Source: an uncultured Gammaproteobacteria bacterium (GTDB lineage: Bacteria; Patescibacteriota; Patescibacteriia; Patescibacteriales; UBA12465). From it: a stretch of 64,000 bases of DNA. Where the stretch lies: assembly GCA_964355275.1 (NCBI GenBank), contig CAYHCB010000001.1, forward strand, positions 99,424 through 163,423. Direction: 5' to 3'. Shown piece after piece: positions 1 to 64,000 of this stretch. The notes under the pieces were generated by a model. The model was not told the origin of the DNA, did not search any database, and saw only the letters and a list, made by a program, of their open reading frames with translations. The position numbers and the translations under genes were made by a program. Within the stretch, counting starts at the first letter, position 1, and the number at the start of each line of letters is the position of its first letter.

Positions 1-111
1 TATGAGATTAGGACTTACCATATATAATAAGCTAAAATTAGCATTTTATAAGCATAAAATGAATTACTAACTAATTTTACCGTCTTTATCCTTAAAAAGC
101 AAATAAACGAT

Positions 112-140
112 TTGACAAGTGCCAAAGTATTATGTATTAT
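112..140 (+). promoter_or_regulatory. putative sigma70-type promoter upstream of secE
   Basis: TTGACA (112-117), 17-nt spacer, TATTAT (135-140), about 95 nt upstream of the secE ATG. Confidence 0.4.
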
Positions 141-234
141 TTTACTAGATAAAAAGTGGCCGGCAAGGCTATTTTTAAATTGAGCAATCTTGCCTTATTT
201 TAATAATTAAAGCCACAAAAAAATTAGAAAAGTT

Positions 235-423
235 ATGAACAAACTTACTACTTACATCAAAGAATCAATCGAAGAAATGAAAAAGGTGACTTGGCCTACT
301 AAAAAGGAAACTTATCACTACACCCTTCTTATTATCGGTATCAGTCTAATTATGGCTTTATTTCTAGGCCTGTTAGATTTAGGTTTTAGTGAAGGTATTA
401 AAGCTATCTTATATAAAATTTAA
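235..423 (+). CDS. secE: preprotein translocase subunit SecE
   Basis: 62 aa with a single C-terminal hydrophobic helix and a KVTWP motif. Sits in the conserved position directly upstream of nusG-rplK-rplA. Confidence 0.75.
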   Translation: MNKLTTYIKESIEEMKKVTWPTKKETYHYTLLIIGISLIMALFLGLLDLGFSEGIKAILYKI

Positions 424-498
424 TCTTTAAATAGTACATTAGGAAGTCAACTAGTAGCTTAAATAGCTTTTTAGCATCTTCCACATGTTAGTACCTTT

Positions 499-1044
499 AT
501 GGCCAAGCAACTTTTAAATCAAGGCCGTCGCTGGTATGTTCTTCACACTTATTCTGGGTACGAAGAAAATGTCGCACAAAACTTGAAACAAAGAATCGAA
601 TCTCTCGATATGGAGGATAAGATTTTTAGCATTTTAATTCCTACTGAAAAAAAAGTAAAAATTAAAAATGGTAAAAGAAAAGTCGTTGAAGAAAAAATCT
701 TTCCTGGCTATATTCTAGTAGAGATGATGGTAACTGATGAATCTTGGTATATAGTTAGAAATACTCCAAACGTAACTGGTTTTATTGGTACCGGAACAAT
801 TCCTACACCAATTCGTGAAGAAGAAGTTGAGTCTCTTAAGAAACGAATGGGAGTTGAGGATCCTAAATTTCAAATTGATATCATTATTGGATCACCGGTT
901 AAAATCAATGAAGGTCCCTTTAAAAATATGGAAGGAAAAGTTACCGCTATTGATGAAGCTAAAGGTAAGGTTAAAGTTAATGTTAATCTCTTTGGTCGTG
1001 AAACTCCAGTTGAACTAGACTTTTTACAAGTTAAAAAAATATAA
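499..1044 (+). CDS. nusG: transcription termination/antitermination factor NusG
   Basis: NGN domain (WYVLHTYSGYE), C-terminal KOW (GSPVKINEGPFKNMEGKV) and secE-nusG-rplK synteny. Confidence 0.95.
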   Translation: MAKQLLNQGRRWYVLHTYSGYEENVAQNLKQRIESLDMEDKIFSILIPTEKKVKIKNGKRKVVEEKIFPGYILVEMMVTDESWYIVRNTPNVTGFIGTGTIPTPIREEEVESLKKRMGVEDPKFQIDIIIGSPVKINEGPFKNMEGKVTAIDEAKGKVKVNVNLFGRETPVELDFLQVKKI

Positions 1045-1121
1045 ATAAACGATAAGCTAATTATCATATTAAAAAAACACTTACCGGGGAAAGCTTCTGC
1101 CTCAAATAGTGACAACATTTT

Positions 1122-1550
1122 ATGGCTAAGAAAATAAAAACAAAAATAAAATTACAGATTATTGGTGGCCACGCTAACCCAGCCCCTCCAATCGGTCCAG
1201 CTTTAGGTCAACATGGTTTAAACATCGCTGAATTTTGTCAAAAATTTAATGATGCTACAAAAAATGATAAAATGGGTGATGTCGTTCCAGTAGAAATTAC
1301 TGTTTATGAAGACAGAACTTATGATTTTATCATGAAAACTGCTCCGGCTTCTGAATTAATTAAGAAAGCAGCTAAAATAACGAAAGGTTCTGGTAAAGCT
1401 TTAACTGATAAAGTTGGCTCAATTACTAAAGATCAACTACGTGAAATCGCTGAGAAAAAAATGAGTGATCTTAGCGCTAATTCAATTGAAGCAGCGATGA
1501 ATACTATTGCTGGTACTGCCAGAAATATGGGAGTAGAAGTTAAAGATTAA
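1122..1550 (+). CDS. rplK: 50S ribosomal protein L11
   Basis: Canonical L11 sequence ([22 protein letters not shown]) and synteny. Confidence 0.97.
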
Positions 1551-1564
1551 TAATTTATTATTTA

Positions 1565-1614
1565 TTGTGGGAGTTTTATCTTAAATATTAAAAATTAAAA
1601 CGTCCGCACCACAA
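1565..1614 (+). promoter_or_regulatory. candidate L1-binding translational operator hairpin in the rplK-rplA spacer
   Basis: TTGTGG (1565-1570) pairs with CCACAA (1609-1614). The 5' arm continues GGGAG, and the element ends 7 nt before the SD-less rplA ATG. Confidence 0.3.
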
Positions 1615-1621
1615 AAATTAT

Positions 1622-2365
1622 ATGAAAAAAGAAGAAACAAAAATAGAAAAAAAAGAAACTAAAAAGAAAGTAGCTGCTCCTAAAAAAGTAGTCAAAAAAA
1701 TTAAAAATCTATCAGCAATTTACGAATCAAACAAACCTTACAGTATTAATGAGGCTTTAGAAATTGTTAAAAAAATTACAACTACTAAATTTGACGCCTC
1801 CGTAGAGGTTCATTTCCGCTTAGGAATTAATCCTAAAAAAGGTGATCAACAGGTTCGTGGAGCAGTTTCTCTGCCTCATGGTACTGGAAAAACAGTTCGC
1901 GTAGCTGCCTTTGTAAATCCTGAAAATGAAAAGGCTGCTAAAGAAGCTGGTGCTGATTTAGTTGGTGGTGAAGAATTAATTGAAGAAATTAAAAAAAGTG
2001 GCAAAACAGATTTTGAAGTCGCCGTTGCTGAACCAGCTATAATGAAAAATTTATCTTCAATCGCTAAAATTTTAGGTACTCGCGGTCTGATGCCTTCCCC
2101 TAAGAATGAAACTGTTACCCCAAACGTAGCTAATGCTATTTCAGAACTTAAAAAAGGTAAAATTAGTTACAAAAATGATGACACTTCTAACTTACATTGT
2201 TTAATTGGAAAAGTTAGTTTTGAAACACCAAAATTGGTGGAAAACTTTGCGGCTTTATTGGATAATATCCGAAAAGCTAAACCATCCTCTGCTAAAGGCT
2301 CTTATATTAAGGCTGTTAGTATCTGCTCTTCAATGAGTAAAGGTGTTAAAGTAATAGTTTCCTAA
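1622..2365 (+). CDS. rplA: 50S ribosomal protein L1 (with Lys-rich N-terminal extension)
   Basis: L1 core motifs (FDASVEVHFRLGINPKKGDQQVRG, LPHGTGK) and synteny after rplK. Confidence 0.95.
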   Translation: MKKEETKIEKKETKKKVAAPKKVVKKIKNLSAIYESNKPYSINEALEIVKKITTTKFDASVEVHFRLGINPKKGDQQVRGAVSLPHGTGKTVRVAAFVNPENEKAAKEAGADLVGGEELIEEIKKSGKTDFEVAVAEPAIMKNLSSIAKILGTRGLMPSPKNETVTPNVANAISELKKGKISYKNDDTSNLHCLIGKVSFETPKLVENFAALLDNIRKAKPSSAKGSYIKAVSICSSMSKGVKVIVS

Positions 2366-2392
2366 TTTTAAATCCACTAAGTATATTAAAAT

Positions 2393-2421
2393 AAGCTCCA
2401 TTAATTTGGAGCTTATTTTTT
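2393..2421 (+). terminator. Rho-independent terminator after rplA
   Basis: AAGCTCCA / TGGAGCTT stem with a 6-nt loop, followed by ATTTTTTG. Confidence 0.7.
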
Positions 2422-2423
2422 GT

Positions 2424-2451
2424 AAAAAAGGCTACCTTTTGGCAGCCTTTT
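2424..2451. terminator. hairpin terminator (bidirectional, serves the minus-strand PNP-family gene)
   Basis: GGCTACC TTTT GGCAGCC stem with one mismatch, flanked by an A-run and a T-run. Confidence 0.5.
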
Positions 2452-2470
2452 AAATAATCGGTAAATTTAA

Positions 2471-3283
2471 TTAGACCCGAGAGATAATTTTAATTAAATA
2501 TTTTTTTAAAAATTTTGCTGATTTTTTAGCTCGCGCTAAATTATCTTCATGTGAGTGCGTTTCAAAATGAGTATTAGTAATAAATCCCAGACCAAGAAAC
2601 TCTACGCCGTAGAGAGCGGCAATACAAGCCTCTGGTAGCATACTCATGCCGACAACCTTGGCGCCGCTAGCTATTAATAATTGTTTATCATACCGGCGAC
2701 CCTCAAAAAATGGCCTGCGAAGCATTACATGTCCAGCTTCCTGAGCTTTAAGTTTACCTTGCACGTCAATAGCGATTTTCATCATTTCTTTGCTAAGCGT
2801 ATCATCTGGAGAACAAAACTCTCCTGCCCATAGTGGCATATCCGGGGCATAAACGGTTACAAAACCATCGATAACAGCGATACTACCAACTTCGAGTGTT
2901 CTGTCTAAACTACCGACGGCGCTGGTAACAATTATTTTCTTAACGCCCAATTTAAACAACATCTCAATTTGCAAACGAACTATTCTGGCAATATTTGAAT
3001 TATTAGGCGCCTCATTTAAATGAATACGTCCGCGCAAAACTAAGACCTGCCTACCCAAGATATTACCAAAAAGTAATTGGCGCGCGTGACCATCAAGCTG
3101 TTCTAAATCACTAAAACCAGGAATGTCGGAAAAAGAAATTAAATTGTTGGCAGCGCCGCTTAAAACATCCCAACCGGTACCAAGCACTAAACCAATAGGG
3201 CTCTCTAACTTATTTAACTTGGGAAATTTAAGACGAATAAAATTAGCGGCCACAGTGGCTTCATTTTCTCTTGAATTTTTCAT
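2471..3283 (-). CDS. purine nucleoside phosphorylase / MTAP family protein
   Basis: PNP_UDP_1-type layout (VLGTGW, GHARQLLFG...RGRIHLNE, TSAVGSL, VGMSMLPE). Confidence 0.8.
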   Translation of the reverse strand: MKNSRENEATVAANFIRLKFPKLNKLESPIGLVLGTGWDVLSGAANNLISFSDIPGFSDLEQLDGHARQLLFGNILGRQVLVLRGRIHLNEAPNNSNIARIVRLQIEMLFKLGVKKIIVTSAVGSLDRTLEVGSIAVIDGFVTVYAPDMPLWAGEFCSPDDTLSKEMMKIAIDVQGKLKAQEAGHVMLRRPFFEGRRYDKQLLIASGAKVVGMSMLPEACIAALYGVEFLGLGFITNTHFETHSHEDNLARAKKSAKFLKKYLIKIISRV

Positions 3284-3326
3284 CTTTTATTATTTTAAGG
3301 TTAAGGAACTTTTTCTATAACTTTTA

Positions 3327-3355
3327 ATATTAGTAGTCAAACAGGCAAAAGTCAA
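3327..3355 (-). promoter_or_regulatory. putative promoter of the PNP-family gene
   Basis: Minus strand TTGACT (3350-3355), 17-nt spacer, TAATAT (3327-3332). Confidence 0.4.
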
Positions 3356-3365
3356 ATAATTTTTA

Positions 3366-3393
3366 TTGACAATGCACCGATAAATGTTATAAT
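3366..3393 (+). promoter_or_regulatory. near-consensus extended -10 promoter of the RRM protein gene
   Basis: TTGACA (3366-3371), 16-nt spacer ending TGT, TATAAT (3388-3393). Confidence 0.6.
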
Positions 3394-3513
3394 AATTTTC
3401 GTAAGTATTCTAAAAAATATAGAAGTGTTATCACTTTCTATTTATTAACTAGGAAAAGGTCGTCTTACCTTTTTAAACATAAGTTATTTCCCGCTAAACG
3501 GAGATGACTAAGA

Positions 3514-3780
3514 ATGAAAACCATGAAGAAATTATTTGTTGGCGGACTATCTTGGGGCACTACTGATGAGTCCTTAGCTGCCGCTTTTTCCCAAGCAGGT
3601 GCTGTTTTATCCTCAGTCGTAATTAAAGATAAAATTACCCACCGATCAAAAGGCTTTGGTTTTGTTGAAATGACAAATGACGATGAAGCAGATGCTGCTA
3701 TCGCTATGTGGAACAATCAAGAAATTGATGGTCGCCGTGTTGTTGTAAACGAAGCTCGCCCTCTTGAAAAGAGATTCTAA
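3514..3780 (+). CDS. RRM-type RNA-binding protein
   Basis: RNP2 KLFVGGL and RNP1 KGFGFVEM motifs, 88 aa, GGAG upstream of the ATG. Confidence 0.9.
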   Translation: MKTMKKLFVGGLSWGTTDESLAAAFSQAGAVLSSVVIKDKITHRSKGFGFVEMTNDDEADAAIAMWNNQEIDGRRVVVNEARPLEKRF

Positions 3781-3831
3781 CTTTTTAAGAAAACTTCAGT
3801 CTAAAAAATTCATTGAAAAACATAGCTGAAT

Positions 3832-3870
3832 AAAAAAATACCATCCTCGAAAGAAAATGGTATTTTTTTT
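3832..3870. terminator. bidirectional Rho-independent terminator (RRM gene / iscU convergent)
   Basis: ATACCAT / ATGGTAT stem flanked by A7 and T8 runs. Confidence 0.75.
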
Positions 3871-3882
3871 AAATCTAAAAAA

Positions 3883-4266
3883 TTATTTTGATTTTACTTT
3901 TTTCTCATATTCTTCTATTACTTTCTTTAAACCTTCGGAAGCTAAAATAGAACAATGAATCTTTTGTTTTGGCAGACCACCGAGTTCATCAACAATTTCC
4001 TGCCATTTAAAATTTTTCGCTTCTTCAAGCGTCATGCCTTTAACTCGTTCAGTCATAATAGAAGCGGTAGCAATATTAGAAGCACAACCAAAAGATAAAA
4101 ATTTAATATCTTTAACTTTTCCATCTTTTACTTTTAAAGAAAAAGATAACTGATCGCCGCAAACCATATTACCAACATCGGCCACCGCATCAGGACTTTT
4201 TATTTCACCAATATTTTTAGGATGCAAGAAATGCTCAACTGTTTTTTTTGTATAATTAAGTGACAT
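3883..4266 (-). CDS. iscU: Fe-S cluster assembly scaffold, IscU/NifU U-type
   Basis: Three ligand motifs (VCGD, FGCASNIATAS, IHCSILA), 127 aa, downstream of a cysteine desulfurase. Confidence 0.9.
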   Translation of the reverse strand: MSLNYTKKTVEHFLHPKNIGEIKSPDAVADVGNMVCGDQLSFSLKVKDGKVKDIKFLSFGCASNIATASIMTERVKGMTLEEAKNFKWQEIVDELGGLPKQKIHCSILASEGLKKVIEEYEKKVKSK

Positions 4267-4270
4267 ATAT

Positions 4271-5425
4271 TTATTTTTTAATTGGCGTAAATTTTCGTAA
4301 ACGCGTAACTGTTTTTTTTAATTTTAAGATTGTATAATCAATTTCTTTTTTGCTAGTAAATTTACTAAGAGAAAAACGAATATTACTATTTAAATCATCA
4401 AGTGTCAAACCGATAGCTTCTAAAACATAAGAAGTTTTAAGATTATGGGCACTACAAGCTGAGCCTGTAGAAACGCAAATGCCTTTCATGGATAAATCCA
4501 TTAGAATTGCTTCCCCCTCGATTCGCGAAAATAAAATATTTAAGTTATTAGGCGTTCTGTATTCTAAGCTACCATTTAAACTAACTTCGGGAATTTCTTT
4601 TTTAATTCTAGCCCACATGTAATCTCTTAACTCTCGAACTTTAGATAGATATTCGGTTCTTTCCTGATATGCTAATTCTAAAGCGCTTACTAAGCCGACA
4701 ATACCAGGTAAATTATAAGTACCGGCGCGCAAACCATTTTCCTGCTCACCACCCATAATAAGTGGTTCGATTTTAACCGCTGGATTAACATAAGCTAAGC
4801 CAACCCCCTTGGGACCATGAAATTTATGGGCGCTTAAACTAGCAAAATCTAAACCTAAATCACTAATATCTATCTCTAAATAAGGAATAGATTGAACGAT
4901 ATCACTGTGAAAATAAGCCCCTTTACTATGAACCAATTTAGCGATTGTTTTTAAGTCCTGAATTGTACCAATTTCATTATTTACCGCCATAATTGAAACT
5001 AAAACGGTATCAGGGCGCAACATTTTTTCTAAAGCAATTAAATCAACTAATCCGCTAGGAGTTACGGGAACAATTTCTATTTCAAAACCTAATTTTTTTA
5101 ATTGCTTAGCGCTTTGCAAAACACAAGGATGTTCAATCGATGAAACAATTAAATGTTTACCTTTATCTTGATTAGCTAACATTACCCCTTTAATTATTAA
5201 ATTATTAGCTTCACTGGCACCGCTGGTAAAAACTATACCACGGGCTGGCGCTCCTAATAATTTAGCCACAGTATCTCTAGCTGACTCTAAAACCAAATTA
5301 TTTTTTTGCCCCATATAATGAATGGAGGAGGCATTTCCATAGTCCCCTATTAAATATGGCTTCATATTGGCCAAAACTCTAGCATCAAGCCGAGTGGTGG
5401 CCGCATTATCTAAATATATTTTCAT
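4271..5425 (-). CDS. iscS: cysteine desulfurase, NifS/IscS class I
   Basis: PLP-lysine motif SLSAHKFHGPKG, active-site loop STGSACS, SSIEHP. Confidence 0.92.
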   Translation of the reverse strand: MKIYLDNAATTRLDARVLANMKPYLIGDYGNASSIHYMGQKNNLVLESARDTVAKLLGAPARGIVFTSGASEANNLIIKGVMLANQDKGKHLIVSSIEHPCVLQSAKQLKKLGFEIEIVPVTPSGLVDLIALEKMLRPDTVLVSIMAVNNEIGTIQDLKTIAKLVHSKGAYFHSDIVQSIPYLEIDISDLGLDFASLSAHKFHGPKGVGLAYVNPAVKIEPLIMGGEQENGLRAGTYNLPGIVGLVSALELAYQERTEYLSKVRELRDYMWARIKKEIPEVSLNGSLEYRTPNNLNILFSRIEGEAILMDLSMKGICVSTGSACSAHNLKTSYVLEAIGLTLDDLNSNIRFSLSKFTSKKEIDYTILKLKKTVTRLRKFTPIKK

Positions 5426-5490
5426 AAACTATTAATATTATTATAAGTAATTTTATTATAAAGGATTTATTGGCTTTTGTGGAGAGCCCA

Positions 5491-5529
5491 CAAAAAATAA
5501 AAAACCGAGCCCCTTCTAGAAGCTCGGCT
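5491..5529 (-). terminator. Rho-independent terminator after the cyclophilin gene
   Basis: Minus strand CCGAGC / GCTCGG stem followed by TTTTTTATTTTTT. Confidence 0.7.
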
Positions 5530-5546
5530 CTTATTTCTAAATGAAA

Positions 5547-6290
5547 CTATTTAATAAGTTCAATGCTTTTTACAATAATATCTTGAATTGGTAAATCACG
5601 AGCACCTGTTTCAGCACCTTCTATTTTATTTACAACATCCATACCACTTATTACTTCACCAAAATTAGTATGCTTACCATCAAGCCATGGAGTAGCATCT
5701 AAAGTAACAATAAAAAATTGAGAACCATTAGTTCCTGGTCCAGAGTTAGCCATTGCTAAGCTGCCAGCCACTAATTTATGACTATTAAACTCATCCGCAA
5801 ATTTATAATCTGGACCGCCAGTGCCATAAGCCGCGGTGTCCGCTTTTTTAGTTAAAGGATCGCCACCTTGAATCATAAAATCTTTAATAATTCGGTGGAA
5901 TTTAGTTTCATTATAAAATCCAGACTGGGCTAAGTTCATAAAATTATTAACAGTAATCGGTGACTCTGGATAAAATTTTACTTCAATGTTACCCTGATTA
6001 GTTTTAATAATAGCACCTGAATAATCCTTAAATAAATCTTTTTGGTCCTTTAAAGTTCTTTCCATGTTATTAGTTGCAATAGAACTAGCCCCCGTATTAT
6101 CGGTAGGCGTTAATTCTATTTGATTAATTGAATTAGATTTTTGAGTTAGAGGCACAACTGGCGTTTGAATTAACGAATCGTTGGCCGTCTCATTAACATT
6201 TTCTGATAAATCTTCTTGTTTTTCAGTGCCACAAGCTGATAGGGTTAAAGCTATCGCTAACACTAAAGTGATAGTTAAAATTTTCTTCAT
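5547..6290 (-). CDS. peptidyl-prolyl cis-trans isomerase, cyclophilin type, lipoprotein
   Basis: Lipobox LTLSAC at the N-terminus and cyclophilin motifs ([21 protein letters not shown]). Confidence 0.92.
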
Positions 6291-6298
6291 AATAATCT

Positions 6299-7813
6299 CT
6301 ATTTATTTTTTAAATATTTACGTTTTATTTTTTTATCCTCCTCTTCTCTTTTTTCTTCAATTACTTCTTTAGCCTGAACACGTAATTCCTCTAAATCAAA
6401 GTCTTTGAGTTTAATAGCCCGCTCAAGCAAGTATTCTCTAGTGTTTCGTTCAGGGTCTTCTAAAACCTCTGACAAAAGAACATCAAGAACTGCGCCCATT
6501 TTAGGACTTGGTGTCATTTTTAATTCTGACAACAAATCATTACCATTTATACTAAGCATTTTAACAGAAACGGGATCATTTTGCACCTTCTCCATCATAT
6601 ACTGTAAATGCTGTAATTTATAAGGTAAAGCTTTAGGTGTTCCTGAACCGACGCGATCAGCCATCCGCAAATGAATCAAATCTTGTAAATTTTCTCGACC
6701 GACTTTTACAATTAAACGCCGAACAGAAGTAGCCGTTACCTCGCCAACCTGATAATAAAACATATGGTTTTTAACTAAATTAACCACCGTTTCGCTATCA
6801 TCACCAGAAAATTTTAAACGATCCATTATTCGTCTAACCATTTTTGCTCCCACGTATTCATGATTATAAAAAGTGGCAATTCCCCCAATTATTTTTCTAG
6901 TTTTTGGTTTAGCCACATCATGTAACAGCGCCGCCAAACGAACTGTCCATTTAGCACTGGGACAATTTTTAAGAGTTAAAACGTTATGTTCATACACCGG
7001 ATAAATATGGTGACGACTTTGCGCAACGCCTAATCCATCTTCTAGCTCTGGTAAAATATACTGTAACAATTTGCATTCATGAAGCAATCTAATGCCTTCT
7101 GAGGGGTGCGAAGATGAAAGTATTTTAATTAATTCATCACGAATTCTTTCTTTAGATATAAATTTTATACTTCCAGCTAATTTGGTAATTGCCCTTTCTG
7201 TCTTTGGTTCTAATTCAAAATTAAGCTGTGAAAAGAAACGAACAGCCCGCATCATTCGCAAAGCATCTTCTTTAAAACGGAGGGACGGTTCACCAACAGC
7301 CCTGATTACTTTTTTATTAATGTCTTTTTGACCACCAAATAAATCAACTAACAAATAAGATTGACCATCAATAATTAAATAACGACGACCTGGGTCGTTT
7401 TGGATTTTTTCTTCTTCAGGAGTAAGCGCTAAAGCATTTATTGTAAAATCACGACGTTCTAAGTCTTTATCGATTTCTGTTTCAAAAACTATTTCATCAG
7501 GATGACGAAAATCTGAATATCCTTGCTCGCTCCTGTAGGTTGTTATTTCCAGTACGTCAATTAAATCACCCTTTTCTTGCCCCTCAATAAGCTCCGCTCT
7601 AATTGGTACAATAACCGTGCCATATGTATTTTCATATTTGCCACCCACAAAAAGCTGAAGCATTTCTTCAGGCTTGGCGTTAGTAGTAATATCCCAATCT
7701 TTAGGATTTTTCTCCATTAAGAAATCACGGACACAACCACCAACAATATAAGCTTCAAAACCGGCATTTTTTAATTTTTGGATTGCTTCTAAAACGTAAA
7801 TTGGAATAATCAT
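6299..7813 (-). CDS. cca: CCA-adding tRNA nucleotidyltransferase with HD domain
   Basis: PolyA-pol head motif (GGCVRDFLM...DWDITT), RRDFTINA and an HD motif (LLHDVAKP). Both tRNAs in the window lack an encoded CCA. Confidence 0.8.
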
Positions 7814-7865
7814 ATTGGTTTTATTATACCTGATTTACCAGACTTAAGTCCACACTATATTTTTT

Positions 7866-7899
7866 AATAAAAAAAGGAGGATCTATTGCTAGTCCTCCT
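7866..7899 (-). terminator. Rho-independent terminator about 130 nt downstream of the 85-aa ORF
   Basis: Minus strand AGGAGGA / TCCTCCT stem with an 11-nt loop, followed by TTTTTTTATT. Confidence 0.7.
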
Positions 7900-8026
7900 C
7901 GCAAAAAAATAATAAGGAGAGGTTCTTGTTCTACTGAAAGTCTATAAAGAGATCAGTAATTACCCTTTTAGAGGACCGCTGGTCCTACCTTGATTATTTT
8001 TCTGTTTCTAAAAACATTAATTGTTC

Positions 8027-8284
8027 TTAGGTTTTTGAAAGCGTTGATTTTTTTTCTGTTTTTGCGAACATTTTGTCAACGTTTTCCCGAACCAATTCCT
8101 CATACATTGAGGTAAGTTCGTCTTTTGTAACGCCAAATTCCTTCAACTCGTTGGCGGCGTTACCGATTTTGCGCTGATAATCGGCGCGATTTAATACCAA
8201 CTGTTTACTGGCGATGTCTTTTTTTAACATCAACAGGGCGATTTGTCCTTTTCTCTCTTCTGAGAGTTTCTTATTTTGGCTCAT
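8027..8284 (-). CDS. hypothetical small helical protein (85 aa)
   Basis: ORF with the best SD in the window (AAAGGAGG, 5 nt before the ATG) and its own promoter. No recognisable motif. Confidence 0.6.
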   Translation of the reverse strand: MSQNKKLSEERKGQIALLMLKKDIASKQLVLNRADYQRKIGNAANELKEFGVTKDELTSMYEELVRENVDKMFAKTEKKSTLSKT

Positions 8285-8300
8285 TTAGGCCTCCTTTGTT

Positions 8301-8357
8301 ATAACAAACGGAATTGTTTGTTATTAATATTCTAACATATTAATTAATTTTAGTCAA
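8301..8357 (-). promoter_or_regulatory. promoter (TTGACT-17-TAGAAT) plus perfect 9-bp inverted repeat at the transcript start
   Basis: -35 at 8352-8357 and -10 at 8329-8334 (minus strand). Inverted repeat ATAACAAAC-N6-GTTTGTTAT at 8301-8324, between the -10 and the SD. Confidence 0.5.
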
Positions 8358-8371
8358 ATTTGATTAAATAC

Positions 8372-8400
8372 AAAAAACCACCCCTTCTAGGATGATTTTT
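8372..8400 (-). terminator. terminator after the hydrogenase operon
   Basis: Minus strand ATCATCC / GGGTGGT stem (2 G-U pairs) followed by TTTTTTG. Confidence 0.55.
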
Positions 8401-8413
8401 AATATTCTTCTTA

Positions 8414-10102
8414 TTATTTTTTAGCTTTAAAAGAGGTGTGAAGTACAGCTTTGCCTAAACCAATCTTTTTAACATAAGAAACGGCCGCCATTGCTTCTAA
8501 GTTTTCATGAGCTCGACGAACCTTTTGCCTGTTATCAATGGAATATAGCGCTGCCATTCGCATTTTTCTTGTTGCTAAAGACGCTGGGGCTGGTTGACCA
8601 CCACCACCAATACAACCACCAGGACAACTCATTACTTCGATATAATCATAATCACTTAAGTGATTTAAGACCTGAGAAATATTACCCAAACCATTTACTA
8701 CGGCGACCCTTAAATTGCGACCGGCAATCTTCACAATACTTTTTTTAATACCCAAAGTACCGCGAACATCTTTAAATTCTAATTTGGCTAAATTTTTCTT
8801 TTTTTCTAAATACCAAACAGCGGTACGCAATGCTGACTCCATTACTCCACCTGAGGCACCATAAATAGCTCCTGCGCCGCTACCATTATTCCAAATTAAA
8901 TCACCGGGTTTAGGACTAAGTTTCATAAAATCAATTTTTGATTCTTTCATCATTAAAGCAAATTCTCTAGTAGTGATGACAATATCTACTGGAGAGACAT
9001 CTTTTATTTTAAACTCTGATCGAGTAATTTCATACTTTTTAGCCGTACAAGGCATAACGGAGACAACTATAATATCCTTAGGATTAATGCCAATTTTAGC
9101 TGCCCAATAAGTTTTTATTACACCCCCTAAATGCATGTGTGGCGACCTAGCTGAAGTTAAGTGTGGAATAAGTTCTGGGTGTCGTGATTCAACATAACGA
9201 ACCCAAGCGGGGCAACAAGAAGTCATCATTGGAAAAATTGCCTTTTTATCTTCTAGTCTTTCAATTAATTCTTCAGCTTCAGTTATGGTTGTAATATCGG
9301 CTCCTAGATTAACATCAAAAACATAATTAAAACCTAATTTTTTAAGACCGGCGACTACCCGCCCAGTCATTTTATCATCATATTCGGCCCCAAATTCTTC
9401 ACCAATAGCGGCCCGAATTGAGGGAGCAAATTGAGCAATTATAATTTTATTTTTATTTTTTAAAGCTTTATAGACATCTGGATAAGAAATTTGTTCAGAG
9501 ATAGCATCAACCGGACAATGAGTAACGCATTGGCCACAGAAAGTACAAGGATTTTTAGTGGGCACAATTTCTTGATTAATCCCATGGCCTTTAAGCTCCA
9601 AACAATTTAATTTTTGTAATTTATTACAAGCTTCAAGGCATAAACGACAATCAATACATTGAGAGCCGTCAATTTCAATTGAAGGTGAAAAATGATATTT
9701 TTTACGATTAACCTTCCGCTCTAAAAACCTAGTTGACTTAACGCGATACTGCTTTACTAAAGTAAGCAAGGGGCAATTAAATCTTAATTTACAAGAAGCG
9801 CACTTTTCTACGTGCTCCGCAAATAATAACTCTAAGTTAGTTCGTCTTAAACGTTTTACTTTAGGGGTATCTAAAAATACCTCTAAATTATCTTGTGCCG
9901 GTGTCGAGCAAGCGGAAACAACCTGTCTCTTTGAATTATAAATTATTTCTACTAAACAAAGACGACAATTCCCTTTAACCGGAAAGTCGGGATGAAAACA
10001 CAAAGTAGGAATAAAAATATTATGCCTTTTAGCTACCTGTAAAACTGTTTCGCCAGGATTATAAACAAACTCCCGATTATTTATTTTTAGTATTTGCGTC
10101 AT
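8414..10102 (-). CDS. hydA: [FeFe] hydrogenase catalytic subunit (M3-type domain layout)
   Basis: H-cluster motifs TSCCPAW, MPCTAKKYE and EVMSCPGGCIGGGGQP. Also an N-terminal 2Fe-2S Cys set, HVEKCASCKLRFNC, and two CxxCxxCxxxCP motifs. Confidence 0.9.
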   Translation of the reverse strand: MTQILKINNREFVYNPGETVLQVAKRHNIFIPTLCFHPDFPVKGNCRLCLVEIIYNSKRQVVSACSTPAQDNLEVFLDTPKVKRLRRTNLELLFAEHVEKCASCKLRFNCPLLTLVKQYRVKSTRFLERKVNRKKYHFSPSIEIDGSQCIDCRLCLEACNKLQKLNCLELKGHGINQEIVPTKNPCTFCGQCVTHCPVDAISEQISYPDVYKALKNKNKIIIAQFAPSIRAAIGEEFGAEYDDKMTGRVVAGLKKLGFNYVFDVNLGADITTITEAEELIERLEDKKAIFPMMTSCCPAWVRYVESRHPELIPHLTSARSPHMHLGGVIKTYWAAKIGINPKDIIVVSVMPCTAKKYEITRSEFKIKDVSPVDIVITTREFALMMKESKIDFMKLSPKPGDLIWNNGSGAGAIYGASGGVMESALRTAVWYLEKKKNLAKLEFKDVRGTLGIKKSIVKIAGRNLRVAVVNGLGNISQVLNHLSDYDYIEVMSCPGGCIGGGGQPAPASLATRKMRMAALYSIDNRQKVRRAHENLEAMAAVSYVKKIGLGKAVLHTSFKAKK

Positions 10103-10118
10103 CTTTTTTAATAAATAA

Positions 10119-10871
10119 TTATATTTGTTTATCCTTTACTTCTTTTAAGCTTTTATAAAGCTGATAAAAGTAAACTATAAAATATGGAGCTAAAATAGCC
10201 CAGATAATATTAATTAAAACATTATAAGCAATAAAAATATTACTGCCCTCTGACATTTTATATACTGGCCAAGAAATAAAGGCATACACTAAAATAGCAA
10301 AAATTGAAACTAAAAATAAACGACCAAAAACTGACCAAAAATATCCTTTAACTAAGTCATAACTTCGCTCAACTGCCGAAAAAGGACGCTTATCTTCTAT
10401 TACCAGGATATAGGCGGCGAAACTATAATAAATTCCAAAAATTAAAGCTGGGATGATAAAAAGAAAGCCCCAAGCAATAATCAAAACCATCATTAACATG
10501 GAAACTCCTAAAAACTTTATAAAATATGGTTTAGCTTCTTCAAAATTATTTCTAGCTGGCGTAAAATTATTTTTAAGCAATAGAATGCTCGCGACCTTAG
10601 TCCTAATACTATAAACTATAGCTATATACAGACTGGCCACAAATAAACCAAAACCAATTAACGCGAGACTAAAGTTAACTAGTAATGAAGCTTTTTCCGC
10701 TAAACCAGTTATGTTGTAAGTAAAAAATAAAACTAGCACCACTAGTAAAGGAATAAGACCAGACAACCCGTAAAGAAAAACCATAATAAATTTTAATAAG
10801 TTTTTTCGATAGATTTCCCAGCTTTCTTTAAAAAGAGTGACTGATTTAATAAGCTTTTCTTTTTGATTCAT
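10119..10871 (-). CDS. polytopic membrane protein of unknown function (about 6 TM)
   Basis: 250 aa, almost entirely hydrophobic helices, embedded between the NuoF-like and HydA genes with 16-31 nt gaps. Confidence 0.65.
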   Translation of the reverse strand: MNQKEKLIKSVTLFKESWEIYRKNLLKFIMVFLYGLSGLIPLLVVLVLFFTYNITGLAEKASLLVNFSLALIGFGLFVASLYIAIVYSIRTKVASILLLKNNFTPARNNFEEAKPYFIKFLGVSMLMMVLIIAWGFLFIIPALIFGIYYSFAAYILVIEDKRPFSAVERSYDLVKGYFWSVFGRLFLVSIFAILVYAFISWPVYKMSEGSNIFIAYNVLINIIWAILAPYFIVYFYQLYKSLKEVKDKQI

Positions 10872-10902
10872 ATAGTTAAAGGGCGGTTTTTTAAATTAAC
10901 CG

Positions 10903-11934
10903 TTATTTTATTTTTAAAATGTTTTTATAATAACTTGATAATGGTAAAGCAACACTTTTCCCGTAAGAACAAAGACTCCCGTCCTTTAAAAGCTCTAAAA
11001 TATCCCAGAATTCTGGGCTATACTTTTTTTTAGCTAAAAATAATTCCAGCAATCTACTAGTTCCTTCACGACAAGGAGTGCACATTCCGCAAGAGCCATC
11101 TTTAAAAAAGTTAAGAAGACGACCAATTATTTCTTCTTGCTTATTATCAAACCAAGAATAAACAGTGATTGATCCGCTACCACTAACAGTTCTTTTCAGT
11201 TGAGTTGAATTTAAAAATTCCCCACAAATATCACCACCAACCTGAACAAAAAATTTACAAGAAGGAAAATTACCCGTTAATCGTAAGATATCTTCTATTT
11301 TCCAATCACCCGGTAAAGAATAAACACCAGGGCGCGATACCTCGCCGCTAATTGTATAAAACCTTTTAGAATCAAAATTATTATTTTTAATTAAAGCTAC
11401 TTGAAAAAAAGTTTCAACATTATTAATAATCGTTGGCTCGCCAAATAAACCACTATCTACTGGCAGCGGTGGTCTTAAACGCGGCTCCTTTCTTTTGCCC
11501 TCAATTATATTCAAAATTACTGTTTCTTCCCCGCTTAAATAACTTAAGACCTTAGGCTTAAGACTCCAGTGCCAAAAAATTGAGAGTGAAAGAAATTGAT
11601 GCTCGCCTAAAAGTTTATTTATTTTTTTGGCGTAAAGTTTATAATATTCATGATTTATAAAGCAGTAAATACCAGCTAAACGTTTAGGTCCTAGAGCTAA
11701 AACACACTCTTTTACTCCTTCAAGAACTAGGTTAGCGTGATGTTCTAAAATATAAGCATCTTTCTTTACTCCTGGCTCGCCTTCAGCAGCATTAATGACA
11801 ATATAAAAACCTGCTTTTTTATTTTTTTCTAAAGCACTTTTAACTCCTTGCCATTTTATAGCCACCGGAAAACCAGCGCCACCGCGCCCCCGTAATTCTA
11901 CTTTGTTTATCTTTGTGATTATATCACTACCCAT
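10903..11934 (-). CDS. NuoF-like flavoprotein subunit (NADH-binding, FMN, 4Fe-4S), short form
   Basis: GRGGAGFP, AAEGEPG, SGEETVILNIIEGKR..PR.RPP and SCGMCTPCREG plus a distal Cys. Only 343 aa. Confidence 0.85.
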   Translation of the reverse strand: MGSDIITKINKVELRGRGGAGFPVAIKWQGVKSALEKNKKAGFYIVINAAEGEPGVKKDAYILEHHANLVLEGVKECVLALGPKRLAGIYCFINHEYYKLYAKKINKLLGEHQFLSLSIFWHWSLKPKVLSYLSGEETVILNIIEGKRKEPRLRPPLPVDSGLFGEPTIINNVETFFQVALIKNNNFDSKRFYTISGEVSRPGVYSLPGDWKIEDILRLTGNFPSCKFFVQVGGDICGEFLNSTQLKRTVSGSGSITVYSWFDNKQEEIIGRLLNFFKDGSCGMCTPCREGTSRLLELFLAKKKYSPEFWDILELLKDGSLCSYGKSVALPLSSYYKNILKIK

Positions 11935-11943
11935 ATTTAATTT

Positions 11944-12672
11944 TTATCTGGCTGTCCAGCCACCGTCTACATAGATAACCTCACCTGTAACATATTTTGA
12001 TTCATCGCTACCTAAATATAAAGCTGCATGAGCAATATCATTTGGTTCGCCAACATAACCTAAGGGTGTTCCAGCTTTTACCATATTACTAAAAGCTTCA
12101 TTATTTAAAACATCGCGAGTCATACCGGTGGTGATAAAACCAGGGGCGATAGCGTTTACTCTAATGCCTAAAGAGGCTAAATCTAAAGCTGAGGCGTGAG
12201 TTAGTTGAACAACGCCACCTTTTGAAGCACAATAAGATACTGCTCCAGCTAAACCAACTTTACCTAAAATAGAGCTCATATTAATAATACTACCCTTAGT
12301 GCCTTGTTCTTTCATGACTCGAGCAGCCGCCCTTACTCCATAAAAAACTCCTGATAGGTTAACATTAATTGTTTTTAGCCAATTATCATCGTCAGCCTCT
12401 AAAACTCCTCCCAGTGAACCGATACCAGCATTATTTACCATTACGTCTAAATGACCAAACTTAGCAGTAGCGGCGCTAATTAAAGCATCTACTTGGACAC
12501 TGCTAGATACATCACACTTTACATAAATTGCCCTATCACTATTTACTTCAAAAGTATCTAAGATATCAGCATAAACAACTTGCGCTCCCTCGGCTAAATA
12601 TTTTTCTGCAATCGCTTTACCAATACCGGAGGCTGCCCCGGTTACAATAGCCACTTTATTTTCCATTCTCAT
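11944..12672 (-). CDS. short-chain dehydrogenase/reductase (FabG / glucose-1-dehydrogenase-like)
   Basis: TGAASGIG cofactor motif, NNAG, catalytic S...YxxxK (YCASK). Confidence 0.9.
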   Translation of the reverse strand: MRMENKVAIVTGAASGIGKAIAEKYLAEGAQVVYADILDTFEVNSDRAIYVKCDVSSSVQVDALISAATAKFGHLDVMVNNAGIGSLGGVLEADDDNWLKTINVNLSGVFYGVRAAARVMKEQGTKGSIINMSSILGKVGLAGAVSYCASKGGVVQLTHASALDLASLGIRVNAIAPGFITTGMTRDVLNNEAFSNMVKAGTPLGYVGEPNDIAHAALYLGSDESKYVTGEVIYVDGGWTAR

Positions 12673-12691
12673 ATAATTTTTGTTTAATTTT

Positions 12692-13705
12692 TTATTTTAT
12701 AAATTTTTTAAGATAGTTTGTTAGGTCAACTAAACGATTAGAGTAACCCCATTCGTTATCATACCAAGCCACAACCTTAAGCAAATCACCACCCACTAAA
12801 GCCGTTGATTTTAAATCAATGATTGAGCTGTGCGGATTGCCAACAATATCAGAAGAAACTAATTCTTCAGACGAAGCTTCTAATATACCCTTTAATTTAC
12901 CTTTAGCCGCTTTAATAAATTCCTCATTAACAGCCTCGATACTAGTTTTCTTATTTAGTAAAAAAGTAACATCACAAAGTGAACCAACTGGAACTGGGAC
13001 ACGTAAGGCCATACCATCAAATTTACCTTTTAAAGAAGGGATTGTTTCGGTAACAGCCACCGCCGCGCCGGTAGTTGTTGGTACAATATTTACCGCGGCA
13101 CTACGAGCTCGTCGTAAATCTTTATGAGGTCCATCAACTAAATTTTGATCAGCTGTATAAGCATGAACGGTAGACATTAAAGCTTTTTTTATACCAAACT
13201 TTTCTTTAATAACCATAGTCGCTGGTGCCAAACAATTAGTAGTACACGAGGCACAAGAAATAACATCATCACTTTTATTTAGTTTATCTTCATTTACTCC
13301 TAAAACAATTGTTTTACAGTCTTTACCAGGAGCCGATATTATTACTTTTTTAGCTCCAGCTGTAAGATGCGCACTCGCATCTTCTTTACCACGAAAACGA
13401 CCGGTGCATTCTAAGACAACATCTACTTTGAATTTTTTCCAAGGTAAAAGTAAGGGGTCTTTCTGAGAAAAAACAAAATACTTTTTACCATTTACAATTA
13501 GCGCATCCTTAGTATGACTAACTTTATGATGATATTTTCCGTAACAAGAATCATACTGCATTAAATGAGCTAAAGTAGCAGTATCAGTTAAGTCATTAAT
13601 CGCCACTACATTTAATCTTGGATGACTATCTAAAATAATCTTAAACGAGGCGCGGCCAATACGCCCAAAACCATTAATAGCCACATTAATTTTGCTGTTA
13701 AACAT
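12692..13705 (-). CDS. gap: glyceraldehyde-3-phosphate dehydrogenase, type I
   Basis: INGFGRIGR, active site SCTTNCLAP, WYDNEWGYS. Start moved to the internal ATG (MFNSKINVAING) because the 57-nt upstream extension contains the promoter. Confidence 0.95.
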   Translation of the reverse strand: MFNSKINVAINGFGRIGRASFKIILDSHPRLNVVAINDLTDTATLAHLMQYDSCYGKYHHKVSHTKDALIVNGKKYFVFSQKDPLLLPWKKFKVDVVLECTGRFRGKEDASAHLTAGAKKVIISAPGKDCKTIVLGVNEDKLNKSDDVISCASCTTNCLAPATMVIKEKFGIKKALMSTVHAYTADQNLVDGPHKDLRRARSAAVNIVPTTTGAAVAVTETIPSLKGKFDGMALRVPVPVGSLCDVTFLLNKKTSIEAVNEEFIKAAKGKLKGILEASSEELVSSDIVGNPHSSIIDLKSTALVGGDLLKVVAWYDNEWGYSNRLVDLTNYLKKFIK

Positions 13706-13725
13706 AGAAAAAAAATTATATATAA

Positions 13726-13734
13726 ATACTTTGA
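13726..13734 (-). promoter_or_regulatory. extended -10 element (TGTTATAAT) of the gap-hydrogenase operon
   Basis: Minus strand TGTTATAAT, about 20 nt upstream of the gap ATG at 13705. Confidence 0.45.
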
Positions 13735-13773
13735 TATTATAACATATTAGAAAGGCAAACAAAAATTTTAGAA

Positions 13774-13823
13774 TAAAAAAAGACTATCTATTTTGCTAAC
13801 GGCAAAGGTAGATAGTCTTTTTT
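13774..13823. terminator. bidirectional-looking terminator after the PSP1 gene
   Basis: 10-bp stem AGACTATCTA / TAGATAGTCT flanked by A7 and T6 runs. Confidence 0.7.
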
Positions 13824-13835
13824 AAAAAAATGTTT

Positions 13836-14735
13836 TTATTTACGATTTCGTCTGTCTATTCTAGAATTATTTGAATTGGCTTTTTCTTCAGCCGCCTTGA
13901 TATCCTGTTTAGCTTTTTTAACATGGCGATTAATATCAACCTGAACAACAAAATCTCGCTCACCTTCTTTAGCTCCTGGGAATTTAACGTCAACTGATTG
14001 CTTTAAAATATGATGGCCAACAACCACCCCTCTTGAGCCGTCAACATTAACTTTAGTGCCAATCGGTGGCAGTGCGCCAGCCATCGCCTTATAACCTTCA
14101 TATTCAAAAGACAAGCAACACATTAAACGACCACACATACCAGAAATTCTATCACTACCGCGATGAACTACTTGTTGAGCTTCGGCCATATCTGAAGTAA
14201 TAGAAAAAAATTCTCTAATATGCCCTTTACAGCATAAAACTTTTCCACAAGGACCACAGTCACCACTAAAACGAGCTTCGTCTCTGGTGCCTATTTGAGT
14301 TAAACGAATTTGAGAGCTAAAATGAGCTGTTAAATCTTTAACTAAATCACGAAAATCAACTCGACCATCGGCAATAAAAGCAAAATTTAAACGATTGCCA
14401 CTAAAAGAAAAGTGCACATCAACTAATTTTAATTCTAAACCTCTTTTTACTATAAATTCACGACAAACAAACATAGCTTCATTTTTTTTATCTTCATCAG
14501 CCATGCGACTTAAATCAACTGAAGTGGCGACTCTTTTTATCGGTTTTAAAACTTTTTCACCCTCAGCTAATTCAATATTTTTAGGTTCCCTATCTTCTAA
14601 AATTAGAACTTTACCTAGCTCATCACCTAGCTCGGTTTCAACTATTACATAATCGCCACGTTTAACTTTAACATTTTCAGCACTAAAATTATATATTTTA
14701 TCCCAAGAGGAAAATTGTATTTGAGCGATCTTCAT
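13836..14735 (-). CDS. PSP1 domain protein (YaaT/RicT-like)
   Basis: PSP1 C-terminal domain with Cys clusters GDCGPCGKVLCC and GMCGRLMCCLSFE. Confidence 0.85.
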   Translation of the reverse strand: MKIAQIQFSSWDKIYNFSAENVKVKRGDYVIVETELGDELGKVLILEDREPKNIELAEGEKVLKPIKRVATSVDLSRMADEDKKNEAMFVCREFIVKRGLELKLVDVHFSFSGNRLNFAFIADGRVDFRDLVKDLTAHFSSQIRLTQIGTRDEARFSGDCGPCGKVLCCKGHIREFFSITSDMAEAQQVVHRGSDRISGMCGRLMCCLSFEYEGYKAMAGALPPIGTKVNVDGSRGVVVGHHILKQSVDVKFPGAKEGERDFVVQVDINRHVKKAKQDIKAAEEKANSNNSRIDRRNRK

Positions 14736-14811
14736 AATACGAGAATCCCGCGCCTTAAGTATAAAAAGGATAAACCTCTAACCTAATCGCACGGGATTAT
14801 AAAAAGATTGA

Positions 14812-15606
14812 TTAAAGACTAAAACGAATAAATTTAGTAATGGCGGCGCCATCTAAAATGTCTTTCACTTTTTTCTTATCATCTTTAATATATTCTTGTT
14901 CAGTTAAACAAACTTCACTGTAATATTTACTCATTTTACCTTCAACAATTTTATCAACCATTTCTTCTGGTTTACCTTCCTTAAGAAGTAAAGCGCGATA
15001 AATTTCTTTTTCTTTATCCATTTCTTCAGTAGGCACTTCACTGGCTACTAAATATTTAGGATTAGCGGCGGCTACCTGCATAGCAATATCGCTAGCAATC
15101 TCCGTTTTGCCACCTTGATTAATCGCAACTAAAACACCCATCTTTCCGCCTAAGTGGGAATAGGCAGCAACGGTTTCGCCATTTAAAATAGCTAAACGTT
15201 TAATATTTAATTTTTCACCGATAACCCCGGAGAAAGTTTCTAAGGTTTCTTGAACGGTTACTCCAGCCATTGGAGCAGCAAGTAATTCTTCTAAAGTGGC
15301 TGGTTTTAAAGTTTTAACTAATTCCAAAACTTGTTTAGTAAAATCTTGAAATTTATCATTACGAGACACAAAATCAGTCTCGGAATTAACTTCAACCATA
15401 TAGCCTTCAGTAGCATCAGCATTAACGCTAAGCATAATAACCCCCTCATTAGTTTCTCTATCGGTTCGCTTGGCCGCTTTTGCAATACCTTTTTTACGTA
15501 AAATTTCGACTGCTTTATTTAAATCACCAGCAGCTTCATCTAGTGCTTTTTTACAATCAACCATACCAGCGCCAGTCATTTCCCGAAGTTGTTTAATAGC
15601 TTCCAT
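14812..15606 (-). CDS. tsf: translation elongation factor Ts
   Basis: N-terminal UBA-like motif (LREMTGAGMVDCKKAL) and rpsB-tsf synteny. Confidence 0.95.
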   Translation of the reverse strand: MEAIKQLREMTGAGMVDCKKALDEAAGDLNKAVEILRKKGIAKAAKRTDRETNEGVIMLSVNADATEGYMVEVNSETDFVSRNDKFQDFTKQVLELVKTLKPATLEELLAAPMAGVTVQETLETFSGVIGEKLNIKRLAILNGETVAAYSHLGGKMGVLVAINQGGKTEIASDIAMQVAAANPKYLVASEVPTEEMDKEKEIYRALLLKEGKPEEMVDKIVEGKMSKYYSEVCLTEQEYIKDDKKKVKDILDGAAITKFIRFSL

Positions 15607-15683
15607 ATTGTTAATGGTGGCATTTTTCGATTATTAAACATGAAACGAAAAAAGCCAAAATATTTTAAGAGAAAAAATTTTAA

Positions 15684-16403
15684 TTATTTATTTATAGTAG
15701 TATTTTCAGCTTGCTTTATATTCTTTTTAGCCTCCAAAACAACGTCTTTAATAGTTTCCATTAATAGAGCAATAGTTTTAGTAGCATCATCGTTAGCAGG
15801 GATTGGATAATTAACTAATTCCGGATTAACGTTGGTATCACAAATTGCGATGATTGGAATATTCTTCATTCTAGCTTCAGTTACAGCCGTTTCTTCTTCC
15901 TTAATATCCCAGACAAATAAAGCGTCAGGAAGTTTGTTAAGTCCCGTAAGACCACCAACACGTTCTTCTAATTTTTTAATTTCGCGAGCAAATTCTAATT
16001 GTTCCTTTTTTGTATATTTTTCTAATTTACCATTTGCTTTATTTTCTACCAACTCTTTATATTTTTGCACTGATTTTTTAACAACTGCAAAATTAGTTAA
16101 ATAGCCACCTAACCACTTACCAACGATGTAAGGCATGCCTGTTTCATCAGCCATTTTTTTAAGTCCAGATTTAACTTGATTTTTTGTACCAACAAATAAA
16201 ATACTTTTACCTTCAGAAATAAGTTGGCTCATAAATTCCATGGCCTCAGCTAACTTTTCACGACTTTTATTTAAGTCAATAATATAAATACCTTTTTTGT
16301 CAGTAAAAATATAAGACTTCATCTTTGGGTGCCAACGATTAGTTCGATGACCAAAATGCATACCTGCTTTTAACATGTCCTCTACGCTTGGAAGTTTTAC
16401 CAT
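15684..16403 (-). CDS. rpsB: 30S ribosomal protein S2
   Basis: MVKLPSVEDMLKAGMHFGHRTNRWHPKM matches the canonical S2 N-terminus. The 14-codon upstream extension in the ORF track is not S2-like. Confidence 0.95.
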   Translation of the reverse strand: MVKLPSVEDMLKAGMHFGHRTNRWHPKMKSYIFTDKKGIYIIDLNKSREKLAEAMEFMSQLISEGKSILFVGTKNQVKSGLKKMADETGMPYIVGKWLGGYLTNFAVVKKSVQKYKELVENKANGKLEKYTKKEQLEFAREIKKLEERVGGLTGLNKLPDALFVWDIKEEETAVTEARMKNIPIIAICDTNVNPELVNYPIPANDDATKTIALLMETIKDVVLEAKKNIKQAENTTINK

Positions 16404-16589
16404 AATGTTTTTTTCTTTTACCCTTCCCAAAATTAGGGAAAGCATCCATTCCGCCGATCTATACCATCTTCATAGATAATCGCTAAGCGATATCGTTTGA
16501 TGTAGACCAAGAAAAATTACCGGAATGTGATAATTTTTTTAATATTAAATAAAAATAGGCAAAGTTATAATTTAACTTACCTGCCCCTT

Positions 16590-16618
16590 ATAATAAGTTA
16601 AAAACGCTAAGATGTCAA
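16590..16618 (-). promoter_or_regulatory. putative rpsB promoter, implying a leader of about 180 nt
   Basis: Minus strand TTGACA (16613-16618), 17-nt spacer, TATTAT (16590-16595). Confidence 0.5.
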
Positions 16619-16630
16619 TAATTACAGGCT

Positions 16631-18115
16631 TTATTGTTGATAAAACCCTTTTAAGCCCTGATTATAATCATTAACCATATTATTATAATTTGTAAGTTCG
16701 GCTCGATAAAGCTCTAAATCGCTATTATATTTAATAACACCTAAATTATATGTTTCTACTAAAGAATTATAAGCACTAATATTGCCACTTGCTTGGTAAG
16801 CACTAAGTTGAGTTTGTTGGGCACTTAGAATGCTCTGTTGGGCTGTCAGATTAGAATTTTTTTCTGCTAGCCCTATTTTTTGTGCTTCAATCCAAACATC
16901 TTTAGCTTGTAAGTCGGTAACTATTTTTTTAGTGTTTGCTATCCCCTGATAAACTAAACCAGTCGTTTTTTGAAATATTTCTATTTTACTTAAGTGAGAA
17001 ATATTAAATAAATTGCTCAAATTATCCTGAGCAGCTACGGCTTGTCCGTTAGAAATTGTTGGCGGGATAACTCCAACCGGAAAGTAATTAGTAGTTTCAA
17101 TATAACAATAACCTGAATTATTTATTGATTCACTTACAGGACAACTAATGCCTGCCGCTGAATGATTAGCATCAGGAAAATCTAAAATTGCGGCGCCATA
17201 GCCTAACTCACGTAAAACAGTTACCGCCAAAAAAGTTTTATCAGAACAGATACCAGAATTTTTATATAAAGTTTCGTAGGGATAATTAGGTTGCAAAGGA
17301 TTTTTGTTTAATTTAGCGCTATCATAAGGAATATACTGAATAAGAGCAAGTAAAAAATCGGCTGTTTGGTCTTTACTCCAAGAATGAGTAGCGGCTTCCT
17401 GCTTGCCATAATTTACTAAATAAGAAATAGAGGTGTCGCCACTTTTCTTGTTAAAAAAAATATTATAAAACTGTTCTCTAGCATTTACCGGCGGAGTATC
17501 ACCAGTATAGTAAAAAGCTTTAACGGCTTTCTCATATTCAGAATTTAAACTAGACCTAAGTGGTAAATCTAAATTAAAATTTTCTAATTTATAACGCCAG
17601 ACTAAATTAGTTTTATAATCACTAAAACCAACAGCAGGTGCAACGTTACTGGTCGTAACTGGCGCAGCTAAGGCAATACTAATTTTACTTAAATCACTAT
17701 TTGTAATCCCTAAACCTTGAGCTCTAAATAATAACCAAGCATCCATCGGTCTTCCGAGATAATGCCAACGTCTATTTAAATCAACATAATAAGCTTCACC
17801 ATGACTTTGAGGTCTAAGATATAAACGACCACGTGCCCAAACTGGAGCGCCCTGGCTCCAACTAGCAAATTCTTTTTCAGAAATACCTAAACTTAAAGAA
17901 CGCATTAAACTATAAGCGTCATCAGGTTTTCCCAGATAATATCTTTTATTATTTTGCGGGTTAACGTACCAAGCTTCTCCTTTACTTTGAACTTGTAATA
18001 AAATACGGCCAGATAAATTTGCGTCTAAAGTTGCTGCTAGAGCTGAGTTAACGCTAATTAGACTACTTATAAAAATAGCCCCTAGTAATAATTTATATTT
18101 GATTTTAAAAATCAT
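16631..18115 (-). CDS. secreted protein with tandem N-terminal repeats, transglutaminase-like Cys-His core and C-terminal coiled coil
   Basis: Signal peptide ending SALA. Two ~50-aa repeats (GEAWYVNP...YYLGKP / GEAYYVDL...HYLGRP), then GICSDK...ANHSAAG...YIETT, and a YN-rich helical tail. Confidence 0.6.
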   Translation of the reverse strand: MIFKIKYKLLLGAIFISSLISVNSALAATLDANLSGRILLQVQSKGEAWYVNPQNNKRYYLGKPDDAYSLMRSLSLGISEKEFASWSQGAPVWARGRLYLRPQSHGEAYYVDLNRRWHYLGRPMDAWLLFRAQGLGITNSDLSKISIALAAPVTTSNVAPAVGFSDYKTNLVWRYKLENFNLDLPLRSSLNSEYEKAVKAFYYTGDTPPVNAREQFYNIFFNKKSGDTSISYLVNYGKQEAATHSWSKDQTADFLLALIQYIPYDSAKLNKNPLQPNYPYETLYKNSGICSDKTFLAVTVLRELGYGAAILDFPDANHSAAGISCPVSESINNSGYCYIETTNYFPVGVIPPTISNGQAVAAQDNLSNLFNISHLSKIEIFQKTTGLVYQGIANTKKIVTDLQAKDVWIEAQKIGLAEKNSNLTAQQSILSAQQTQLSAYQASGNISAYNSLVETYNLGVIKYNSDLELYRAELTNYNNMVNDYNQGLKGFYQQ

Positions 18116-18122
18116 AATTTAA

Positions 18123-18797
18123 TTAATCAACCAGTGTGATGAATAAATCTTCCTCTGGTGGTTGCGGTAAATGGTCTACATTATTAATAAAATTAATCCT
18201 AACATACCCATCTCGATCAATTACAATTTTTGATAATGACGATTGAAAAACTTCTTGTGATAAAAAACCAATAACATCAGCATTTAAAATGCCAGTAAGA
18301 ACGGACTTAATAAAGTTACCATGAGTAAACAGGGCTACTGTTTTACCTTGATTATTCTTAAAAATATCATGAAGCAGGCGACGAGCCTTAGCTTGCATAA
18401 CATTAAGTTGTTTGTCTAAGACTAGATAATCTTTAACTTTACTGGGACGCTTTGTTTCGCTGGTATTAAAATAAGGAATTCTAGACCAATCCCACCAATC
18501 AATTTCATTTAAGCGTGACTCTGTTTCAATTTTGATATTTAATATTTTGGCTAGTGGGGCGGCTGTTTCTTGAGCGCGCTTTAACTCACTGGCGTACAAA
18601 CGATTAATTTTTAATTTTACCAAACGTTCTGTCAAAAAGTGCAATTGCTCATTACCAAAAGAAGAAAGAGGCATATTAAAATCACCTATTTTTTTTTCTA
18701 AAGTATAATCTGGATGACAATGTCTGACTAAATAAATTACCGTATAAGGGCGACGAGTCTTGGGCCGCAACTTAACATAAGGGTTTTGATAAGACAT
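18123..18797 (-). CDS. histidine phosphatase (phosphoglycerate mutase) family protein
   Basis: RHC motif (LVRHCHP) and a second catalytic His (FTHGNF). Confidence 0.8.
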   Translation of the reverse strand: MSYQNPYVKLRPKTRRPYTVIYLVRHCHPDYTLEKKIGDFNMPLSSFGNEQLHFLTERLVKLKINRLYASELKRAQETAAPLAKILNIKIETESRLNEIDWWDWSRIPYFNTSETKRPSKVKDYLVLDKQLNVMQAKARRLLHDIFKNNQGKTVALFTHGNFIKSVLTGILNADVIGFLSQEVFQSSLSKIVIDRDGYVRINFINNVDHLPQPPEEDLFITLVD

Positions 18798-18801
18798 GAA
18801 C

Positions 18802-19398
18802 TTAATCCTTAAGATTAGCTAAGGCAAAATCCCAGTTGGCTAAGTGTTCAAGAATTCCGCTAACATAATCAGCGCGACGATTTTGATAATCTAAATAGTA
18901 GGCGTGTTCCCAGACATCAATTACAAAAAGTGGTCTTTGTCCGTGAACTAAGGGTGTATCAGCATTAGCTGTTTTTACAATTTTTACATTAGAATCTTCT
19001 TTAACTAACCAGACCCAACCACTACCAAATTGGGATAGTGCTGCCCCCTTAAGATCTTCGATCATTTTTTCCCAGGTGCCAAAAGAATGGATTACAGAAT
19101 TTTTTAACTCTACTGAAACAGACATTTCTTTACTGGCAGGTTTTAAGCATTTCCAAAAAAATTCATGATTATAAGCTTGAGCAGCATTATTAAATATCGC
19201 CTCCTTACCGTCTCGTCCAGCAGTCTTTAAAACGACATGTTCTAAGGAATCATTTTCCATTGGTGTACCAGCAATTAATTTATTTAAATTATCAACATAA
19301 GCCTGGTGGTGCTTGCCGTAATGATATTCTAAGGTTTTTTCTGATAAATGAGGCTCTAGTTCATTTGGGTTAAAAGGTAAACTTGGTAGAGTAAACAT
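18802..19398 (-). CDS. Fe/Mn superoxide dismutase
   Basis: Motifs HHxKHH-like (YHYGKHHQAYV) and DVWEHAYYLDYQNRR. Confidence 0.95.
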   Translation of the reverse strand: MFTLPSLPFNPNELEPHLSEKTLEYHYGKHHQAYVDNLNKLIAGTPMENDSLEHVVLKTAGRDGKEAIFNNAAQAYNHEFFWKCLKPASKEMSVSVELKNSVIHSFGTWEKMIEDLKGAALSQFGSGWVWLVKEDSNVKIVKTANADTPLVHGQRPLFVIDVWEHAYYLDYQNRRADYVSGILEHLANWDFALANLKD

Positions 19399-19515
19399 AT
19401 TATTATAGTTAATTATTAATATTTTTGCCTTTTTATTATAGCAAACTAAGATTAATATTGAAAGTTAAAAAATATACTAATATTTTAATATTTTTATAAT
19501 TATCAAAAGATTTAT

Positions 19516-19547
19516 TAAAAAAAGACCTAAATAATCAGGTCTTTTTA
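19516..19547. terminator. bidirectional-looking terminator after rlmN
   Basis: AGACCT / AGGTCT stem flanked by an A-run and a T-run. Confidence 0.7.
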
Positions 19548-19562
19548 ATAATTTTTTGTTTT

Positions 19563-20597
19563 TTATTTCTTAAATGATTTTTTAGCGGCTAACTGACCAC
19601 AAGCGGCAGAAATTTCTCCGCCATAAGAATGACGAGTTGTGACGTTTACCTCCGCATCCTCTAAAATTTTCTTAAATTTAGCAATCTTTTCTTCAGTTGA
19701 AGCCTGAAAACGACCAGTTGGATTATAAGGAATAAGATTAACCATATAAAGCGGTTTAGTCATTAAACCGGCCAGTAGTTTCGCATCATTTTCACTATCA
19801 TTTATATCTTTAATCATCAAATATTCAAACATTACCTTACGACCAGTTTTTCTAATATAATCATCAACAGCCGAAAAAACTTTAGCCAAAGGGTACTTAT
19901 CAGCAATTGGCATATAACGACGTCTTAAAATATCAGCGGGAAAATGTAAAGATACGGCTAAATTAAGTTGTAATTTTTCACCGCCAATTTTTATAATACC
20001 TTCACAAACGCCAGCCGTTGAGACTGATAAACGACGAGAACCAAAATTAAAACTTTCTGAATCATTTAACCACTTAAGAGCTTTAATTACTTCTGGATAA
20101 TTTAAAAATGGTTCACCCATGCCCATAAAAACTATATTATCAACCTTCTCTGCGCCGCCCTCTTTTTTAAGCTCACGCATAAAAAATAAAACCTGCTCCA
20201 CAATTTCGTGTGCTTTTAGGTTACGAGTAAAACCAAGTTGACCGGTAGCACAAAAAGAACAGGCCAAAGGACAGCCCACCTGAGAAGAAACGCAAACCGT
20301 ATTCCTGTTCCCTTTTTGACGAATCAAAACCGCCTCTACTTTTTCTCCATCTTCTAAAGTGATTAAAGCCTTATGAGTTGGTTCTTTACCGATAGCTTTA
20401 ACTACCTCGGCAGGAATAGTAAGAGGACAAGATTCATTCAAACGTTCGCGTAAATCTTTAGGAAGATTAGTCGCGTCATTCCAGTCTTCTATTAAGTCAA
20501 TAAAAACGGCTCTATCTATTTGTTGATGACGGAACTTTGGTTCATTTATAATTATTTGATGTAAAATTGATAAATTCATAGGAGAAGAGACTAACAC
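19563..20597 (-). CDS. rlmN: 23S rRNA/tRNA (adenine-C2)-methyltransferase RlmN (radical SAM)
   Basis: CPLACSFCATG radical-SAM motif, GMGEP, C-terminal AACGQL. Confidence 0.93.
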   Translation of the reverse strand: MLVSSPMNLSILHQIIINEPKFRHQQIDRAVFIDLIEDWNDATNLPKDLRERLNESCPLTIPAEVVKAIGKEPTHKALITLEDGEKVEAVLIRQKGNRNTVCVSSQVGCPLACSFCATGQLGFTRNLKAHEIVEQVLFFMRELKKEGGAEKVDNIVFMGMGEPFLNYPEVIKALKWLNDSESFNFGSRRLSVSTAGVCEGIIKIGGEKLQLNLAVSLHFPADILRRRYMPIADKYPLAKVFSAVDDYIRKTGRKVMFEYLMIKDINDSENDAKLLAGLMTKPLYMVNLIPYNPTGRFQASTEEKIAKFKKILEDAEVNVTTRHSYGGEISAACGQLAAKKSFKK

Positions 20598-20600
20598 GGA

Positions 20601-21704
20601 TTACTTTTTTTGTAAAGATAAGATTACGATTTCTGATCGGCTACCCGTTCTCATTGGTGGTCCCCAAGTTCCGACGCCAGCTGTAACTGATAAAGTATAG
20701 TCCCTTCTTCGGTAAATTCCGTGGCTGTGATTATGATAAAAATAACGAGCTAAAAAATTAAAAGGAAACATTTGACCACCATGAGTGTGCCCAGAGAGCT
20801 GTAAATCGATTCCTAATCCTTGTGATTTAACTGTCTCCTTTGGTTCATGAAATAATAAAATTGATGGTTTATTTGCTAAATAACCAATATCAGCTAAAAT
20901 AAGTCTTTTTAAATCAAAGTTACGATCAGGGGTAAAATCTAAGCCAATAATTTGTAAACCAAATTTCTCTACCATCCGATTACTTAAAACGGTAATATTT
21001 TCCCCCATAAGCAAACTAATTACTTTGTTGGCTCCTAAGGTAAAGTCGTGATTACCTAAAGAATAATATAACCCTAGGGGTGCATTTAAATCGTTTAATG
21101 GTTTACCCACCCAAGAAAAATCTGACTCCGAACCGTCAAATAAATCTCCAGTAATAAAAACAGCGTCTGGTTTTATTTCTTTTATTCTATTAACTACTCG
21201 ATGAAAAAATTTTTCTCGTAAAATCGGGCCAAGGTGAATATCGGATATATGAACCACTTTTTTATTCTGCCAGGTTTCTGGTAAATCTTTTATTACAACT
21301 TGGTATTCCTTAATTTTAATACTACGAGCATTATAAAAACTTTTTAGTGAAAGAATTACTGTTCCCGCTATTAATAAAGATCTAAACACTAAAGCTGACA
21401 TTTCGATTGAAAATATTTTTAAAAACCAAAAAATTAAGCCCACCCATAAAGCTGTTAAACCAAAATTAAGTAAACATCCCATCCAAGAAACAGAAATTGT
21501 ATAATATAGGCGAGTAAATAAATTATCACGTTTACTGATAAAAATTAAAGAGACAAAAGTAGATAATCCTAACACGCCAACAAGATAACCGATAATTAAT
21601 TTAGCTGAAAAAGATTCTAAGCCAAAGAATTGAACAATAAAAAACCAGGCCAAGGTATTACCAAGAACTAAGAAAAAAAGATTAAGATAAAAATACATAT
21701 CCAT
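20601..21704 (-). CDS. membrane-anchored metallophosphoesterase
   Basis: Four N-terminal TM helices, then SDIHLG, TGDLFDG, GNHD and GHTHGGQ. Confidence 0.85.
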   Translation of the reverse strand: MDMYFYLNLFFLVLGNTLAWFFIVQFFGLESFSAKLIIGYLVGVLGLSTFVSLIFISKRDNLFTRLYYTISVSWMGCLLNFGLTALWVGLIFWFLKIFSIEMSALVFRSLLIAGTVILSLKSFYNARSIKIKEYQVVIKDLPETWQNKKVVHISDIHLGPILREKFFHRVVNRIKEIKPDAVFITGDLFDGSESDFSWVGKPLNDLNAPLGLYYSLGNHDFTLGANKVISLLMGENITVLSNRMVEKFGLQIIGLDFTPDRNFDLKRLILADIGYLANKPSILLFHEPKETVKSQGLGIDLQLSGHTHGGQMFPFNFLARYFYHNHSHGIYRRRDYTLSVTAGVGTWGPPMRTGSRSEIVILSLQKK

Positions 21705-21743
21705 ACCCCAAGTAAGCCGTTTAGCTGGCCTATTTTTACGCCC

Positions 21744-23033
21744 CTATTTAATTACAAAAGGAAAGACTGCATATTCAGAGGTTCCTTCGAGTTCCGCTTC
21801 AATTGCCATTAAACGATTATACTTAGCCGTTCTTTCACTTCTAGCTGGTGCACCGGTTTTAATCTGACCAGTACCCATGGCCACCACCAAGTCAGCAATA
21901 AAAGTATCTTCTGTTTCACCGCTACGATGAGATACAACGGCGGTCATGCCACTGGCACGAGCCTCATAAATAGTAGCTACTGTTTCTGTTAGAGTACCAA
22001 TTTGATTTAATTTAATCAAAATTGAATTCGTGGTTTTTTCAGAAATACCTCTTTCTAAACGTTTAACATTTGTGACGTATAAATCGTCCCCAACTACCTG
22101 AACCTCACGATTAAAAGCTTCGGTAAAATTTTTAAATCCTGTCCAATCATCTTCTGCTAGCACATCTTCAAAAGAATAAATCGGGTAACGCTCAGCTAAA
22201 CCTTTATAGAAATTAATTAGTTCATCGCTACTTAAAACTTTATTTTCTTTTTTAAGATGATATACTCCATCTTTAAAAAATTCTGTGGCCGCCGAATCAA
22301 TCCCAAAGACAATATCCTTACCAAGATTATAACCAGCCTCAGTCACCGCTTCTGATAATAAACGAAAGGCTTCTTCATTAGATGACACTGCTGGGGCAAA
22401 GCCACCTTCATCACCAACAGTAAGACCATAGCCTTTATTTTTTAAAACTTTTTTTAAAGTTTGATAAATCTCGGCACACATTCTGACAGCTTCAGTGATA
22501 GATTTAGCGCCCACTGGCAAAATCATATACTCTTGAATATCAGTGGCCCAATTAGCATGTTTGCCACCATTTAAAACATTCATCATCGGAATTGGCATTT
22601 GATAAGTACCGGAAAATGATTGATTAAATTTTGTTAAATATTTATACAATGGCATATTTAAACCAGCCGCTGCCGCTCTAGCAACTGCCAAAGAAACGCC
22701 CAAAATAGCATTAGCACCTAAATTGGCTTTATTTTCGCTACCATCTAAAGCAATCATGATTTCATCAATTTTTCTTTGATTACTAGCATCTTGACCAACT
22801 AGCGCGGGAAATATTTTATTTTCAATATTTGAAATAGCTAAATTAACGGAAGCGCCACCATAAATATGCTGATCATTATCACGAAGTTCAACTGCTTCAT
22901 AACTACCGGTAGAAGCGCCACTAGGAACAGCGGCCCAACCAATCGCACCATTTTCTAAAATAACAGTAGCTGAAAGCGTTGGGTTACCACGGGAATCCAG
23001 TATTTGCAAAGCTTTGATAGATTGTATTTTCAT
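21744..23033 (-). CDS. eno: enolase
   Basis: Full-length canonical enolase (SHRSGETED, IKLNQIGT). Confidence 0.97.
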   Translation of the reverse strand: MKIQSIKALQILDSRGNPTLSATVILENGAIGWAAVPSGASTGSYEAVELRDNDQHIYGGASVNLAISNIENKIFPALVGQDASNQRKIDEIMIALDGSENKANLGANAILGVSLAVARAAAAGLNMPLYKYLTKFNQSFSGTYQMPIPMMNVLNGGKHANWATDIQEYMILPVGAKSITEAVRMCAEIYQTLKKVLKNKGYGLTVGDEGGFAPAVSSNEEAFRLLSEAVTEAGYNLGKDIVFGIDSAATEFFKDGVYHLKKENKVLSSDELINFYKGLAERYPIYSFEDVLAEDDWTGFKNFTEAFNREVQVVGDDLYVTNVKRLERGISEKTTNSILIKLNQIGTLTETVATIYEARASGMTAVVSHRSGETEDTFIADLVVAMGTGQIKTGAPARSERTAKYNRLMAIEAELEGTSEYAVFPFVIK

Positions 23034-23073
23034 ATATTGAATTTAAAATAATTATATTTTATTTATTTTTTAA

Positions 23074-24102
23074 CTAATCAATAATATAGGTCTTATAAAT
23101 ATTCTCCTCGGTACAAGCGATAACTTTTTTAAGTAATTTAACTGCCTCCAGTGAGTAATCTCCCACGGTTGTTTCATCAGATAACATTACCATATCAGCG
23201 CCATCAAAAACAGCGTTAGCAATATCACTAATTTCAGCCCGAGTAGGATGAGGGTTCTTTATCATTGAAGTCATTACTTGAGTAGCTAAAATTGTTGGTT
23301 TATTGTGCCAATGAGCGTGTCTAATTAAATTCTTTTGGATAATTGGTAACTCCTCAATTGGCACCTCAATACCTAAATCGCCACGAGCCACCATAATAAC
23401 ATCAGAAGCGGTGATTATTTTATCAATATTTTTAAGAGCAATCCCCCGTTCAATTTTAGAAATTATTTTTACTTTACTTTTTTTACCCAACAAAGTTCTA
23501 AGTCTAGTTACATCATTAGCAGTTTGTACAAAAGATAAAGCGACATAATCCATTCCAGCTTTAATGCCAAATTTTAAATCTTTAATATCTTTAGCAGTTA
23601 GGCCACCTTTTTTCATGTTCGTGTCAGGAACATTAATGCCCTTATTAGAACTTAAAACGCCACCATTAATAACTTTAGCAGTAATTACCTTATTTTTTAC
23701 ATCTTGAACCATGAGTTCAATAGCACCATTACATAAAAATAAAGGATGATTTTTCTTTATATCTTTATATAAATCGCTACTATCAATTGGAATAATGCCC
23801 CCATTTTTATAAGGTAGCTTAGAATAAGTAAATTGATAAATCTCATCAACATGTAAAGTGATGCCAGCTTCAGGAAATTTACCGACTCTAATTCGTGGTC
23901 CTTGTAAATCCAGCATTAAAGAAACCTTACGCTCACTATCATTATTAAAAACATCGATAATTTTTTTAATTTTTTTATATTGATCATAGGTAGCATGAGA
24001 AAAATTAACTCTTACCATATCAACGCCATTTTTCATAAGAGCGGTTAAAGCTTCTTCTGATTCTGATTTAGGGCCAATAGTGGCCACTATTTTTGTGTTC
24101 AT
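23074..24102 (-). CDS. pyk: pyruvate kinase lacking the C-terminal (allosteric) domain
   Basis: TKIVATIGP, RVNFSHA, MVARGDLGIEVP and MLSDETTVG. Ends about 20 aa after the last A-domain motif, at 342 aa. Confidence 0.9.
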   Translation of the reverse strand: MNTKIVATIGPKSESEEALTALMKNGVDMVRVNFSHATYDQYKKIKKIIDVFNNDSERKVSLMLDLQGPRIRVGKFPEAGITLHVDEIYQFTYSKLPYKNGGIIPIDSSDLYKDIKKNHPLFLCNGAIELMVQDVKNKVITAKVINGGVLSSNKGINVPDTNMKKGGLTAKDIKDLKFGIKAGMDYVALSFVQTANDVTRLRTLLGKKSKVKIISKIERGIALKNIDKIITASDVIMVARGDLGIEVPIEELPIIQKNLIRHAHWHNKPTILATQVMTSMIKNPHPTRAEISDIANAVFDGADMVMLSDETTVGDYSLEAVKLLKKVIACTEENIYKTYIID

Positions 24103-24168
24103 AACTATATATTAAAAAGTAAATTAGCAGCTTCTAGTATAAAGTATATCAGGGCTTTTGCCAAGATT

Positions 24169-25320
24169 TTATTTAATTTTCTTTAAATAACCCATTAAAC
24201 TAGAAAAAAATTCTAAATTATTTAAACTAGCTAATTTTTGTCCTAGTGGCTCATTAACTCTAAATAAATGATGAAGATAGGCTTTGGTATAATTTCTTAA
24301 TTCTGGAATTTTACTTTTATGATTAATTTTGGAAAAATCTTTAGTATAAATAGCGTTACTAATATTTATCGTATTATAAAATTTAGGAGAAGTGGTGATT
24401 ACTTTATCTGTATTTTTTGGGCTTTTAAATCCTTTAAACTTAGAATCGAAATAAAATAGTCTACCATGTCTGCCCTCGCGCGTTGGTATTACACAATCAA
24501 ACATATCCCAACCCATTAAATAAGACCGATAAATATCATCCGGAGTACCCACACCTAAAGCAAAACGAATAGCATCTTTAGGAATGTAAGAAGCGGTTTT
24601 AAACATTACCTCAGCTAAGAAATTACCACTAACATCAATTGGCCTAGCACCAAAACCATAACCATCAAAACCAATAATCGATAATTCTTTGGCGCATTTT
24701 TCTCGTAAATCTAATTCTGCTCCTCCCTGAACAACACAAAATAGTAAAGGTCTTTTAGCCCCAATTAGTTTTCTTTTTTTTACTTGTTTTAAATATTCAA
24801 CCTTACAACGTTTAGCCCAAGTAATTGTTCGGGTGACCGCTTTTTCTAAATCAACTCGAGAAAATTCATTAGGCGGACAATCATCTAAACAAACCATCAT
24901 ATCAACACCTAAATTAAACTGAATCTGAATAGACCTTTCTGGCGTTAATTCATGTTTTGAGCCATCAATTGGTGACTTAAAAATTACTTTATCATCATTA
25001 ATGCTCCCCATATTCTTACTACGGTGGATTAATGAGAAAACCTGAAAACCGCCGCTATCAGACAAAAGGGGTCGAGAACACTCCATAAATTTATGGATGC
25101 CTTTAGCTTGTTTAATTAAATCTGGTCCCGGCTGAAGATATAAATGAAACGTATTAACCACCATAGCAGGAGTATTGGTTTGCTGAACTTCGGATTCACT
25201 GAGCAACTTTATAAAACCACGCGTAGCGTCTGGCATAAAAAAGGGTGTAACTAAATCACCATGGGCAGTTTTAATTAAGCCACTTCGTAGTTTATTTTTT
25301 TTAGCATTTAATTTAAACAT
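24169..25320 (-). CDS. tgt: tRNA-guanine transglycosylase family protein (divergent, Zn-site-less)
   Basis: LSDSGGFQV, GVGTPDD, MFDCVIPTR and YLHHL are conserved. The CxCxxC...H zinc ligands are replaced by S/I/L...N. Confidence 0.85.
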   Translation of the reverse strand: MFKLNAKKNKLRSGLIKTAHGDLVTPFFMPDATRGFIKLLSESEVQQTNTPAMVVNTFHLYLQPGPDLIKQAKGIHKFMECSRPLLSDSGGFQVFSLIHRSKNMGSINDDKVIFKSPIDGSKHELTPERSIQIQFNLGVDMMVCLDDCPPNEFSRVDLEKAVTRTITWAKRCKVEYLKQVKKRKLIGAKRPLLFCVVQGGAELDLREKCAKELSIIGFDGYGFGARPIDVSGNFLAEVMFKTASYIPKDAIRFALGVGTPDDIYRSYLMGWDMFDCVIPTREGRHGRLFYFDSKFKGFKSPKNTDKVITTSPKFYNTINISNAIYTKDFSKINHKSKIPELRNYTKAYLHHLFRVNEPLGQKLASLNNLEFFSSLMGYLKKIK

Positions 25321-25326
25321 AAAAAA

Positions 25327-27330
25327 TTATTGAACCAGACCAGAATTATTAAAACTAGCAATATCATCATCTTCTAATTTAGTAGTTTTTGAATTAATTT
25401 TTTTATCAAGGACTGATTTAGTGTCAGAATCAATGGCGCTGACGTTTGAACCAGAAAGCAAAACCAATAAACTATTACGTTGGCTTTCATTTGGCGTAAC
25501 ACTAATATTAAATTCTGCCTGAGCTTTATAAGTAGAAACTGGCAAAATACCAATATTCCAAATAACCGAATGGCTAGCACTATCAAAAATTAAATTACCG
25601 GTTGAGATTTGGATACCATCATTAAATGAGACGTAATCTGGCAATTTAGAGATTACTTTTGTATCGCTGAGTTCATGAAGATTATTTTCAATTTTCCAAT
25701 ACACCTTAAGGCTGGTTTTTTCATTTACTTTTGGCGGCAGTGGCCCAGAACCAACTGGGGTATTATTTTCATCAAAATAAAGAACTTTTTCAGTTAGACT
25801 TAAATCACTATTAATTTTAGTCATTATATTATTACTCTTACTATCATTTAAGCCGCCCTGGCGATTATTAACATTAAATTGCGCATAACTTTGGATAGTG
25901 AAACTTTTACCTAAATCACTATCATTATAAGGTCTAACAGCAATTGAAAAATCAATCACCCCTTCCTCTCCTGGATCTAAGGAGCTTAAATCTGGAATCT
26001 GTTCTTTAGTCCAGGTAATTGTATTTTCACCTAAGATTCCTTTTTCAACATTTTTAAAACTAGACCAGTCTAAAAAATCACCCTTTAAAGCAACCATAAT
26101 AGCCACATCACTTAGCGGTCCGTCACTTTTATTAGAGTAAGTTAAAGAATAATTTAAAGTGTCAGAAAAGTTAGCAGTGTTATCATTTTTACTACCATTT
26201 AAAATTAAAGTTAAATTTAAGTTACTATTCATTACATTAAGCCCCACAGTTTTTTCTGCAAAAGTATATGACTTTCCATTTTCCATTTTTTTACTTAACT
26301 TAATAGTAATAGATTGATTATCATCAACCTTCTTAGTAACTTTATAATATACCGGTAAACGATAAGTCCCGTCACTAGCTATTAAATTACGCACACCCCA
26401 TAGTAAAGTCGTCTTTTTATCAACTATTAAACTTGGATCGGTAGTAGATGCTGTAGTACTAGCTGAACCCGGTGTTGTCTGCGGATTTATTAAAATAATA
26501 TTTTCCGGAAACATAAAAGAAACATCAAAATCATCTAAAAAATTACTTTTTACATTAGTAAAAACTAAATCTATTTGACCTTCTTCACCAACTAAAGCAG
26601 CATTGGCATATTCAAAACCTAAATCAAAGCCTAAATCATTAACTAAAGTTGAAGCAACTATCTCTTTTTTAAATTCGCTAGAAAGCTCCCCAGGCTGATA
26701 ACTAAGGCTAGCAATAATTAAACTAGCGGTATCTTTGTTAGAAACTAGTTTTCCTTTTACTAAAATATTAGACTCACCACCGATAAGCAAAGCCGGTAAA
26801 CTAAAATAATTTTGTGAAGCTGATCCCTGAATTGCCTCTAAGCCAGGGCCAGAAACCTCGGAAACTATAAAATTATCAGGATATTTAAATTCTAAACGCA
26901 AAGAGTTTAAATTAAACTTACTACGATTCTTATAATGCAGAGTATAAACAAACTCTTCTCCAGCCTTAACTTGCTCAGGAGCATTTATAGTAAAATCTAC
27001 CAAGGAAGCGTCCAGTGATTGATTAGAAAAATAAAAATAAAAACCATAACCTAAAACAAGCAACACCGCCACCACAAATAATTTTTTAATAATTGATACT
27101 AAGACTGAACCTTTTTCGTGTTTCATGTGAGACACATCAACTAAATCTCCAGCTTTATCACGATAAATTTCTGATAAATTATCGTCGATTTCTTCTTGAC
27201 GAGCTTCTTTTTTAACCGCCCTTTCAAAAATTTTGACCTGCTCTTCACTGGGTACCGGTCTTTTTATAAAAACTGGCGCAACTTGACGACTGGAAATTTT
27301 TTTAGGTTTATTTTTGTTATCAATTATCAT
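25327..27330 (-). CDS. single-pass membrane protein with repeated beta-sandwich (DUF11/CARDB-like) domains
   Basis: Charged N-terminal tail and one TM (LFVVAVLLVLGYGFYFYF). Then 3-4 repeats of the pattern G-x-x-hydrophobic-x-Y-x-hydrophobic-x-Y/F-x-N. Confidence 0.6.
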   Translation of the reverse strand: MIIDNKNKPKKISSRQVAPVFIKRPVPSEEQVKIFERAVKKEARQEEIDDNLSEIYRDKAGDLVDVSHMKHEKGSVLVSIIKKLFVVAVLLVLGYGFYFYFSNQSLDASLVDFTINAPEQVKAGEEFVYTLHYKNRSKFNLNSLRLEFKYPDNFIVSEVSGPGLEAIQGSASQNYFSLPALLIGGESNILVKGKLVSNKDTASLIIASLSYQPGELSSEFKKEIVASTLVNDLGFDLGFEYANAALVGEEGQIDLVFTNVKSNFLDDFDVSFMFPENIILINPQTTPGSASTTASTTDPSLIVDKKTTLLWGVRNLIASDGTYRLPVYYKVTKKVDDNQSITIKLSKKMENGKSYTFAEKTVGLNVMNSNLNLTLILNGSKNDNTANFSDTLNYSLTYSNKSDGPLSDVAIMVALKGDFLDWSSFKNVEKGILGENTITWTKEQIPDLSSLDPGEEGVIDFSIAVRPYNDSDLGKSFTIQSYAQFNVNNRQGGLNDSKSNNIMTKINSDLSLTEKVLYFDENNTPVGSGPLPPKVNEKTSLKVYWKIENNLHELSDTKVISKLPDYVSFNDGIQISTGNLIFDSASHSVIWNIGILPVSTYKAQAEFNISVTPNESQRNSLLVLLSGSNVSAIDSDTKSVLDKKINSKTTKLEDDDIASFNNSGLVQ

Positions 27331-27341
27331 AATTTTTTTAA

Positions 27342-29849
27342 TTATCTATTGGAGACTAAAATAGAATAAAATTGGTCCCTATCTAATAGCCATTTATTCT
27401 TTAAATCGTTTAAATTTTTATCAGAGGAATTCCAAACTAATTTAGCAAAACTGGGTAATCTCAAATCGGTAGTTATATTTTCCCCTTCTGCCCCTGGTTG
27501 CTTTTGGACAGACAAAGAATAAGGATATAAATTATTATCGGAAGAATTAAGCCAATTATTTAAACGACTATAAAAGTCATTTTTTATTTCTTTTTGCCAC
27601 AGATTAAATGGTAATTTATATCGCAAAGTAATTGTTACACTATTCCCCGGATCAAGCATTAACCAATTAGCAAAAACTGTTTTTCCATTTTCTTGATATA
27701 TCTTAGTACCGCTAAGTGAATCGGTTACGGCTAAATCCTCTGTTTGCGCGATAAACTCATTAGTTATCCAAGCTGGATCAGGCTCCTCAAAATATTTAAG
27801 ATCGGGTGACGAAAAACCAGAAGCAAATAATAACTCACTACCTTGAGGCACATAAACTCTTAACCAATCAACATTACGAACGCCAACTAGTGGAGTATTT
27901 TTGGCGGCCGTATGGGCTCTAGTTACTGTCACAGTATCGATAATAGACCCATCGTAAGAAACATCAACTTGATGAGTGATTTCTTCTTTTATTACCCTAT
28001 CAGTTTTAGCACCTGCGATATTTGTATTTGTCACCATTAAATAATCAAATGGAGCCTTAGACATAGCTCCTCCCCAATTACGATCGATAATTGTTTTTTC
28101 TAAACTAGCATCTTTAAAATAAAACATTATTTGCTTTGAAGCTAAACTATCCTCAGAGATACTAAGTAATTTTATTAAATTATTTTTATCTAATTTTTGA
28201 GGCAATACTTCCAATATTTTCGCCATCAAATCACCAATGATTTTTTTAGGTTTATTCTTCTCTCCTTCCGGTAAATGAGTGACCGCTTCTGGATTACTTT
28301 TTATTAAATTATCTCTTTCGGCTGTAAGCTCAACTTGTTGCCAAAAATTATCAGCCGTAATTATTAGGCCATAATCTTTAGTTAAATCAATTGGCCCAGT
28401 AACTAATAATAGTTTTTCAACTACACTTGGAGTAAACGAAATAACGCCATCTACTGATGGGCCGTCACTTTTTTCATAAAACCACATCAAGTTTTTGGCT
28501 GTAGTTGGAAAATCAGGCCACCAATTAGCATCCCAAAAATGCCATTGAGGGTTAACTAAATGTAATGGTTCTGGTGCCTTTATTTTTTCACTTAAACCAG
28601 CCTCGGTATCATATGAGCCGCCGCCCGGCACTTCTAAATTACGAATTTTTCCCTCTCTAAAATCAACTAAGGCATAGCTTCCCAAAAAACCGCCCGCCCC
28701 CCTCATCTCGGCATTATTTTGAAAAATAAGTAAATATCTTTTATCACGACCAGCCCCTAAAAATAATTTTAATTCGTCAATATTATCTACTACTAAAGAT
28801 AAATTATCAGGTAATTTATCTACTTTGGCGGCCAATTCAGTAAAACGCCCCCGATAATCTTCTGGTAAATTATTAATGTTTATTTTTTTTAATTCTAACT
28901 TAAGCAAATTTGCATCATTTAACGCTAAATGACCATGCACTGAAAAATCATCTAATATTTTTATCCAATTTCCATCGCTACTAGTAGATAAACCAGACAA
29001 AGCCTGAGATAATTCTTGACCCAAATTGGCGCTCAACATACCGACTCTTAAAAACTTTTTACTCTCAGCGGCTAATTTTATTTTGGGGTCAGAAGACAAA
29101 GATGCAAGTGATAAAATGGTGTCATTAATAAAAGCCATATCATCGCTTGCTTGCAAAAAATTAGCGCCAGCGTCAGCAAAACGATTTTGCGCTGTTCCAA
29201 GATCTAATTTAGAAGCAGCCGCTCCAGCGCCCATTAAATTATCAACTGCTAATTTAGAATGAGTAATAATTTTATCTTCCAGAATTGAAATATTAAAAAC
29301 TTGCAAATAAGCTAATATTTTAAAAGGCACGATTAAAAATAATAAAACTAAAAAGAAAGAAAATAATGAACGATACCACTTTAGTTGCCAAACTTGATTA
29401 AATAAAACCTCTTTTTTATTTAAATTATTTTTATTTTTTATTAAAAACTGATAACGAATTTTTTTTAATTTTTTTTCACCACCACGTAACTCTCTATCAA
29501 AAATATTGTGTTTATTACGTAAAAAATTAGTAATATACTTTTCTAAAGAATATAAAAAATAAAAAGATGAAAAAGTAATTTTTTCTTTTTCTTTTATTAT
29601 TTTTTTATTTTTAATTAAATTGCCATACAAATTTTTTGTTACTTTTTTAGCCTGAAGATAGGTGTCTTCATAACCATCTATACCATCTAGAAAATTTGGT
29701 GATATACTATTTTTTTTAACTCGTCTTTTTTTATTCTTTTTCTCTAATGCCAATTTTTCTAAATTATTATTGCGCAAATCAAGTATAAAATTAGACACTG
29801 GTAAGTGCTCAGAATAATTTATATTTTGTTTTCTATTTAAATTAATCAT
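27342..29849 (-). CDS. DUF4012-like single-pass membrane protein
   Basis: K/N-rich N-terminal tail, one TM, and a central motif FQNNAEMRGAGGFLGSYALV that I recall as typical of DUF4012 (from memory, unverified). Confidence 0.6.
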   Translation of the reverse strand: MINLNRKQNINYSEHLPVSNFILDLRNNNLEKLALEKKNKKRRVKKNSISPNFLDGIDGYEDTYLQAKKVTKNLYGNLIKNKKIIKEKEKITFSSFYFLYSLEKYITNFLRNKHNIFDRELRGGEKKLKKIRYQFLIKNKNNLNKKEVLFNQVWQLKWYRSLFSFFLVLLFLIVPFKILAYLQVFNISILEDKIITHSKLAVDNLMGAGAAASKLDLGTAQNRFADAGANFLQASDDMAFINDTILSLASLSSDPKIKLAAESKKFLRVGMLSANLGQELSQALSGLSTSSDGNWIKILDDFSVHGHLALNDANLLKLELKKININNLPEDYRGRFTELAAKVDKLPDNLSLVVDNIDELKLFLGAGRDKRYLLIFQNNAEMRGAGGFLGSYALVDFREGKIRNLEVPGGGSYDTEAGLSEKIKAPEPLHLVNPQWHFWDANWWPDFPTTAKNLMWFYEKSDGPSVDGVISFTPSVVEKLLLVTGPIDLTKDYGLIITADNFWQQVELTAERDNLIKSNPEAVTHLPEGEKNKPKKIIGDLMAKILEVLPQKLDKNNLIKLLSISEDSLASKQIMFYFKDASLEKTIIDRNWGGAMSKAPFDYLMVTNTNIAGAKTDRVIKEEITHQVDVSYDGSIIDTVTVTRAHTAAKNTPLVGVRNVDWLRVYVPQGSELLFASGFSSPDLKYFEEPDPAWITNEFIAQTEDLAVTDSLSGTKIYQENGKTVFANWLMLDPGNSVTITLRYKLPFNLWQKEIKNDFYSRLNNWLNSSDNNLYPYSLSVQKQPGAEGENITTDLRLPSFAKLVWNSSDKNLNDLKNKWLLDRDQFYSILVSNR

Positions 29850-31055
29850 TTACTTAGAACGAGTTAAAACGTAGCGATAAATTTGACTGGTTATTCTAGC
29901 GCACTCCCACCAACTATATTTTTTTACTTGTAAATAACCAAGAGCAATTAGCTGCTCTCGTTTACTTTTATCATTTAAAACACTACTAATAACCTCAGCC
30001 ATTTCTTCTTTATTTTCTGGATCAAAATAAATTGCTGCCTCGCCTAAAACTTCTGGCATACTAGCTCTGTTGGAGCTAGCAACAGGACAACCATGTGCCA
30101 TCGCTTCAAGTGGCGGTAAACCAAAACCCTCATAAAGAGACGGAAAAACATAAATAGCTGCCTCTTGAAATAAAGCTTCTAAATCAACATCAGGAACATA
30201 ACCAGTAAAAATAATAGCGCTATTACGATTTTCTTTTTGCCACAAGTTATTACTTTTAGCTATTTCTTTTATACGATTATAAAAATAATCCTCTTTACCG
30301 ACTAAAACTAAACGTAAATCTGGACGCTTACCATGTAACTGCGAAAAAGCAGTAATCAGTCCATCTAAATTCTTGTGGGGGTAAGCATTTCCCACGTAGA
30401 GTAAAAAAGGACCACTAACATTATAAAGGGCTAAAGTTTTTTTATTATCCAATTTTGTGACAAACAAAGAGTCATTACCCTTTGTTAAATTAGCGACGCC
30501 CTCATAAGTAATTTCAATTTTATCAGCTGAAGCTCTAAACTGATCAATTAGATCTATTTTGGTAAATTTAGAAACTGTAATAATTTTTTTAGCATGACTA
30601 ACCGCTGAAGCAATAATTAAACGATAAGCTTTATCTTTTAACCAATAAACTAATGGGTGTAAGGTTGAAGCTCGATGAGTAGGAAATTTAGTTAGAATTA
30701 AATCATGTATCGTTACCACGTAACTGCCTGGTTTAATAAGCGGTACGTTGAAATGAGGAAAATGCATTAAGTCAACTTTAGCGCGCCACCACTTATACGG
30801 AATTTCAAACTGCTCTGATAAAGTATACCAACGTGATTTTATAAGTTCCTTGCGAACGTTATTATTTGGACAAATAAATTCATCGAAATTATCTGGTGAT
30901 AAAAAAATAATATAATCAAACAGATGCTCTTTAGAATCAAGGGCAATAACGTTATCAACTATTTCTTGCGTATAACGACCTAGCCCCTTGCCTAAAGGGC
31001 CGTAAAAACGAGCATCAATACCGATTATTAGGCGTTTTTCTGATTTAGTATTCAT
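29850..31055 (-). CDS. glycosyltransferase family 4 (GT-B)
   Basis: C-terminal EGFGLPPLEAMA (E-x7-E) motif. Its stop codon abuts the next ATG. Confidence 0.9.
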   Translation of the reverse strand: MNTKSEKRLIIGIDARFYGPLGKGLGRYTQEIVDNVIALDSKEHLFDYIIFLSPDNFDEFICPNNNVRKELIKSRWYTLSEQFEIPYKWWRAKVDLMHFPHFNVPLIKPGSYVVTIHDLILTKFPTHRASTLHPLVYWLKDKAYRLIIASAVSHAKKIITVSKFTKIDLIDQFRASADKIEITYEGVANLTKGNDSLFVTKLDNKKTLALYNVSGPFLLYVGNAYPHKNLDGLITAFSQLHGKRPDLRLVLVGKEDYFYNRIKEIAKSNNLWQKENRNSAIIFTGYVPDVDLEALFQEAAIYVFPSLYEGFGLPPLEAMAHGCPVASSNRASMPEVLGEAAIYFDPENKEEMAEVISSVLNDKSKREQLIALGYLQVKKYSWWECARITSQIYRYVLTRSK

Positions 31056-31070
31056 GATTAAATAAATAAA

Positions 31071-32600
31071 TTAAACAAATGGTAAACCGGCCGGTGGTTC
31101 ATTTTTACTTAATTCTTCCTTTTTTTGTTCTTTTGAAAAATTATTACTTACATTATTACCCTCAACCCAAAATAAAGAGTCCCCATTTTTATTATCGACA
31201 TTTGAAGTTATATCTTGCGAACTACTGGCTGCGTCTTTATCTGTTATTTCTTTTTTTAAATTTAGCTCACCAAAAATATCTGGTGGCAAAGCTTGATTAC
31301 TAGTTTCTTCAAAAATAGGCAGCGATGAAGGTGCGTCAGCTTTTCTTCCTGGTGCCTTTTGAATAAGAGGTGCCTTCACATTAGCCTCAAGTGGAAAATG
31401 CCAAAGAGTTGCCAGTTCTTCTATATTAAATACTCCAGGATTTCTACCACTATAAGCACTACGATTTATATAGTTTTGGATTAAGGTATTCTTTTTAGTA
31501 ATCAACCGACTGTCCTTAGAAAAATAAGCCGTTTTAGTCGCCGTTACATTCATATCAGGCTTTAAGTTATTAAGATCAAGGGCGGCAAATTGTTTAACCC
31601 AACCAACTAGACCACTAATTACTTTAGCCCGATTAAGGATTTCTTTTTTAGCAATATAAGCAACTCTCATTTTAAAACCAAAACCTAATTTAGATGATTT
31701 CATTTGAATGGCTTCAATTTGTTTTTTCTTTTTTGGAGTAAGTTCCATCATTGAAATTCCTTTTGTTTCTTTAGATTCAATATCCCCCCAAATAGCAAAA
31801 ATATATTCGCTCATCTCGCCTAACCAAGCAAAAAATTTTAAAGCTCTACCTTCTGCCTTTTTTTCTTTTCCTAAAATTTTATCAACTTCTTTATCAGAAT
31901 TTTTAATCCAATCAAAACCAATTGGTATAACAATAAATTGAATCCACAATTGCTCACCCTGTCTAAGAGAACTACACAAATCCATCAGTGAAGCCATGGG
32001 GTCTTTAAACTGAGTTTCTGATTCACCAAACTTATGTTCAAACTCTTGATAAAGTTTAATTGGATAAGATTCTGGGGCACCCTGTAAAAATTCCACCCCC
32101 CACATATCCCACTCTTCATCTGGAAATTTAGTGGGCATTCCAATAGTGTAATCATCTATTTCAGAAATTTCTGCATCTGGGTATTGTGAATAAACAGCTG
32201 ACTCAATTAAATAACGCGATTCTGCTGGAGTTCTAATTAGGAATTGAGTATAGCCTTCGATAGAAATAATTTCAAAACTAAAAGATTGTTGGAATTTACC
32301 TTCAAACCATTTTTCAAAAAAATTTATTGAGCCATGAGCGCCACCTAAATAAGTAAATAAATTTTCTACTGCTTTTGGTGACTGTTCGTTTCCTCTAGGG
32401 ACATCAACTGCTAAAATAATATTTTTTAAGGTAGCCGCAAATTTATCCTCAATATATATTAAATAAAGTTCTCGAACGGCAAGTAAAAACATAACGGCTA
32501 AAATCATCCAACCGATATTAACAAAAAACTGCCAAGCCATGTCCGCTGTATCAGCACGAAAAAACTCATCCAAACGAGTAGTATTTATAATGATATCCAT
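31071..32600 (-). CDS. membrane-anchored protein of unknown function (509 aa)
   Basis: One N-terminal TM (FFVNIGWMILAVMFLLAV), a large soluble domain and an acidic/Ser-rich tail. No motif I can name with confidence. Confidence 0.6.
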   Translation of the reverse strand: MDIIINTTRLDEFFRADTADMAWQFFVNIGWMILAVMFLLAVRELYLIYIEDKFAATLKNIILAVDVPRGNEQSPKAVENLFTYLGGAHGSINFFEKWFEGKFQQSFSFEIISIEGYTQFLIRTPAESRYLIESAVYSQYPDAEISEIDDYTIGMPTKFPDEEWDMWGVEFLQGAPESYPIKLYQEFEHKFGESETQFKDPMASLMDLCSSLRQGEQLWIQFIVIPIGFDWIKNSDKEVDKILGKEKKAEGRALKFFAWLGEMSEYIFAIWGDIESKETKGISMMELTPKKKKQIEAIQMKSSKLGFGFKMRVAYIAKKEILNRAKVISGLVGWVKQFAALDLNNLKPDMNVTATKTAYFSKDSRLITKKNTLIQNYINRSAYSGRNPGVFNIEELATLWHFPLEANVKAPLIQKAPGRKADAPSSLPIFEETSNQALPPDIFGELNLKKEITDKDAASSSQDITSNVDNKNGDSLFWVEGNNVSNNFSKEQKKEELSKNEPPAGLPFV

Positions 32601-32621
32601 ATGTCTATTTTATCATATTTA

Positions 32622-32658
32622 GCAAAAAACAAAAACGCCCTGATAGAATATCAAGGCG
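32622..32658 (-). terminator. strong Rho-independent terminator after the sigma-like gene
   Basis: Minus strand 10-bp stem CGCCTTGATA / TATCAGGGCG (one G-U), 3-nt loop, then TTTTTGTTTTTT. Confidence 0.75.
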
Positions 32659-32674
32659 TTGTTTAAAAGATAAT

Positions 32675-33706
32675 TTATTTTTGCCAGTCCTTAAGGCCAT
32701 ACATACCGCGACCAGTTAGAATATACCGACCATCTAAAATTAATTCATTATGAACAGTGGCTGGATTAGCATTTTTACGGTCAAATTTAACCTCATTAAT
32801 ACGACTAGCAATTTCGGTAAAATGCATTGGTCTATTTTCATTTTTAAGAACCAAGTAAATCTTATCATTAATAGTTTTTGGTTTAATTTCGTGTGAATCA
32901 GCTTTTCCCCAATGACCAAATTTATTTTGTTCAACGTTTTTTAAAGCTTGCAGTAAAGAATACAGAGTTTTATTAGAATTAATTATTTCTGCTTTATCAG
33001 GGAAAGTTTGACTTTTAAAAACAGAGGTAATATCGGTCGCACTTTCTTCATTAAGTAATCCTTGATATTTGCTATAAACATCTAAGCCCTTAATAAGCTC
33101 AAGTAACTCCTCAGTTGATAAGGTTTTCTGATTTTTTTCAATTTTACTTATCAAGTCATCGGATAATTCCTCTAAATGCTTAGTTTCTGAATTTTTTGTT
33201 TTATAAGATAAATTAAATTTATCTGATTCTTTAACGACATCTAAATCATCTTCAAGTAACTTAGAAATTAAAAAATTAAAATGGTTACGATATATAGATC
33301 TGGTCTCAGCAGTAACTTCTTTATTATTGTCACCAATTTCTAAAGAATAAACAGTTAAAATATCTAATAGATAATCACGACGAAGTAAGCCACCATGTTC
33401 TTCTAGAAGTTTAGAAATAGTGGTTTTAAGTGAACTAAGACAGCTTTCTAGATTTTCTAACTTCTTGATTTTACGGATACTAGCCACCTCTATCTGGCGA
33501 ACTCTTTCGCGAGTTAATTTGTGCATTTGGCCAATCTTTTCTAAAGTCTCAGATTTACCACCCTTTAAACCAAAACGACGTGAAAGAACGTCGCATTCAC
33601 GATCTAAAAGCTCCGAAAAAAGATTATTCACAATGGTAATAGCATCAAGACGAGCCAGCTCTTCTGACTTCTCTTCTTTTACCATTCTTTCTAAGACATT
33701 TTCCAT
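32675..33706 (-). CDS. sigma-70 region-4-like HTH protein with C-terminal HARE-HTH-like domain
   Basis: LSRRFGL...TLEKIGQMHKLTRERVRQIEVASIRKIK (region 4). C-terminus is like the RNAP delta N-terminal fold: MHFTEIASRI...TVHNELILDGRYILTGRGMYGLKDW. Confidence 0.7.
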   Translation of the reverse strand: MENVLERMVKEEKSEELARLDAITIVNNLFSELLDRECDVLSRRFGLKGGKSETLEKIGQMHKLTRERVRQIEVASIRKIKKLENLESCLSSLKTTISKLLEEHGGLLRRDYLLDILTVYSLEIGDNNKEVTAETRSIYRNHFNFLISKLLEDDLDVVKESDKFNLSYKTKNSETKHLEELSDDLISKIEKNQKTLSTEELLELIKGLDVYSKYQGLLNEESATDITSVFKSQTFPDKAEIINSNKTLYSLLQALKNVEQNKFGHWGKADSHEIKPKTINDKIYLVLKNENRPMHFTEIASRINEVKFDRKNANPATVHNELILDGRYILTGRGMYGLKDWQK

Positions 33707-33804
33707 ACTATTTTAAAAAATATCAGTTTCCTAAATATTTTATTAATTTATAATCATTGCTTAATTTAATTTTCAATAAGGTCAACTTATCATAATATTT
33801 TAGA

Positions 33805-34788
33805 TTAGTCAATAGCTTTTTGGTTATTTTTCGGCTCTCTCAGATACTGGCTAATTTTTAAATAATTTTTTAATAGAAATGGTTCGAATATTAGCGCATA
33901 AACCCCAAAAGAGAGCCATTTTGTTATAATTTTTAACTTATTCAGCTTGTCTTGTTTTGACCAAAATTTTATCATCAACAGGTGCTGGTTCAAAAAAGAC
34001 CAAGATTTGACCTGTTTACTCTTTTCCTTTCTATTTTTTAAAATTGAAAAAAGCCCCGCTCCTTTAGCAGACACACTACGATCATGATAAACTAAGGCCT
34101 CTGATATAAGTTTTGAAGAAAAGCCCAATAAAAACAAGCGATAAGCTAAATCGCAATCTTCTTTATACATAAACATTCGCTCGTCTAAAAAACCGGTTTT
34201 TTCTTTAACTTTAGATAGGGCTGTCATTCTATAGAGACCAGCGGCACCCGAGGGGCCCAAAATTGAAAAATTATGGAATTGATTAGTATCAAGAAGTCCT
34301 TGACCAATATCAGTAAAAATCAAACCGGGACGGAGTGTCAACCCACAAGTATCAATAACTTTGGTTAATTTTTGATTAGTAAAGTCCCAATTTAACACCT
34401 TTGGCGCTACTGAACCAAGCATACCGTCAGAATTAAGGGCCAGTAAAAGCTTCTCTAAAGTATCTGGGGCTAAAATCGTATCAGGATTAATTATTAAGAA
34501 GGCTTCGGCCCCCCACTCCTTAGCCTGAGAAATCATAATATTATAACTTTTAGAGAAACCATCGTTACCACCTGACCAGGAAAAATCAATCAGTACTTCA
34601 TTTTTATTAAAAACATTTTTAATATACTCATAATTATAATTATCTTTATCATCACTGTTATCACGAGCTAAAACTAAAAACTGACCCCTTGGTAAATACT
34701 CCAGAGATTTAAATAGGCTGTCTAAAAAATATGGTAAATATTTAGCCGTATCTGTATTATAGGTTATAAAACCAACCGCTAATTTCAT
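33805..34788 (-). CDS. glycosyltransferase family 2
   Basis: N-terminal GT-A fold (VGFITYN, DNSDD) with a central ED motif, rhamnosyltransferase-like. Confidence 0.85.
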   Translation of the reverse strand: MKLAVGFITYNTDTAKYLPYFLDSLFKSLEYLPRGQFLVLARDNSDDKDNYNYEYIKNVFNKNEVLIDFSWSGGNDGFSKSYNIMISQAKEWGAEAFLIINPDTILAPDTLEKLLLALNSDGMLGSVAPKVLNWDFTNQKLTKVIDTCGLTLRPGLIFTDIGQGLLDTNQFHNFSILGPSGAAGLYRMTALSKVKEKTGFLDERMFMYKEDCDLAYRLFLLGFSSKLISEALVYHDRSVSAKGAGLFSILKNRKEKSKQVKSWSFLNQHLLMIKFWSKQDKLNKLKIITKWLSFGVYALIFEPFLLKNYLKISQYLREPKNNQKAID

Positions 34789-34797
34789 AATTTTGGT

Positions 34798-35523
34798 TTA
34801 GATAATCATTTTCTTATCGAGTCTTTCTTTAGCAAAATTCTGGGCTCTTAGTAAACTATCAAAAGTTCCAGCATCCAACCATTCGCCAGTTACCATCCCA
34901 ACTTCTAACTCGCCTTTTTCTAAATAAGCATTAAGAACACCGACTATCTCCAGTTCTCCGCGAACACTTGGTTTTAGTGATTTAGCAATATTTACTACTT
35001 TTGAATCAGTCACATAAAGCCCAGTCACCGCGTAATTACTTAAATACTCTTGTGGTTTTTCAACAATCTCCTGAGCGACTCTATTATCGTCAAATTTCAC
35101 GACCCCAAAACGTTCCGGATCGATAACATGTTTAGCAAAAACTTTAGCGCCCCCCTTAAAATTTTTAATATCTTCTGAAAAATCATCTTCAAAAATATTG
35201 TCGCCTAAAATCATAGCGACGTCCTCTTTATCAATAAAATTTTCTCCAATTAAATAGGCTTGTGCTAGACCTTCTGGTTTATCCTGAATTTCGTAAGTAA
35301 ATTTAACACCGAAATCTTTACCACTGCCCAATAAATTAAGATAGTCGCCCGCTCTCTCTGGCGAAACAATAATTAAAATTTCTTTAATACCCGCTTGTAT
35401 TAAAGTATTAAGTGGATAATAAATCATTGGTCGATTATAAATAGGTAGTAACTGCTTACTAGTTATTTTAGTAAGCGGTCTAAGTCTCGTTCCGCTTCCC
35501 CCTGATAAAATAATTCCTCTCAT
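34798..35523 (-). CDS. rfbA: glucose-1-phosphate thymidylyltransferase (short form)
   Basis: GGSGTRLRPLT, EKPxxP-like motif (VEKPQEY), RGELEI. Confidence 0.88.
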   Translation of the reverse strand: MRGIILSGGSGTRLRPLTKITSKQLLPIYNRPMIYYPLNTLIQAGIKEILIIVSPERAGDYLNLLGSGKDFGVKFTYEIQDKPEGLAQAYLIGENFIDKEDVAMILGDNIFEDDFSEDIKNFKGGAKVFAKHVIDPERFGVVKFDDNRVAQEIVEKPQEYLSNYAVTGLYVTDSKVVNIAKSLKPSVRGELEIVGVLNAYLEKGELEVGMVTGEWLDAGTFDSLLRAQNFAKERLDKKMII

Positions 35524-35527
35524 AATT

Positions 35528-36391
35528 TTATCTATTAATTATTAAATAATCACGAAGCGCTTCACGGTAATCACGTAAAGCGGGAAATTTAGTATTTTTT
35601 AAAACCGAAAATTTAGGACGAAGGGCTTCTCTGCTTAAATTAGCACTCTTAATGGCTGTTATTTTAATTGGTAAATTAAGAATTTTTTTTAACTCTAGTA
35701 TACTCTCATACCAGGTACTCGGACCACTATTAGTTAAATGATAAACACCAAATGGAAAATTTTCTGAAAGTAACTGTCTAGTCGCCTTAGCTAAATCAGG
35801 AGTATAGGTAAAACAACTAAGCTCTTCGTCAACTACTGTGAGCTCAGACTTACTTTCACTTAATTGAAGCATCACATCAAAAAAAGAAGCTTTAGTATGA
35901 GGGCTTGAACCTTTTGGTCCAAATAACTTAGACAAGCGAATTAAATAATATTTTAAACCATTTTCAGCTACCGCCATAACCGCTTTTTCACCTAAATATT
36001 TAGTTTCTCCGTATTTATTAATTGGATTAGGGGTAGCTGTTTCGCTAAATTCAAATTTATCTTTTGTACCACTGAAAACATAATCAGTGGAATAATGAAT
36101 AAGCGTAGCACCGCTAGTTAAACACCAATTAGCTAAAAATTTAGGTAAATCAACATTTAATTTTGTAGCAATAGTTAATTCATCTAAATCAGTTTCACAC
36201 TTATCAACGGCATTATAAGCCACCGCATTAATAATTATATTAGGTTTAGCTATTTCTAACTTAATAAATAAATCTTCTAAATTAAAAAAGTCTGCCTCTT
36301 TTTTATCCCAGGATAAAGGTTTATCAGTTGAAAAAGTTTTTACAAGTTGCGTGCCTAAACCACCGCTGGCTCCTAAAATAAGTATTTTCAT
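35528..36391 (-). CDS. rfbD: dTDP-4-dehydrorhamnose reductase
   Basis: GASGGLG Rossmann motif, STDYVF, YGETK. Confidence 0.88.
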   Translation of the reverse strand: MKILILGASGGLGTQLVKTFSTDKPLSWDKKEADFFNLEDLFIKLEIAKPNIIINAVAYNAVDKCETDLDELTIATKLNVDLPKFLANWCLTSGATLIHYSTDYVFSGTKDKFEFSETATPNPINKYGETKYLGEKAVMAVAENGLKYYLIRLSKLFGPKGSSPHTKASFFDVMLQLSESKSELTVVDEELSCFTYTPDLAKATRQLLSENFPFGVYHLTNSGPSTWYESILELKKILNLPIKITAIKSANLSREALRPKFSVLKNTKFPALRDYREALRDYLIINR

Positions 36392-36524
36392 ATTATTTTT
36401 AGTATAGTCTAGATACTCCCAGGAATCAAGAAAATAATAAATTTAAGAGAATTGATTATTTAATTAAAAAAACCTTTTAGCTAATCGCCAAACAGGTATT
36501 TTATTAAAAAATATTATACTTTGC

Positions 36525-37847
36525 TTATTTCCAACTTGAACCCTGCCGAACTAGTAACTTATGAGCTCTTTCTGGTTCAGCCATAATTCCTTTAACAATA
36601 TTTTCCATGCGCATAGACTGTGAACCTTTTACTAAAATAACATCACCACTTTTTATTCTTTCTTTAAGAAAAATTCCAGCTTCTTTAATATTAGCAAAAT
36701 GAAACATTGAATCTTCCAAAAAACCACCCAAGCGAGCACCATCTATAATAAATTTAGATTTTTCTCCAACCACTAGCAAATAATCAATATCGCTACCGGT
36801 TAATTTACTACCAACTAAATTATGACCCTCCTCGGTATAATCACCAATTTCCATCATATCACCCAAAACGGCATATTTTTTTCCATCTTCTGATATTCTT
36901 ATATCATTTAAAACATTTAGCGCGGCGATACAAGCGTCTGGTGAAGAATTGTAAGTATCATCAATAATAAAGGTATGATTTATGCCAGCCAATAAATTCA
37001 TTCGCCCCGCTGGTAAGTTAAAATTATTTAAAACTCCAGCTACTTCCACTAAATTCATACCAAAATGTAGACCCAAGGCCGCTCCAGTTAAAGCGGCGTA
37101 AATAGCTGGCTCAGACAACACATTTTTCATAAAGACTGGTACAAGAGCGCCCTCATGACTCATTTTAAAATGTAAACCTGCTAAATCATAATCTCCTTTA
37201 GAAAAATTATAGGAAATATCTTGCGCCCTTAAATCAGCACCCTCTTTTAAGCCGTAAGTCATCACCTTGGCATGGCTAACCTCGGACATTTCTCTGGTTA
37301 ATTCATTATCATAATTTAAAACTGATAAACCCTTATTATCAACATTTTCAATAATTACTTGTTTCTCTTTCTTGATATTGGCCACACTACCAAAATATTC
37401 TAAGTGAGCATAAGATACGGCCGTAACAACACCAACTTCTAAATTAATCATCGAGCATAAATAAGCCATATCACCAGGACGATCTACTCCCATTTCTAAA
37501 ATTAAAATTTCTGGATAATTTTTATCTCTTATTAATATCAACTTCCAGGCCTTAATAAATATTTTAAACCAACCAAGAAGTGAGTGCCCAGCCGACTCGT
37601 GCCCAATAATAGTTAATGGTAAACCTAATTCATTATTATAGTTCTTAAAGCTAGACCGTACTTTAAAGCGGTCGCTTAAAACCAAAGAAATTGCCTCCTT
37701 AGAACTAGTTTTACCAATACTACCAGTTATACCAATAACGTGCGGCTGATATTTTTTTATAATCAGTGAAGCTAAAAATTTTAATTTTATTTTAAGTATT
37801 TTGCGCATATTTTCTTTATAATTAAAGAGACTTAAATACTTTAACAC
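36525..37847 (-). CDS. murF: UDP-N-acetylmuramoyl-tripeptide--D-alanyl-D-alanine ligase
   Basis: GITGSIGKTS P-loop, DDTYNSSP, VLVKGSQSMRME. An alternative start at 37808 is possible. Confidence 0.9.
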   Translation of the reverse strand: MLKYLSLFNYKENMRKILKIKLKFLASLIIKKYQPHVIGITGSIGKTSSKEAISLVLSDRFKVRSSFKNYNNELGLPLTIIGHESAGHSLLGWFKIFIKAWKLILIRDKNYPEILILEMGVDRPGDMAYLCSMINLEVGVVTAVSYAHLEYFGSVANIKKEKQVIIENVDNKGLSVLNYDNELTREMSEVSHAKVMTYGLKEGADLRAQDISYNFSKGDYDLAGLHFKMSHEGALVPVFMKNVLSEPAIYAALTGAALGLHFGMNLVEVAGVLNNFNLPAGRMNLLAGINHTFIIDDTYNSSPDACIAALNVLNDIRISEDGKKYAVLGDMMEIGDYTEEGHNLVGSKLTGSDIDYLLVVGEKSKFIIDGARLGGFLEDSMFHFANIKEAGIFLKERIKSGDVILVKGSQSMRMENIVKGIMAEPERAHKLLVRQGSSWK

Positions 37848-37876
37848 CTTAGCGCTGGGTCATTTTGTCGTCAAGT

Positions 37877-39961
37877 TTAATTTTTAGTCTTAGGAACTTG
37901 ATAATATTGCAGCATAAACGTTGCTATATCGGTCCATAAAGGTAAAGCTGAAGCCTCAGCATATTGAATCCCCTCAGGACTGTCGATGTGGGTTAGCATT
38001 ACAAAACGCGGATTATCAATAGGAGCGATGCCAATAAAAGTGTGATTATACCGATCCTTTTCATAACCTCCGTTAACCGCAATTTGAGCTGTCCCTGTTT
38101 TACCACCAATATAATAACCAGCAATAGCGGCTTTTTTAGAATGGCCGGCAGTCACCACATTGGCTAACATACCGAGCATAGTAGTTGCTGTTTTCTCACT
38201 AATTACTTGCCTCCCTTGAACCGGGGTAATGGTGTCAATTTTACCATCTGGATGTTTAATTTCCTTAACAATATATGGCTTCATTAAATAACCCTTATTA
38301 GCAAAAACTTGATAGGCGGATACCATCTGTAATGGTGTAACCGCAATCCCCTGACCAAAAGAGGCAGTCGCGGCATCAATATCTTTTATTTTATTTTTAA
38401 GTAAATTATTTATATCACCAGGAGCTTCAGAACCAAGCTCAATTCCCGTTCTTTCTCCAAAACCAAAATTCTTAACATACTCAGCAAAAGTTTTAGCACC
38501 AACCTGACGCATAACAAATATAGCTCCAGTGTTAAGTGAATTTTCTAAAACATAATTCATATCAACGGTGCCGTGGCCACCCTTAGTATCAAAGTCGGCA
38601 TTTCTAATTGGTTTTGACCAGCCGTCAATATATATCTCTCCGGAATCACGATAAGTGGTGCTCGGATTTACTTTATTTTGGTCTAATGCGATTGACATGG
38701 TAATTGCTTTAAAAACTGAGCCTGGTTCATATTGGTCAAATATAGCGGGATTTTTAAAAACGGCGATATCTTCAACATTACGATAATCGTTAGGATTAAA
38801 ATCTGGCACCGAGCACATAGCTAAAATCGCCCCCGTCTTAACATCAATTGCAATTACCGTGCCTCCTTTAGCTTGAAATTTATCCACAGTGTTTTTAAGT
38901 TGAGAACAAGCATAAAATTGAACACTACGGTCAATTGTTAGCACCAAATCACTACCCGGAATCGATTTAATGTATTCCCTGTCATTTACAATTAAAGAAT
39001 TATTAACTCCACGTTCTCCTTTAAGCGAACCAAATTTACCAAATAATTCTTCATTAAAAAATTCTTCTAAGCCATAACTACCTACACCAGCTTCATCCCC
39101 ATAGCTAACAAAACCTAAAATATGAGAAGCAATATTCTCTTCTGGATAATATCTAAATTTTCTAATTTCAAAACTAAAACCAATCAATTTGAGTTCTTTA
39201 TTTGTCTTAGTGTTCATTACTTTACCAAGAGAAATAGACAAATCATCGACACTTACAACAGACGAAGTTGCCTTATTATTCATGAAGGCATAAAACTTTA
39301 ATAAATTATCATCACTAACTTTATTTTCAATCACAGCATACATGCCGCCCGGACGACTGAGTTTTTTGGTATATGCCGCGACTAAAGTTAGTCGATTATT
39401 TTCCAGCTCCTGCTCTTTCTGAATTTCTGCTTGTTCTTCTAAGGTACCAGAATTTTTTAAATCAATTTGACGCTTAATTTCTTGGGCTAAATTTTTTTGT
39501 TTTTCCTCGGGACTAAGTAATTCATTGTTATTAATTGTTGTTAAACGAGTTTCAAAATCTTCAACCGTGCTTTTAGCTATACTACTACTTAAACTTTGAG
39601 AGAGACGCGGTTTATCAAAAAATTCATAAAGATTTAAAGCAACCTCTTCTGGATTAATAATATCATTAGGAACAGCATAAATTAAATAAAAATCTTTATT
39701 AGTGGCCAAGGTATATTGAATTTTCTCGCCACCAGCTGAATCGCTAATGATAATCTTTCCTCTATCGGGGGTAATGGTGCTTGAAATCTCATGTTGATTA
39801 GCTGCTAGAGCGACATAAATATCACTTTGATTAATTTGAACATGATATAGACGATAAATAAGAGAACCGGAAAATAAAAAAACAATCGCCACGACTAAGC
39901 GGAGGCGACTATTATTACCTTCTTGGCGATTACTAGTTGTTTTTTTCTTATCTCGCCACAT
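37877..39961 (-). CDS. ftsI: penicillin-binding protein 2/3 class (transpeptidase)
   Basis: N-terminal TM, SxxK (SVFK), SxN (SLN), KTG (KTGT), dcw position. Confidence 0.9.
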   Translation of the reverse strand: MWRDKKKTTSNRQEGNNSRLRLVVAIVFLFSGSLIYRLYHVQINQSDIYVALAANQHEISSTITPDRGKIIISDSAGGEKIQYTLATNKDFYLIYAVPNDIINPEEVALNLYEFFDKPRLSQSLSSSIAKSTVEDFETRLTTINNNELLSPEEKQKNLAQEIKRQIDLKNSGTLEEQAEIQKEQELENNRLTLVAAYTKKLSRPGGMYAVIENKVSDDNLLKFYAFMNNKATSSVVSVDDLSISLGKVMNTKTNKELKLIGFSFEIRKFRYYPEENIASHILGFVSYGDEAGVGSYGLEEFFNEELFGKFGSLKGERGVNNSLIVNDREYIKSIPGSDLVLTIDRSVQFYACSQLKNTVDKFQAKGGTVIAIDVKTGAILAMCSVPDFNPNDYRNVEDIAVFKNPAIFDQYEPGSVFKAITMSIALDQNKVNPSTTYRDSGEIYIDGWSKPIRNADFDTKGGHGTVDMNYVLENSLNTGAIFVMRQVGAKTFAEYVKNFGFGERTGIELGSEAPGDINNLLKNKIKDIDAATASFGQGIAVTPLQMVSAYQVFANKGYLMKPYIVKEIKHPDGKIDTITPVQGRQVISEKTATTMLGMLANVVTAGHSKKAAIAGYYIGGKTGTAQIAVNGGYEKDRYNHTFIGIAPIDNPRFVMLTHIDSPEGIQYAEASALPLWTDIATFMLQYYQVPKTKN

Positions 39962-39965
39962 TATA

Positions 39966-40313
39966 TTATTTTCTGGCCAATGCGGCTTGGTTAACAGTTA
40001 AATATTCAACCTCTGAAACCGCTACCATATTTAATTTTTTAATCTTATCATTTAAATTACTATAAGACTGAAGATTCATCACCTTAGCTTCACTATCTAA
40101 ATTTTCACTAGCCAAAATAGTCGTTTGAGATTTTAGTTCTTTCAGAAGAAAACCTTTAACCGTTAGATCATTAATACTTATTAAATAGTAACCGCCAATA
40201 ATTAAGGTTAAACTTCCCAAAAAAAAGTTCACCAATTTTAAATTTAATCTTTTAGAAATCTCAACTCGTCCTGTTATGTAGTTAGGACGTTTAGTGGTTA
40301 TAACTGCGGTCAT
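39966..40313 (-). CDS. ftsL: FtsL-like cell division membrane protein
   Basis: 115 aa, single TM followed by a short coiled segment, located between rsmH and ftsI. Confidence 0.6.
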   Translation of the reverse strand: MTAVITTKRPNYITGRVEISKRLNLKLVNFFLGSLTLIIGGYYLISINDLTVKGFLLKELKSQTTILASENLDSEAKVMNLQSYSNLNDKIKKLNMVAVSEVEYLTVNQAALARK

Positions 40314-40345
40314 AACGATTTAGTTATTATGTAATTTAAAAATTA

Positions 40346-41293
40346 TTATATTTTTTGGGCCAATCTGAATTTAGCGCTACGTGCTCGGGGATTTATATCA
40401 CTTTCTAAATCACTAGCTGGGGTGGGTTTCTTGGTTAATATTTTCAAAGTAGCCAAGTGATCACAAATACAGGCCGGAAACGATGAGGGGCAAGTGCAAT
40501 CCTTACTTTCCGATTTAAAGAATTCTTTTACAATTCTATCTTCGCCACTATGAAATGATACAACAGCTAACCTTCCCCCTTCTCGTAAAATACTAGCAGC
40601 CACTGGCAGAACTTCTTTTAAAGCTTCGAGTTCTTTGTTTGTTTCCATTCTTAAAGCTTGGAAAACTCTAGTCGCAGGATTTATTTTAAGTCTTGGATTC
40701 GGTTTTATAACTTGAGAAATTATTTGAAGTAACTCTCCGGTAGTTCTAATCCAATTCCCCTTTCTTAATTCGACTATCTTTTTAGCCAGGGCATAAGCCT
40801 TAGGCTCTTCTCCGTAAACTCTAAAAACATATGTTAAACGATCAAGTGTATAACGATTAATAATTGTAGTGGTCGCGATCGCAGTATGCCCCTCTTGATT
40901 AAAAGACATATCCAGTGGTCTGTCACCTTGAAAAGAAAAACCACGACTCGTATCAGATAATTGGGCGGAAGAAAGACCTAGGTCAAATACTATTCCATCA
41001 ATTTTATAATTTTTTGGGAAATTTTCCTGAATAATTTTTTGTAAATTACGAAAGTTATCTTGTACTAAAATTATATTTGAAATATTTTCTTTGATAATTT
41101 TATCTCTGGCATTATCCAGCGATAAATCATCTAAATCGATAGCTAAAACTTTTCCTTTATCACCCACTAAACGGGAAAGCGCTAAAGTGTAACCGGCACC
41201 ACCTAAAGTACAGTCAATAAAAGTTTGTCCTGGTTTTGGGTCTAAGCCAATTAGTACTTCCGGCAACATCACTGGTATATGTTTGTAATCCAT
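40346..41293 (-). CDS. rsmH: 16S rRNA (cytosine1402-N4)-methyltransferase
   Basis: HIPVM, DCTLGGAGY, DLGLSSAQL, SFHSGEDR. Confidence 0.95.
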   Translation of the reverse strand: MDYKHIPVMLPEVLIGLDPKPGQTFIDCTLGGAGYTLALSRLVGDKGKVLAIDLDDLSLDNARDKIIKENISNIILVQDNFRNLQKIIQENFPKNYKIDGIVFDLGLSSAQLSDTSRGFSFQGDRPLDMSFNQEGHTAIATTTIINRYTLDRLTYVFRVYGEEPKAYALAKKIVELRKGNWIRTTGELLQIISQVIKPNPRLKINPATRVFQALRMETNKELEALKEVLPVAASILREGGRLAVVSFHSGEDRIVKEFFKSESKDCTCPSSFPACICDHLATLKILTKKPTPASDLESDINPRARSAKFRLAQKI

Positions 41294-41297
41294 GTTC

Positions 41298-41729
41298 TTA
41301 AATTCCTAAATCACCTAATTCTTCGGCGATAGCATTACTATTTTTTTCTGACTCCTGTTTATATTTATTCCATGATGCTTCATTCCAGATTTCTAAATGA
41401 TTATATAAACCAGCCACAATAACATTTTTCTTTAAGCCAGAAAAACTTCTTAAATATTCTGGTAGGGTAATTCTTCCTTGAGTATCAAATTCTAAATCCA
41501 TAGCGCCGGCTAACATATGACGACTAAAAGCTCGAGCGCGCGCCTGACTAATGGGTAAGCTAGCAAATTTTTTAGCAATAACGGCAAACTGCTCTTTAGA
41601 ATACAAAAATAAACAATTATCTAATCCCTTTGTAACAACTGCTCCTTTTTTTAGAGCAACCCTAAACTTAGCAGGGATTGCTAAGCGTCCTTTGTCATCA
41701 AGATTATGTTTGTACTCACCAATGAACAT
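41298..41729 (-). CDS. mraZ: division/cell wall cluster transcriptional regulator MraZ
   Basis: Two SpoVT/AbrB-like repeats with DxxGR motifs (DDKGRLAIP, DTQGRITLP). Confidence 0.95.
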   Translation of the reverse strand: MFIGEYKHNLDDKGRLAIPAKFRVALKKGAVVTKGLDNCLFLYSKEQFAVIAKKFASLPISQARARAFSRHMLAGAMDLEFDTQGRITLPEYLRSFSGLKKNVIVAGLYNHLEIWNEASWNKYKQESEKNSNAIAEELGDLGI

Positions 41730-41799
41730 AATTTTTCAATTTGAATTTTATAATTAAAAACTATTATATTATTCACTATTTTTACAATTCACCTATATT

Positions 41800-41853
41800 C
41801 CCCACTATCTGCCTCAATACCCCAATTATACATTACCGCCCCCCAATGGTCAA
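41800..41853 (-). promoter_or_regulatory. mraZ promoter (TTGACC-17-TATAAT) with three TGGGG direct repeats (candidate MraZ operator)
   Basis: Minus strand -35 at 41848-41853 and -10 at 41825-41830. TTGGGG at 41841-41846 and 41820-41825, GTGGGG at 41800-41805, with 21- and 20-bp spacing. Confidence 0.5.
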
Positions 41854-41901
41854 CACAAAGCAAATATCAAGTATTATGATAAATAATGGCTAATTTTAAA
41901 A

Positions 41902-41930
41902 TAAAAAAAATCACCTGTGCATAAGTGATT
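41902..41930 (-). terminator. terminator after the tsaB-like gene
   Basis: Minus strand AATCAC / GTGATT stem followed by T8. Confidence 0.6.
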
Positions 41931-41961
41931 TCTATTTTTTATTTATTATAAAGAATTATGC

Positions 41962-42363
41962 TTAACTTTTTTTCTTCTTAGATATGCCAATATTTGGCTC
42001 TCTATCATACTTCGGGGTAACTAAAATATAATTAGCAAATTTTTTTACTGGTTCATCTTTTAAAACTTCACCACTTTCGGTAACCGCCTCTACGGGAATA
42101 TTTAAAGCATAAGCTAAAGCATTAGCAGTTACAACGCCGATACGCAAACTAGTAAATGAACCTCCAGAAGTTACTACCTGAATTTTTTTTAAATCAGCAA
42201 TCGATTTATCAACTGTAGCTAAAATTAAAGCAACAGCTGGTAAAAGTTTTTCTGCCTGCTTACGTGGTGCTTTAAATTTTTTTGTTTTTATTTTTTTACC
42301 CTCACTGCTAAGTAATGAAACGATAACCTCGTCATAAGAAGCCGTGTTAATAAATAGAGTCAT
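41962..42363 (-). CDS. tsaB: TsaB-like protein, N-terminal half only (t6A biosynthesis partner)
   Basis: 133 aa with GGSFTSLRIGVVTANALAYALNIPV, typical of the TsaB N-terminal domain. The C-terminal half is absent. Confidence 0.65.
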   Translation of the reverse strand: MTLFINTASYDEVIVSLLSSEGKKIKTKKFKAPRKQAEKLLPAVALILATVDKSIADLKKIQVVTSGGSFTSLRIGVVTANALAYALNIPVEAVTESGEVLKDEPVKKFANYILVTPKYDREPNIGISKKKKS

Positions 42364-42366
42364 AAA

Positions 42367-43305
42367 TTAAAACTTAAAAATATTTTTTACATCTTTATAA
42401 CTTTCCGCTTTAACGAGTTTAGATCTAAAACTAGCGGCACCATTTAATCCCTGCACGTACCAACATAAATGTTTACGAAGTTCAATAATTGCTTTTTCTC
42501 CTTTTAACTTTTTGCACAACTTTGCGTGACCTAAAATAATTTTAGACACATCTTTTATATCTAAATCAATTTTTTTATTTTTTTTTATTTCAGAAAATAA
42601 CCATGGTCTTCCTAGAATTCCACGGGCCAGACCTAAGCCATCAGCTTCTGATAAATCTAAAGTTTTTTTTGCCTGATCTAGGTTATTAATTCCGCCATTA
42701 GCTAAAATAATACCCTTAAAATAATTTCTAGCTTCTTTAATTAAATTATAATCTATTTCTCCTGTAAACCCTTGACTAAGTGAGCGACCATGAATCATAA
42801 CCGCCGCTACCGGTAAATCAGAAATTGATTTTAAAAATTCTAGCGCCGTCACCTGCCCCGATTTAGTTCTAATTTTTATAGAAACCGGTAAATTAGTGTT
42901 AGCACACACAGCCGAAATAACGGCATGAGCGTTCTCTAACTTTCCCATAAGTTCTGCGCCTGCACCTTGTTTGATAATTTTACCAACCGGACAACCAAAA
43001 TTAATATCTATTCCTTGTGGTTTTATTTCTTTAGTTACAATTTTAGCGGCCACCCCAAAGTGTTCGGGGTTACTACCAAAAAGTTGCACAACATAATTTT
43101 TTTCCAATTTTTTATTAAAGCGTAATAAATCCAAGGTTGGTTTTTTATTATAATATAGGGCGGTAACAGAGGCCATCTCACTATAAACAACATCGGCTCC
43201 GTATTTGCTAACAATTTGTCTAAAGGCTGAATCAGAAAAACCAGCCATAGGAGCTAAAGCTAAAATCGGTTTTTTTATTTTTTGCCAAAAATTATTAGAA
43301 GACAT
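42367..43305 (-). CDS. dus: tRNA-dihydrouridine synthase
   Basis: LAPMAGFSD, catalytic NFGCP, HGR motif. Confidence 0.9.
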   Translation of the reverse strand: MSSNNFWQKIKKPILALAPMAGFSDSAFRQIVSKYGADVVYSEMASVTALYYNKKPTLDLLRFNKKLEKNYVVQLFGSNPEHFGVAAKIVTKEIKPQGIDINFGCPVGKIIKQGAGAELMGKLENAHAVISAVCANTNLPVSIKIRTKSGQVTALEFLKSISDLPVAAVMIHGRSLSQGFTGEIDYNLIKEARNYFKGIILANGGINNLDQAKKTLDLSEADGLGLARGILGRPWLFSEIKKNKKIDLDIKDVSKIILGHAKLCKKLKGEKAIIELRKHLCWYVQGLNGAASFRSKLVKAESYKDVKNIFKF

Positions 43306-44703
43306 TTAAATTAAACTAAATTTCATCCCCTCCTTGGTATCCTCCACGCCATAACCACGAGTTTTTATTTCATCTCTTAAACGATCAGATTCCGCAAAAT
43401 CTTTGGCCAAACGAGCCGCTTCACGAGCCAAAGCTAAAGCTTGAACTTCAGCTGACAGCTCACTAAAAATAATTTCACTGGTGACAAAATTTTTAGCATG
43501 ATTAAAACCTAGGCCTAATACTTTATCAAAATTTAGAACCGTGGCTAATTTAACGTCAGGCGCTAAATCAGATTTAAGTAAATCTTGAGTGATAGCTAAC
43601 GCTTGCGGAATGTTTAAATCATCAGAAATAGCCGATATAAAACTATTGCGCCAAAATTCATTTACTTCGCCAATATTTTCCCCCAAAGACGCTATTTGTT
43701 TAAGTAAGTTATTCCAACCATTTTGTGCTTGACGAAAACTATCCTCAGAATACTCCATTGGCTTTCGATAATGAACCGAGGCGGCCGCAAAACGATAAGC
43801 TAAAGGTGATAAACCTTTTTTCACTAAAGCATTATCCAGAGTTAAAAAATCGTCAGTACTTTTGGCCATTTTTTTACCACCAGGAACATTTAAAAAAGCC
43901 CCGTGAAGCCAATAATTAAAAAATTTTTCACCAGTCGCTGCTTCGCTCTGGGCTATTTCATTGGTATGATGAACGTTAATATGGTCAATTCCGCCGCAAT
44001 GAATATCTCGTAATGAGCCAAGAAACTTAAGACTCATCGCCGAACACTCAATATGCCAACCGGGAAAACCAATTCCCCATGGTGACTCCCATTCCATCTG
44101 GCGTTGTAATCCAAGTGGAGAAAATTTCCATAAAGCAAAATCAGTTGGATTCTTTTTCTCAGGATTTTTTTCTACTCTAGCCCCCTCCTCTAAATCTGCT
44201 AAATTTAAATGACTAAGCTTATTATAATCAGGAAATTTATTAGTATTAAAATAAATTCCGTCGCTTGTTTGATAAGTAAAACCCTTGCTCTCTAAAATTT
44301 TAATTAAATCAATTTGTTCGGGAATATTATCTGTCGCCTTACACCAAATAGTTGGTTCGGATATATTTAAATAAGCTAAATCTTTTTTAAAAGCAGCTAA
44401 ATAAAAATCGGCGATTTCCCAGGCACTTTTTCCTTCACGGATTGAACCTTTTTCCATTTTGTCTTCTCCAACATCTCCATCGCCGACTAAATGACCAACA
44501 TCGGTCACATTCATGACATGCTTTACTGGATATTTATTATAGATAAGAATACGTTTCAACCAATCTTCAAATAAATAACTACGTAAATTACCGATATGAG
44601 CATAATTATAAACTGTCGGTCCGCAAGTATAAAGACCAATTTCATTTTTATTTATTGGTTTAAATTCTTCTTTTTCTCTAGTTAAGGTGTTGTATAAAAT
44701 CAC
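43306..44703 (-). CDS. cysS: cysteine--tRNA ligase
   Basis: HIGN (AHIGNLRS), KMSKS variant KMAKS, and the CGGIDH Zn-site region. Confidence 0.96.
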   Translation of the reverse strand: MILYNTLTREKEEFKPINKNEIGLYTCGPTVYNYAHIGNLRSYLFEDWLKRILIYNKYPVKHVMNVTDVGHLVGDGDVGEDKMEKGSIREGKSAWEIADFYLAAFKKDLAYLNISEPTIWCKATDNIPEQIDLIKILESKGFTYQTSDGIYFNTNKFPDYNKLSHLNLADLEEGARVEKNPEKKNPTDFALWKFSPLGLQRQMEWESPWGIGFPGWHIECSAMSLKFLGSLRDIHCGGIDHINVHHTNEIAQSEAATGEKFFNYWLHGAFLNVPGGKKMAKSTDDFLTLDNALVKKGLSPLAYRFAAASVHYRKPMEYSEDSFRQAQNGWNNLLKQIASLGENIGEVNEFWRNSFISAISDDLNIPQALAITQDLLKSDLAPDVKLATVLNFDKVLGLGFNHAKNFVTSEIIFSELSAEVQALALAREAARLAKDFAESDRLRDEIKTRGYGVEDTKEGMKFSLI

Positions 44704-44714
44704 ATTATTTTTTA

Positions 44715-45296
44715 TTATTTATTTAAAAATTGTATTGGTATAATTATTTTTTCATTTTTTTCTACTAAACCAGATGAATTATTTTTATTTATAAGCAAAT
44801 AGCCAGAGGTGGCCGAAGTTGTAAATTCAAGTAAAGCTTTAAACTCAATTAAATCGTTAGTTGCTAAATCGTCTTCAGTTGAAGCCTGTGCCTTAGTAAT
44901 TAACTTATTTTTATCGTCTAACAATATAATATCTAACATATTATCAGAGAACCAATTGACACTGACGCTTCCCTTGACTACAAACGGACTGTTAACTAAA
45001 GTGTTTGGCTGAGGACTTAAAATAATTGCCTGAGCAGTTTTATCTGTTTGTTCTAAACTTGTAGTCGACGCTTGAGATATTAAATTTTTTGCAGTTGAGG
45101 CCGTTTCTTCTTTTTTAATATCTTCTAATTTATTTATTTGGCATGACTCAGTTGGTTTTGGCGAGCTAGGATTACCATGCTTAACCCAAGGGGTGCCATC
45201 ACAAATCCAATTATCTTCTTTAGAGAAAATTCTAAGAAATAAAGCTGTTAAAAATATAATAGCTAAAATAAAATAAAGAAAATTCTTTTTTACCAT
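44715..45296 (-). CDS. membrane-anchored/secreted protein with C-terminal Ig-like (Gmad2-like) domain
   Basis: N-terminal TM. The C-terminal ~100 aa (ILSPQPNTLVNSPFVVKGS...) resemble Gmad2-type Ig-like domains (recognition from memory). Confidence 0.5.
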   Translation of the reverse strand: MVKKNFLYFILAIIFLTALFLRIFSKEDNWICDGTPWVKHGNPSSPKPTESCQINKLEDIKKEETASTAKNLISQASTTSLEQTDKTAQAIILSPQPNTLVNSPFVVKGSVSVNWFSDNMLDIILLDDKNKLITKAQASTEDDLATNDLIEFKALLEFTTSATSGYLLINKNNSSGLVEKNEKIIIPIQFLNK

Positions 45297-45300
45297 ATCT

Positions 45301-45462
45301 TTAATTATTATAATCTTCTTGTTTAGTCTTTCTTTTTCTGGTATACGCTTTTTTATCCTTATAAACTTGTTTTATGGGAATTAAATTGAGAGATCTTTTG
45401 GTAATAATTTTTAGATTGTCCTTTTGATTGATTTCTATCTTTATTGTTTTAATTTTAGCCAT
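45301..45462 (-). CDS. unannotated small basic ORF (53 aa), possibly translationally coupled to the downstream gene
   Basis: ATG at 45462 and TAA at 45301-45303, 4 nt before the next ATG (45296). A TATAAT lies about 35 nt upstream. Below the ORF-track size cutoff. Confidence 0.3.
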   Translation of the reverse strand: MAKIKTIKIEINQKDNLKIITKRSLNLIPIKQVYKDKKAYTRKRKTKQEDYNN

Positions 45463-45499
45463 ACAATTTAAGGTTTAATCTTATATAATATTATACCTT

Positions 45500-45527
45500 A
45501 AAAAAACGGACCGGAAAACCCGGCCCG
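45500..45527 (-). terminator. GC-rich Rho-independent terminator after the folC-like gene
   Basis: Minus strand CGGGCCGG / CCGGTCCG stem (one G-U) followed by T7. Confidence 0.75.
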
Positions 45528-45533
45528 AATTGT

Positions 45534-46877
45534 TTATTGAATTTTCTTAAACAAGGGGCGGAGTTCACCAGAAAGAAACATTGAGCCTGTTACTAAAATT
45601 AAATCGTTACGTTTGGCATTTTTTCTGGTCCAGGCTAAGGCAGCTAGAGGATCTAGAAAAGAAGCAACGTTTAAATTATTTTGTATTTTCAAAGATGAGT
45701 TCATTAATTTTTTAGGGTCAGCTGTTTTACGAAAAATGTTTTTTGTAAATCTTGTACAAGCCACTGATTTTGGTTTTAAAGTTAAAAGTTCCTTTAAAAA
45801 AGTAGAGTGATCTTTATTATCAGAAAAACCAACTAGTAAATGAAGGTTATCATACTTTTTACTAAGATTCTTAACGCCTAAAATAGTGGCCTTAACTTTA
45901 TCAGCATTATGAGCGCCATCTAAAATTATATAAGGCTTCTCGCTAACAACCTCAAAACGAATAGGAAATTCAGTGGCCATCAAACCTTTCTTTATTGAGT
46001 CTTCGCTAACACCTAATTTTTTAGTAGCCGCAATCGCTATTTTAGCATTATCAATTTGATGATAACCTAAATTATTTAAATGATAAGAAACACCATCGAT
46101 TTTAAAATCAGTGCCGCTCCAAGTTTGCTTAGTAATTGTGCCACTTTTATCGCCATATCTATCAGTCTCCACCTCTTCAAATGATAAAGCTTTTTTATTT
46201 TTGGCAACCTTTTCTATAATTTTAACTAATTTATGATTATGTTCGGCGGTAAAAACACTACAACCCTTGGTTATTATACCTGATTTATTTTCCGCAATTT
46301 TTTCTTTGGTGTTTCCCAAAATACTAATATGATCTAATCCAATATTAGTAATGATGGCCACGTCTTTGTAGGGGATAACATTGGTTCCATCATGTTTTCC
46401 GCCGCAAGTTACTTCTAAAACAGCATAGTCAACTTTATTTTTAGCAAAATAATAAAGAGCGATGATAGTGTTTAAACTAACCATTGAAGGAAATGTGTAA
46501 TTAGCCGTATGAATATAATTATCCCAAATCGGTTTTAAATCAGTAACCATTTCAATGAATTCTTTTTCCGACATTGAATGATTATTTATTTGCCAGCGTT
46601 CCGTGATATTAGTGGGATGTGGTGAAGTAACAAGACCAACCTTAAAACCTTGTGCTCGCAAAATTTGACTAACCATCATTGACACCGACCCCTTACCACT
46701 AGTACCGGTAACATGAATATAATGAGGAATTTTAAGTTCCGGACTACCGGCCATCTTCAGCATTAAACGAACACCCCTAATAATAGTTGGAGTATTTTGC
46801 CAATTATTCTTACCTTTATAAAGACGAGGTAAGTTATGTAATGAATCAAAATACTCGTAAGCCTCTTGATAAGTCAT
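45534..46877 (-). CDS. folC: folylpolyglutamate synthase / Mur ligase family protein
   Basis: P-loop HVTGTSGKGS, Mur-ligase middle and C-terminal domain pattern (DGAHN). Confidence 0.8.
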   Translation of the reverse strand: MTYQEAYEYFDSLHNLPRLYKGKNNWQNTPTIIRGVRLMLKMAGSPELKIPHYIHVTGTSGKGSVSMMVSQILRAQGFKVGLVTSPHPTNITERWQINNHSMSEKEFIEMVTDLKPIWDNYIHTANYTFPSMVSLNTIIALYYFAKNKVDYAVLEVTCGGKHDGTNVIPYKDVAIITNIGLDHISILGNTKEKIAENKSGIITKGCSVFTAEHNHKLVKIIEKVAKNKKALSFEEVETDRYGDKSGTITKQTWSGTDFKIDGVSYHLNNLGYHQIDNAKIAIAATKKLGVSEDSIKKGLMATEFPIRFEVVSEKPYIILDGAHNADKVKATILGVKNLSKKYDNLHLLVGFSDNKDHSTFLKELLTLKPKSVACTRFTKNIFRKTADPKKLMNSSLKIQNNLNVASFLDPLAALAWTRKNAKRNDLILVTGSMFLSGELRPLFKKIQ

Positions 46878-46898
46878 AAACGTATTTAGAGATAAATA

Positions 46899-47255
46899 TT
46901 AGCGACTTGCCTCCCCTTCATCCTTAAGCAAGGAATTGGTAAGAAGTGAGCCGAGCCATAAAAAAATTGATAAAAAAACTGCTGATAGAAAACCATCAAC
47001 CTGAAAGCCTTTGACAAAACTAGCCACAAACATAACTAGTGAACCATTAATCACTAAAGTAAAAAGGCCAAGTGTTAAAATGTTTATTGGCAAGGTAAGT
47101 AATATTATAACCGGTCTAATTAAAGCATTAATCAAACCTAAAACCACCGCAGTGATTAAAGCCGCGTAAAAACTATTAAGCTCAACGCCACTTATTATAT
47201 AAGAAGCCAGTAGTAGAAAGAAGGCATTTATTAATAACCTTAAAACTAATTTCAT
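46899..47255 (-). CDS. small 4-TM membrane protein (phage holin family 4 / YvlD-like)
   Basis: 118 aa with the motif LINALIRPVIILLTLPINILTLGLF, typical of this family. Confidence 0.7.
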   Translation of the reverse strand: MKLVLRLLINAFFLLLASYIISGVELNSFYAALITAVVLGLINALIRPVIILLTLPINILTLGLFTLVINGSLVMFVASFVKGFQVDGFLSAVFLSIFLWLGSLLTNSLLKDEGEASR

Positions 47256-47364
47256 AAATTTTAATAATTAATTTAACTGCTATATTTTAGCATACATAAG
47301 GTTTTTTTTTAAGATAGTCCTTATTTTTAAATTAAAATTATCCCTATTTTTAAAACGGCGCCAG

Positions 47365-47438
47365 TGGTCACTCGCGGGCTCGAACCGCGGACCTCTGCAA
47401 TGTGAATGCAGCGCTCTAACCAGCTGAGCTAAGTAACC
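47365..47438 (-). tRNA. tRNA-Val (anticodon CAC)
   Basis: Hand-folded 74-nt cloverleaf: acceptor GGTTACT/AGTGACC, D stem GCTC/GAGC, anticodon stem CTGCA/TGCAG with loop TTCACAA, T arm CGCGG-TTCGAGC-CCGCG. No encoded CCA. Confidence 0.9.
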
Positions 47439-47469
47439 TAAATAACTTAGATTTCAAAAACCTGGTGAC

Positions 47470-47498
47470 ATAATAGCCGATTATTTTATTTTTTACAA
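47470..47498 (-). promoter_or_regulatory. putative tRNA-Val promoter
   Basis: Minus strand TTGTAA (47493-47498), 17-nt spacer, TATTAT (47470-47475). Confidence 0.4.
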
Positions 47499-47587
47499 CA
47501 GTCAAAAAATCCAGTTTTTATCTTATAAATAACCAGATTTAATGATTTACAATTTTGTTGAAATATTTTAAACAATAAATATTTAAA

Positions 47588-49432
47588 TTATCCATTATAA
47601 ATTTCCATTACGCAATTATCACAATCAAATTTTAAAGGATATTTTTTACCATTATAAACTAAAGACAAGGGCCCCTTAAGAAGATTGGCTCCTTTCTTAC
47701 TGCGACGAGGACAAGCGTGCATAGCATAACGCAAACAATGTTTAGTTGTCATTAACTTTTTTGAAGAAGCGTTACTAGTAATTTCTAAAGCCTCCTCTTT
47801 AACTAAACTTTTATGTCTAGTATAAAAAGCTTTAGCTAAATCATTAGATATATTATAAGAATAATCTAATTCTTTAATAGGATAAGGATGTGAAGTTAAT
47901 TTAAGCTTAGAAATTTCTCGAGGATAATTTTCTAAACGCGAAGCTAATAATAAATCAATCAACTGACGACGCCAATTATTAAGAATACTAATCGGCACAA
48001 AACATGGCTGCGACCAATTAAACTTTACCTCGCCAACTCTAAAAATAGTGTCCCCTGTTTTACTAAGTTGTTGTCGCCAATTCTCTTTGGCTTGATCAGT
48101 TTTCTCAGCAGCAACCTTATCCGCCACAATATTTAATTCTACTTTATTGCTATTTTCATCAATAGCACTAATTAACCAACCAGTGTCCAGCTCTTTAACC
48201 CCAATATTAAACAGAATACTTCTAGCTGCTCCGCTTACTACCGCTTTCTCAAAAGCCTGATCTTGATTACAATAAATAAGGGTGCCCGGTTTAAGTGGTA
48301 TCCATTTATTAGGATATATTTTACCGTCACTTATTAAATTAACATTTGTCCCATTTAATTGACCACGACTATTAAACCAACAAAGACCATCACCATTACT
48401 TAATTTAAATGGAGAATCTAATGTAAAATAACGATGGTCAACTCGTTTTACTTTTCCGATATATTTCCCTAAAGATTTTTGATTTTCTGGAGAAACGATA
48501 TCTGGTTGTCTGCCATGTAAAAAATAATCAGTATAACCACGATTAAAAGTCTTAGCTAAATCAGGAACAAAATTAGTAACAGTTTCCCCGCTTGAAGCTC
48601 GCTCAAATCGACCAGCACTAGAATTAATTATTTTATCTAATTCCACTCGATACTTAGCCACTACATTAGTCACGTAAACTGAATCCTTTAAGCGACCCTC
48701 TATTTTAAAAGAGGTAATTCCTGCTTCACTTAATTCACCTAAAGAATTAATAAGATTTAAATCTTTTGGTGATAATAAATATTGGTCTTTAGCTAGCTCT
48801 ACACCCGCCCCATCAACAAGAGAAAACGGCAAACGACAAACTTGCTGACAGCGGCCGCGATTAGCACTTCTGCCAGATAAAGCTTCGCTAAAATAACATT
48901 GTCCAGAAAAAGAAACACACAATGAGCCGTGAACAAAAAATTCTAACTCAACTTTAGTCTTATTTCTAATTTCGGTAATTTCCGTTAAACTAAGTTCCCT
49001 TGCTAAAATTATTCGAGAAAATCCAGTCTTTTCTAAAAATTTTATCTGATTTAAATTATAATTATTTGTTTGTGTACTAGCGTGAATTGGAATTGGCGGC
49101 AGATCCATTTCCAAAATCCCCATATCTTGAATAATTAAAGCATCAACACCAAGTTCATACGCTTGCCAAATAGCGTCGTGAACCGCCGCCGTTTCTTCAT
49201 TAAAAAATATGGTATTTAAGGTTAAATAAACTTTAACGTAGTATTTATGGGCAAATTCAACTAATTCGGCGATATCCTTCCAAGAATTACTCGCCGCCGA
49301 TCTAGCACCAAAACTAGGACCACCAATATAAACGGCATCAGCGCCAGCTAAAATAGCCAAACGGCCACTCTCAAGGTCGCGAGCTGGAGCTAAAAGCTCT
49401 AATTTAATTTTACTAATTTTTTGATTATTCAT
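47588..49432 (-). CDS. peptidase U32 family protein
   Basis: U32 signature EFFVHGSLCVSFSGQC, a TIM-barrel-like N-terminal half and a long C-terminal extension. Confidence 0.9.
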   Translation of the reverse strand: MNNQKISKIKLELLAPARDLESGRLAILAGADAVYIGGPSFGARSAASNSWKDIAELVEFAHKYYVKVYLTLNTIFFNEETAAVHDAIWQAYELGVDALIIQDMGILEMDLPPIPIHASTQTNNYNLNQIKFLEKTGFSRIILARELSLTEITEIRNKTKVELEFFVHGSLCVSFSGQCYFSEALSGRSANRGRCQQVCRLPFSLVDGAGVELAKDQYLLSPKDLNLINSLGELSEAGITSFKIEGRLKDSVYVTNVVAKYRVELDKIINSSAGRFERASSGETVTNFVPDLAKTFNRGYTDYFLHGRQPDIVSPENQKSLGKYIGKVKRVDHRYFTLDSPFKLSNGDGLCWFNSRGQLNGTNVNLISDGKIYPNKWIPLKPGTLIYCNQDQAFEKAVVSGAARSILFNIGVKELDTGWLISAIDENSNKVELNIVADKVAAEKTDQAKENWRQQLSKTGDTIFRVGEVKFNWSQPCFVPISILNNWRRQLIDLLLASRLENYPREISKLKLTSHPYPIKELDYSYNISNDLAKAFYTRHKSLVKEEALEITSNASSKKLMTTKHCLRYAMHACPRRSKKGANLLKGPLSLVYNGKKYPLKFDCDNCVMEIYNG

Positions 49433-49464
49433 GCTTTTATATTAAGGTTTTTACTTAAAAAAAG

Positions 49465-49494
49465 CAAATAAAAAAACCTTGCTGTTTGGCAAGG
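49465..49494 (-). terminator. terminator after the 141-aa ORF
   Basis: Minus strand CCTTGC / GCAAGG stem followed by TTTTTTTATTTGCTTTTTTT. Confidence 0.7.
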
Positions 49495-49513
49495 CTTCTT
49501 TTTTAGAAAAGTT

Positions 49514-49939
49514 TTAATTTTTTGGAAAAAAACCGGTAACAAGAGAAGTTTCCTTAGCAGGAAGCGGAAAATTAGCAAGATGCCTAGACCGAAAACTCTG
49601 GTCACACTGGCACTCTTCGGGGATACAATAAGCTAATTGACTAGCATCAATTTCCTGTGCTAATTCATCATGCTCTTCAACTTTTAACAAATAAAAACTC
49701 ATGAGTAAAGATAGGTGAATCTTATCTTCCTTATCAAGGATTTCGGGATTTGAAGCGCCGGGGTAATTTTTTTTAAAAAATTCCTGCACCTCTTTCTCCG
49801 TTTTATTGTTAGAAGCGGCCAAGTCTCCAAGTACGGACATAAAGTCCACGCCAGTTACGTGCAATAAACTGTTATTTAAAGAGCGTAAATGGAGTATTTG
49901 TTCATAAGATAATTCGATGTTTTCCATAGTTTTTTTCAT
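49514..49939 (-). CDS. hypothetical protein (141 aa)
   Basis: Clean ORF with its own promoter and terminator. No recognisable motif. Confidence 0.6.
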   Translation of the reverse strand: MKKTMENIELSYEQILHLRSLNNSLLHVTGVDFMSVLGDLAASNNKTEKEVQEFFKKNYPGASNPEILDKEDKIHLSLLMSFYLLKVEEHDELAQEIDASQLAYCIPEECQCDQSFRSRHLANFPLPAKETSLVTGFFPKN

Positions 49940-49955
49940 GATTTATTTGTTTTTA

Positions 49956-50003
49956 GGTGGTTACCGCGACTACCTTTTTAAAAAGAAGTCCTGGTAACCA
50001 ACC
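49956..50003 (-). promoter_or_regulatory. long imperfect hairpin in the 5' leader of the 141-aa ORF
   Basis: GGTTGGTTACC...GGTAACCACC outer arms plus inner GACT/AGTC and T5/A5 pairs, about 20 bp in total. Ends about 16 nt before the ATG. Confidence 0.35.
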
Positions 50004-50051
50004 AAACTTTAAATTTCATTTTTTATTTATCTGTTAAATAACTGTCTCTTC

Positions 50052-50080
50052 ATACTAGAGCTTGCGCAAACTTTAGTCAA
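50052..50080 (-). promoter_or_regulatory. putative promoter of the 141-aa ORF
   Basis: Minus strand TTGACT (50075-50080), 17-nt spacer, TAGTAT (50052-50057), immediately 3' of tRNA-Leu. Confidence 0.5.
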
Positions 50081-50091
50081 TATATCAAAAG

Positions 50092-50175
50092 TGCCCAAAG
50101 AGGGACTCGAACCCTCACAGGATTACTCCAACAGCGACCTGAACGCTGCGTGTCTACCAATTTCACCATTTGGGC
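50092..50175 (-). tRNA. tRNA-Leu (anticodon CAG), long variable arm
   Basis: Hand-folded 84-nt cloverleaf: acceptor GCCCAAA/TTTGGGC, anticodon stem CAGCG/CGCTG with loop TTCAGGT, 15-nt variable arm, T arm GAGGG-TTCGAGT-CCCTC. No encoded CCA. Confidence 0.9.
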
Positions 50176-50226
50176 TAATACCTGAAGTCTGTCATAACCC
50201 CAGATAAAAAACAAGATTATACTTTA

Positions 50227-50781
50227 CTAAAGATTAAAACTACGTAACTTGCGTCGGCGATCCTTATAATCAGGAATTGTTTTCTCAACTAAAGCCCAAA
50301 ATTTTGGTGAATGATTCATTTCCTGAAGATGACACAATTCATGAACCGCCACATAGTCTAAAAGACTTTCTGGCAGTAGTGCTAAACGGCAATTAAAATT
50401 TAAAGCTCCTTGTCTAGAACAACTTCCCCAGCGAGTTTTTTGATCACGAACTGATAAACTTTTATATTTTAAACCATAATAACTATTAAAAAATTCTAGT
50501 CTCGCTATAATTAAATGAGCCGCTCGGTGTTTTAAAATAACTAAGTCATTTTTAGAGACTACTAGTGGTGGAGTATAATTTTTAGTGACTTTTAAATTTT
50601 TTATTATCCAAGTTGCTTTAGCTTTAATAAATTGTTCAATAAAAATAAACGGCACAAAAACTGGTTTAATCACCTTTAAGCCGTTTACGCCAATTTCAAT
50701 TCTCATCTTTCTCGCTTGACGACTGGAAGATAGTTCGTATTCAATCTCCTGCCCTGCTAAATTAATCATTCGCTTAGTCAT
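50227..50781 (-). CDS. M48-like zinc metallopeptidase (DUF45/YgjP family)
   Basis: HELCHLQEMNHSPKFW (HExxH...H) in the typical position, 184 aa. Confidence 0.85.
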   Translation of the reverse strand: MTKRMINLAGQEIEYELSSSRQARKMRIEIGVNGLKVIKPVFVPFIFIEQFIKAKATWIIKNLKVTKNYTPPLVVSKNDLVILKHRAAHLIIARLEFFNSYYGLKYKSLSVRDQKTRWGSCSRQGALNFNCRLALLPESLLDYVAVHELCHLQEMNHSPKFWALVEKTIPDYKDRRRKLRSFNL

Positions 50782-50852
50782 ATAGGTAGTATAACGAAAA
50801 TTCGCTGTAAAAGGAAAAATATGCTAAATTTCTCATATAAATACTTAACATA

Positions 50853-51473
50853 ATGTTAAACCTCGAAACTGAAAAAAAAATCTTTGACTTAGGTTATAAA
50901 TTTATCGCTGGCGTCGATGAGGCTGGTCGCGGACCACTAGCTGGCCCAGTAGTAGCTGCTTGTGTAATCATTGATTCTAATTTTAGAATCGATAGTGACG
51001 AGCTTAAATTAGTAACTGATTCAAAAAAACTAAGCGCCAAAAAACGTGAGCAGCTTTTTAAAATTATCAAAGAAAAAGCTACAGCGGTAGAAATTAGCGT
51101 TGTTAGTCATACAGTAATTGATAAAATAAATATCTTACAAGCTAGTTTGCTAGCAATGAAAAAGGCCACGGAGGCTTGCAAGATAAAACCTGACTTTGTT
51201 TTAATTGATGGCAATCAAATGATTCCTAAATTAAATATCACCCAAAAGACAATTATATCGGGTGATTCTTTTGTTTTTTGTATTGCCGCCGCTTCAATCA
51301 TTGCCAAGGTGAGCCGTGATTATTTAATAACCGAACTTGATAAAATTTATCCGGAATATCAATTTGCCAAACATAAAGGTTACGGCACAAAATTACATCT
51401 AGAAAAATTAAAAGAATATGGACCTTGCAAAATTCATCGTAAAAGTTTTAAACCTGTTAAAGATTTACTCTAA
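50853..51473 (+). CDS. rnhB: ribonuclease HII
   Basis: GVDEAGRGPLAGPVV, DSKKLS, and a C-terminal HKGYGT-like motif. Confidence 0.95.
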   Translation: MLNLETEKKIFDLGYKFIAGVDEAGRGPLAGPVVAACVIIDSNFRIDSDELKLVTDSKKLSAKKREQLFKIIKEKATAVEISVVSHTVIDKINILQASLLAMKKATEACKIKPDFVLIDGNQMIPKLNITQKTIISGDSFVFCIAAASIIAKVSRDYLITELDKIYPEYQFAKHKGYGTKLHLEKLKEYGPCKIHRKSFKPVKDLL

Positions 51474-51513
51474 AAAATGCTTCTCCGTTAGTTAACGAAT
51501 GAAGCATTTTTTT
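51472..51513. terminator. bidirectional terminator (rnhB / typA convergent)
   Basis: AATGCTTC / GAAGCATT stem with an inner CGTTA/TAACG extension, flanked by A5 and T7. Confidence 0.75.
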
Positions 51514-51526
51514 ATTTCAAATTTAT

Positions 51527-53314
51527 TTATTTTCTAGTAGATCTAACTCGATCATTTTCTGTTAAAAATTGTTTACGTAAACGAACACTCTTAGGGGTAA
51601 CTTCTAAATATTCATCAGAGTTCATAATACTTAAACCGCGTTCCAGCGTTACTTCCCAAGGTGGAGTTAAACTAATAGCTTCGTCAGAACCGGAGGCTCT
51701 AACGTTAGTTAATTTCTTTCCCTTAACCGGATTAACCGCCATATCATTGCCTTTGGCCACATTACCGATTACTTGACCTTCATAAACTTCAACGTTAGGT
51801 TGAATATAAATAACACCACGATCCTGTAAATTCCAAAGGGCAAAAGCTGCTACTTTTCCGGTAATCATAGAAATCATGGAACCTAATTGGCTACGTTCTA
51901 TTTCTCCAACATATGGTTTAAAGCCTAAAAAATGAGAACACAAGATTCCTTCACCACGAGTATCAACTACGAATTCATTACGATAACCTAAAATACCACG
52001 AGTCGGTATTTCAAAAATTAAACGACTTTGTCCATTATGACTTTTGAGATCGGTCATTTGTCCCTTACGACGAGACATTTTCTCAATCACAATCCCCGAA
52101 CAAGAATCAGGAATATCAATAGTAATTTCCTCAAATGGTTCAAGCTTTGCGCCATCTACTTCTTTAATAATAACCTCTGGTTGAGAAACTTGCATTTCAT
52201 AACCTTCACGACGCATATTTTCAAGTAAAATGGCGACGTGTAATTCACCGCGACCATAAACTTTAGTAAAATTATTGTCAGAAAAATCTACTTTCAAGCC
52301 AACGTTAACTTCTAATTCCTTTTCTAAACGTTCTCTAATTTGACGATTAGTAACATATTTACCTTCACGTCCCGCAAAAGGTGAGCTATTTACTAAAAAA
52401 TTAAGACAAATTGTCGGTTCATCGATAGTAATAGCTGGTAATGGTTCTTGCTCAACAGTATCAGAAATAGTTTCGCCAATATACACATCTGGTAAACCGG
52501 CAACCATCACAATATCACCAGCCACCGCTTCTTGAATTTCCTGACGAGCTAGTCCAGCAAAAGTAAATAACTTTGTAGTTTTACCAGTTGTCATCGTACC
52601 ATCTGGTTCTTTAATATAAATATTTTGCGCTTGCTTAATGCTACCTTTATAAATACGACAAATAGCACAGCGACCTAAAAAATTATCATAGGCTAAATTA
52701 AAAGGTTGAGCCGCTAGAGTTAAAGTGGCCATCTCGGTAGTAGCCGCTGGCAACACGTGCTCAATAATTTTATTAAGTAGCGGGTCAAGATTCTCAGACT
52801 CATCTTCTAAATTTATTTTAGCAATACCCGCTCGACCGTTAGCATAAACCACCGGAAAATCTAATTGCTCATCAGACGCCCCTAAATCTAAAAATAACTC
52901 ATACACCATTTCCTGAACTTCAAGTGGACGAGCGGCTGGTTTATCAATTTTATTAATAACTACAATTGGTTTTAAACCTAATTCTAAAGATTTTTTTAAC
53001 ACAAATTTTGTTTGTGGCATTGGCCCTTCTTGGGCATCGACAATAAGCAGAACACAATCAATGGAACGTAAAATACGCTCTACTTCAGAACTAAAATCAG
53101 CGTGACCAGGAGTATCTACTATATTTATTTTGCTATCGTTATAAAAAAGACTACAATTTTTTGAATAAATTGTAATACCACGTTCTTGTTCTAGGTTATT
53201 GCTATCCATACTGGCACCAGCTTCGGTCATACCATTCTGTCGCAATAAGGCATCTGTTAGAGTTGTTTTGCCATGATCCACGTGAGCAATAATGGCGATG
53301 TTTCTAATTTCCAT
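51527..53314 (-). CDS. typA: translational GTPase TypA/BipA
   Basis: MEIRNIAIIAHVDHGKTTL, DTPGHADF, NKID and the BipA C-terminal domain. Start moved to the internal ATG matching the family N-terminus. Confidence 0.95.
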   Translation of the reverse strand: MEIRNIAIIAHVDHGKTTLTDALLRQNGMTEAGASMDSNNLEQERGITIYSKNCSLFYNDSKINIVDTPGHADFSSEVERILRSIDCVLLIVDAQEGPMPQTKFVLKKSLELGLKPIVVINKIDKPAARPLEVQEMVYELFLDLGASDEQLDFPVVYANGRAGIAKINLEDESENLDPLLNKIIEHVLPAATTEMATLTLAAQPFNLAYDNFLGRCAICRIYKGSIKQAQNIYIKEPDGTMTTGKTTKLFTFAGLARQEIQEAVAGDIVMVAGLPDVYIGETISDTVEQEPLPAITIDEPTICLNFLVNSSPFAGREGKYVTNRQIRERLEKELEVNVGLKVDFSDNNFTKVYGRGELHVAILLENMRREGYEMQVSQPEVIIKEVDGAKLEPFEEITIDIPDSCSGIVIEKMSRRKGQMTDLKSHNGQSRLIFEIPTRGILGYRNEFVVDTRGEGILCSHFLGFKPYVGEIERSQLGSMISMITGKVAAFALWNLQDRGVIYIQPNVEVYEGQVIGNVAKGNDMAVNPVKGKKLTNVRASGSDEAISLTPPWEVTLERGLSIMNSDEYLEVTPKSVRLRKQFLTENDRVRSTRK

Positions 53315-53410
53315 AGATGATTGAGTTATTTCCAGAAATCTATAAATTCCCAAAAGATAAATACACGACGTTTTTTCGTCGCGTAATTTTTAAATAATTA
53401 AGCTTTTGTT

Positions 53411-53439
53411 ATAATAATATATATAGCAATTTAAGTCAA
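53411..53439 (-). promoter_or_regulatory. putative typA promoter
   Basis: Minus strand TTGACT (53434-53439), 17-nt spacer, TATTAT (53411-53416). The leader contains an 8-bp hairpin at 53363-53384. Confidence 0.45.
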
Positions 53440-53477
53440 GCCAAAAAAGATTATATTTACTCAAAATTACTTATAAA

Positions 53478-54620
53478 CTAATAATCCTCGCTATAAGGAA
53501 ACTCCTCCAATAAATCACCAGAATAATAGAATTCATAAGCCAAGGAACCAAATACATACTCATCTTTAGCTACTGTAATTTTTGAACCTCCTACCTGAGG
53601 ATTATCTTTTGGTTTAGAATTTTTGAAGCCAACATTAAATAAGGTGGCCACAATTTCTGGTCGATAAGCTATATCATACCCCGCTTTCTGCCACTGAGTG
53701 ATTGCCTGCTTAATAATAACTCCACCATATAAATAAGAATAGTAATGATTTTTACCATCGGTTAACTTGTCATATCTTTCTTTATTAGGGTCGCTGGTAT
53801 TAAAATTTAAAATATTTTCGTAATCACTGCCCAAATAAAAATTAGAATTTTTATCCTTTAAATTTTGCTCGGCTAAAATAGCGGTGGCCTCCTTAATTGA
53901 CATTACCCCCCAAGCCATCTTATTGGCGCTGGCTAAGATTTTAAGTGGCTTAAAAACTTGTTCAAATAACTCTCGTTGCGTATAGTAAAGTCTTAATTGT
54001 TCGACAATCGCCACTGATAAAAGAAGACGTGGCGAAATATTTAATTCTTTACCCACTCTATTTAAATAATCGCGATCTTTAATCACAGCCTGACGAATAA
54101 TTTGCCAAGGTTCTTCGGTTTGCCAAATAAAAACATTGGCATGTTTAGGATTTTTCAAACTTTCTTCAAGCCAATTAATATCAATTTCAGGAATATTTTC
54201 CAAGTCGCATAAGGCTAATCTGTCACTAAGAGAACTTCTGTCCTGGAGTCTTAATTTAAGAGCCAGAATCATCCTTTCTGCCAGTTCATAAGATTTATCT
54301 TTTTTATATACTGCTAAAATATTAGACACATTAAAATCAGCGTAGTCTGACAAAACATACAAGCGACAATATATTTTTAAATCATTAGTTTTTTGTATAT
54401 CTTGATTTACTGGCAAAAAAACTAACTCAGTTCTACGAGCAGCCAAACTACTTTCTAAAGAATTATAAAAACCAGCATTTTCATCGATATCACCGGCCAC
54501 TTTAGTTAAATTAAAACGAACCGCTAAAAAACCAAACAATAAAATTAAGAAAAAAGACAAAGCTAAAAAACCAAATAACTTAAGGATTATAAAGGCTATT
54601 TTTTTTATAATTTGGTTCAT
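53478..54620 (-). CDS. membrane-anchored protein of unknown function (possible divergent lytic-transglycosylase-like fold)
   Basis: N-terminal TM. The segment LSVAIVEQLRLY...AWGVMSIKEATA faintly resembles the SLT E...GLMQI pattern (weak, by eye). Confidence 0.5.
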   Translation of the reverse strand: MNQIIKKIAFIILKLFGFLALSFFLILLFGFLAVRFNLTKVAGDIDENAGFYNSLESSLAARRTELVFLPVNQDIQKTNDLKIYCRLYVLSDYADFNVSNILAVYKKDKSYELAERMILALKLRLQDRSSLSDRLALCDLENIPEIDINWLEESLKNPKHANVFIWQTEEPWQIIRQAVIKDRDYLNRVGKELNISPRLLLSVAIVEQLRLYYTQRELFEQVFKPLKILASANKMAWGVMSIKEATAILAEQNLKDKNSNFYLGSDYENILNFNTSDPNKERYDKLTDGKNHYYSYLYGGVIIKQAITQWQKAGYDIAYRPEIVATLFNVGFKNSKPKDNPQVGGSKITVAKDEYVFGSLAYEFYYSGDLLEEFPYSEDY

Positions 54621-54691
54621 TTTATTTATAATAAATTCAGGTGTTTTATTTTATAATTTAATTTATTTAAATTAACTAATAAATAAATTTT

Positions 54692-55366
54692 ATGAAAATT
54701 CTGATAATTGAAGATGAAATTAGTATTGCTAATTTTATTAAAGCTAGCTTAGAAAGTCAACTTTATATTGTTGATATTGCCAGAGATGGTGAAAGTGGCG
54801 CCTTGCTGGGAAGAACTGGTAATTACGATATAATAATTTTAGATTATCTTTTGCCTAAAAAAAATGGCATGGAAATAATTAAAGAAATAAGACGAGATAA
54901 AAAAACGCCAATTATTATGCTTACCGTTTGTGGAGATTTTAATTGCAAAGAACAAGCATTTAATTCTGGGGCTGATGATTTTTTAACTAAACCTTTTTTG
55001 TTAGATGAATTATTTTTAAGACTAAAAGCGTTAATGCGTCGACCGCCACAAACTATTTCTGAGATACTACGGGTCGAAACATTAATAATTGATTTTAAGA
55101 AACAAACAGTAAAAAGACAAGGGCGAATAATTAATTTAACAAAGAAAGAATATGCTATTTTAGAATATTTAGGCAGACATCGTGGTGAAATAAAATCACG
55201 AGAAACGATAATGGAAGGAGTCTGGGACATTAATTCTGATCCATTTTCCAACACCTTAGATACTCATATTGTTAACTTACGTCATAAAATAAAAAAAAAT
55301 AATGAATGTGAGCTAATACATACTTTCGCCGGTCGTGGCTATAAATTAGATTCTAAGAAATTTTAG
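54692..55366 (+). CDS. OmpR/PhoB-family response regulator (no adjacent histidine kinase)
   Basis: Receiver residues ED...D (IILDYLLP)...T...K, and a C-terminal winged-helix (LTKKEYAILEYL, GRGYKL). Confidence 0.9.
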   Translation: MKILIIEDEISIANFIKASLESQLYIVDIARDGESGALLGRTGNYDIIILDYLLPKKNGMEIIKEIRRDKKTPIIMLTVCGDFNCKEQAFNSGADDFLTKPFLLDELFLRLKALMRRPPQTISEILRVETLIIDFKKQTVKRQGRIINLTKKEYAILEYLGRHRGEIKSRETIMEGVWDINSDPFSNTLDTHIVNLRHKIKKNNECELIHTFAGRGYKLDSKKF

Positions 55367-56878
55367 CATTTCTTCAAATTGAATTCTGTTATTAGATAAT
55401 CTTGGTACCTTATTTTGACCACCTAATTTATTCTTATAGCTCAACCAATTATAAAATAACCCAGGCGTTGCTATAATTATTTCTGGAGCACCTAAAGTAA
55501 TATCTTTATACCTCTTAGCTTCATAATCAGAATTTAAACTTTTTAAAGCATCATCTAGAGCATTTTTAAATTGTAGTAAATCATCGGGTTCATGTTCAAA
55601 TTCTATTAACCACTGATGGCGTCCTTTTTCAGACTCAGTCATAAATACTGGGGCTGCACTATACTCTTTTACTAAAGCGCCAGTAATTTCACAGGCCTTA
55701 ATAATCGCTCGATCAGCATTATCAACCATTAACTCTTCTCCAAAAACATTAATAAAGTGTTTAGTCCGACCAGAAATTTTAAAGTAATAAGGTTTTAAAC
55801 CGGTAAAACAAATCGTATCGCCAATAAGATAACGCCATAGACCAGCACTACTAGAAATAACTAAAGCGTAATTACAATTAAGTTCCACCTCTGACAGAAT
55901 ACAAGAATTAGGTTCTGGTTTTTCCAGCTCTTCAAGAGGAATAAATTCATAAAAAATACCATAATCTAACATCAGCAACATATCATCACGATCGCCGTCA
56001 CCACCAATACCAAAAAAACCTTCCGAAGCATTATAGATATCTATGAAATTCATATCAGGACCGCAGATACTTTTATACTGCTGGCTATAAGGACCAAAAG
56101 CCACTCCGCCATGCATAAATAATTCCAGATTAGGCCATAGCTCCCTAATATTTAAAACACCAGTTTCACTTAAAATATTTCTAAGTAATACAAGCATCCA
56201 TGATGGCACCCCCGCTAGAGCTACCACATTTTCACTTTTAGAAGTTTTTATTATTTCTTTTAATTTACTTTCCCATTCATCCATTAAAGCTATTGGTAAT
56301 TCTGGTATTCTTACAAACTGAGCCCAAAATGGTAAATTATCTATTAAGATAGCCGATAAATCGCCACAGTAATTATTAGGATTAAGTTCGTCTTGGCGCT
56401 TTGAACCACCTAAACTTAAAGTTTTACCAATAAATAATTTCGTTTCTGGATGTTTATTAACATAAAGCGCCACTACATCTTTGCCGCCACGATAATGACA
56501 TTCTTCTAAACAGTCATCAGTCACGGGAATAAATTTACTTTTATCACTAGTTGTTCCTGATGATTTAGCAAACCACTTAATAATGCCCGGCCAAAGAACG
56601 CCCGCCTCTCCTTGACGCGCTCTATCAATCCAAGGTTTTAAATCATCGTAAGATGAAAGAGGAATATTTAATTTAAAAAGATTAAGAGCTTCAGAAAAAT
56701 CTTTAGTTGAAATTATTTCCTTGAAATTATGCTCTCTTCCCCACGCTGTATCAGCTGCTTTATCAACTAGATAATAAAACATTTCCTTTTGCACCTCTTC
56801 GGGGTATTTTTTAAATAATTCAATATCAGATAGGCGCCTAATAAAAGGAAATGATATAATAGAGTTAAGTAATGACAT
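55346..56878 (-). CDS. GH3 family (acyl-acid amido synthetase-like, adenylate-forming) protein
   Basis: WFAKSSGTTSDKSKFIPVT, CHYRGGKD and the overall GH3 N-terminal pattern. Its 3' end overlaps the response-regulator gene by 21 nt. Confidence 0.85.
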   Translation of the reverse strand: MSLLNSIISFPFIRRLSDIELFKKYPEEVQKEMFYYLVDKAADTAWGREHNFKEIISTKDFSEALNLFKLNIPLSSYDDLKPWIDRARQGEAGVLWPGIIKWFAKSSGTTSDKSKFIPVTDDCLEECHYRGGKDVVALYVNKHPETKLFIGKTLSLGGSKRQDELNPNNYCGDLSAILIDNLPFWAQFVRIPELPIALMDEWESKLKEIIKTSKSENVVALAGVPSWMLVLLRNILSETGVLNIRELWPNLELFMHGGVAFGPYSQQYKSICGPDMNFIDIYNASEGFFGIGGDGDRDDMLLMLDYGIFYEFIPLEELEKPEPNSCILSEVELNCNYALVISSSAGLWRYLIGDTICFTGLKPYYFKISGRTKHFINVFGEELMVDNADRAIIKACEITGALVKEYSAAPVFMTESEKGRHQWLIEFEHEPDDLLQFKNALDDALKSLNSDYEAKRYKDITLGAPEIIIATPGLFYNWLSYKNKLGGQNKVPRLSNNRIQFEEMLKFLRI

Positions 56879-56921
56879 AAAATATAACTAGTTAAAAATG
56901 TGTAAATATCGTATCATATAT

Positions 56922-56961
56922 AAAAAAATAAGGCATCTTCTATAAAAAATAGGGCATCTTC
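56922..56961. repeat. tandem direct repeat, 21-bp period (AAAAAATA[A/G]GGCATCTTC x2)
   Basis: 56923-56940 versus 56944-56961 are identical at 17 of 18 positions. The second copy ends 1 nt before a -35 box. Confidence 0.7.
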
Positions 56962-56962
56962 C

Positions 56963-56991
56963 TTGCTCAAATCATAAAATATCCATATTAT
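56963..56991 (+). promoter_or_regulatory. putative promoter of the ABC-F gene
   Basis: TTGCTC (56963-56968), 17-nt spacer, TATTAT (56986-56991). Confidence 0.45.
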
Positions 56992-57021
56992 TATAAAGAC
57001 TACAATTAAATTCAATAAAAA

Positions 57022-58761
57022 ATGGCGCCACTCCTTCAGGTTAATAATTTACAAAAAGAATACGGCGGAAAAATTATTTTTTCCGGGCTGTCTTTTAGTG
57101 TTGAGGCTAAACAAAAAATCGGAGTAATCGGTCGAAATGGGGCTGGCAAATCGACTCTTTTTAAAATAATTTTAGATAAAGAAAAAGCCGATGACGGAGA
57201 AGTTATAATAGGCAAAAATGTTATAATCGGCAGCATTGAACAAGAGAGCGATTTTTTAGAAAATGAATTGGCTATAGATTATTTAAAAAGAAAAAGTAAA
57301 CGAGAAGATTGGCAGTGTCAAAAAGTCTCCAATCAGTTTAGATTCACTTTAGAGCAACTAGAAAAACCGGTAAGCGAGTTGTCTGGTGGTTGGCAAATGC
57401 GTTTAAAACTAAGTGCGATGCTACTACTTGAACCAACTCTTTTTTTACTTGATGAACCAACTAATTATTTAGATTTAGGAACAATTTTATTATTAGAAGA
57501 TTTTTTAAAAAGTTACCGGGGTGCTTTTTTGGTAATCTCCCATGATCGTCAATTTCTAAAAAATACCTGCACAGAGACCATAGAAATAACCTCACATCGT
57601 TGTATTTCTTTTCCTCAAGGAATTGAGACTTATTTAGCCTTCAAAGAACAACGAGCAATAAGCGATCAAAATCTTAATAAAAAAATTGATCGTGAACAAA
57701 AACATCTCCAAAAATTTGTAGACCGTTTTCGTTATAAAGATTCTAAAGCTAAGCAAGCCCAGGCCTTCATTAAAAAAATAGATAAAATGGAGGTTCATAA
57801 AATAAGTATTGAGCATAACTCCAGTACCGTGCGAATCATGATGCCCGATATTGTAAAACTTAAAAAAACTATTTTAAATGTGGATAATTTAAGTATTGGT
57901 TATAACAATAAGGCGCTAGTCTCTGATTTAGACTTTATCGTAAAAGGAGGAGAAAGAATTATTATTGTTGGCGATAACGGACAAGGAAAAACCACTTTAC
58001 TACGCACTCTTACCGAAGAATTACCAGTAATCTCGGGTAGCTTCTCTTGGTTTACGGGACTAAAGAAAGGCTACTACGGGCAACAATCTACTTTAAATTT
58101 AAATCAAGATGAACAAGTTGGTGAATATTTACGCCGCTTGGCTAGTAACGACTTAAAAACGGAAAAGGTTTTGCAAATGGCTGGAGATTTTTTATTTCGT
58201 GATGAAGATTTAAAAAAATCTCTAGGAGTTTTAAGTGGTGGAGAAAAATCTCGTTTAATTTTAGCCGGCCTACTGCTTTCTAAACCAGATATTTTAATAT
58301 TAGACGAACCGAGTAATCATCTTGATTTTGAAACAGTAGAATCTTTAGGTTTGGCTCTACAAAACTATAATGGCGTTTTACTATTTACGAGTCACGACCG
58401 AACTTTCGCTAATTTAGTAACCACCGGAATAATTGAAGTAAATAATGGACGCTCTAAGCGCTACTATCATGGTTACGAAGATTATATTATTCAACTAGAA
58501 AAAAGATTGGGTCTAAGCATGCTAATTGAAAAATATAGCCAAATAGAAAGTCCTAATTTAATTTATCAAGAAAATAAAGATCGTCAAAAAAAACTTAAAA
58601 GTTTAGAAAATAAATTAATAAAATTAGAAAAACAACAAGAAGATATTTTTAAGTATTTTGTTGACCACCCCATTAATTATGATTCTGAAAAAATCACCGA
58701 ATTAGAGGAAGTAAAAAAATTAATAAAAGAAACTGAAGCTCAGTGGTTAGAACTTGCCTAA
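57022..58761 (+). CDS. ABC-F family ATPase (two ABC domains, no TM domain)
   Basis: Walker A GRNGAGKST and GDNGQGKTT, signatures LSGGWQ and LSGGEK, a linker and a C-terminal coiled coil. Confidence 0.92.
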   Translation: MAPLLQVNNLQKEYGGKIIFSGLSFSVEAKQKIGVIGRNGAGKSTLFKIILDKEKADDGEVIIGKNVIIGSIEQESDFLENELAIDYLKRKSKREDWQCQKVSNQFRFTLEQLEKPVSELSGGWQMRLKLSAMLLLEPTLFLLDEPTNYLDLGTILLLEDFLKSYRGAFLVISHDRQFLKNTCTETIEITSHRCISFPQGIETYLAFKEQRAISDQNLNKKIDREQKHLQKFVDRFRYKDSKAKQAQAFIKKIDKMEVHKISIEHNSSTVRIMMPDIVKLKKTILNVDNLSIGYNNKALVSDLDFIVKGGERIIIVGDNGQGKTTLLRTLTEELPVISGSFSWFTGLKKGYYGQQSTLNLNQDEQVGEYLRRLASNDLKTEKVLQMAGDFLFRDEDLKKSLGVLSGGEKSRLILAGLLLSKPDILILDEPSNHLDFETVESLGLALQNYNGVLLFTSHDRTFANLVTTGIIEVNNGRSKRYYHGYEDYIIQLEKRLGLSMLIEKYSQIESPNLIYQENKDRQKKLKSLENKLIKLEKQQEDIFKYFVDHPINYDSEKITELEEVKKLIKETEAQWLELA

Positions 58762-58762
58762 T

Positions 58763-58792
58763 AAAAAATCTCGAATTAAATCGAGATTTTTT
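58763..58792. terminator. bidirectional terminator (ABC-F / rarA convergent)
   Basis: AATCTCGA / TCGAGATT stem flanked by A6 and T6. Overlaps the rarA stop codon. Confidence 0.8.
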
Positions 58793-59963
58793 ATATAAAT
58801 TTTTTATTCTTTAACTCCTTGGGTAAATACTCCTGAGAACCAGAATCTTCTAGCGGCGTATATTTATAACCTTTACCATAATTTAAATCTTTCATTAATT
58901 TTGTTGGCGCATTCCTAATGTGAAGTGGTACTGGTAAATTGCCGCTTGTCTCTATTTCTGATTTAACTAAGTTATAAGCCTGATAAGCGGCAATGCTTTT
59001 AACTGATTTAGCTAAATAAGCGACACAATGAGCTAGATTAACGCCACACTCGGGCATGCCAATTTTAGAACAGGCGTCATAAGTAGCATTTGCTAACAAC
59101 AAAGCACTATTATTAGCTAGACCAACATCTTCAGAAGCAAAACGGATTAAGCGACGAGCAATATATAAAGGGTCTTCCCCGGCCTCAAGCATTCTAACTA
59201 ACCAATAAATTGCTGCACCAGCATCTCCACCGCGCATAGATTTGTGTAATGCGGAAATAATATTATAGTGCTCCTCACCATTTTTATCATACAATAAATT
59301 TGGTTTATTAATTATTTGTTTAACTAAGTCAATATTTAACAAGCGACCATCGGCCCCAACACTTTCTAAAATATTTAAAGCCTTACGAGCGTCACCATTA
59401 GCTAATCTGGCAATTAAACCCCAAACATCTTTTTTTGCTTTAAGACCTAAAAACTTAGCGGCTCGAGTAATTAACAAACTTAAATCTGTTTCAGATAAAG
59501 CCTCTAAAACGACTACTTTAACTCTTGATAGTAAAGCGCCGTTAACCGCGAAACTAGGATTTTCAGTGGTAGCGCCAATTAAAATTATTGTTCCGTTTTC
59601 TACTTGAGGCAGTAAAGCGTCTTGCTGAGCTTTATTCCAACGATGAATTTCGTCAATAAACAAAATAGTTTTAGTCCCTAATCTTTTAGATTGACGGGCT
59701 CGATTAACTATCACCATTAAATCTTTTTTACCATTTTCGGTGGCCGATATTTCTACAAATTCCGCTTTAGTTTCTTTGGCAATAATAAGAGCCAGGGTTG
59801 TCTTGCCACTGCCTGGCGGACCCCAAAATAAGAGAGATGGCACCTGATCACTTTTTATAGCTTTATATAACCAAGCATCAGGACCAATAATTTGTTCTTG
59901 GCCGACAAAATCCGTCAAAGTTTTGGGACGAAAAAAAGCGGCTAGAGGTAAGTTATTTTCCAT
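58791..59963 (-). CDS. rarA: replication-associated recombination protein A (AAA+)
   Basis: GPPGSGKTTLA, IDEIHRWNKAQQDALLP, MgsA C-terminal motifs (HYNIISALHKSMRG). Confidence 0.93.
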   Translation of the reverse strand: MENNLPLAAFFRPKTLTDFVGQEQIIGPDAWLYKAIKSDQVPSLLFWGPPGSGKTTLALIIAKETKAEFVEISATENGKKDLMVIVNRARQSKRLGTKTILFIDEIHRWNKAQQDALLPQVENGTIILIGATTENPSFAVNGALLSRVKVVVLEALSETDLSLLITRAAKFLGLKAKKDVWGLIARLANGDARKALNILESVGADGRLLNIDLVKQIINKPNLLYDKNGEEHYNIISALHKSMRGGDAGAAIYWLVRMLEAGEDPLYIARRLIRFASEDVGLANNSALLLANATYDACSKIGMPECGVNLAHCVAYLAKSVKSIAAYQAYNLVKSEIETSGNLPVPLHIRNAPTKLMKDLNYGKGYKYTPLEDSGSQEYLPKELKNKKFI

Positions 59964-60008
59964 AATAATAATTTATAACTTCTATTTATTTTTGTATATA
60001 AAAATTAT

Positions 60009-60470
60009 TTAATATAAAATAGGATTTTTTTGACGATGTTTTATAATTTTTCTTATAGTTATAGCAAGAGAGACTAAAAATAAAAAAAATAAAATTGGTA
60101 AAGTCCAGATTAAGGATTTATCTATACCAGATAATAAGAGTCCACCAACTACTTGTAAAATAAATAAAAATGACAAAGACAATTCTTTGGCTTTATGCCA
60201 TTGATCTTTTAAGGCAGAACCTTCTTGATGATTAATTTTAAAATAAGGAAAAAATAAAAACATCAAATAGACAGCAGAAAGTATTACGGGCCAAATATAA
60301 ATAAGGAAGTTCCAGGAAATAGTTTTAATAGGTTCGCCTAGATCACTCCAACTAATTACTATAATATCAGGAAACTTAGAACGAAAATAAAAAGCAGCAA
60401 ATATTGATAAAATAAGATTAAAAACGGGAAACATTTCGGTTTTAAAATTTGGTGCAGTGGGATTTTTCAT
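60009..60470 (-). CDS. 4-TM membrane protein of unknown function
   Basis: 153 aa, four hydrophobic helices, no motif recognised. Confidence 0.55.
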   Translation of the reverse strand: MKNPTAPNFKTEMFPVFNLILSIFAAFYFRSKFPDIIVISWSDLGEPIKTISWNFLIYIWPVILSAVYLMFLFFPYFKINHQEGSALKDQWHKAKELSLSFLFILQVVGGLLLSGIDKSLIWTLPILFFLFLVSLAITIRKIIKHRQKNPILY

Positions 60471-60612
60471 ATCAAAAATATTATATTTATATTGAATAAG
60501 ATTAACAAATAATCACCTAATTGTAAATAAAAATAAGACTTCTTAAATCTTGTATAATCATCAAAAAAGGACTATAATTAGGTATAAAATTAGCAATAAT
60601 TAAATCAAAAAT

Positions 60613-61017
60613 ATGAAATTCAAATACAAAAAAATACTAACAATCGCCATTGGACTAATTATCATTATTATCGCTATTACTTTAGTAGCCACTAAATCAG
60701 CTGGTAAAACTACTAAGCCAAATAAAGATTCTGATATCACTATAGAAAATGGATTTCAGATAATCCGCATGACTGAGTCTGCCAGTGGATACACTCCTAA
60801 TCTATTTACTGTAAAAAATGGGGTTCCCGTCCGTTGGGAAATCGAAGCTACCGCCGATAGAACTTGCGCTAGCGCACTAATAGTTCCCAGTTATAAAATT
60901 CGTGAATTTCTAAAACCGGGGAAAAATGTCATTGAGTTTACGCCAAATAAAACTGGGCAAATTCCTTTTTCTTGTTCAATGAGAATGTACACCGGAATGT
61001 TTAATGTAATAGAATAA
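60613..61017 (+). CDS. membrane-anchored cupredoxin-like (putative copper-binding) protein
   Basis: N-terminal TM, then a ~90-aa beta domain with conserved Cys/Met (TCASAL, FSCSMRMYTGM), as in cupredoxin_1-type proteins found beside copA genes. Confidence 0.65.
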   Translation: MKFKYKKILTIAIGLIIIIIAITLVATKSAGKTTKPNKDSDITIENGFQIIRMTESASGYTPNLFTVKNGVPVRWEIEATADRTCASALIVPSYKIREFLKPGKNVIEFTPNKTGQIPFSCSMRMYTGMFNVIE

Positions 61018-61025
61018 TATCTAAA

Positions 61026-61066
61026 ATAAAAATAGTCTATCTTAATAAAAAGAAAGACTATTTTTT
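61026..61066. terminator. bidirectional terminator (cupredoxin-like gene / copA convergent)
   Basis: AATAGTCT / AGACTATT stem flanked by an A-run and T6. Confidence 0.75.
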
Positions 61067-61079
61067 ATAAAAAATACAA

Positions 61080-64000
61080 TTATTTTTTTAACTCAAATCC
61101 AGCACCAACAAAATGCATCATATCAAAATCAGTTTTAGTTTCCGGTAAAATACCGGCGATAATTACATCGTTACCAAAAAAATTATCAATTGTATCCCCG
61201 GTCTTAGTAATAAGTTTATTTTCAATCATCATATTAGCCTCACTTGAGCCAATATAAATTGGTAAATATTTTTTATCACCTAGAGTTAACACGTCAAAGC
61301 CCTGAATACTATTCTTTAGTTTTTCTGGAGTATTATTTGTGGTATCAAAATAAAATACTTTTATAATTTCTTTTTCGGCTACATATTTTACCGTGGCTAC
61401 GCTCGTCATCTTAGATAAAGTATTATTATTGACGAAATGATAATCATCTAATAGGGTTCCGGTTGGCTCTAAGATACCAACAATTTTTACACTTGATAAA
61501 CCAAAGAAATCTTTCAAGCTATCCCCAACGCCGTTTATTAATTTTTTTTCCTTCATCATCATAGCTTCTTTATAACCCAGAATCATCTCATCATTACCTA
61601 AGGTTAGAACGCCTTCTTTGACTGTTAATATTCCTGGCAGACTACCGACTCCTAAAATTAATTTAGGATTACCTTCTGCAAAATTAATTTTAGTAATACT
61701 ACTAGCGATAAAATTATTTAATGTCGTGGCTGTTTGGACAGAAACTACTGCCCCCATACCTTGGCTCTCCATGCCAGAACTAAGTTTTGCAAACTCAAAG
61801 AAACCAAAAGTAAACACGATTACCATCACAATTGGAGCAATTAGTGAAAAATAATTTCTTTTACTTGGTTTAAAATATTTAAGTAACAATGAATTGCCAA
61901 CAACTGAAATAGAACTCATCGCCATAGCAAGACCAGCCAATTCTGGTTTAAGAACTAAACCAAAACCAAGAAAAACACGAGCGGCAATTGGAATACCAAT
62001 AACATTATAAAATAAAGCAAAGAACATATTCTGCTTAATCTTACTCATCGTTTCACGAGATAACTCAAAAGCAGTAACCACATCATTTAAATCGTTCTTC
62101 ATAATAACAATACCCCCAGTCTCCATTGCCACGTCGGTCCCAGAACCCATCGCAATACCTAAATCAGCTTGAGCTAAAGCGGGAGCATCATTAATACCAT
62201 CGCCAACCATTGCTACTTTATAATTATTTTGTTGTAATTTTTTTACTTCACTGGCCTTATCTTCTGGTAAAACTTCAGACAATACATTGGTAATACCCAC
62301 TTGAGCGGCAATTGCTTGAGCGGTGCGTTCATTGTCACCAGTTATCATATAAACTTTAATGCCAAGTTTTTTTAAATTAGCGACGGCTTCGGCTGAAGTC
62401 TTTTTAACTGTATCGGCTACAGCAATAAAACCTAATATTTTTTCTTTAGTGGCAAGAATCATCACTGTTTTACCTTGTTCTTCTAACTTAATTAATTTTT
62501 GATTTATTGTGTCAATTGATAAATTTAAAATTTCTGTCATGAGTCTTCTGTTGCCAAAATAATAATTAGTATTATTAATTACACCACTAACTCCATGCCC
62601 AGCGATGGCTGCGAATTCTTTTACTTCTGCTAAACTGACAACTTTTAAATTAGCATAGGAATAAATTGCTTCAGCTAGTGGATGCTCTGATTGTTTTTCT
62701 AGACTAGCGGAAATCATTAAAATTTCATCTTCATTAATATTTTCAAACTTAATAATATCGGTTACTTCTGGTCTACCATTAGTTAGCGTTCCCGTTTTAT
62801 CAAATATCACAGCGTTAATATGACAGGCTGCTTCAAGTGGCTCACCACCTTTAACTAAGATGCCATACTCCGCCCCTTTACCAGTTCCAACCATTAAAGA
62901 TGTTGGCGTGGCTAGTCCCAAAGCACAAGGACAAGCAATAACAATAACCGAGGTAAAGGCCATTAAGGCGAATGATAAAGTAGCCCCTAAAAAGAAATAC
63001 CAAACAACAAAAGTAATAACTGCTAAACCAATAACCGTGGGCACAAATACAGCGGATATTTTATCAGCAAAACCCTGAATTGGCGCCTTTGATCCTTGAG
63101 CATCTTCAATTAAACGAATAATTTGGGCTAGCGTAGTCTCTCCGCCAACCCGATTTACTTCAAATTCAAAGCTACCTGTTTTGTTGATAGTGCTACCTAT
63201 TACATTATCTCCGGACTTCTTTTCTACTGGTAAACTTTCACCGGTAATCATTGATTCATCAATTGCTGATGAACCTTTAATAATTTTACCGTCAATTGGA
63301 ATTTTTTCACCTGGACGAACAATCACAATATCACCAAGAACCACGCCTTCAAGCGGAATATCTAAAGTTACACCGTTACGAATAACTCGAGCAGTCTTAG
63401 CTTGTAGGCCCATTAATTTTTTAATGGCGTCGCCAGTTTTACTTTTAGTTTTTGCCTCCAACCATTTACCAAGAATAACAAAAGTTATTAGGTAAGCCGC
63501 TGTTTCAAAATATAATTCTGGGACTTTGCCATTTTGGCCGAGCACTGAACCAGTCTTTATAAAATAATTTATAAAATTAACCAAACTATAGATAAAAGCA
63601 GTTGAAGTACCAATAGCAATTAAACTATCCATATTAAACGTCTTCATCTTAAGCGACGCCCACATCCCCTTATAAAATCTGGCACCAATAATAAATTGAA
63701 TTGGAATAGTGAGAATTAGAGAAATTATTCCGACATATGGCAAAATAGCCGCCTTACCAGGAATGGCAAAAAAATCCAAAAGCATGAAATATAGCATCGG
63801 CAAACTCAGCACAAAACTAAACCAGAATTTTTTTGCATAAGCGTTTTTCTCTTGCTCACGTTTACGATGTTCATACTCAGTATCTTTTAAGTCAACTGAT
63901 TCTGCTTTATACCCAGCCTTAGAGACTGCCTCAATTAAATCTTGTTCTTTAACTTGAGACTTATTATAAATGATACTAGCTTTCTCGGCCGCAAAATTTA
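61080..64000 (-). CDS. copA: Cu(I)-translocating P1B-type ATPase with 261-aa C-terminal extension, 5'-partial
   Basis: CPC ([11 protein letters not shown]), [22 protein letters not shown] and MAMSS TM motifs. The reading frame stays open upstream of the track start (a GTG at 63812) and encodes the end of an HMA domain up to the window edge. Confidence 0.93.

Follow-up and report, generated by a model that had tools for sequence, protein, structure and literature searches.

Hydrogenases of the [FeFe] type can be coupled to NADH through a NuoF-type FMN/[4Fe-4S] subunit, as in Syntrophomonas wolfei Hyd1ABC and in the Hyd-NuoE-NuoF complex of anaerobic fungi, which are devoid of extra bifurcation clusters and need a separate, co-purifying NuoE/HydC [2Fe-2S] subunit (PMC7311640, PMC13556243). 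A 'dimeric' Syntrophus enzyme described in 2020 is the product of two genes, one for HydA and one for a NuoF-type flavoprotein; it uses NADH as sole donor, without ferredoxin, functions only at low H2 pressure, and displays non-bifurcating residues, with a Tyr near FMN and no GGPSG (PMC7311640). Its HydB, of about 585 aa, has a NuoE/HydC-like domain fused at its N-terminus (residues 15-152). The bifurcating HydABC complexes of Thermotoga maritima, Acetobacterium woodii and Thermoanaerobacter kivui ([FeFe] group A3) associate a HydA with a NuoG-like N-terminus, a HydC, and a HydB extended by an N-terminal [2Fe-2S] domain and a C-terminal 2x[4Fe-4S] domain. In DPANN archaea, which are small-genome symbionts, 'hyd6TM' clusters place a group A hydrogenase next to a diaphorase, with an uncharacterised membrane protein of four to six helices beside hydA and conventional maturases mostly missing; their A3 clusters are described with both HydB and HydC (Greening et al., 2024; PMC11216029). 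In every characterised NADH-linked [FeFe] hydrogenase that we found in the literature the NuoE module is kept, including the Syntrophus enzyme, where it is fused.

The locus analysed here belongs to a tiny-genome bacterium of the Patescibacteria/CPR, and its hydrogenase pair is found in about 80 related species. The pair probably serves to dispose of the NADH from glycolysis in the form of H2, and would do so with a smaller set of parts than is known for any characterised counterpart.

Layout and conservation of the locus

Within the window, the 64-kb stretch of DNA that was analysed, five co-directional ORFs encode a glyceraldehyde-3-phosphate dehydrogenase (GAPDH), a short-chain dehydrogenase (SDR), a short NuoF-like flavoprotein, a membrane protein and HydA (Table 1), identities that Pfam and NCBIfam bear out. 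They are separated, in this order, by 19, 9, 31 and 16 nt, within the 9-31 nt that the initial annotation had noted, while the gaps to the neighbouring genes measure 130 nt on the upstream and 129 nt on the downstream side. The hairpin with a T-run that it placed at the 3' end of hydA is real (-12.7 kcal/mol, z -4.7). After ricT, the upstream gene, lies a stronger hairpin which that annotation did not describe (-20.4 kcal/mol, z -8.0; none of 200 shuffles equally stable). The extended -10 motif is present too, at a place other than the one first given (13726-13734); with five copies in the window against 2.2 expected it has no statistical distinction, and its role as the gap promoter is plausible but unproven. 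The gap ORF as listed reaches a TTG at 13762; gene callers of public assemblies take the 337-aa form, and the ATG at 13705 is the likely start.

Table 1. Features of the gap-hydA unit (positions in the window)
Feature	Positions	Strand	Description
Hairpin + U7 after ricT	13776-13823	minus	terminator-like; 5' boundary of the unit
Extended -10-like element TGTTATAAT	13736-13744	minus	31 nt upstream of the gap ATG
gap	12692-13705	minus	337 aa from ATG; TIGR01534 and Pfam
SDR	11944-12672	minus	242 aa; adh_short_C2
NuoF-like	10903-11934	minus	343 aa; Pfam Complex1_51K and NADH_4Fe-4S
Membrane protein	10119-10871	minus	250 aa; about 6 TM helices
HydA	8414-10102	minus	562 aa; TIGR02512
Hairpin + T-run after hydA	8373-8400	minus	terminator-like; 12-bp stem; 3' boundary of the unit

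Tight packing is the default of this genome: of the 57 genes in the window 50 share the minus strand, and 22 of the 47 spacers between same-strand neighbours measure 31 nt or less. Such packing is therefore weak evidence for an operon, and the weight of the argument falls on comparison with other genomes. The comparison covered 80 species-level genomes of Patescibacteria; of the 77 loci that could be evaluated, 76 have HydA immediately behind the short NuoF, and the remaining one is a contig end without ORFs. The product of gap is a type I, NAD-dependent GAPDH (TIGR01534, 423.8 bits for a cutoff of 367.2; Pfam Gp_dh_N and Gp_dh_C; motifs NGFGRIGR, AIND and SCTTN), and its gene is the immediate upstream neighbour of nuoF in 57 of 67 loci. 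The genetic tie to the NADH-producing step of glycolysis that had been proposed from this single locus is recovered in these loci, also where the outer flanks vary.

It could still be that the neighbourhood of gap, and the grouping of the five genes, is inherited genome packing, devoid of functional meaning, with nuoF-hydA alone as the functional unit. The block rpsB-tsf-ricT-gap-nuoF-hydA-cca-ppi is syntenic throughout the main clade; tight same-strand spacing is the norm of this genome; in the most divergent loci gap is not adjacent to the pair, which also counts against a two-subunit NADH-linked enzyme; and the other two genes are dispensable, the SDR occurring in 10 and the membrane protein in 27 of the 80 related loci. 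However, gap-nuoF spacers (median 93 nt, interquartile range 33-218) are far shorter than ricT-gap spacers (median 232 nt), strong terminators enclose exactly gap to hydA, and the linkage persists in the absence of an adjacent ricT or cca (examples of differing flanks are L066, L080 and L090), recurring together with pgk in locus L071 (gap-nuoF-hydA-pgk). We consider mere packing unlikely. Of the one-operon module of the initial annotation, a conserved nuoF-hydA core, mostly with gap, is supported, as are flanking terminators at this locus; a conserved order of five genes is not supported. Locus L071 is labelled Woesearchaeota.

The two proteins and the search for a NuoE-like partner

HydA has the three H-cluster motifs (TSCCPAW at 294-300, MPCTAKKYE at 350-358, EVMSCPGGCIGGGGQP at 489-504) and the accessory-cluster Cys motifs previously ascribed to it, HxxxCxxCxxxxxC at 97-110 and two CxxCxxCxxxC; the four Cys of an N-terminal [2Fe-2S] site were read from sequence and alignment. 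It is an M3-type group A [FeFe] hydrogenase, with predicted sites for the H-cluster, two [4Fe-4S], a His-ligated [4Fe-4S] and a [2Fe-2S] cluster. It passes TIGR02512 (449 bits, cutoff 406), and its best NCBIfam model is that of NADH-dependent group A6 (614 bits, under the cutoff of 765). The best matches in the PDB are HydA1 of T. kivui (437 bits) and HydA of A. woodii HydABC (428), ahead of CpI (387); this slightly closer kinship with bifurcating complexes counts against a non-bifurcating reading. The N-terminus resembles that of NuoG, a trait in common with HydA of HydABC.

The short NuoF keeps GRGGAGFP (16-23), AEGEPG (50-55) and SCGMCTPCREG (281-291), all confirmed, plus C322; the FMN (GRGGA) and NAD(H) (EGEPG..KD and GEE) sites and the four Cys are thereby in place. 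Over 79 species-level sequences K58, Y132, C282, C285 and C322 are invariant and C288 is found in 78; lengths span 301-369 aa, with a median of 344. Its closest solved relatives, like those of HydA, are in HydABC (HydB, 140 bits). The protein aligns with residues 154-513 of the 599 of A. woodii HydB and with 52-373 of Nqo1. Only the core of HydB is covered, so that both of its terminal domains, the [2Fe-2S] one at the N-terminus and the 2x[4Fe-4S] one at the C-terminus, are missing. With 171 bits against TIGR01959 (cutoff 559) it is no NuoF equivalog. Its AF2 model (pLDDT 87.8) superimposes on NuoF, HydB, HoxF and FdsB chains with TM scores of 0.82-0.88, those for complex I being about 0.83-0.86. 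In the bifurcation signature of Losey et al. (PMC7311640), Lys replaces the bifurcating Met, Tyr replaces the bifurcating Phe, and GGxxxG is never GGPSG; one of the three signature positions is Val, Ile or Leu, which fits neither pattern and counts against a non-bifurcating assignment. The sequence supports a complete FMN/NAD(H)/[4Fe-4S] core with non-bifurcating signature residues and with none of the clusters that bifurcating HydB carries in addition.

A NuoE-like partner was sought around the pair. No NuoE-type domain (PF01257) and none of the maturases HydE, HydF and HydG appear among the ORFs of at least 100 aa in the window that a Pfam scan or the precomputed Pfam calls of public assemblies cover. 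The lack of maturases in the window is akin to the situation in the DPANN clusters, and it counts against the NADH-linked reading proposed below. For NuoE only, six-frame searches that include shorter ORFs, using Nqo2 in phmmer and an HMM built from Nqo2 with the mitochondrial 24-kDa subunits Yarrowia NUHM and mammalian NDUFV2, gave no match at E<1 in 12,631 ORFs from 1.45 Mb of related loci; the same Nqo2 query picks up the HydC subunits of hydrogenases in the PDB with E-values of 1e-20 to 1e-23. The local lack of a NuoE/HydC/HndA-type partner, first remarked on at this locus, recurs in the relatives: with the window and some 20 kb of each related genome scanned, none of about 80 genomes has a NuoE-like ORF closer than about 10 kb to the pair.

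A proposed minimal route from NADH to H2

We lean, somewhat more than evenly, towards a core that is a two-subunit non-bifurcating NADH:proton oxidoreductase made of HydA and a minimal NuoF-type flavoprotein. The stripped-down NAD(H)-linked hydrogenase initially proposed survives in its conserved pair, its minimal core and its lack of a local NuoE, and is abandoned as a five-gene unit. The analysis shows gene content, cofactor motifs, fold, conserved adjacency and the lack of a NuoE nearby; complex formation, electron path, catalytic direction and co-transcription are what we infer. NADH, made from NAD+ by the GAPDH that the first gene encodes, would pass a hydride to the FMN of the short NuoF; single electrons would exit via its lone N3-type [4Fe-4S] cluster, enter the NuoG-like N-terminal [2Fe-2S]/[4Fe-4S] chain of HydA and reach the H-cluster, reducing protons to H2 without any NuoE/HydC-type [2Fe-2S] subunit. 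Such a path from FMN to N3 to [2Fe-2S] is the natural model, given a flavoprotein fold and cofactor sites as in the NADH module of complex I (NuoE-NuoF-NuoG, or Nqo2-Nqo1-Nqo3) and the N-terminus of HydA; that module differs by its NuoE, by about 50 more N-terminal residues in its flavoprotein, and by its acceptor, a quinone instead of an H-cluster. NADH as sole donor is what the Syntrophus enzyme exemplifies, as do, for the coupling itself, the S. wolfei and fungal ones. NADH-driven H2 formation is favourable solely at very low H2 pressure (there is precedent for 2-40 Pa being reached from NADH), so that the cell would rely on H2-consuming neighbours or hosts. NuoF subunits are usually made together with NuoE, so that a lone NuoF core may be unstable, a point against the proposal.

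Ferredoxin is the main competitor for the role of donor. HydA might be fed mainly by reduced ferredoxin, as clostridial CpI is, with the short NuoF as an additional port on the NAD(H) side; the enzyme would then work as a hydrogenase with two donors, as a ferredoxin:NAD+ oxidoreductase or as a confurcating enzyme of minimal size, and automated classifiers would assign the pair to group A3 because of its hydB-hydA adjacency. HydA agrees with this both in its M3 architecture, which is like that of CpI, and in its nearest solved relatives, the HydA subunits of bifurcating HydABC, as does the neighbourhood in some relatives: in L025, L027, L030, L031 and L082 a small 2x[4Fe-4S] ferredoxin is encoded downstream of HydA, at a distance of 0.3-1.3 kb, genes for pyruvate:ferredoxin oxidoreductase and ADP-forming acetyl-CoA synthetase come directly behind it in L083, and a closely related contig has a 57-aa ferredoxin about 10 kb from nusG. 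Ferredoxin may therefore also donate electrons. Against it, the window holds no ferredoxin or oxidoreductase gene, ferredoxin adjacency is limited to 6 of 80 loci, the signature carries Lys and Tyr and lacks GGPSG, and HydC as well as both terminal Fe-S domains of HydB are missing. These are the parts reportedly implicated in bifurcation by structural work on HydABC. Overall, a ferredoxin-involving enzyme has a minor share of our expectation.

That the pair belongs to a canonical three-part enzyme, its NuoE/HydC-like subunit being encoded elsewhere in the genome, seems improbable. The distances scanned leave room for it, and the solved NuoF-type hydrogenase, Nfn, Stn, formate dehydrogenase and complex I entries carry a NuoE-type chain or fused domain (7q4v, 7p5h, 8a6t, 9bov, 7t2r, 8oh5, 9n5u, 6vw7, 6tg9, 9wxb, 5xf9 and complex I entries were checked; formate dehydrogenase 7e5z gave no NuoE-type match at the threshold used). 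However, to our knowledge the NuoE gene is always adjacent or fused in characterised systems, partner genes tend to stay together in small genomes, and none of about 80 genomes has it within 10 kb. Furthermore, since the first residue of the short NuoF corresponds to residue 52 of Nqo1 or 154 of HydB and the protein stays within its range of 301-369 aa, the N-terminal extension of partnered homologues is deleted family-wide. We also strongly doubt that the enzyme oxidises environmental or host H2 for NADH supply: similar enzymes are reversible in vitro, with H2-dependent NAD+ reduction in the Syntrophus and fungal cases, and many such organisms come from H2-containing anoxic groundwater or sediment, but linkage to gap and, among the relatives, to pgk or to genes that oxidise pyruvate and form acetate suits NADH disposal by a fermenter, and none of the window genes stands out as a large NADH sink.

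The SDR and the membrane protein are lineage-specific add-ons to the proposed NADH-linked pair. The former (adh_short_C2, 1.9e-67; motifs TGAASGIG, NNAG, YCASK and VVYADI) is of the classical type with an NAD-preferring signature, passes a sole subfamily cutoff, that of NF005559 'glucose 1-dehydrogenase', and is probably an extra NAD(H)-linked dehydrogenase. The latter has neither Cys nor His, its AF2 model (pLDDT 90.3) has no structural relative in the PDB, and its matches to GPDPase_memb, UPF0259 and YciC are weak and sub-threshold. It resembles the DPANN membrane protein by description and probably anchors the soluble HydA/NuoF pair to the membrane; it has two conserved loops, and jackhmmer finds its family only between nuoF and hydA.

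Five genes and a conserved pair

The five ORFs of the unit, gap, an SDR gene, a NuoF-like gene (343 aa), a membrane-protein gene (250 aa) and hydA (562 aa), are all in the ORF listing as the initial annotation had described them; Pfam and NCBIfam confirmed each identity, and every sequence motif quoted for them was found. Their coordinates, with those of the other features considered here, are collected in the table. Several metagenome assemblies in public databases contain this exact locus, and relatives of the NuoF-like protein (short NuoF hereafter) number well over a hundred, at 329-367 aa, the named ones being almost entirely Patescibacteria, including Falkowbacteria. Its public annotation reads only 'NADH-ubiquinone oxidoreductase-F iron-sulfur binding region domain-containing protein'. 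Scanning species-representative genomes gave 80 loci, most of which bear the labels Falkowbacteria, Patescibacteria or Parcubacteria, some titles being placeholder names, and the window proteins were mapped onto them for gene-order counts. The labels 'uncultured Gammaproteobacteria', Planctomycetota and Flavobacterium were set aside as probably unreliable taxonomy of these loci, which have gene order and homologues in common with the Patescibacteria loci.

The five genes as a whole are not the conserved unit. HydA lies immediately downstream of short NuoF at 76/77 evaluable loci and gap immediately upstream at 57/67, whereas the SDR (10/80 loci) and the membrane protein (27 loci) are lineage-specific. 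What is conserved as a functional core is therefore nuoF-hydA, in most cases with gap in front, and the five-gene arrangement is an elaboration of one lineage. At the sole locus without HydA after nuoF (L011), 2.3 kb run to the contig end without a long ORF, which could reflect faulty assembly or a repeat region.

Coordinates of features in the window and in numbered related loci from other genomes (L followed by a number; coordinates within each locus)
Locus	Feature	Coordinates	Remarks
Window	two ribosomal-protein genes	1122-2365	
Window	85-aa ORF	8027-8284	after hydA terminator
Window	terminator-like hairpin after hydA	8373-8400	
Window	hydA	8414-10102	minus strand
Window	membrane protein	10119-10871	minus strand
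Window	short NuoF	10903-11934	minus strand
Window	SDR	11944-12672	minus strand
Window	gap	12692-13705	minus strand
Window	TGTTATAAT element	13736-13744	
Window	terminator-like hairpin and U7 after ricT	13776-13823	fold -20.4 kcal/mol, z -8.0
Window	494-aa protein	16631-18115	
Window	lower-glycolysis genes (span)	18123-24102	same strand as unit
Window	His_Phos_1 (phosphoglycerate mutase-like)	18123-18797	same strand as unit
Window	Fe/Mn superoxide dismutase	18802-19398	
Window	radical-SAM gene	19563-20597	RlmN-like
Window	enolase	21744-23033	same strand as unit
Window	pyruvate kinase	23074-24102	same strand as unit
Window	cell-surface gene cluster	25327-33706	
Window	GH3-family protein	55346-56878	
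Window	cupredoxin-like small protein	60613-61017	+ strand
Window	P-type ATPase (910 aa)	61080-63812	last gene of window
L011	stretch after nuoF without HydA	11020-13348	
L025	small ferredoxin ORF	11418-11663	
L027	small ferredoxin ORF	13019-13246	
L030	small ferredoxin ORF	13187-13393	
L031	small ferredoxin ORF	13186-13416	
L082	small ferredoxin ORF	14819-15064	
L071	gap-nuoF-hydA-pgk	3343-4533	labelled Woesearchaeota
L083	oxidoreductase and synthetase genes beside the pair	5522-10633	
L078	alternative membrane ORF	4693-5301	
L084	alternative membrane ORF	12689-13216	
L086	alternative membrane ORF	2769-3392	
L088	alternative membrane ORF	2838-3428	
L089	alternative membrane ORF	9934-10482	
L091	integrase (rve) after rplA	11897-12829	closely related strain

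The short flavoprotein and its hydrogenase

HydA carries the three H-cluster motifs, L1 (TSCCP) at residues 294-300, L2 (MPCxxK) at 350-358 and L3 (ExMxCxxGCxxGGGQP) at 489-504, and matches Pfam Fe_hyd_lg_C (8.7e-85) and the group A model TIGR02512 (449.1 bits, above the cutoff of 405.95). All accessory clusters of the M3 type are present, namely a [2Fe-2S], a His-ligated [4Fe-4S] and two further [4Fe-4S] clusters, with Fer2_4 and NADH-G_4Fe-4S_3 domains (Pfam), HxxxCxxCx5C at 97-110 and two CxxCxxCxxxC motifs. Its nearest matches are the NADH-linked model and HydA1 of T. kivui and A. woodii, with which its four N-terminal cysteines align; the monomeric CpI comes behind. The N-terminus is NuoG-like, and the complex I route is therefore the natural model of electron entry: electrons would pass from FMN through N3 to the [2Fe-2S] cluster of HydA.

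Short NuoF passes the Complex1_51K and NADH_4Fe-4S Pfam domains, and with its FMN, NADH and N3-type [4Fe-4S] sites it is encoded beside hydA. Against TIGR01959 it scores 171.1 bits, under the cutoff of 558.65, over model positions 36-401 of 410, and it is not an equivalog of NuoF, the 51-kDa subunit of complex I. Among solved structures it is closest to HydB of Acetobacterium woodii and Nqo1 of Thermus, and the alignment covers their catalytic core only (residues 154-513 of the 599-aa HydB and 52-373 of Nqo1); short NuoF consequently has neither the extension or NuoE-like/[2Fe-2S] domain at the N-terminus nor the ferredoxin domain at the C-terminus (2x[4Fe-4S] in HydB), and it is about 25 residues short in its internal loops. 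Bifurcating HydB, by contrast, has both the extra N-terminal [2Fe-2S] and the C-terminal 2x[4Fe-4S] domains. The AlphaFold model (pLDDT 87.8) superimposes on NuoF-family chains with TM 0.82-0.88. Only four cysteines are conserved; together with the FMN loop, EGEPG..KD and GEE they are invariant or nearly so across 79 short-NuoF sequences. We take the retained GEE motif, in the light of NuoF mutagenesis, to suggest NADH rather than NADPH.

Losey et al. (PMC7311640) described residues that tell bifurcating beta subunits from non-bifurcating ones. In the numbering of T. maritima HydB, the bifurcating signature is Ala/Glu232, Met234, Phe367 and GGPSG at 427-431, and the non-bifurcating one Thr/Ser at 232, Lys/Ser/Ala at 234, Tyr at 367 and no GGPSG (PMC7311640). 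The bifurcating signature is not found in the short NuoF family: the equivalent of Met234 is Lys in 79/79 sequences, that of Phe367 is Tyr in 79/79, and GGxxxG is never GGPSG. Three of the four non-bifurcating features thus fit, the exception being position 232, where Val, Ile or Leu agrees with neither pattern. The class of non-bifurcating NADH-dependent enzymes, with S. wolfei Hyd1ABC, S. aciditrophicus HydAB and fungal Hyd-NuoEF, is likewise marked by a NuoF-type subunit encoded beside hydA. The best-supported reading of these comparisons is that the pair would be a non-bifurcating, NADH-dependent, two-subunit [FeFe] hydrogenase, re-oxidising glycolytic NADH.

The main rival gives ferredoxin a role in the reaction of the pair, since six relatives have a gene for a small ferredoxin or for pyruvate:ferredoxin oxidoreductase beside it. 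Five related species have a small 2x[4Fe-4S] ferredoxin gene (product of 69-82 aa) that lies 0.3-1.3 kb downstream of HydA; the window holds no equivalent. At L083, a divergent locus, pyruvate:ferredoxin oxidoreductase and ADP-forming acetyl-CoA synthetase adjoin the pair, and at L071, another, the order is gap-nuoF-hydA-pgk, so that the pair is found repeatedly among fermentation genes.

The NuoE-type partner and hydrogen formation

A second rival holds that NuoE is encoded elsewhere in the genome. Bifurcating HydABC (A3) needs a separate or fused NuoE/HydC thioredoxin-like [2Fe-2S] subunit, of which there is none in the window or in 90 related loci, and the characterised non-bifurcating NADH-dependent enzymes all keep a NuoE/HydC-like module, not found at these loci either. 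The 'dimeric' Syntrophus HydAB has its NuoE module fused to HydB (PMC7311640), and the fungal Hyd enzyme also needs NuoE (PMC13556243). The absence of a NuoE/HydC-type ORF, already noticed in the window, was upheld: no PF01257 occurs among the scanned window ORFs of at least 100 aa. As probes we used Thermus Nqo2, identical to PDB 2fug chain 2, and an HMM combining Nqo2 with the 24-kDa subunits of two mitochondrial enzymes (Yarrowia NUHM, mammalian NDUFV2); Nqo2 alone recovers the HydC subunits of hydrogenases from the PDB with E values of 1e-20 to 1e-23. Neither probe had a match at E<1 among 12,631 six-frame ORFs from the window and the 90 loci (1.45 Mb). A regular-expression search for CxxxxC...CxxxC returned only small 2x[4Fe-4S] ferredoxins and no thioredoxin-like proteins, and the contig of a closely related strain, reached through the first gene of the window, has no NuoE or maturase within 10 kb. 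Among solved complexes with a NuoF-type chain, nearly all also hold a NuoE-type chain or fused domain (PDB), the formate dehydrogenase 7e5z being one entry without a NuoE match at the threshold used.

HydE, HydF and HydG were likewise absent among the window ORFs of at least 100 aa for which a Pfam scan, or the precomputed Pfam calls for this locus in public assemblies, gave coverage. The one radical-SAM gene there, considered as a HydE candidate, was rejected as RlmN-like. Two ribosomal-protein genes of the window were recognised only by their homologues among the annotated genes of related loci.

The pair thus fails the tests for bifurcating HydABC and lacks the NuoE module of known non-bifurcating enzymes; we rate it as not a new class. 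To a wider proposal we give somewhat less than even credence: Patescibacteria, and possibly some DPANN archaea, may own a true two-subunit NADH:H+ oxidoreductase, in which a 340-aa NuoF core works without a NuoE-type partner anywhere in the genome, so that the NuoE/N1a module, kept in every characterised NuoF enzyme found, would be dispensable; certain lineages would hold the enzyme at the membrane with a 6-TM protein devoted to it, whose fold has no solved relative, and maturation would perhaps proceed without HydEFG. No description of a two-gene form from Patescibacteria/CPR was found in the searchable literature, of which coverage is incomplete, and Beam et al. (2020) make no mention of NuoF or hydrogenase.

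NADH-driven H2 formation is feasible only below about 60 Pa H2, and 2-40 Pa was measured for the Syntrophus enzyme (PMC7311640). If the pair is indeed NADH-dependent, the bacteria that carry it would therefore need H2-consuming partners, and this low-H2 requirement fits a partner-dependent lifestyle. A further rival has the pair take up H2 instead of producing it. Should short NuoF work alone with HydA, no smaller NADH-dependent hydrogenase would be known. The pair would then be a natural experiment on what the NuoE/N1a [2Fe-2S] module does, a matter still debated for complex I and HydABC, and would provide a concrete, testable account of how ultra-small fermenters re-oxidise glycolytic NADH; so compact an NADH-to-H2 module would also be attractive for engineering. 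Hydrogenase surveys that classify by a neighbouring NuoF-like gene probably count these genes as 'bifurcating group A3', which would misstate the energetics of the enzymes.

gap, membrane proteins and surrounding genes

The gap product is a type I glyceraldehyde-3-phosphate dehydrogenase (TIGR01534 423.8, cutoff 367.2; SCTTN at 153-157). Its start was taken as ATG 13705; the ORF listing reaches TTG 13762, and public gene calls give the 337-aa form. The last rival reads the gap linkage as non-functional synteny. Against it, the median spacer is 93 nt from gap to nuoF against 232 nt from ricT (the gene upstream) to gap, and the linkage is kept at three loci (L066, L080, L090) where ricT or cca, the gene on the hydA side, is not adjacent. 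Beside the most divergent pairs gap is absent.

Within the unit spacers are 19, 9, 31 and 16 nt, with flanks of 130 and 129 nt, and tight co-directional packing had been put forward as a sign of an operon. This argument was rejected: in this genome (window G+C about 33%) packing is the default, with 50/57 genes on the minus strand and 22/47 same-strand spacers at most 31 nt, hence weak evidence. The hairpin with T-run reported after hydA was confirmed as terminator-like, and a stronger one follows ricT; the five genes are consequently bracketed by two good terminators, with only weak hairpin matches (5-7 bp) inside their coding regions. The extended -10 element placed at 13726-13734 had to be moved, TGTTATAAT lying in fact ten bases off; the window holds five copies of this motif where 2.2 would be expected, and as a promoter the motif is not statistically distinctive. 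Leaders of the five genes are AT-rich, without a Shine-Dalgarno match. Unlike them, the 85-aa ORF beyond the hydA terminator has a strong AAGGAGG ribosome-binding site, and also a promoter-like site of its own (TTGACT-17-TAGAAT with TG); it has no family match and is found in the closest relatives only.

The SDR is classical (TGxxxGxG, NNAG and YxxxK; adh_short_C2 1.9e-67), and the sole subfamily model it passes is NF005559 ('glucose 1-dehydrogenase'). The Asp after its second beta strand (VVYADI) presumably marks NAD preference. The membrane protein has about six helices, no Cys or His, and two strongly conserved loops that would face the cytoplasm by the positive-inside rule. Its predicted model (pLDDT 90.3) had no significant match in a PDB fold search; a word-based homologue search returned close relatives only, all without an assigned name, and an iterative search places it between nuoF and hydA only. 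It could be a scaffold or tether for the pair. An uncharacterised 4-6-helix 'hyd6TM' adjoins archaeal group A hydrogenases (Greening et al., PMC11216029), a resemblance by description only. Divergent loci without gap and the 6-TM protein have another membrane ORF, about 170-200 aa long, directly after HydA, with a common motif ..TG(P/S)(I/L/V)VNA.. and weak, sub-threshold similarity to ECF-transporter S components (Pfam, E 0.002-0.01); its product might serve in vitamin import, e.g. of the FMN precursor.

Elsewhere in the window, further genes of lower glycolysis are found a few kb upstream of the unit. The 494-aa protein, without significant Pfam match, stands between His_Phos_1 and rpsB in most related loci. 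In L091, whose NusG is identical, an integrase follows rplA where the window has other genes, hence a strain-level rearrangement at that point. The exact sequence of the P-type ATPase, which a cupredoxin-like protein adjoins, is absent from the public gene index. The GH3 family (acyl-acid amido synthetase type) is best known from plants, and such a gene seems unusual for a reduced bacterial genome. The cell-surface cluster comprises 667-aa and 835-aa (DUF4012) proteins, a glycosyltransferase, a 509-aa protein without family and a 343-aa protein combining sigma-70 region 4 with a HARE-HTH domain.

Follow-up and report, generated by a model that had tools for sequence, protein, structure and literature searches.

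A Tgt homologue without zinc ligands that belongs to an undescribed branch of the Tgt family with a rebuilt base pocket

Introduction

Among RNA-modifying enzymes, Tgt is a textbook case that also serves as a drug target, and its zinc site and preQ1 pocket have been treated as invariant. A 64-kb stretch of DNA from an uncultured Patescibacteriota bacterium (64,000 nucleotides, hereafter the window) carries a gene for a Tgt homologue in which, according to an initial annotation made from the sequence, all four zinc ligands and the LAVGE motif of the pocket have been lost. The locus raises the question of which base its product inserts and into which RNA.

Results

The window protein is a full-length Tgt homologue with an intact catalytic core

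The gene and its two catalytic codons are located as follows:
24169..25320, minus strand: tgt-family gene, 383 aa with an ATG start, encoding a zinc-less protein of the group that we term class A (Arg sub-branch)
25057..25059, minus strand: Asp88 (D102 of Z. mobilis Tgt), catalytic acid/base in LSDSGGFQ, invariant in all sets
24496..24498, minus strand: Asp275 (D280 by alignment to Z. mobilis Tgt), catalytic nucleophile in MFDCVIPTR

The product matched the Pfam TGT family (PF01702) at 8.8e-98 over residues 11-380 and narrowly cleared the 306.75-bit cutoff of the NCBIfam Tgt equivalog model TIGR00430, scoring 320.5 bits; among the other class A relatives scanned, three proteins fell below this cutoff (275-294 bits) and two exceeded it (312 and 361). 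The nearest solved structures in a PDB search were those of bacterial Tgt (1e-66). Moreover, the AF2 model (pLDDT 90.9) matched Z. mobilis TGT (1ozm/1q2r) over its full length in Foldseek, with TM scores of 0.83-0.85. The profile comparison and the structure prediction that the initial annotation had proposed agree on a bacterial-type Tgt whose fold is kept. An archaeal ArcTGT identity was ruled out by a score of 70 bits on TIGR00432 (cutoff 350) and by the end of the protein directly after the TGT domain, with no PUA or other extra C-terminal domain, and the DpdA model NF041059 gave no match in NCBIfam at E<=0.01.

Asp88, Asp275 and Cys148 (C158 in Z. mobilis) are each present in 120/120 close homologues, a set that is 63-83% identical over the full length, plus one 96% fragment. 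The guanine-core residues D146 (D156), Q198 (Q203) and G224 (Gly229) are kept, Gly230 being replaced by Ala225 at a backbone contact, and the phosphate-binding residues R281, R284, T33, N56 and Q93 are likewise conserved. Conservation extends to the dimer-interface residues K38, F78, Y344, Y348, H351 and E357, so a homodimer is expected. The alignments thus bear out the earlier statement that the catalytic motifs are intact (D88, D146, Q198, D275, R281 and R284 are all retained), including the catalytic role given to Asp88 in LSDSGGFQV. Purifying selection on the protein is strong, with a mean column identity of 71% over 64 homologues.

The zinc ligands are replaced by conserved residues predicted to pack without metal

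The C-terminal part of the protein contains two relevant segments:
24220..24315, minus strand: former zinc-binding segment, with S336/I338/L341/N367 replacing Cys318/Cys320/Cys323/His349
24367..24435, minus strand: 23-residue insertion (residues 296-318) ahead of the former zinc site, seen as a gap in the HMMER alignment

HMMER and MAFFT alignments both placed S336, I338, L341 and N367 opposite C318, C320, C323 and H349 of Z. mobilis Tgt (PDB 1ozm). This is the ligand loss described initially, and the ligand-position codons lie inside the interval then proposed for the region (24211-24330). A re-alignment that would rescue the ligands was ruled out: no Cys occurs anywhere in the last 99 positions, and hence no shift could rebuild a Cys3His site. 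S336 and L341 occur in 119/120 close homologues, while position 367 is Asn in 102 of them and His in 17; among the 64 homologues, the replacement residues S336/L341/N368 are invariant. Since the altered residues are near-invariant across the 120 closest homologues, they are not a sequencing artefact.

In the AF2 model, the former zinc subdomain has a pLDDT of 95-98, and the structural zinc knuckle is predicted to be replaced by Ser/Ile/Leu/Asn packing with retention of the fold. The earlier suggestion of a zinc-independent Tgt thus gains support from the loss of all four ligands, the near-invariance of their substitutes and a pLDDT of at least 95 in this subdomain. The insertion, first estimated at about 25 residues, is modelled as coil (pLDDT 87-94); it recurs at variable length among class A proteins as well as in some CPR Tgt proteins with a canonical pocket, regardless of zinc status.

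The pocket for the incoming base is remodelled

Three elements of the pocket differ from canonical Tgt:
24631..24657, minus strand: 7-substituent pocket segment G222-F-G-A-R-P-I-D-V230, replacing AVGGLAVGE; pLDDT dips to 82
24556..24558, minus strand: Leu255, aligned with the base-stacking Met260 and preceded by Ala254 (canonical Leu259)
25228..25230, minus strand: Asp31 in MPDAT, at canonical Val45 of the U33/ribose-33 sub-pocket; diagnostic of class A

GGLAVGE (229-235) aligned without gaps to G224-A-R-P-I-D-V230, in line with the initial reading of this stretch as GFGARPIDVSG. The LAVGE motif is indeed absent, but its loss is not a degeneration, as a different motif, itself conserved and defining a whole clade, stands in its place; G-A-[RK]-P-[VIL]-D is found in 119/120 close homologues. 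Glu235 and Met260 are also missing from the preQ1 pocket, in which Pro227 occupies position 232 and Leu255 position 260.

Two clade-specific changes had gone unnoticed, V45 to D31 (MPVGT to MPDAT) and M260 to L255. Position 45 is Asp or Glu in 62/62 class A sequences, as opposed to Val, Ile or Cys in 140/143 canonical ones. At position 260, class A has Leu in 47 and Met in 15 sequences and canonical Tgt has Met in 142/143, and the preceding position 259 is Ala or Gly in 60/62 class A proteins compared with Leu in 108/143 canonical proteins.

The altered wall would consist of Arg226-Pro227-x-Asp229, Ala254-Leu255 and Asp31. In canonical Tgt, the Leu231/Ala232 peptide switch serves both guanine and preQ1. 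Because Pro227 lacks a backbone NH and there is no counterpart of Glu235, this switch should not be able to work in the same way in the window protein, an argument based on the ungapped alignment and on the Z. mobilis structures. Where a backbone NH is available in canonical Tgt, the class A residues W/R231, P232 and D234 would supply a side chain that is either aromatic or cationic together with an acidic group, and the class-specific D45 and V/M68 lie in the pocket for the base 5' of the target G. With the pocket wall, the stacking Met and the U33-pocket residue all changed, the base and RNA specificity is not readable from canonical Tgt.

Class A spans CPR bacteria and Chloroflexota

Class A is a working label for proteins that combine Asp45 (MPDAT), G-[GA]-[WR]-[PH]-x-D at positions 229-234, Ala/Gly259 with Leu/Met260, and clan membership. 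The window protein falls within this definition, whose motifs can be summarised as MPDAT, GG[W/R]PxD and xA[L/M]GxG. When the motif and zinc columns were left out, an NJ tree grouped class A as one clan, with a bootstrap of 55/100 for the exact split and a mean best Jaccard of 0.99. Its members come from CPR, Chloroflexota, Latescibacterota and Chthonomonadaceae. Neither NCBIfam nor Pfam has a model dedicated to them. Judged by its sequences, class A is a large undescribed branch of the Tgt family with a rebuilt base pocket. CPR and Chloroflexota are sister groups in published bacterial phylogenies, and the spread over CPR, Chloroflexota and Chthonomonadaceae is consistent with one orthologue passed on vertically.

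The Arg sub-branch, which includes the window protein, comprises Falkowbacteria and Moranbacteria. The Trp sub-branch includes Chloroflexus, Roseiflexus, Anaerolineae, Dehalococcoidia and Latescibacterota proteins, annotated as 'Tgt' or 'tRNA-ribosyltransferase family protein'; the CCCH ligands are lost in several of its members, namely Saccharibacteria L034 and Dojkabacteria P0133, P0138, P0142 and P0143.

Zinc loss is recurrent and separable from the pocket change

About 20 zinc-site losses were counted among 220 Tgt sequences. Zinc-less proteins with a canonical pocket occur in Nitrobacter vulgaris, a Xanthobacteraceae MAG, Devosia spp., Chitinophagales and Uhrbacteria. In N. vulgaris and the Xanthobacteraceae MAG, queA adjoins the zinc-less tgt on its upstream side, overlapping it in Nitrobacter, which makes zinc loss compatible with normal function. 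Conversely, Moraniibacteriota relatives of the window protein (L006/L007, P0123/P0262) combine a GARH[IV]D pocket with an intact CCCH set, and zinc loss is therefore younger than the pocket change in the window lineage. On these comparisons, zinc loss and pocket change are two separable, independent features, at variance with the single joint event in one protein that was initially envisaged.

The four zinc ligands were called absolutely conserved in a 2010 paper (PMC3074131), a published generalisation that the recurrent losses correct. Our literature search for zinc-less TGT found no paper characterising such a subfamily, so the prospect, raised initially, of a variant already known was not borne out, and the zinc-less Tgt proteins with a canonical pocket are apparently undescribed.

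Gene neighbourhoods separate class A from canonical Tgt

Among GTDB loci, queA lies beside tgt in 0/21 class A cases versus 25/59 canonical ones (p=9e-5). A homologue of the Rmt/FmrO methyltransferases lies directly downstream of tgt, often overlapping it, in 11/21 class A loci versus 0/59 canonical loci (p=3e-8). These make up 11 of the 14 non-CPR class A loci and all belong to the Trp sub-branch; the same arrangement was seen in Chloroflexus aggregans, L089 and L090. Against the NCBIfam model for G1405-N7 methyltransferases, which has a cutoff of 250, the homologues reached 152-247 bits. Furthermore, Anaerolineae and Chloroflexia loci have RsmI (C1402) directly upstream and an RsmF-like gene (C1407) directly downstream, and KsgA lies directly upstream of tgt in Saccharibacteria-type loci. 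QueT and YhhQ, two unrelated families of Q-precursor transporters, are linked to the Trp sub-branch only: QueT lies immediately upstream of tgt in L089, and YhhQ/PF02592 lies within 6 kb in five loci.

The surroundings of the window gene are different. Its neighbours encode pyruvate kinase, enolase, a DUF4012 protein and a surface protein, the last located as follows:
25327..27330, minus strand: 667-aa membrane/surface protein, upstream of tgt, its stop 6 nt from the tgt start

The search for que genes or a salvage transporter that the initial annotation had called for turned up neither que genes nor homologues of YhhQ or QueT within the 64-kb window. No Rmt, RsmI or RsmF gene was present in the window or near Arg-branch tgt genes, no FmrO homologue within the window or L003-L007, and no dpd or restriction-type gene among the neighbours of the window tgt. 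A search of the window and 11 loci for a preQ1 riboswitch returned only tRNAs. The same surface-protein gene occupies position -1 in L003-L007 and L088, a pairing kept across the Arg sub-branch. Its relatives at these loci match DUF11/CLIPPER, and the window copy gave a sub-threshold Pfam match. The surface protein is context and implies no functional link; the Arg sub-branch thus has this one conserved neighbour and no informative functional partner.

Discussion

Proposed function and alternatives

On balance, and with moderate confidence, the sequence comparisons lead us to favour an active, zinc-independent transglycosylase of a distinct clade that would insert a 7-deazaguanine obtained by salvage, with tRNA G34 as the most likely site. 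As in Tgt, Asp275 would attack C1' of the flipped-out guanosine, giving a covalent ribosyl-enzyme with release of guanine; Asp88, Asp146, Gln198 and the Gly224/Ala225 backbone would then hold a free base resembling guanine for attachment. The location of class A tgt beside QueT/YhhQ points to salvage of a 7-deazaguanine as substrate of the clade, and such a base is most likely the one that enters. A small preQ1-like base is likelier than queuine because Cys148 and Ile228 would close the pocket floor; PMC3074131 links a Cys at the position of C158 to a preference for preQ1 over queuine. The target would most likely be G34 of tRNA Asp/Asn/His/Tyr, and the product is probably not processed via the QueA route.

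We can only tentatively entertain exchange of guanine in another RNA, with the 16S decoding centre around G1405 (C1404-G1405-U1406) as the prime candidate, and/or the handling of an N7-modified or unusual purine, together with Rmt-type methyltransferases. The Rmt, RsmI, RsmF-like and KsgA neighbours suggest this, as do the class-specific D45 and V/M68 in the 5'-base pocket and the altered pocket chemistry from W/R231, P232 and D234. Gene neighbourhood is nevertheless its basis, a cluster of translation-fidelity genes need not have a common substrate, and the Rmt, RsmI and RsmF neighbours are lacking in the Arg sub-branch. The RNA-backbone-binding residues are the same as in Tgt, the QueT/YhhQ links fit ordinary salvage of Q precursors for tRNA, and we know of no report of a 7-deazaguanine in rRNA. 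It is similarly a speculative possibility that class A as a whole forms the base-inserting part of an undescribed RNA-modification pathway with Rmt-type methyltransferases, distinct from canonical Q34-tRNA enzymes, of which the window enzyme would be a zinc-free, partner-less descendant. In such a pathway, a 7-deazaguanine imported by QueT or YhhQ would be placed into RNA. It might enter the decoding centre of 16S rRNA close to G1405; alternatively, modification of the inserted base by the Rmt homologue might substitute for the QueA route. Literature searches on queuosine or queuine in Patescibacteria/Saccharibacteria, on an FmrO-transglycosylase link and on queuosine in Chloroflexi found nothing relevant.

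CPR bacteria depend on scavenging, and a Tgt that takes up queuine directly, as in Chlamydia trachomatis or eukaryotic QTRT1, would suit a host-dependent CPR cell without Q biosynthesis. The missing queA linkage and the lack of que genes in the window agree with this, and PMC11570991 predicts 'tgt-only' genomes to be queuine salvagers; its taxon tables available as text have no CPR or Chloroflexota rows. The queuine-type pocket signature given there is GG[LS][AS]G, i.e. V233 to G. Neither this change nor C158 to V is present, and a Cys at the C158 position disfavours queuine (PMC3074131). A queuine-type pocket is ruled out by Ile228 and Cys148, and we regard direct queuine salvage as improbable.

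There is an equally slim chance that the protein is an ordinary Tgt that inserts preQ1 and so supplies QueA and QueG/H, its changes being lineage drift without functional meaning. It passes the NCBIfam equivalog cutoff, its catalytic core is intact, and fast-evolving CPR proteins often look odd. However, the changed positions are near-invariant in class A, including phyla that do not evolve fast (e.g. Chloroflexus, Roseiflexus), other residues stand in place of Glu235 and the 231/232 peptide switch, and queA adjacency is absent from the class A loci. Finally, DpdA and QTRT2 are known offshoots of the TGT superfamily, yet a DpdA-like DNA-guanine transglycosylase or an inactive QTRT2-like subunit is very hard to credit, and both identities were ruled out on scores and residues: besides the missing DpdA match and the lack of dpd or restriction-type neighbours, QTRT2 reached 8e-11 in the PDB search versus 1e-66 for bacterial Tgt, and both catalytic Asp residues are invariant in the window family, unlike in QTRT2.

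Significance

A zinc site treated as invariant has been lost many times, and the losses in cultivable Nitrobacter and Devosia offer natural templates for a metal-free TGT. A whole clade with a rebuilt pocket, from CPR to Chloroflexota, is annotated as plain 'Tgt' and was never seen beside queA. Its Trp branch is usually tied to homologues of aminoglycoside-resistance-type 16S G1405 methyltransferases and in part also to queuosine-precursor transporters. Thus, the Rmt homologues long noted in Chloroflexi gain a concrete role question, and cultured Chloroflexus or Roseiflexus make the question of the inserted base and its RNA target testable. For CPR biology, the finding bears on the micronutrient bases that such reduced cells must scavenge.

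Comparison with known transglycosylases

The window protein shares with bacterial Tgt (EC 2.4.2.29; Z. mobilis, E. coli) the full-length fold at about 33-34% identity, the catalytic Asp pair, guanine recognition by D156/Q203, Arg286/Arg289 and the dimer interface. It differs in lacking Cys3His, GGLAVGE and Glu235, in having Pro at 232, in the replacements Met260 to Leu, Leu259 to Ala and Val45 to Asp, in the 23-residue insertion, and in the absence of queA linkage throughout the class A loci. With queuine-type TGT (human QTRT1; C. trachomatis Tgt) it has the superfamily, the chemistry and the association with a salvage lifestyle in common, but not V233G, C158V or GG[LS][AS]G; QTRT1, moreover, keeps its zinc site and needs QTRT2.

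The zinc-less Tgt proteins with a canonical pocket resemble the window protein in having lost Cys3His while keeping the C-terminal subdomain, in some lineages with a similar replacement pattern (Ser ... hydrophobic ... Leu ... Asn). Their zinc losses are independent, however, and GGL[AS]VGE, Met260 and Val45 are kept; in Nitrobacter and the Xanthobacteraceae MAG the gene lies beside queA, unlike the window gene. The Trp sub-branch is 35-40% identical to the window protein, with MPDAT, GGxPxD, xA[L/M]GxG, the insertion and the clan in common. It carries Trp at position 231 where the window protein has Arg, keeps CCCH in the Chloroflexota, Latescibacterota and Chthonomonadaceae members examined, and usually forms an operon with Rmt/FmrO-type methyltransferases, often with RsmI, RsmF, YhhQ or QueT, partners that the Arg sub-branch does without.

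A conserved TGT that lacks the zinc site

The gene under study encodes a protein of the TGT family, referred to here as the window TGT.

24169..25320 (-): tgt-family ORF, ATG start, 383 aa

Close homologues align with this protein from residue 1. It matches Pfam TGT (8.8e-98, residues 11-380) and reaches 320.5 bits against TIGR00430, the NCBIfam Tgt equivalog (cutoff 306.75); an archaeal TGT identity was rejected, the score on the archaeal model being only 70 bits (cutoff 350). Among solved structures, Tgt of T. maritima and of Z. mobilis match best (~4e-66), followed by QTRT1 (6e-52) and QTRT2 (8e-11). MAGs of Candidatus Falkowbacteria and of Patescibacteria supply the nearest proteins, and the window shows a G+C content of 30-36% with strongly one-sided gene orientation.

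Two alignments, one of them by HMMER to PDB 1ozm, agreed in placing S336, I338, L341 and N367 opposite the zinc ligands Cys318, Cys320, Cys323 and His349 (Z. mobilis numbering), and GARPIDV (G224 to V230) opposite GGLAVGE. The references used, from Z. mobilis and E. coli, were checked for residue identity at 16 numbered positions and against the HMMER alignment. The C-terminal 99 residues contain no cysteine, whereas D88, D146, Q198, D275, R281 and R284 are all retained. The initial annotation, which had claimed the loss of all four ligands and of the LAVGE segment beside intact catalytic residues, was thus borne out, and the insertion that it put at about 25 residues measures 23 (296-318). 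Two further changes, Val45 to Asp31 and Met260 to Leu255, were absent from its account.

Among the 120 nearest homologues (63-83% identity), S336 and L341 are kept in 119, as is the pocket motif G-A-[RK]-P-[VIL]-D, and residue 367 is mostly Asn (102, against 17 with His). Because of this conservation, the replacement of zinc ligands and pocket is real and heritable. Across 64 homologues, alignment columns average 71% identity. The AlphaFold2 model (pLDDT 90.9, pTM 0.90) reaches a pLDDT of 95-98 in the former zinc subdomain and 82 in the pocket loop, and Foldseek aligned all 383 residues with Z. mobilis TGT (TM 0.83-0.85). At the positions equivalent to the Z. mobilis dimer interface (K52, F92, W326, Y330, H333 and E339), the window TGT carries K38, F78, Y344, Y348, H351 and E357. 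The window protein is a conserved, folded and catalytically equipped TGT without a zinc site, and appears to be functional.

Zinc-ligand loss across the Tgt family

In a survey sample of 150 representatives (50% clustering) and 80 GTDB species loci, many Tgt proteins whose pocket is otherwise canonical lack the zinc ligands.

Zinc-ligand loss outside the window lineage (L, examined genomic tgt locus; P, protein cluster)
Devosia spp. (P0175): ligand positions S/N/C/I, pocket normal
Nitrobacter vulgaris DSM 10236 (L031, 8871-11116): SWSI, pocket normal
Xanthobacteraceae MAG: SCAI, pocket normal
Chitinophagales, Flavipsychrobacter: ligands lost, pocket otherwise canonical
Prosthecochloris ethylica: ligands partly lost, pocket otherwise canonical
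Uhrbacteria: ligands lost, intact Cys3His set (CCCH) kept in a sister species

A normal GGLAVGE was seen in zinc-less Tgt from cultured Alphaproteobacteria, Bacteroidota and Uhrbacteria (L031, L040, P0175, L055, L075, L081, L011, L043). The zinc-less tgt of Nitrobacter and of the Xanthobacteraceae MAG have queA upstream, overlapping tgt in Nitrobacter. The four ligands have been stated to be absolutely conserved across three kingdoms (PMC3074131); the zinc-less proteins of Nitrobacter, Devosia, Bacteroidota and Uhrbacteria contradict this statement. Fitch parsimony on a neighbour-joining (NJ) tree gave about 20 losses among 220 sequences, 41 of them clearly zinc-less, a number that does not estimate frequency, since sampling favoured sequences similar to a zinc-less query. 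Our literature search found no description of a zinc-less Tgt, and the state is apparently unreported, yet recurrent, and probably structurally neutral.

Moraniibacteriota relatives 52-53% identical to the window TGT combine GARH[IV]D with CCCH, and the representatives P0123 and P0262 combine G[GA]RPVD with CCCH. Intact ligands beside a changed pocket in the window lineage indicate that the pocket changed first and zinc was lost later. The initial interpretation is supported in part: a zinc-independent Tgt is upheld, but the two changes, which it took together, are separate events. The C-terminal ~60 residues are alike in the window TGT, P0124, P0149, P0171, P0237 and P0197, with the zinc-less pattern S-x-[FIL]-x-E-L-[RQ]-N-[YL]-[ST]-K-[AS]-Y-L ... 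L-A-[ST]-L-N-N-L-E-F. Its carriers have three pocket types and are distant in the N-terminal-domain tree, which suggests that this module may be shared through convergence or exchange.

A clade with a rebuilt pocket

Co-varying residues separate 62 sequences, here called class A, from 143 canonical ones: Asp45 (MPDAT), Val/Met68, Trp or Arg231, Pro232, Asp234, absence of Glu235, Ala/Gly259 and Leu260. In an NJ tree of 278 columns, built without the class A motifs and the zinc region, class A sequences formed one clan together with P0160, whose N-terminus is missing (exact split bootstrap 55/100; mean best Jaccard 0.99). The Arg branch (G[GA]R[PH][VI]D) holds Falkowbacteria, Moranbacteria and relatives, including the window TGT. 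The Trp branch (GGWPxD) holds Roseiflexus, Chloroflexus, Anaerolineae, Dehalococcoidia, Latescibacterota and Chthonomonadaceae, and CPR groups such as Saccharibacteria, Dojkabacteria and WWE3; elsewhere in CPR (Uhrbacteria, Doudnabacteria, some Saccharibacteria) the pocket is of the canonical type. No model specific to class A exists in NCBIfam or Pfam, and PGAP names vary ('Tgt', 'tRNA-guanine transglycosylase', 'tRNA-ribosyltransferase family protein').

Gene neighbourhood of class A tgt

Within 10 kb of tgt, and mostly directly upstream, queA was found at 25/59 canonical-pocket loci versus 0/21 of class A (p=9e-5). Conversely, an FmrO/Rmt gene adjoins tgt at 11/21 class A GTDB loci (11/14 outside CPR) and at none of the 59 canonical ones (p=3e-8). 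At these loci, one or two tandem ~270-aa homologues lie directly 3' of Trp-branch tgt, often overlapping it; they match Pfam FmrO (1e-38 to 1e-58) and reach 152-247 bits against the NCBIfam model for G1405-N7 methyltransferases (cutoff 250). This order recurs in L089 and L090, and in lineages including Chloroflexota, among them the cultured Chloroflexus aggregans, and Latescibacterota. In Anaerolineae and Chloroflexia, RsmI (C1402 2'-O-methyltransferase model) lies directly upstream and an RsmF-type methyltransferase (C1407) directly downstream, and a PF02592 (YhhQ/QPTR) transporter lies 4-6 kb from tgt (5 class A loci, 0/59 others).

Partner genes of class A and class A-like tgt
FmrO/Rmt-type m7G1405 methyltransferase homologues, +1/+2 of tgt: L008, L009, L012, L014, L022, L023, L029, L057, L065, L069, L077
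FmrO/Rmt-type, further loci: L084/L085 7106-7930; L089 8115-8528; L090 1192-1653
RsmI upstream, RsmF-type downstream: L022 9264-9965 and 12636-14147; same positions in L057, L065, L069, L029
RsmI/RsmF-type, further loci: L010 9175-9987; L020 8793-9959
YhhQ/PF02592: L022 15839-16561; L029 14427-15758; L057 15771-16511; L065 11779-12567; L069 14997-15737
QueT/PF06177, directly upstream of tgt: L089 6490-6975
KsgA/RsmA (16S rRNA dimethyladenosine transferase), abutting tgt: L034 9153-11122; L091 6222-8161; L092 743-2682

L089 reads QueT - tgt - Rmt-like, and neither YhhQ/PF02592 nor QueT/PF06177 was seen near the 59 canonical-pocket genes. The clade with the rebuilt pocket, to which the window TGT belongs, is tied, through its Trp branch, to queuosine-precursor transporters and Rmt-type methyltransferases, not to queA. 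YhhQ and QueT are unrelated transporter families, and up to four genes for modification of 16S positions 1402-1407 surround class A tgt. The Saccharibacteria-type order is KsgA - tgt - UvrB; in L091 and L092, KsgA and tgt share a stop/start position and UvrB follows. 'Uncharacterized homologs' of the m7G1405 methyltransferase have been mentioned in Chloroflexi (bioRxiv 712810); we found no paper tying them to a transglycosylase.

Around Arg-branch tgt, no FmrO/Rmt, RsmI, RsmF, KsgA, YhhQ or QueT partner was found, and the 64-kb window holds no que gene, YhhQ/QueT homologue or preQ1 riboswitch. The sole conserved Arg-branch neighbour is a 630-670-aa membrane/surface protein immediately upstream, with DUF11/CLIPPER matches in relatives and only a sub-threshold Pfam match in the window copy. 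The same gene accompanies a Falkowbacteria-type zinc-less tgt (GARPIDR, SILN) in L005 (CAYTAV010000028.1); this contig bears the label uncultured Gammaproteobacteria but is probably from CPR and mis-binned. Other window genes observed were:

8414-11934 (-): [FeFe]-hydrogenase-type and NuoF-type ORFs (by eye), membrane protein between
23074-24102 (-): pyruvate kinase adjoining tgt, 342 aa, barrel domain only (PF00224, residues 2-321), no C-terminal domain detected; same length in the syntenic Falkowbacteria copy
47588-49432 (-): 614-aa U32 peptidase with DUF3656 (Pfam); family includes RNA hydroxylases
50227-50781 (-): YgjP-like metallopeptidase (Pfam)

Predicted base and target

The window TGT would have kept guanine exchange as a homodimer, with a salvaged 7-deazaguanine as the likely incoming base. 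Cys148 and Ile228 are both kept, which favours a small base resembling preQ1 over queuine (PMC3074131; PMC11570991). Since the RNA-backbone contacts are unchanged, tRNA G34 is the most likely target. Less probably, class A may work on the decoding centre of 16S rRNA, or may join the Rmt homologue in acting on a novel derivative of 7-deazaguanine. This reading is in keeping with the striking clustering of C1402, G1405 and C1407 methyltransferase genes around Trp-branch tgt and with the class A changes in the pocket that accommodates the base on the 5' side of the target G. As a lead, the pocket clade with its operon partners is of more interest than zinc loss, and it is testable in cultured Chloroflexota.

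The exchange would differ from that of Z. mobilis Tgt, in which a peptide switch fits the pocket to guanine N7 or to the preQ1 amine. Judging from an ungapped alignment and the Z. mobilis structures, Pro227 offers no backbone NH and Glu235 is absent, so that the canonical switch would be inoperable in the Z. mobilis manner.
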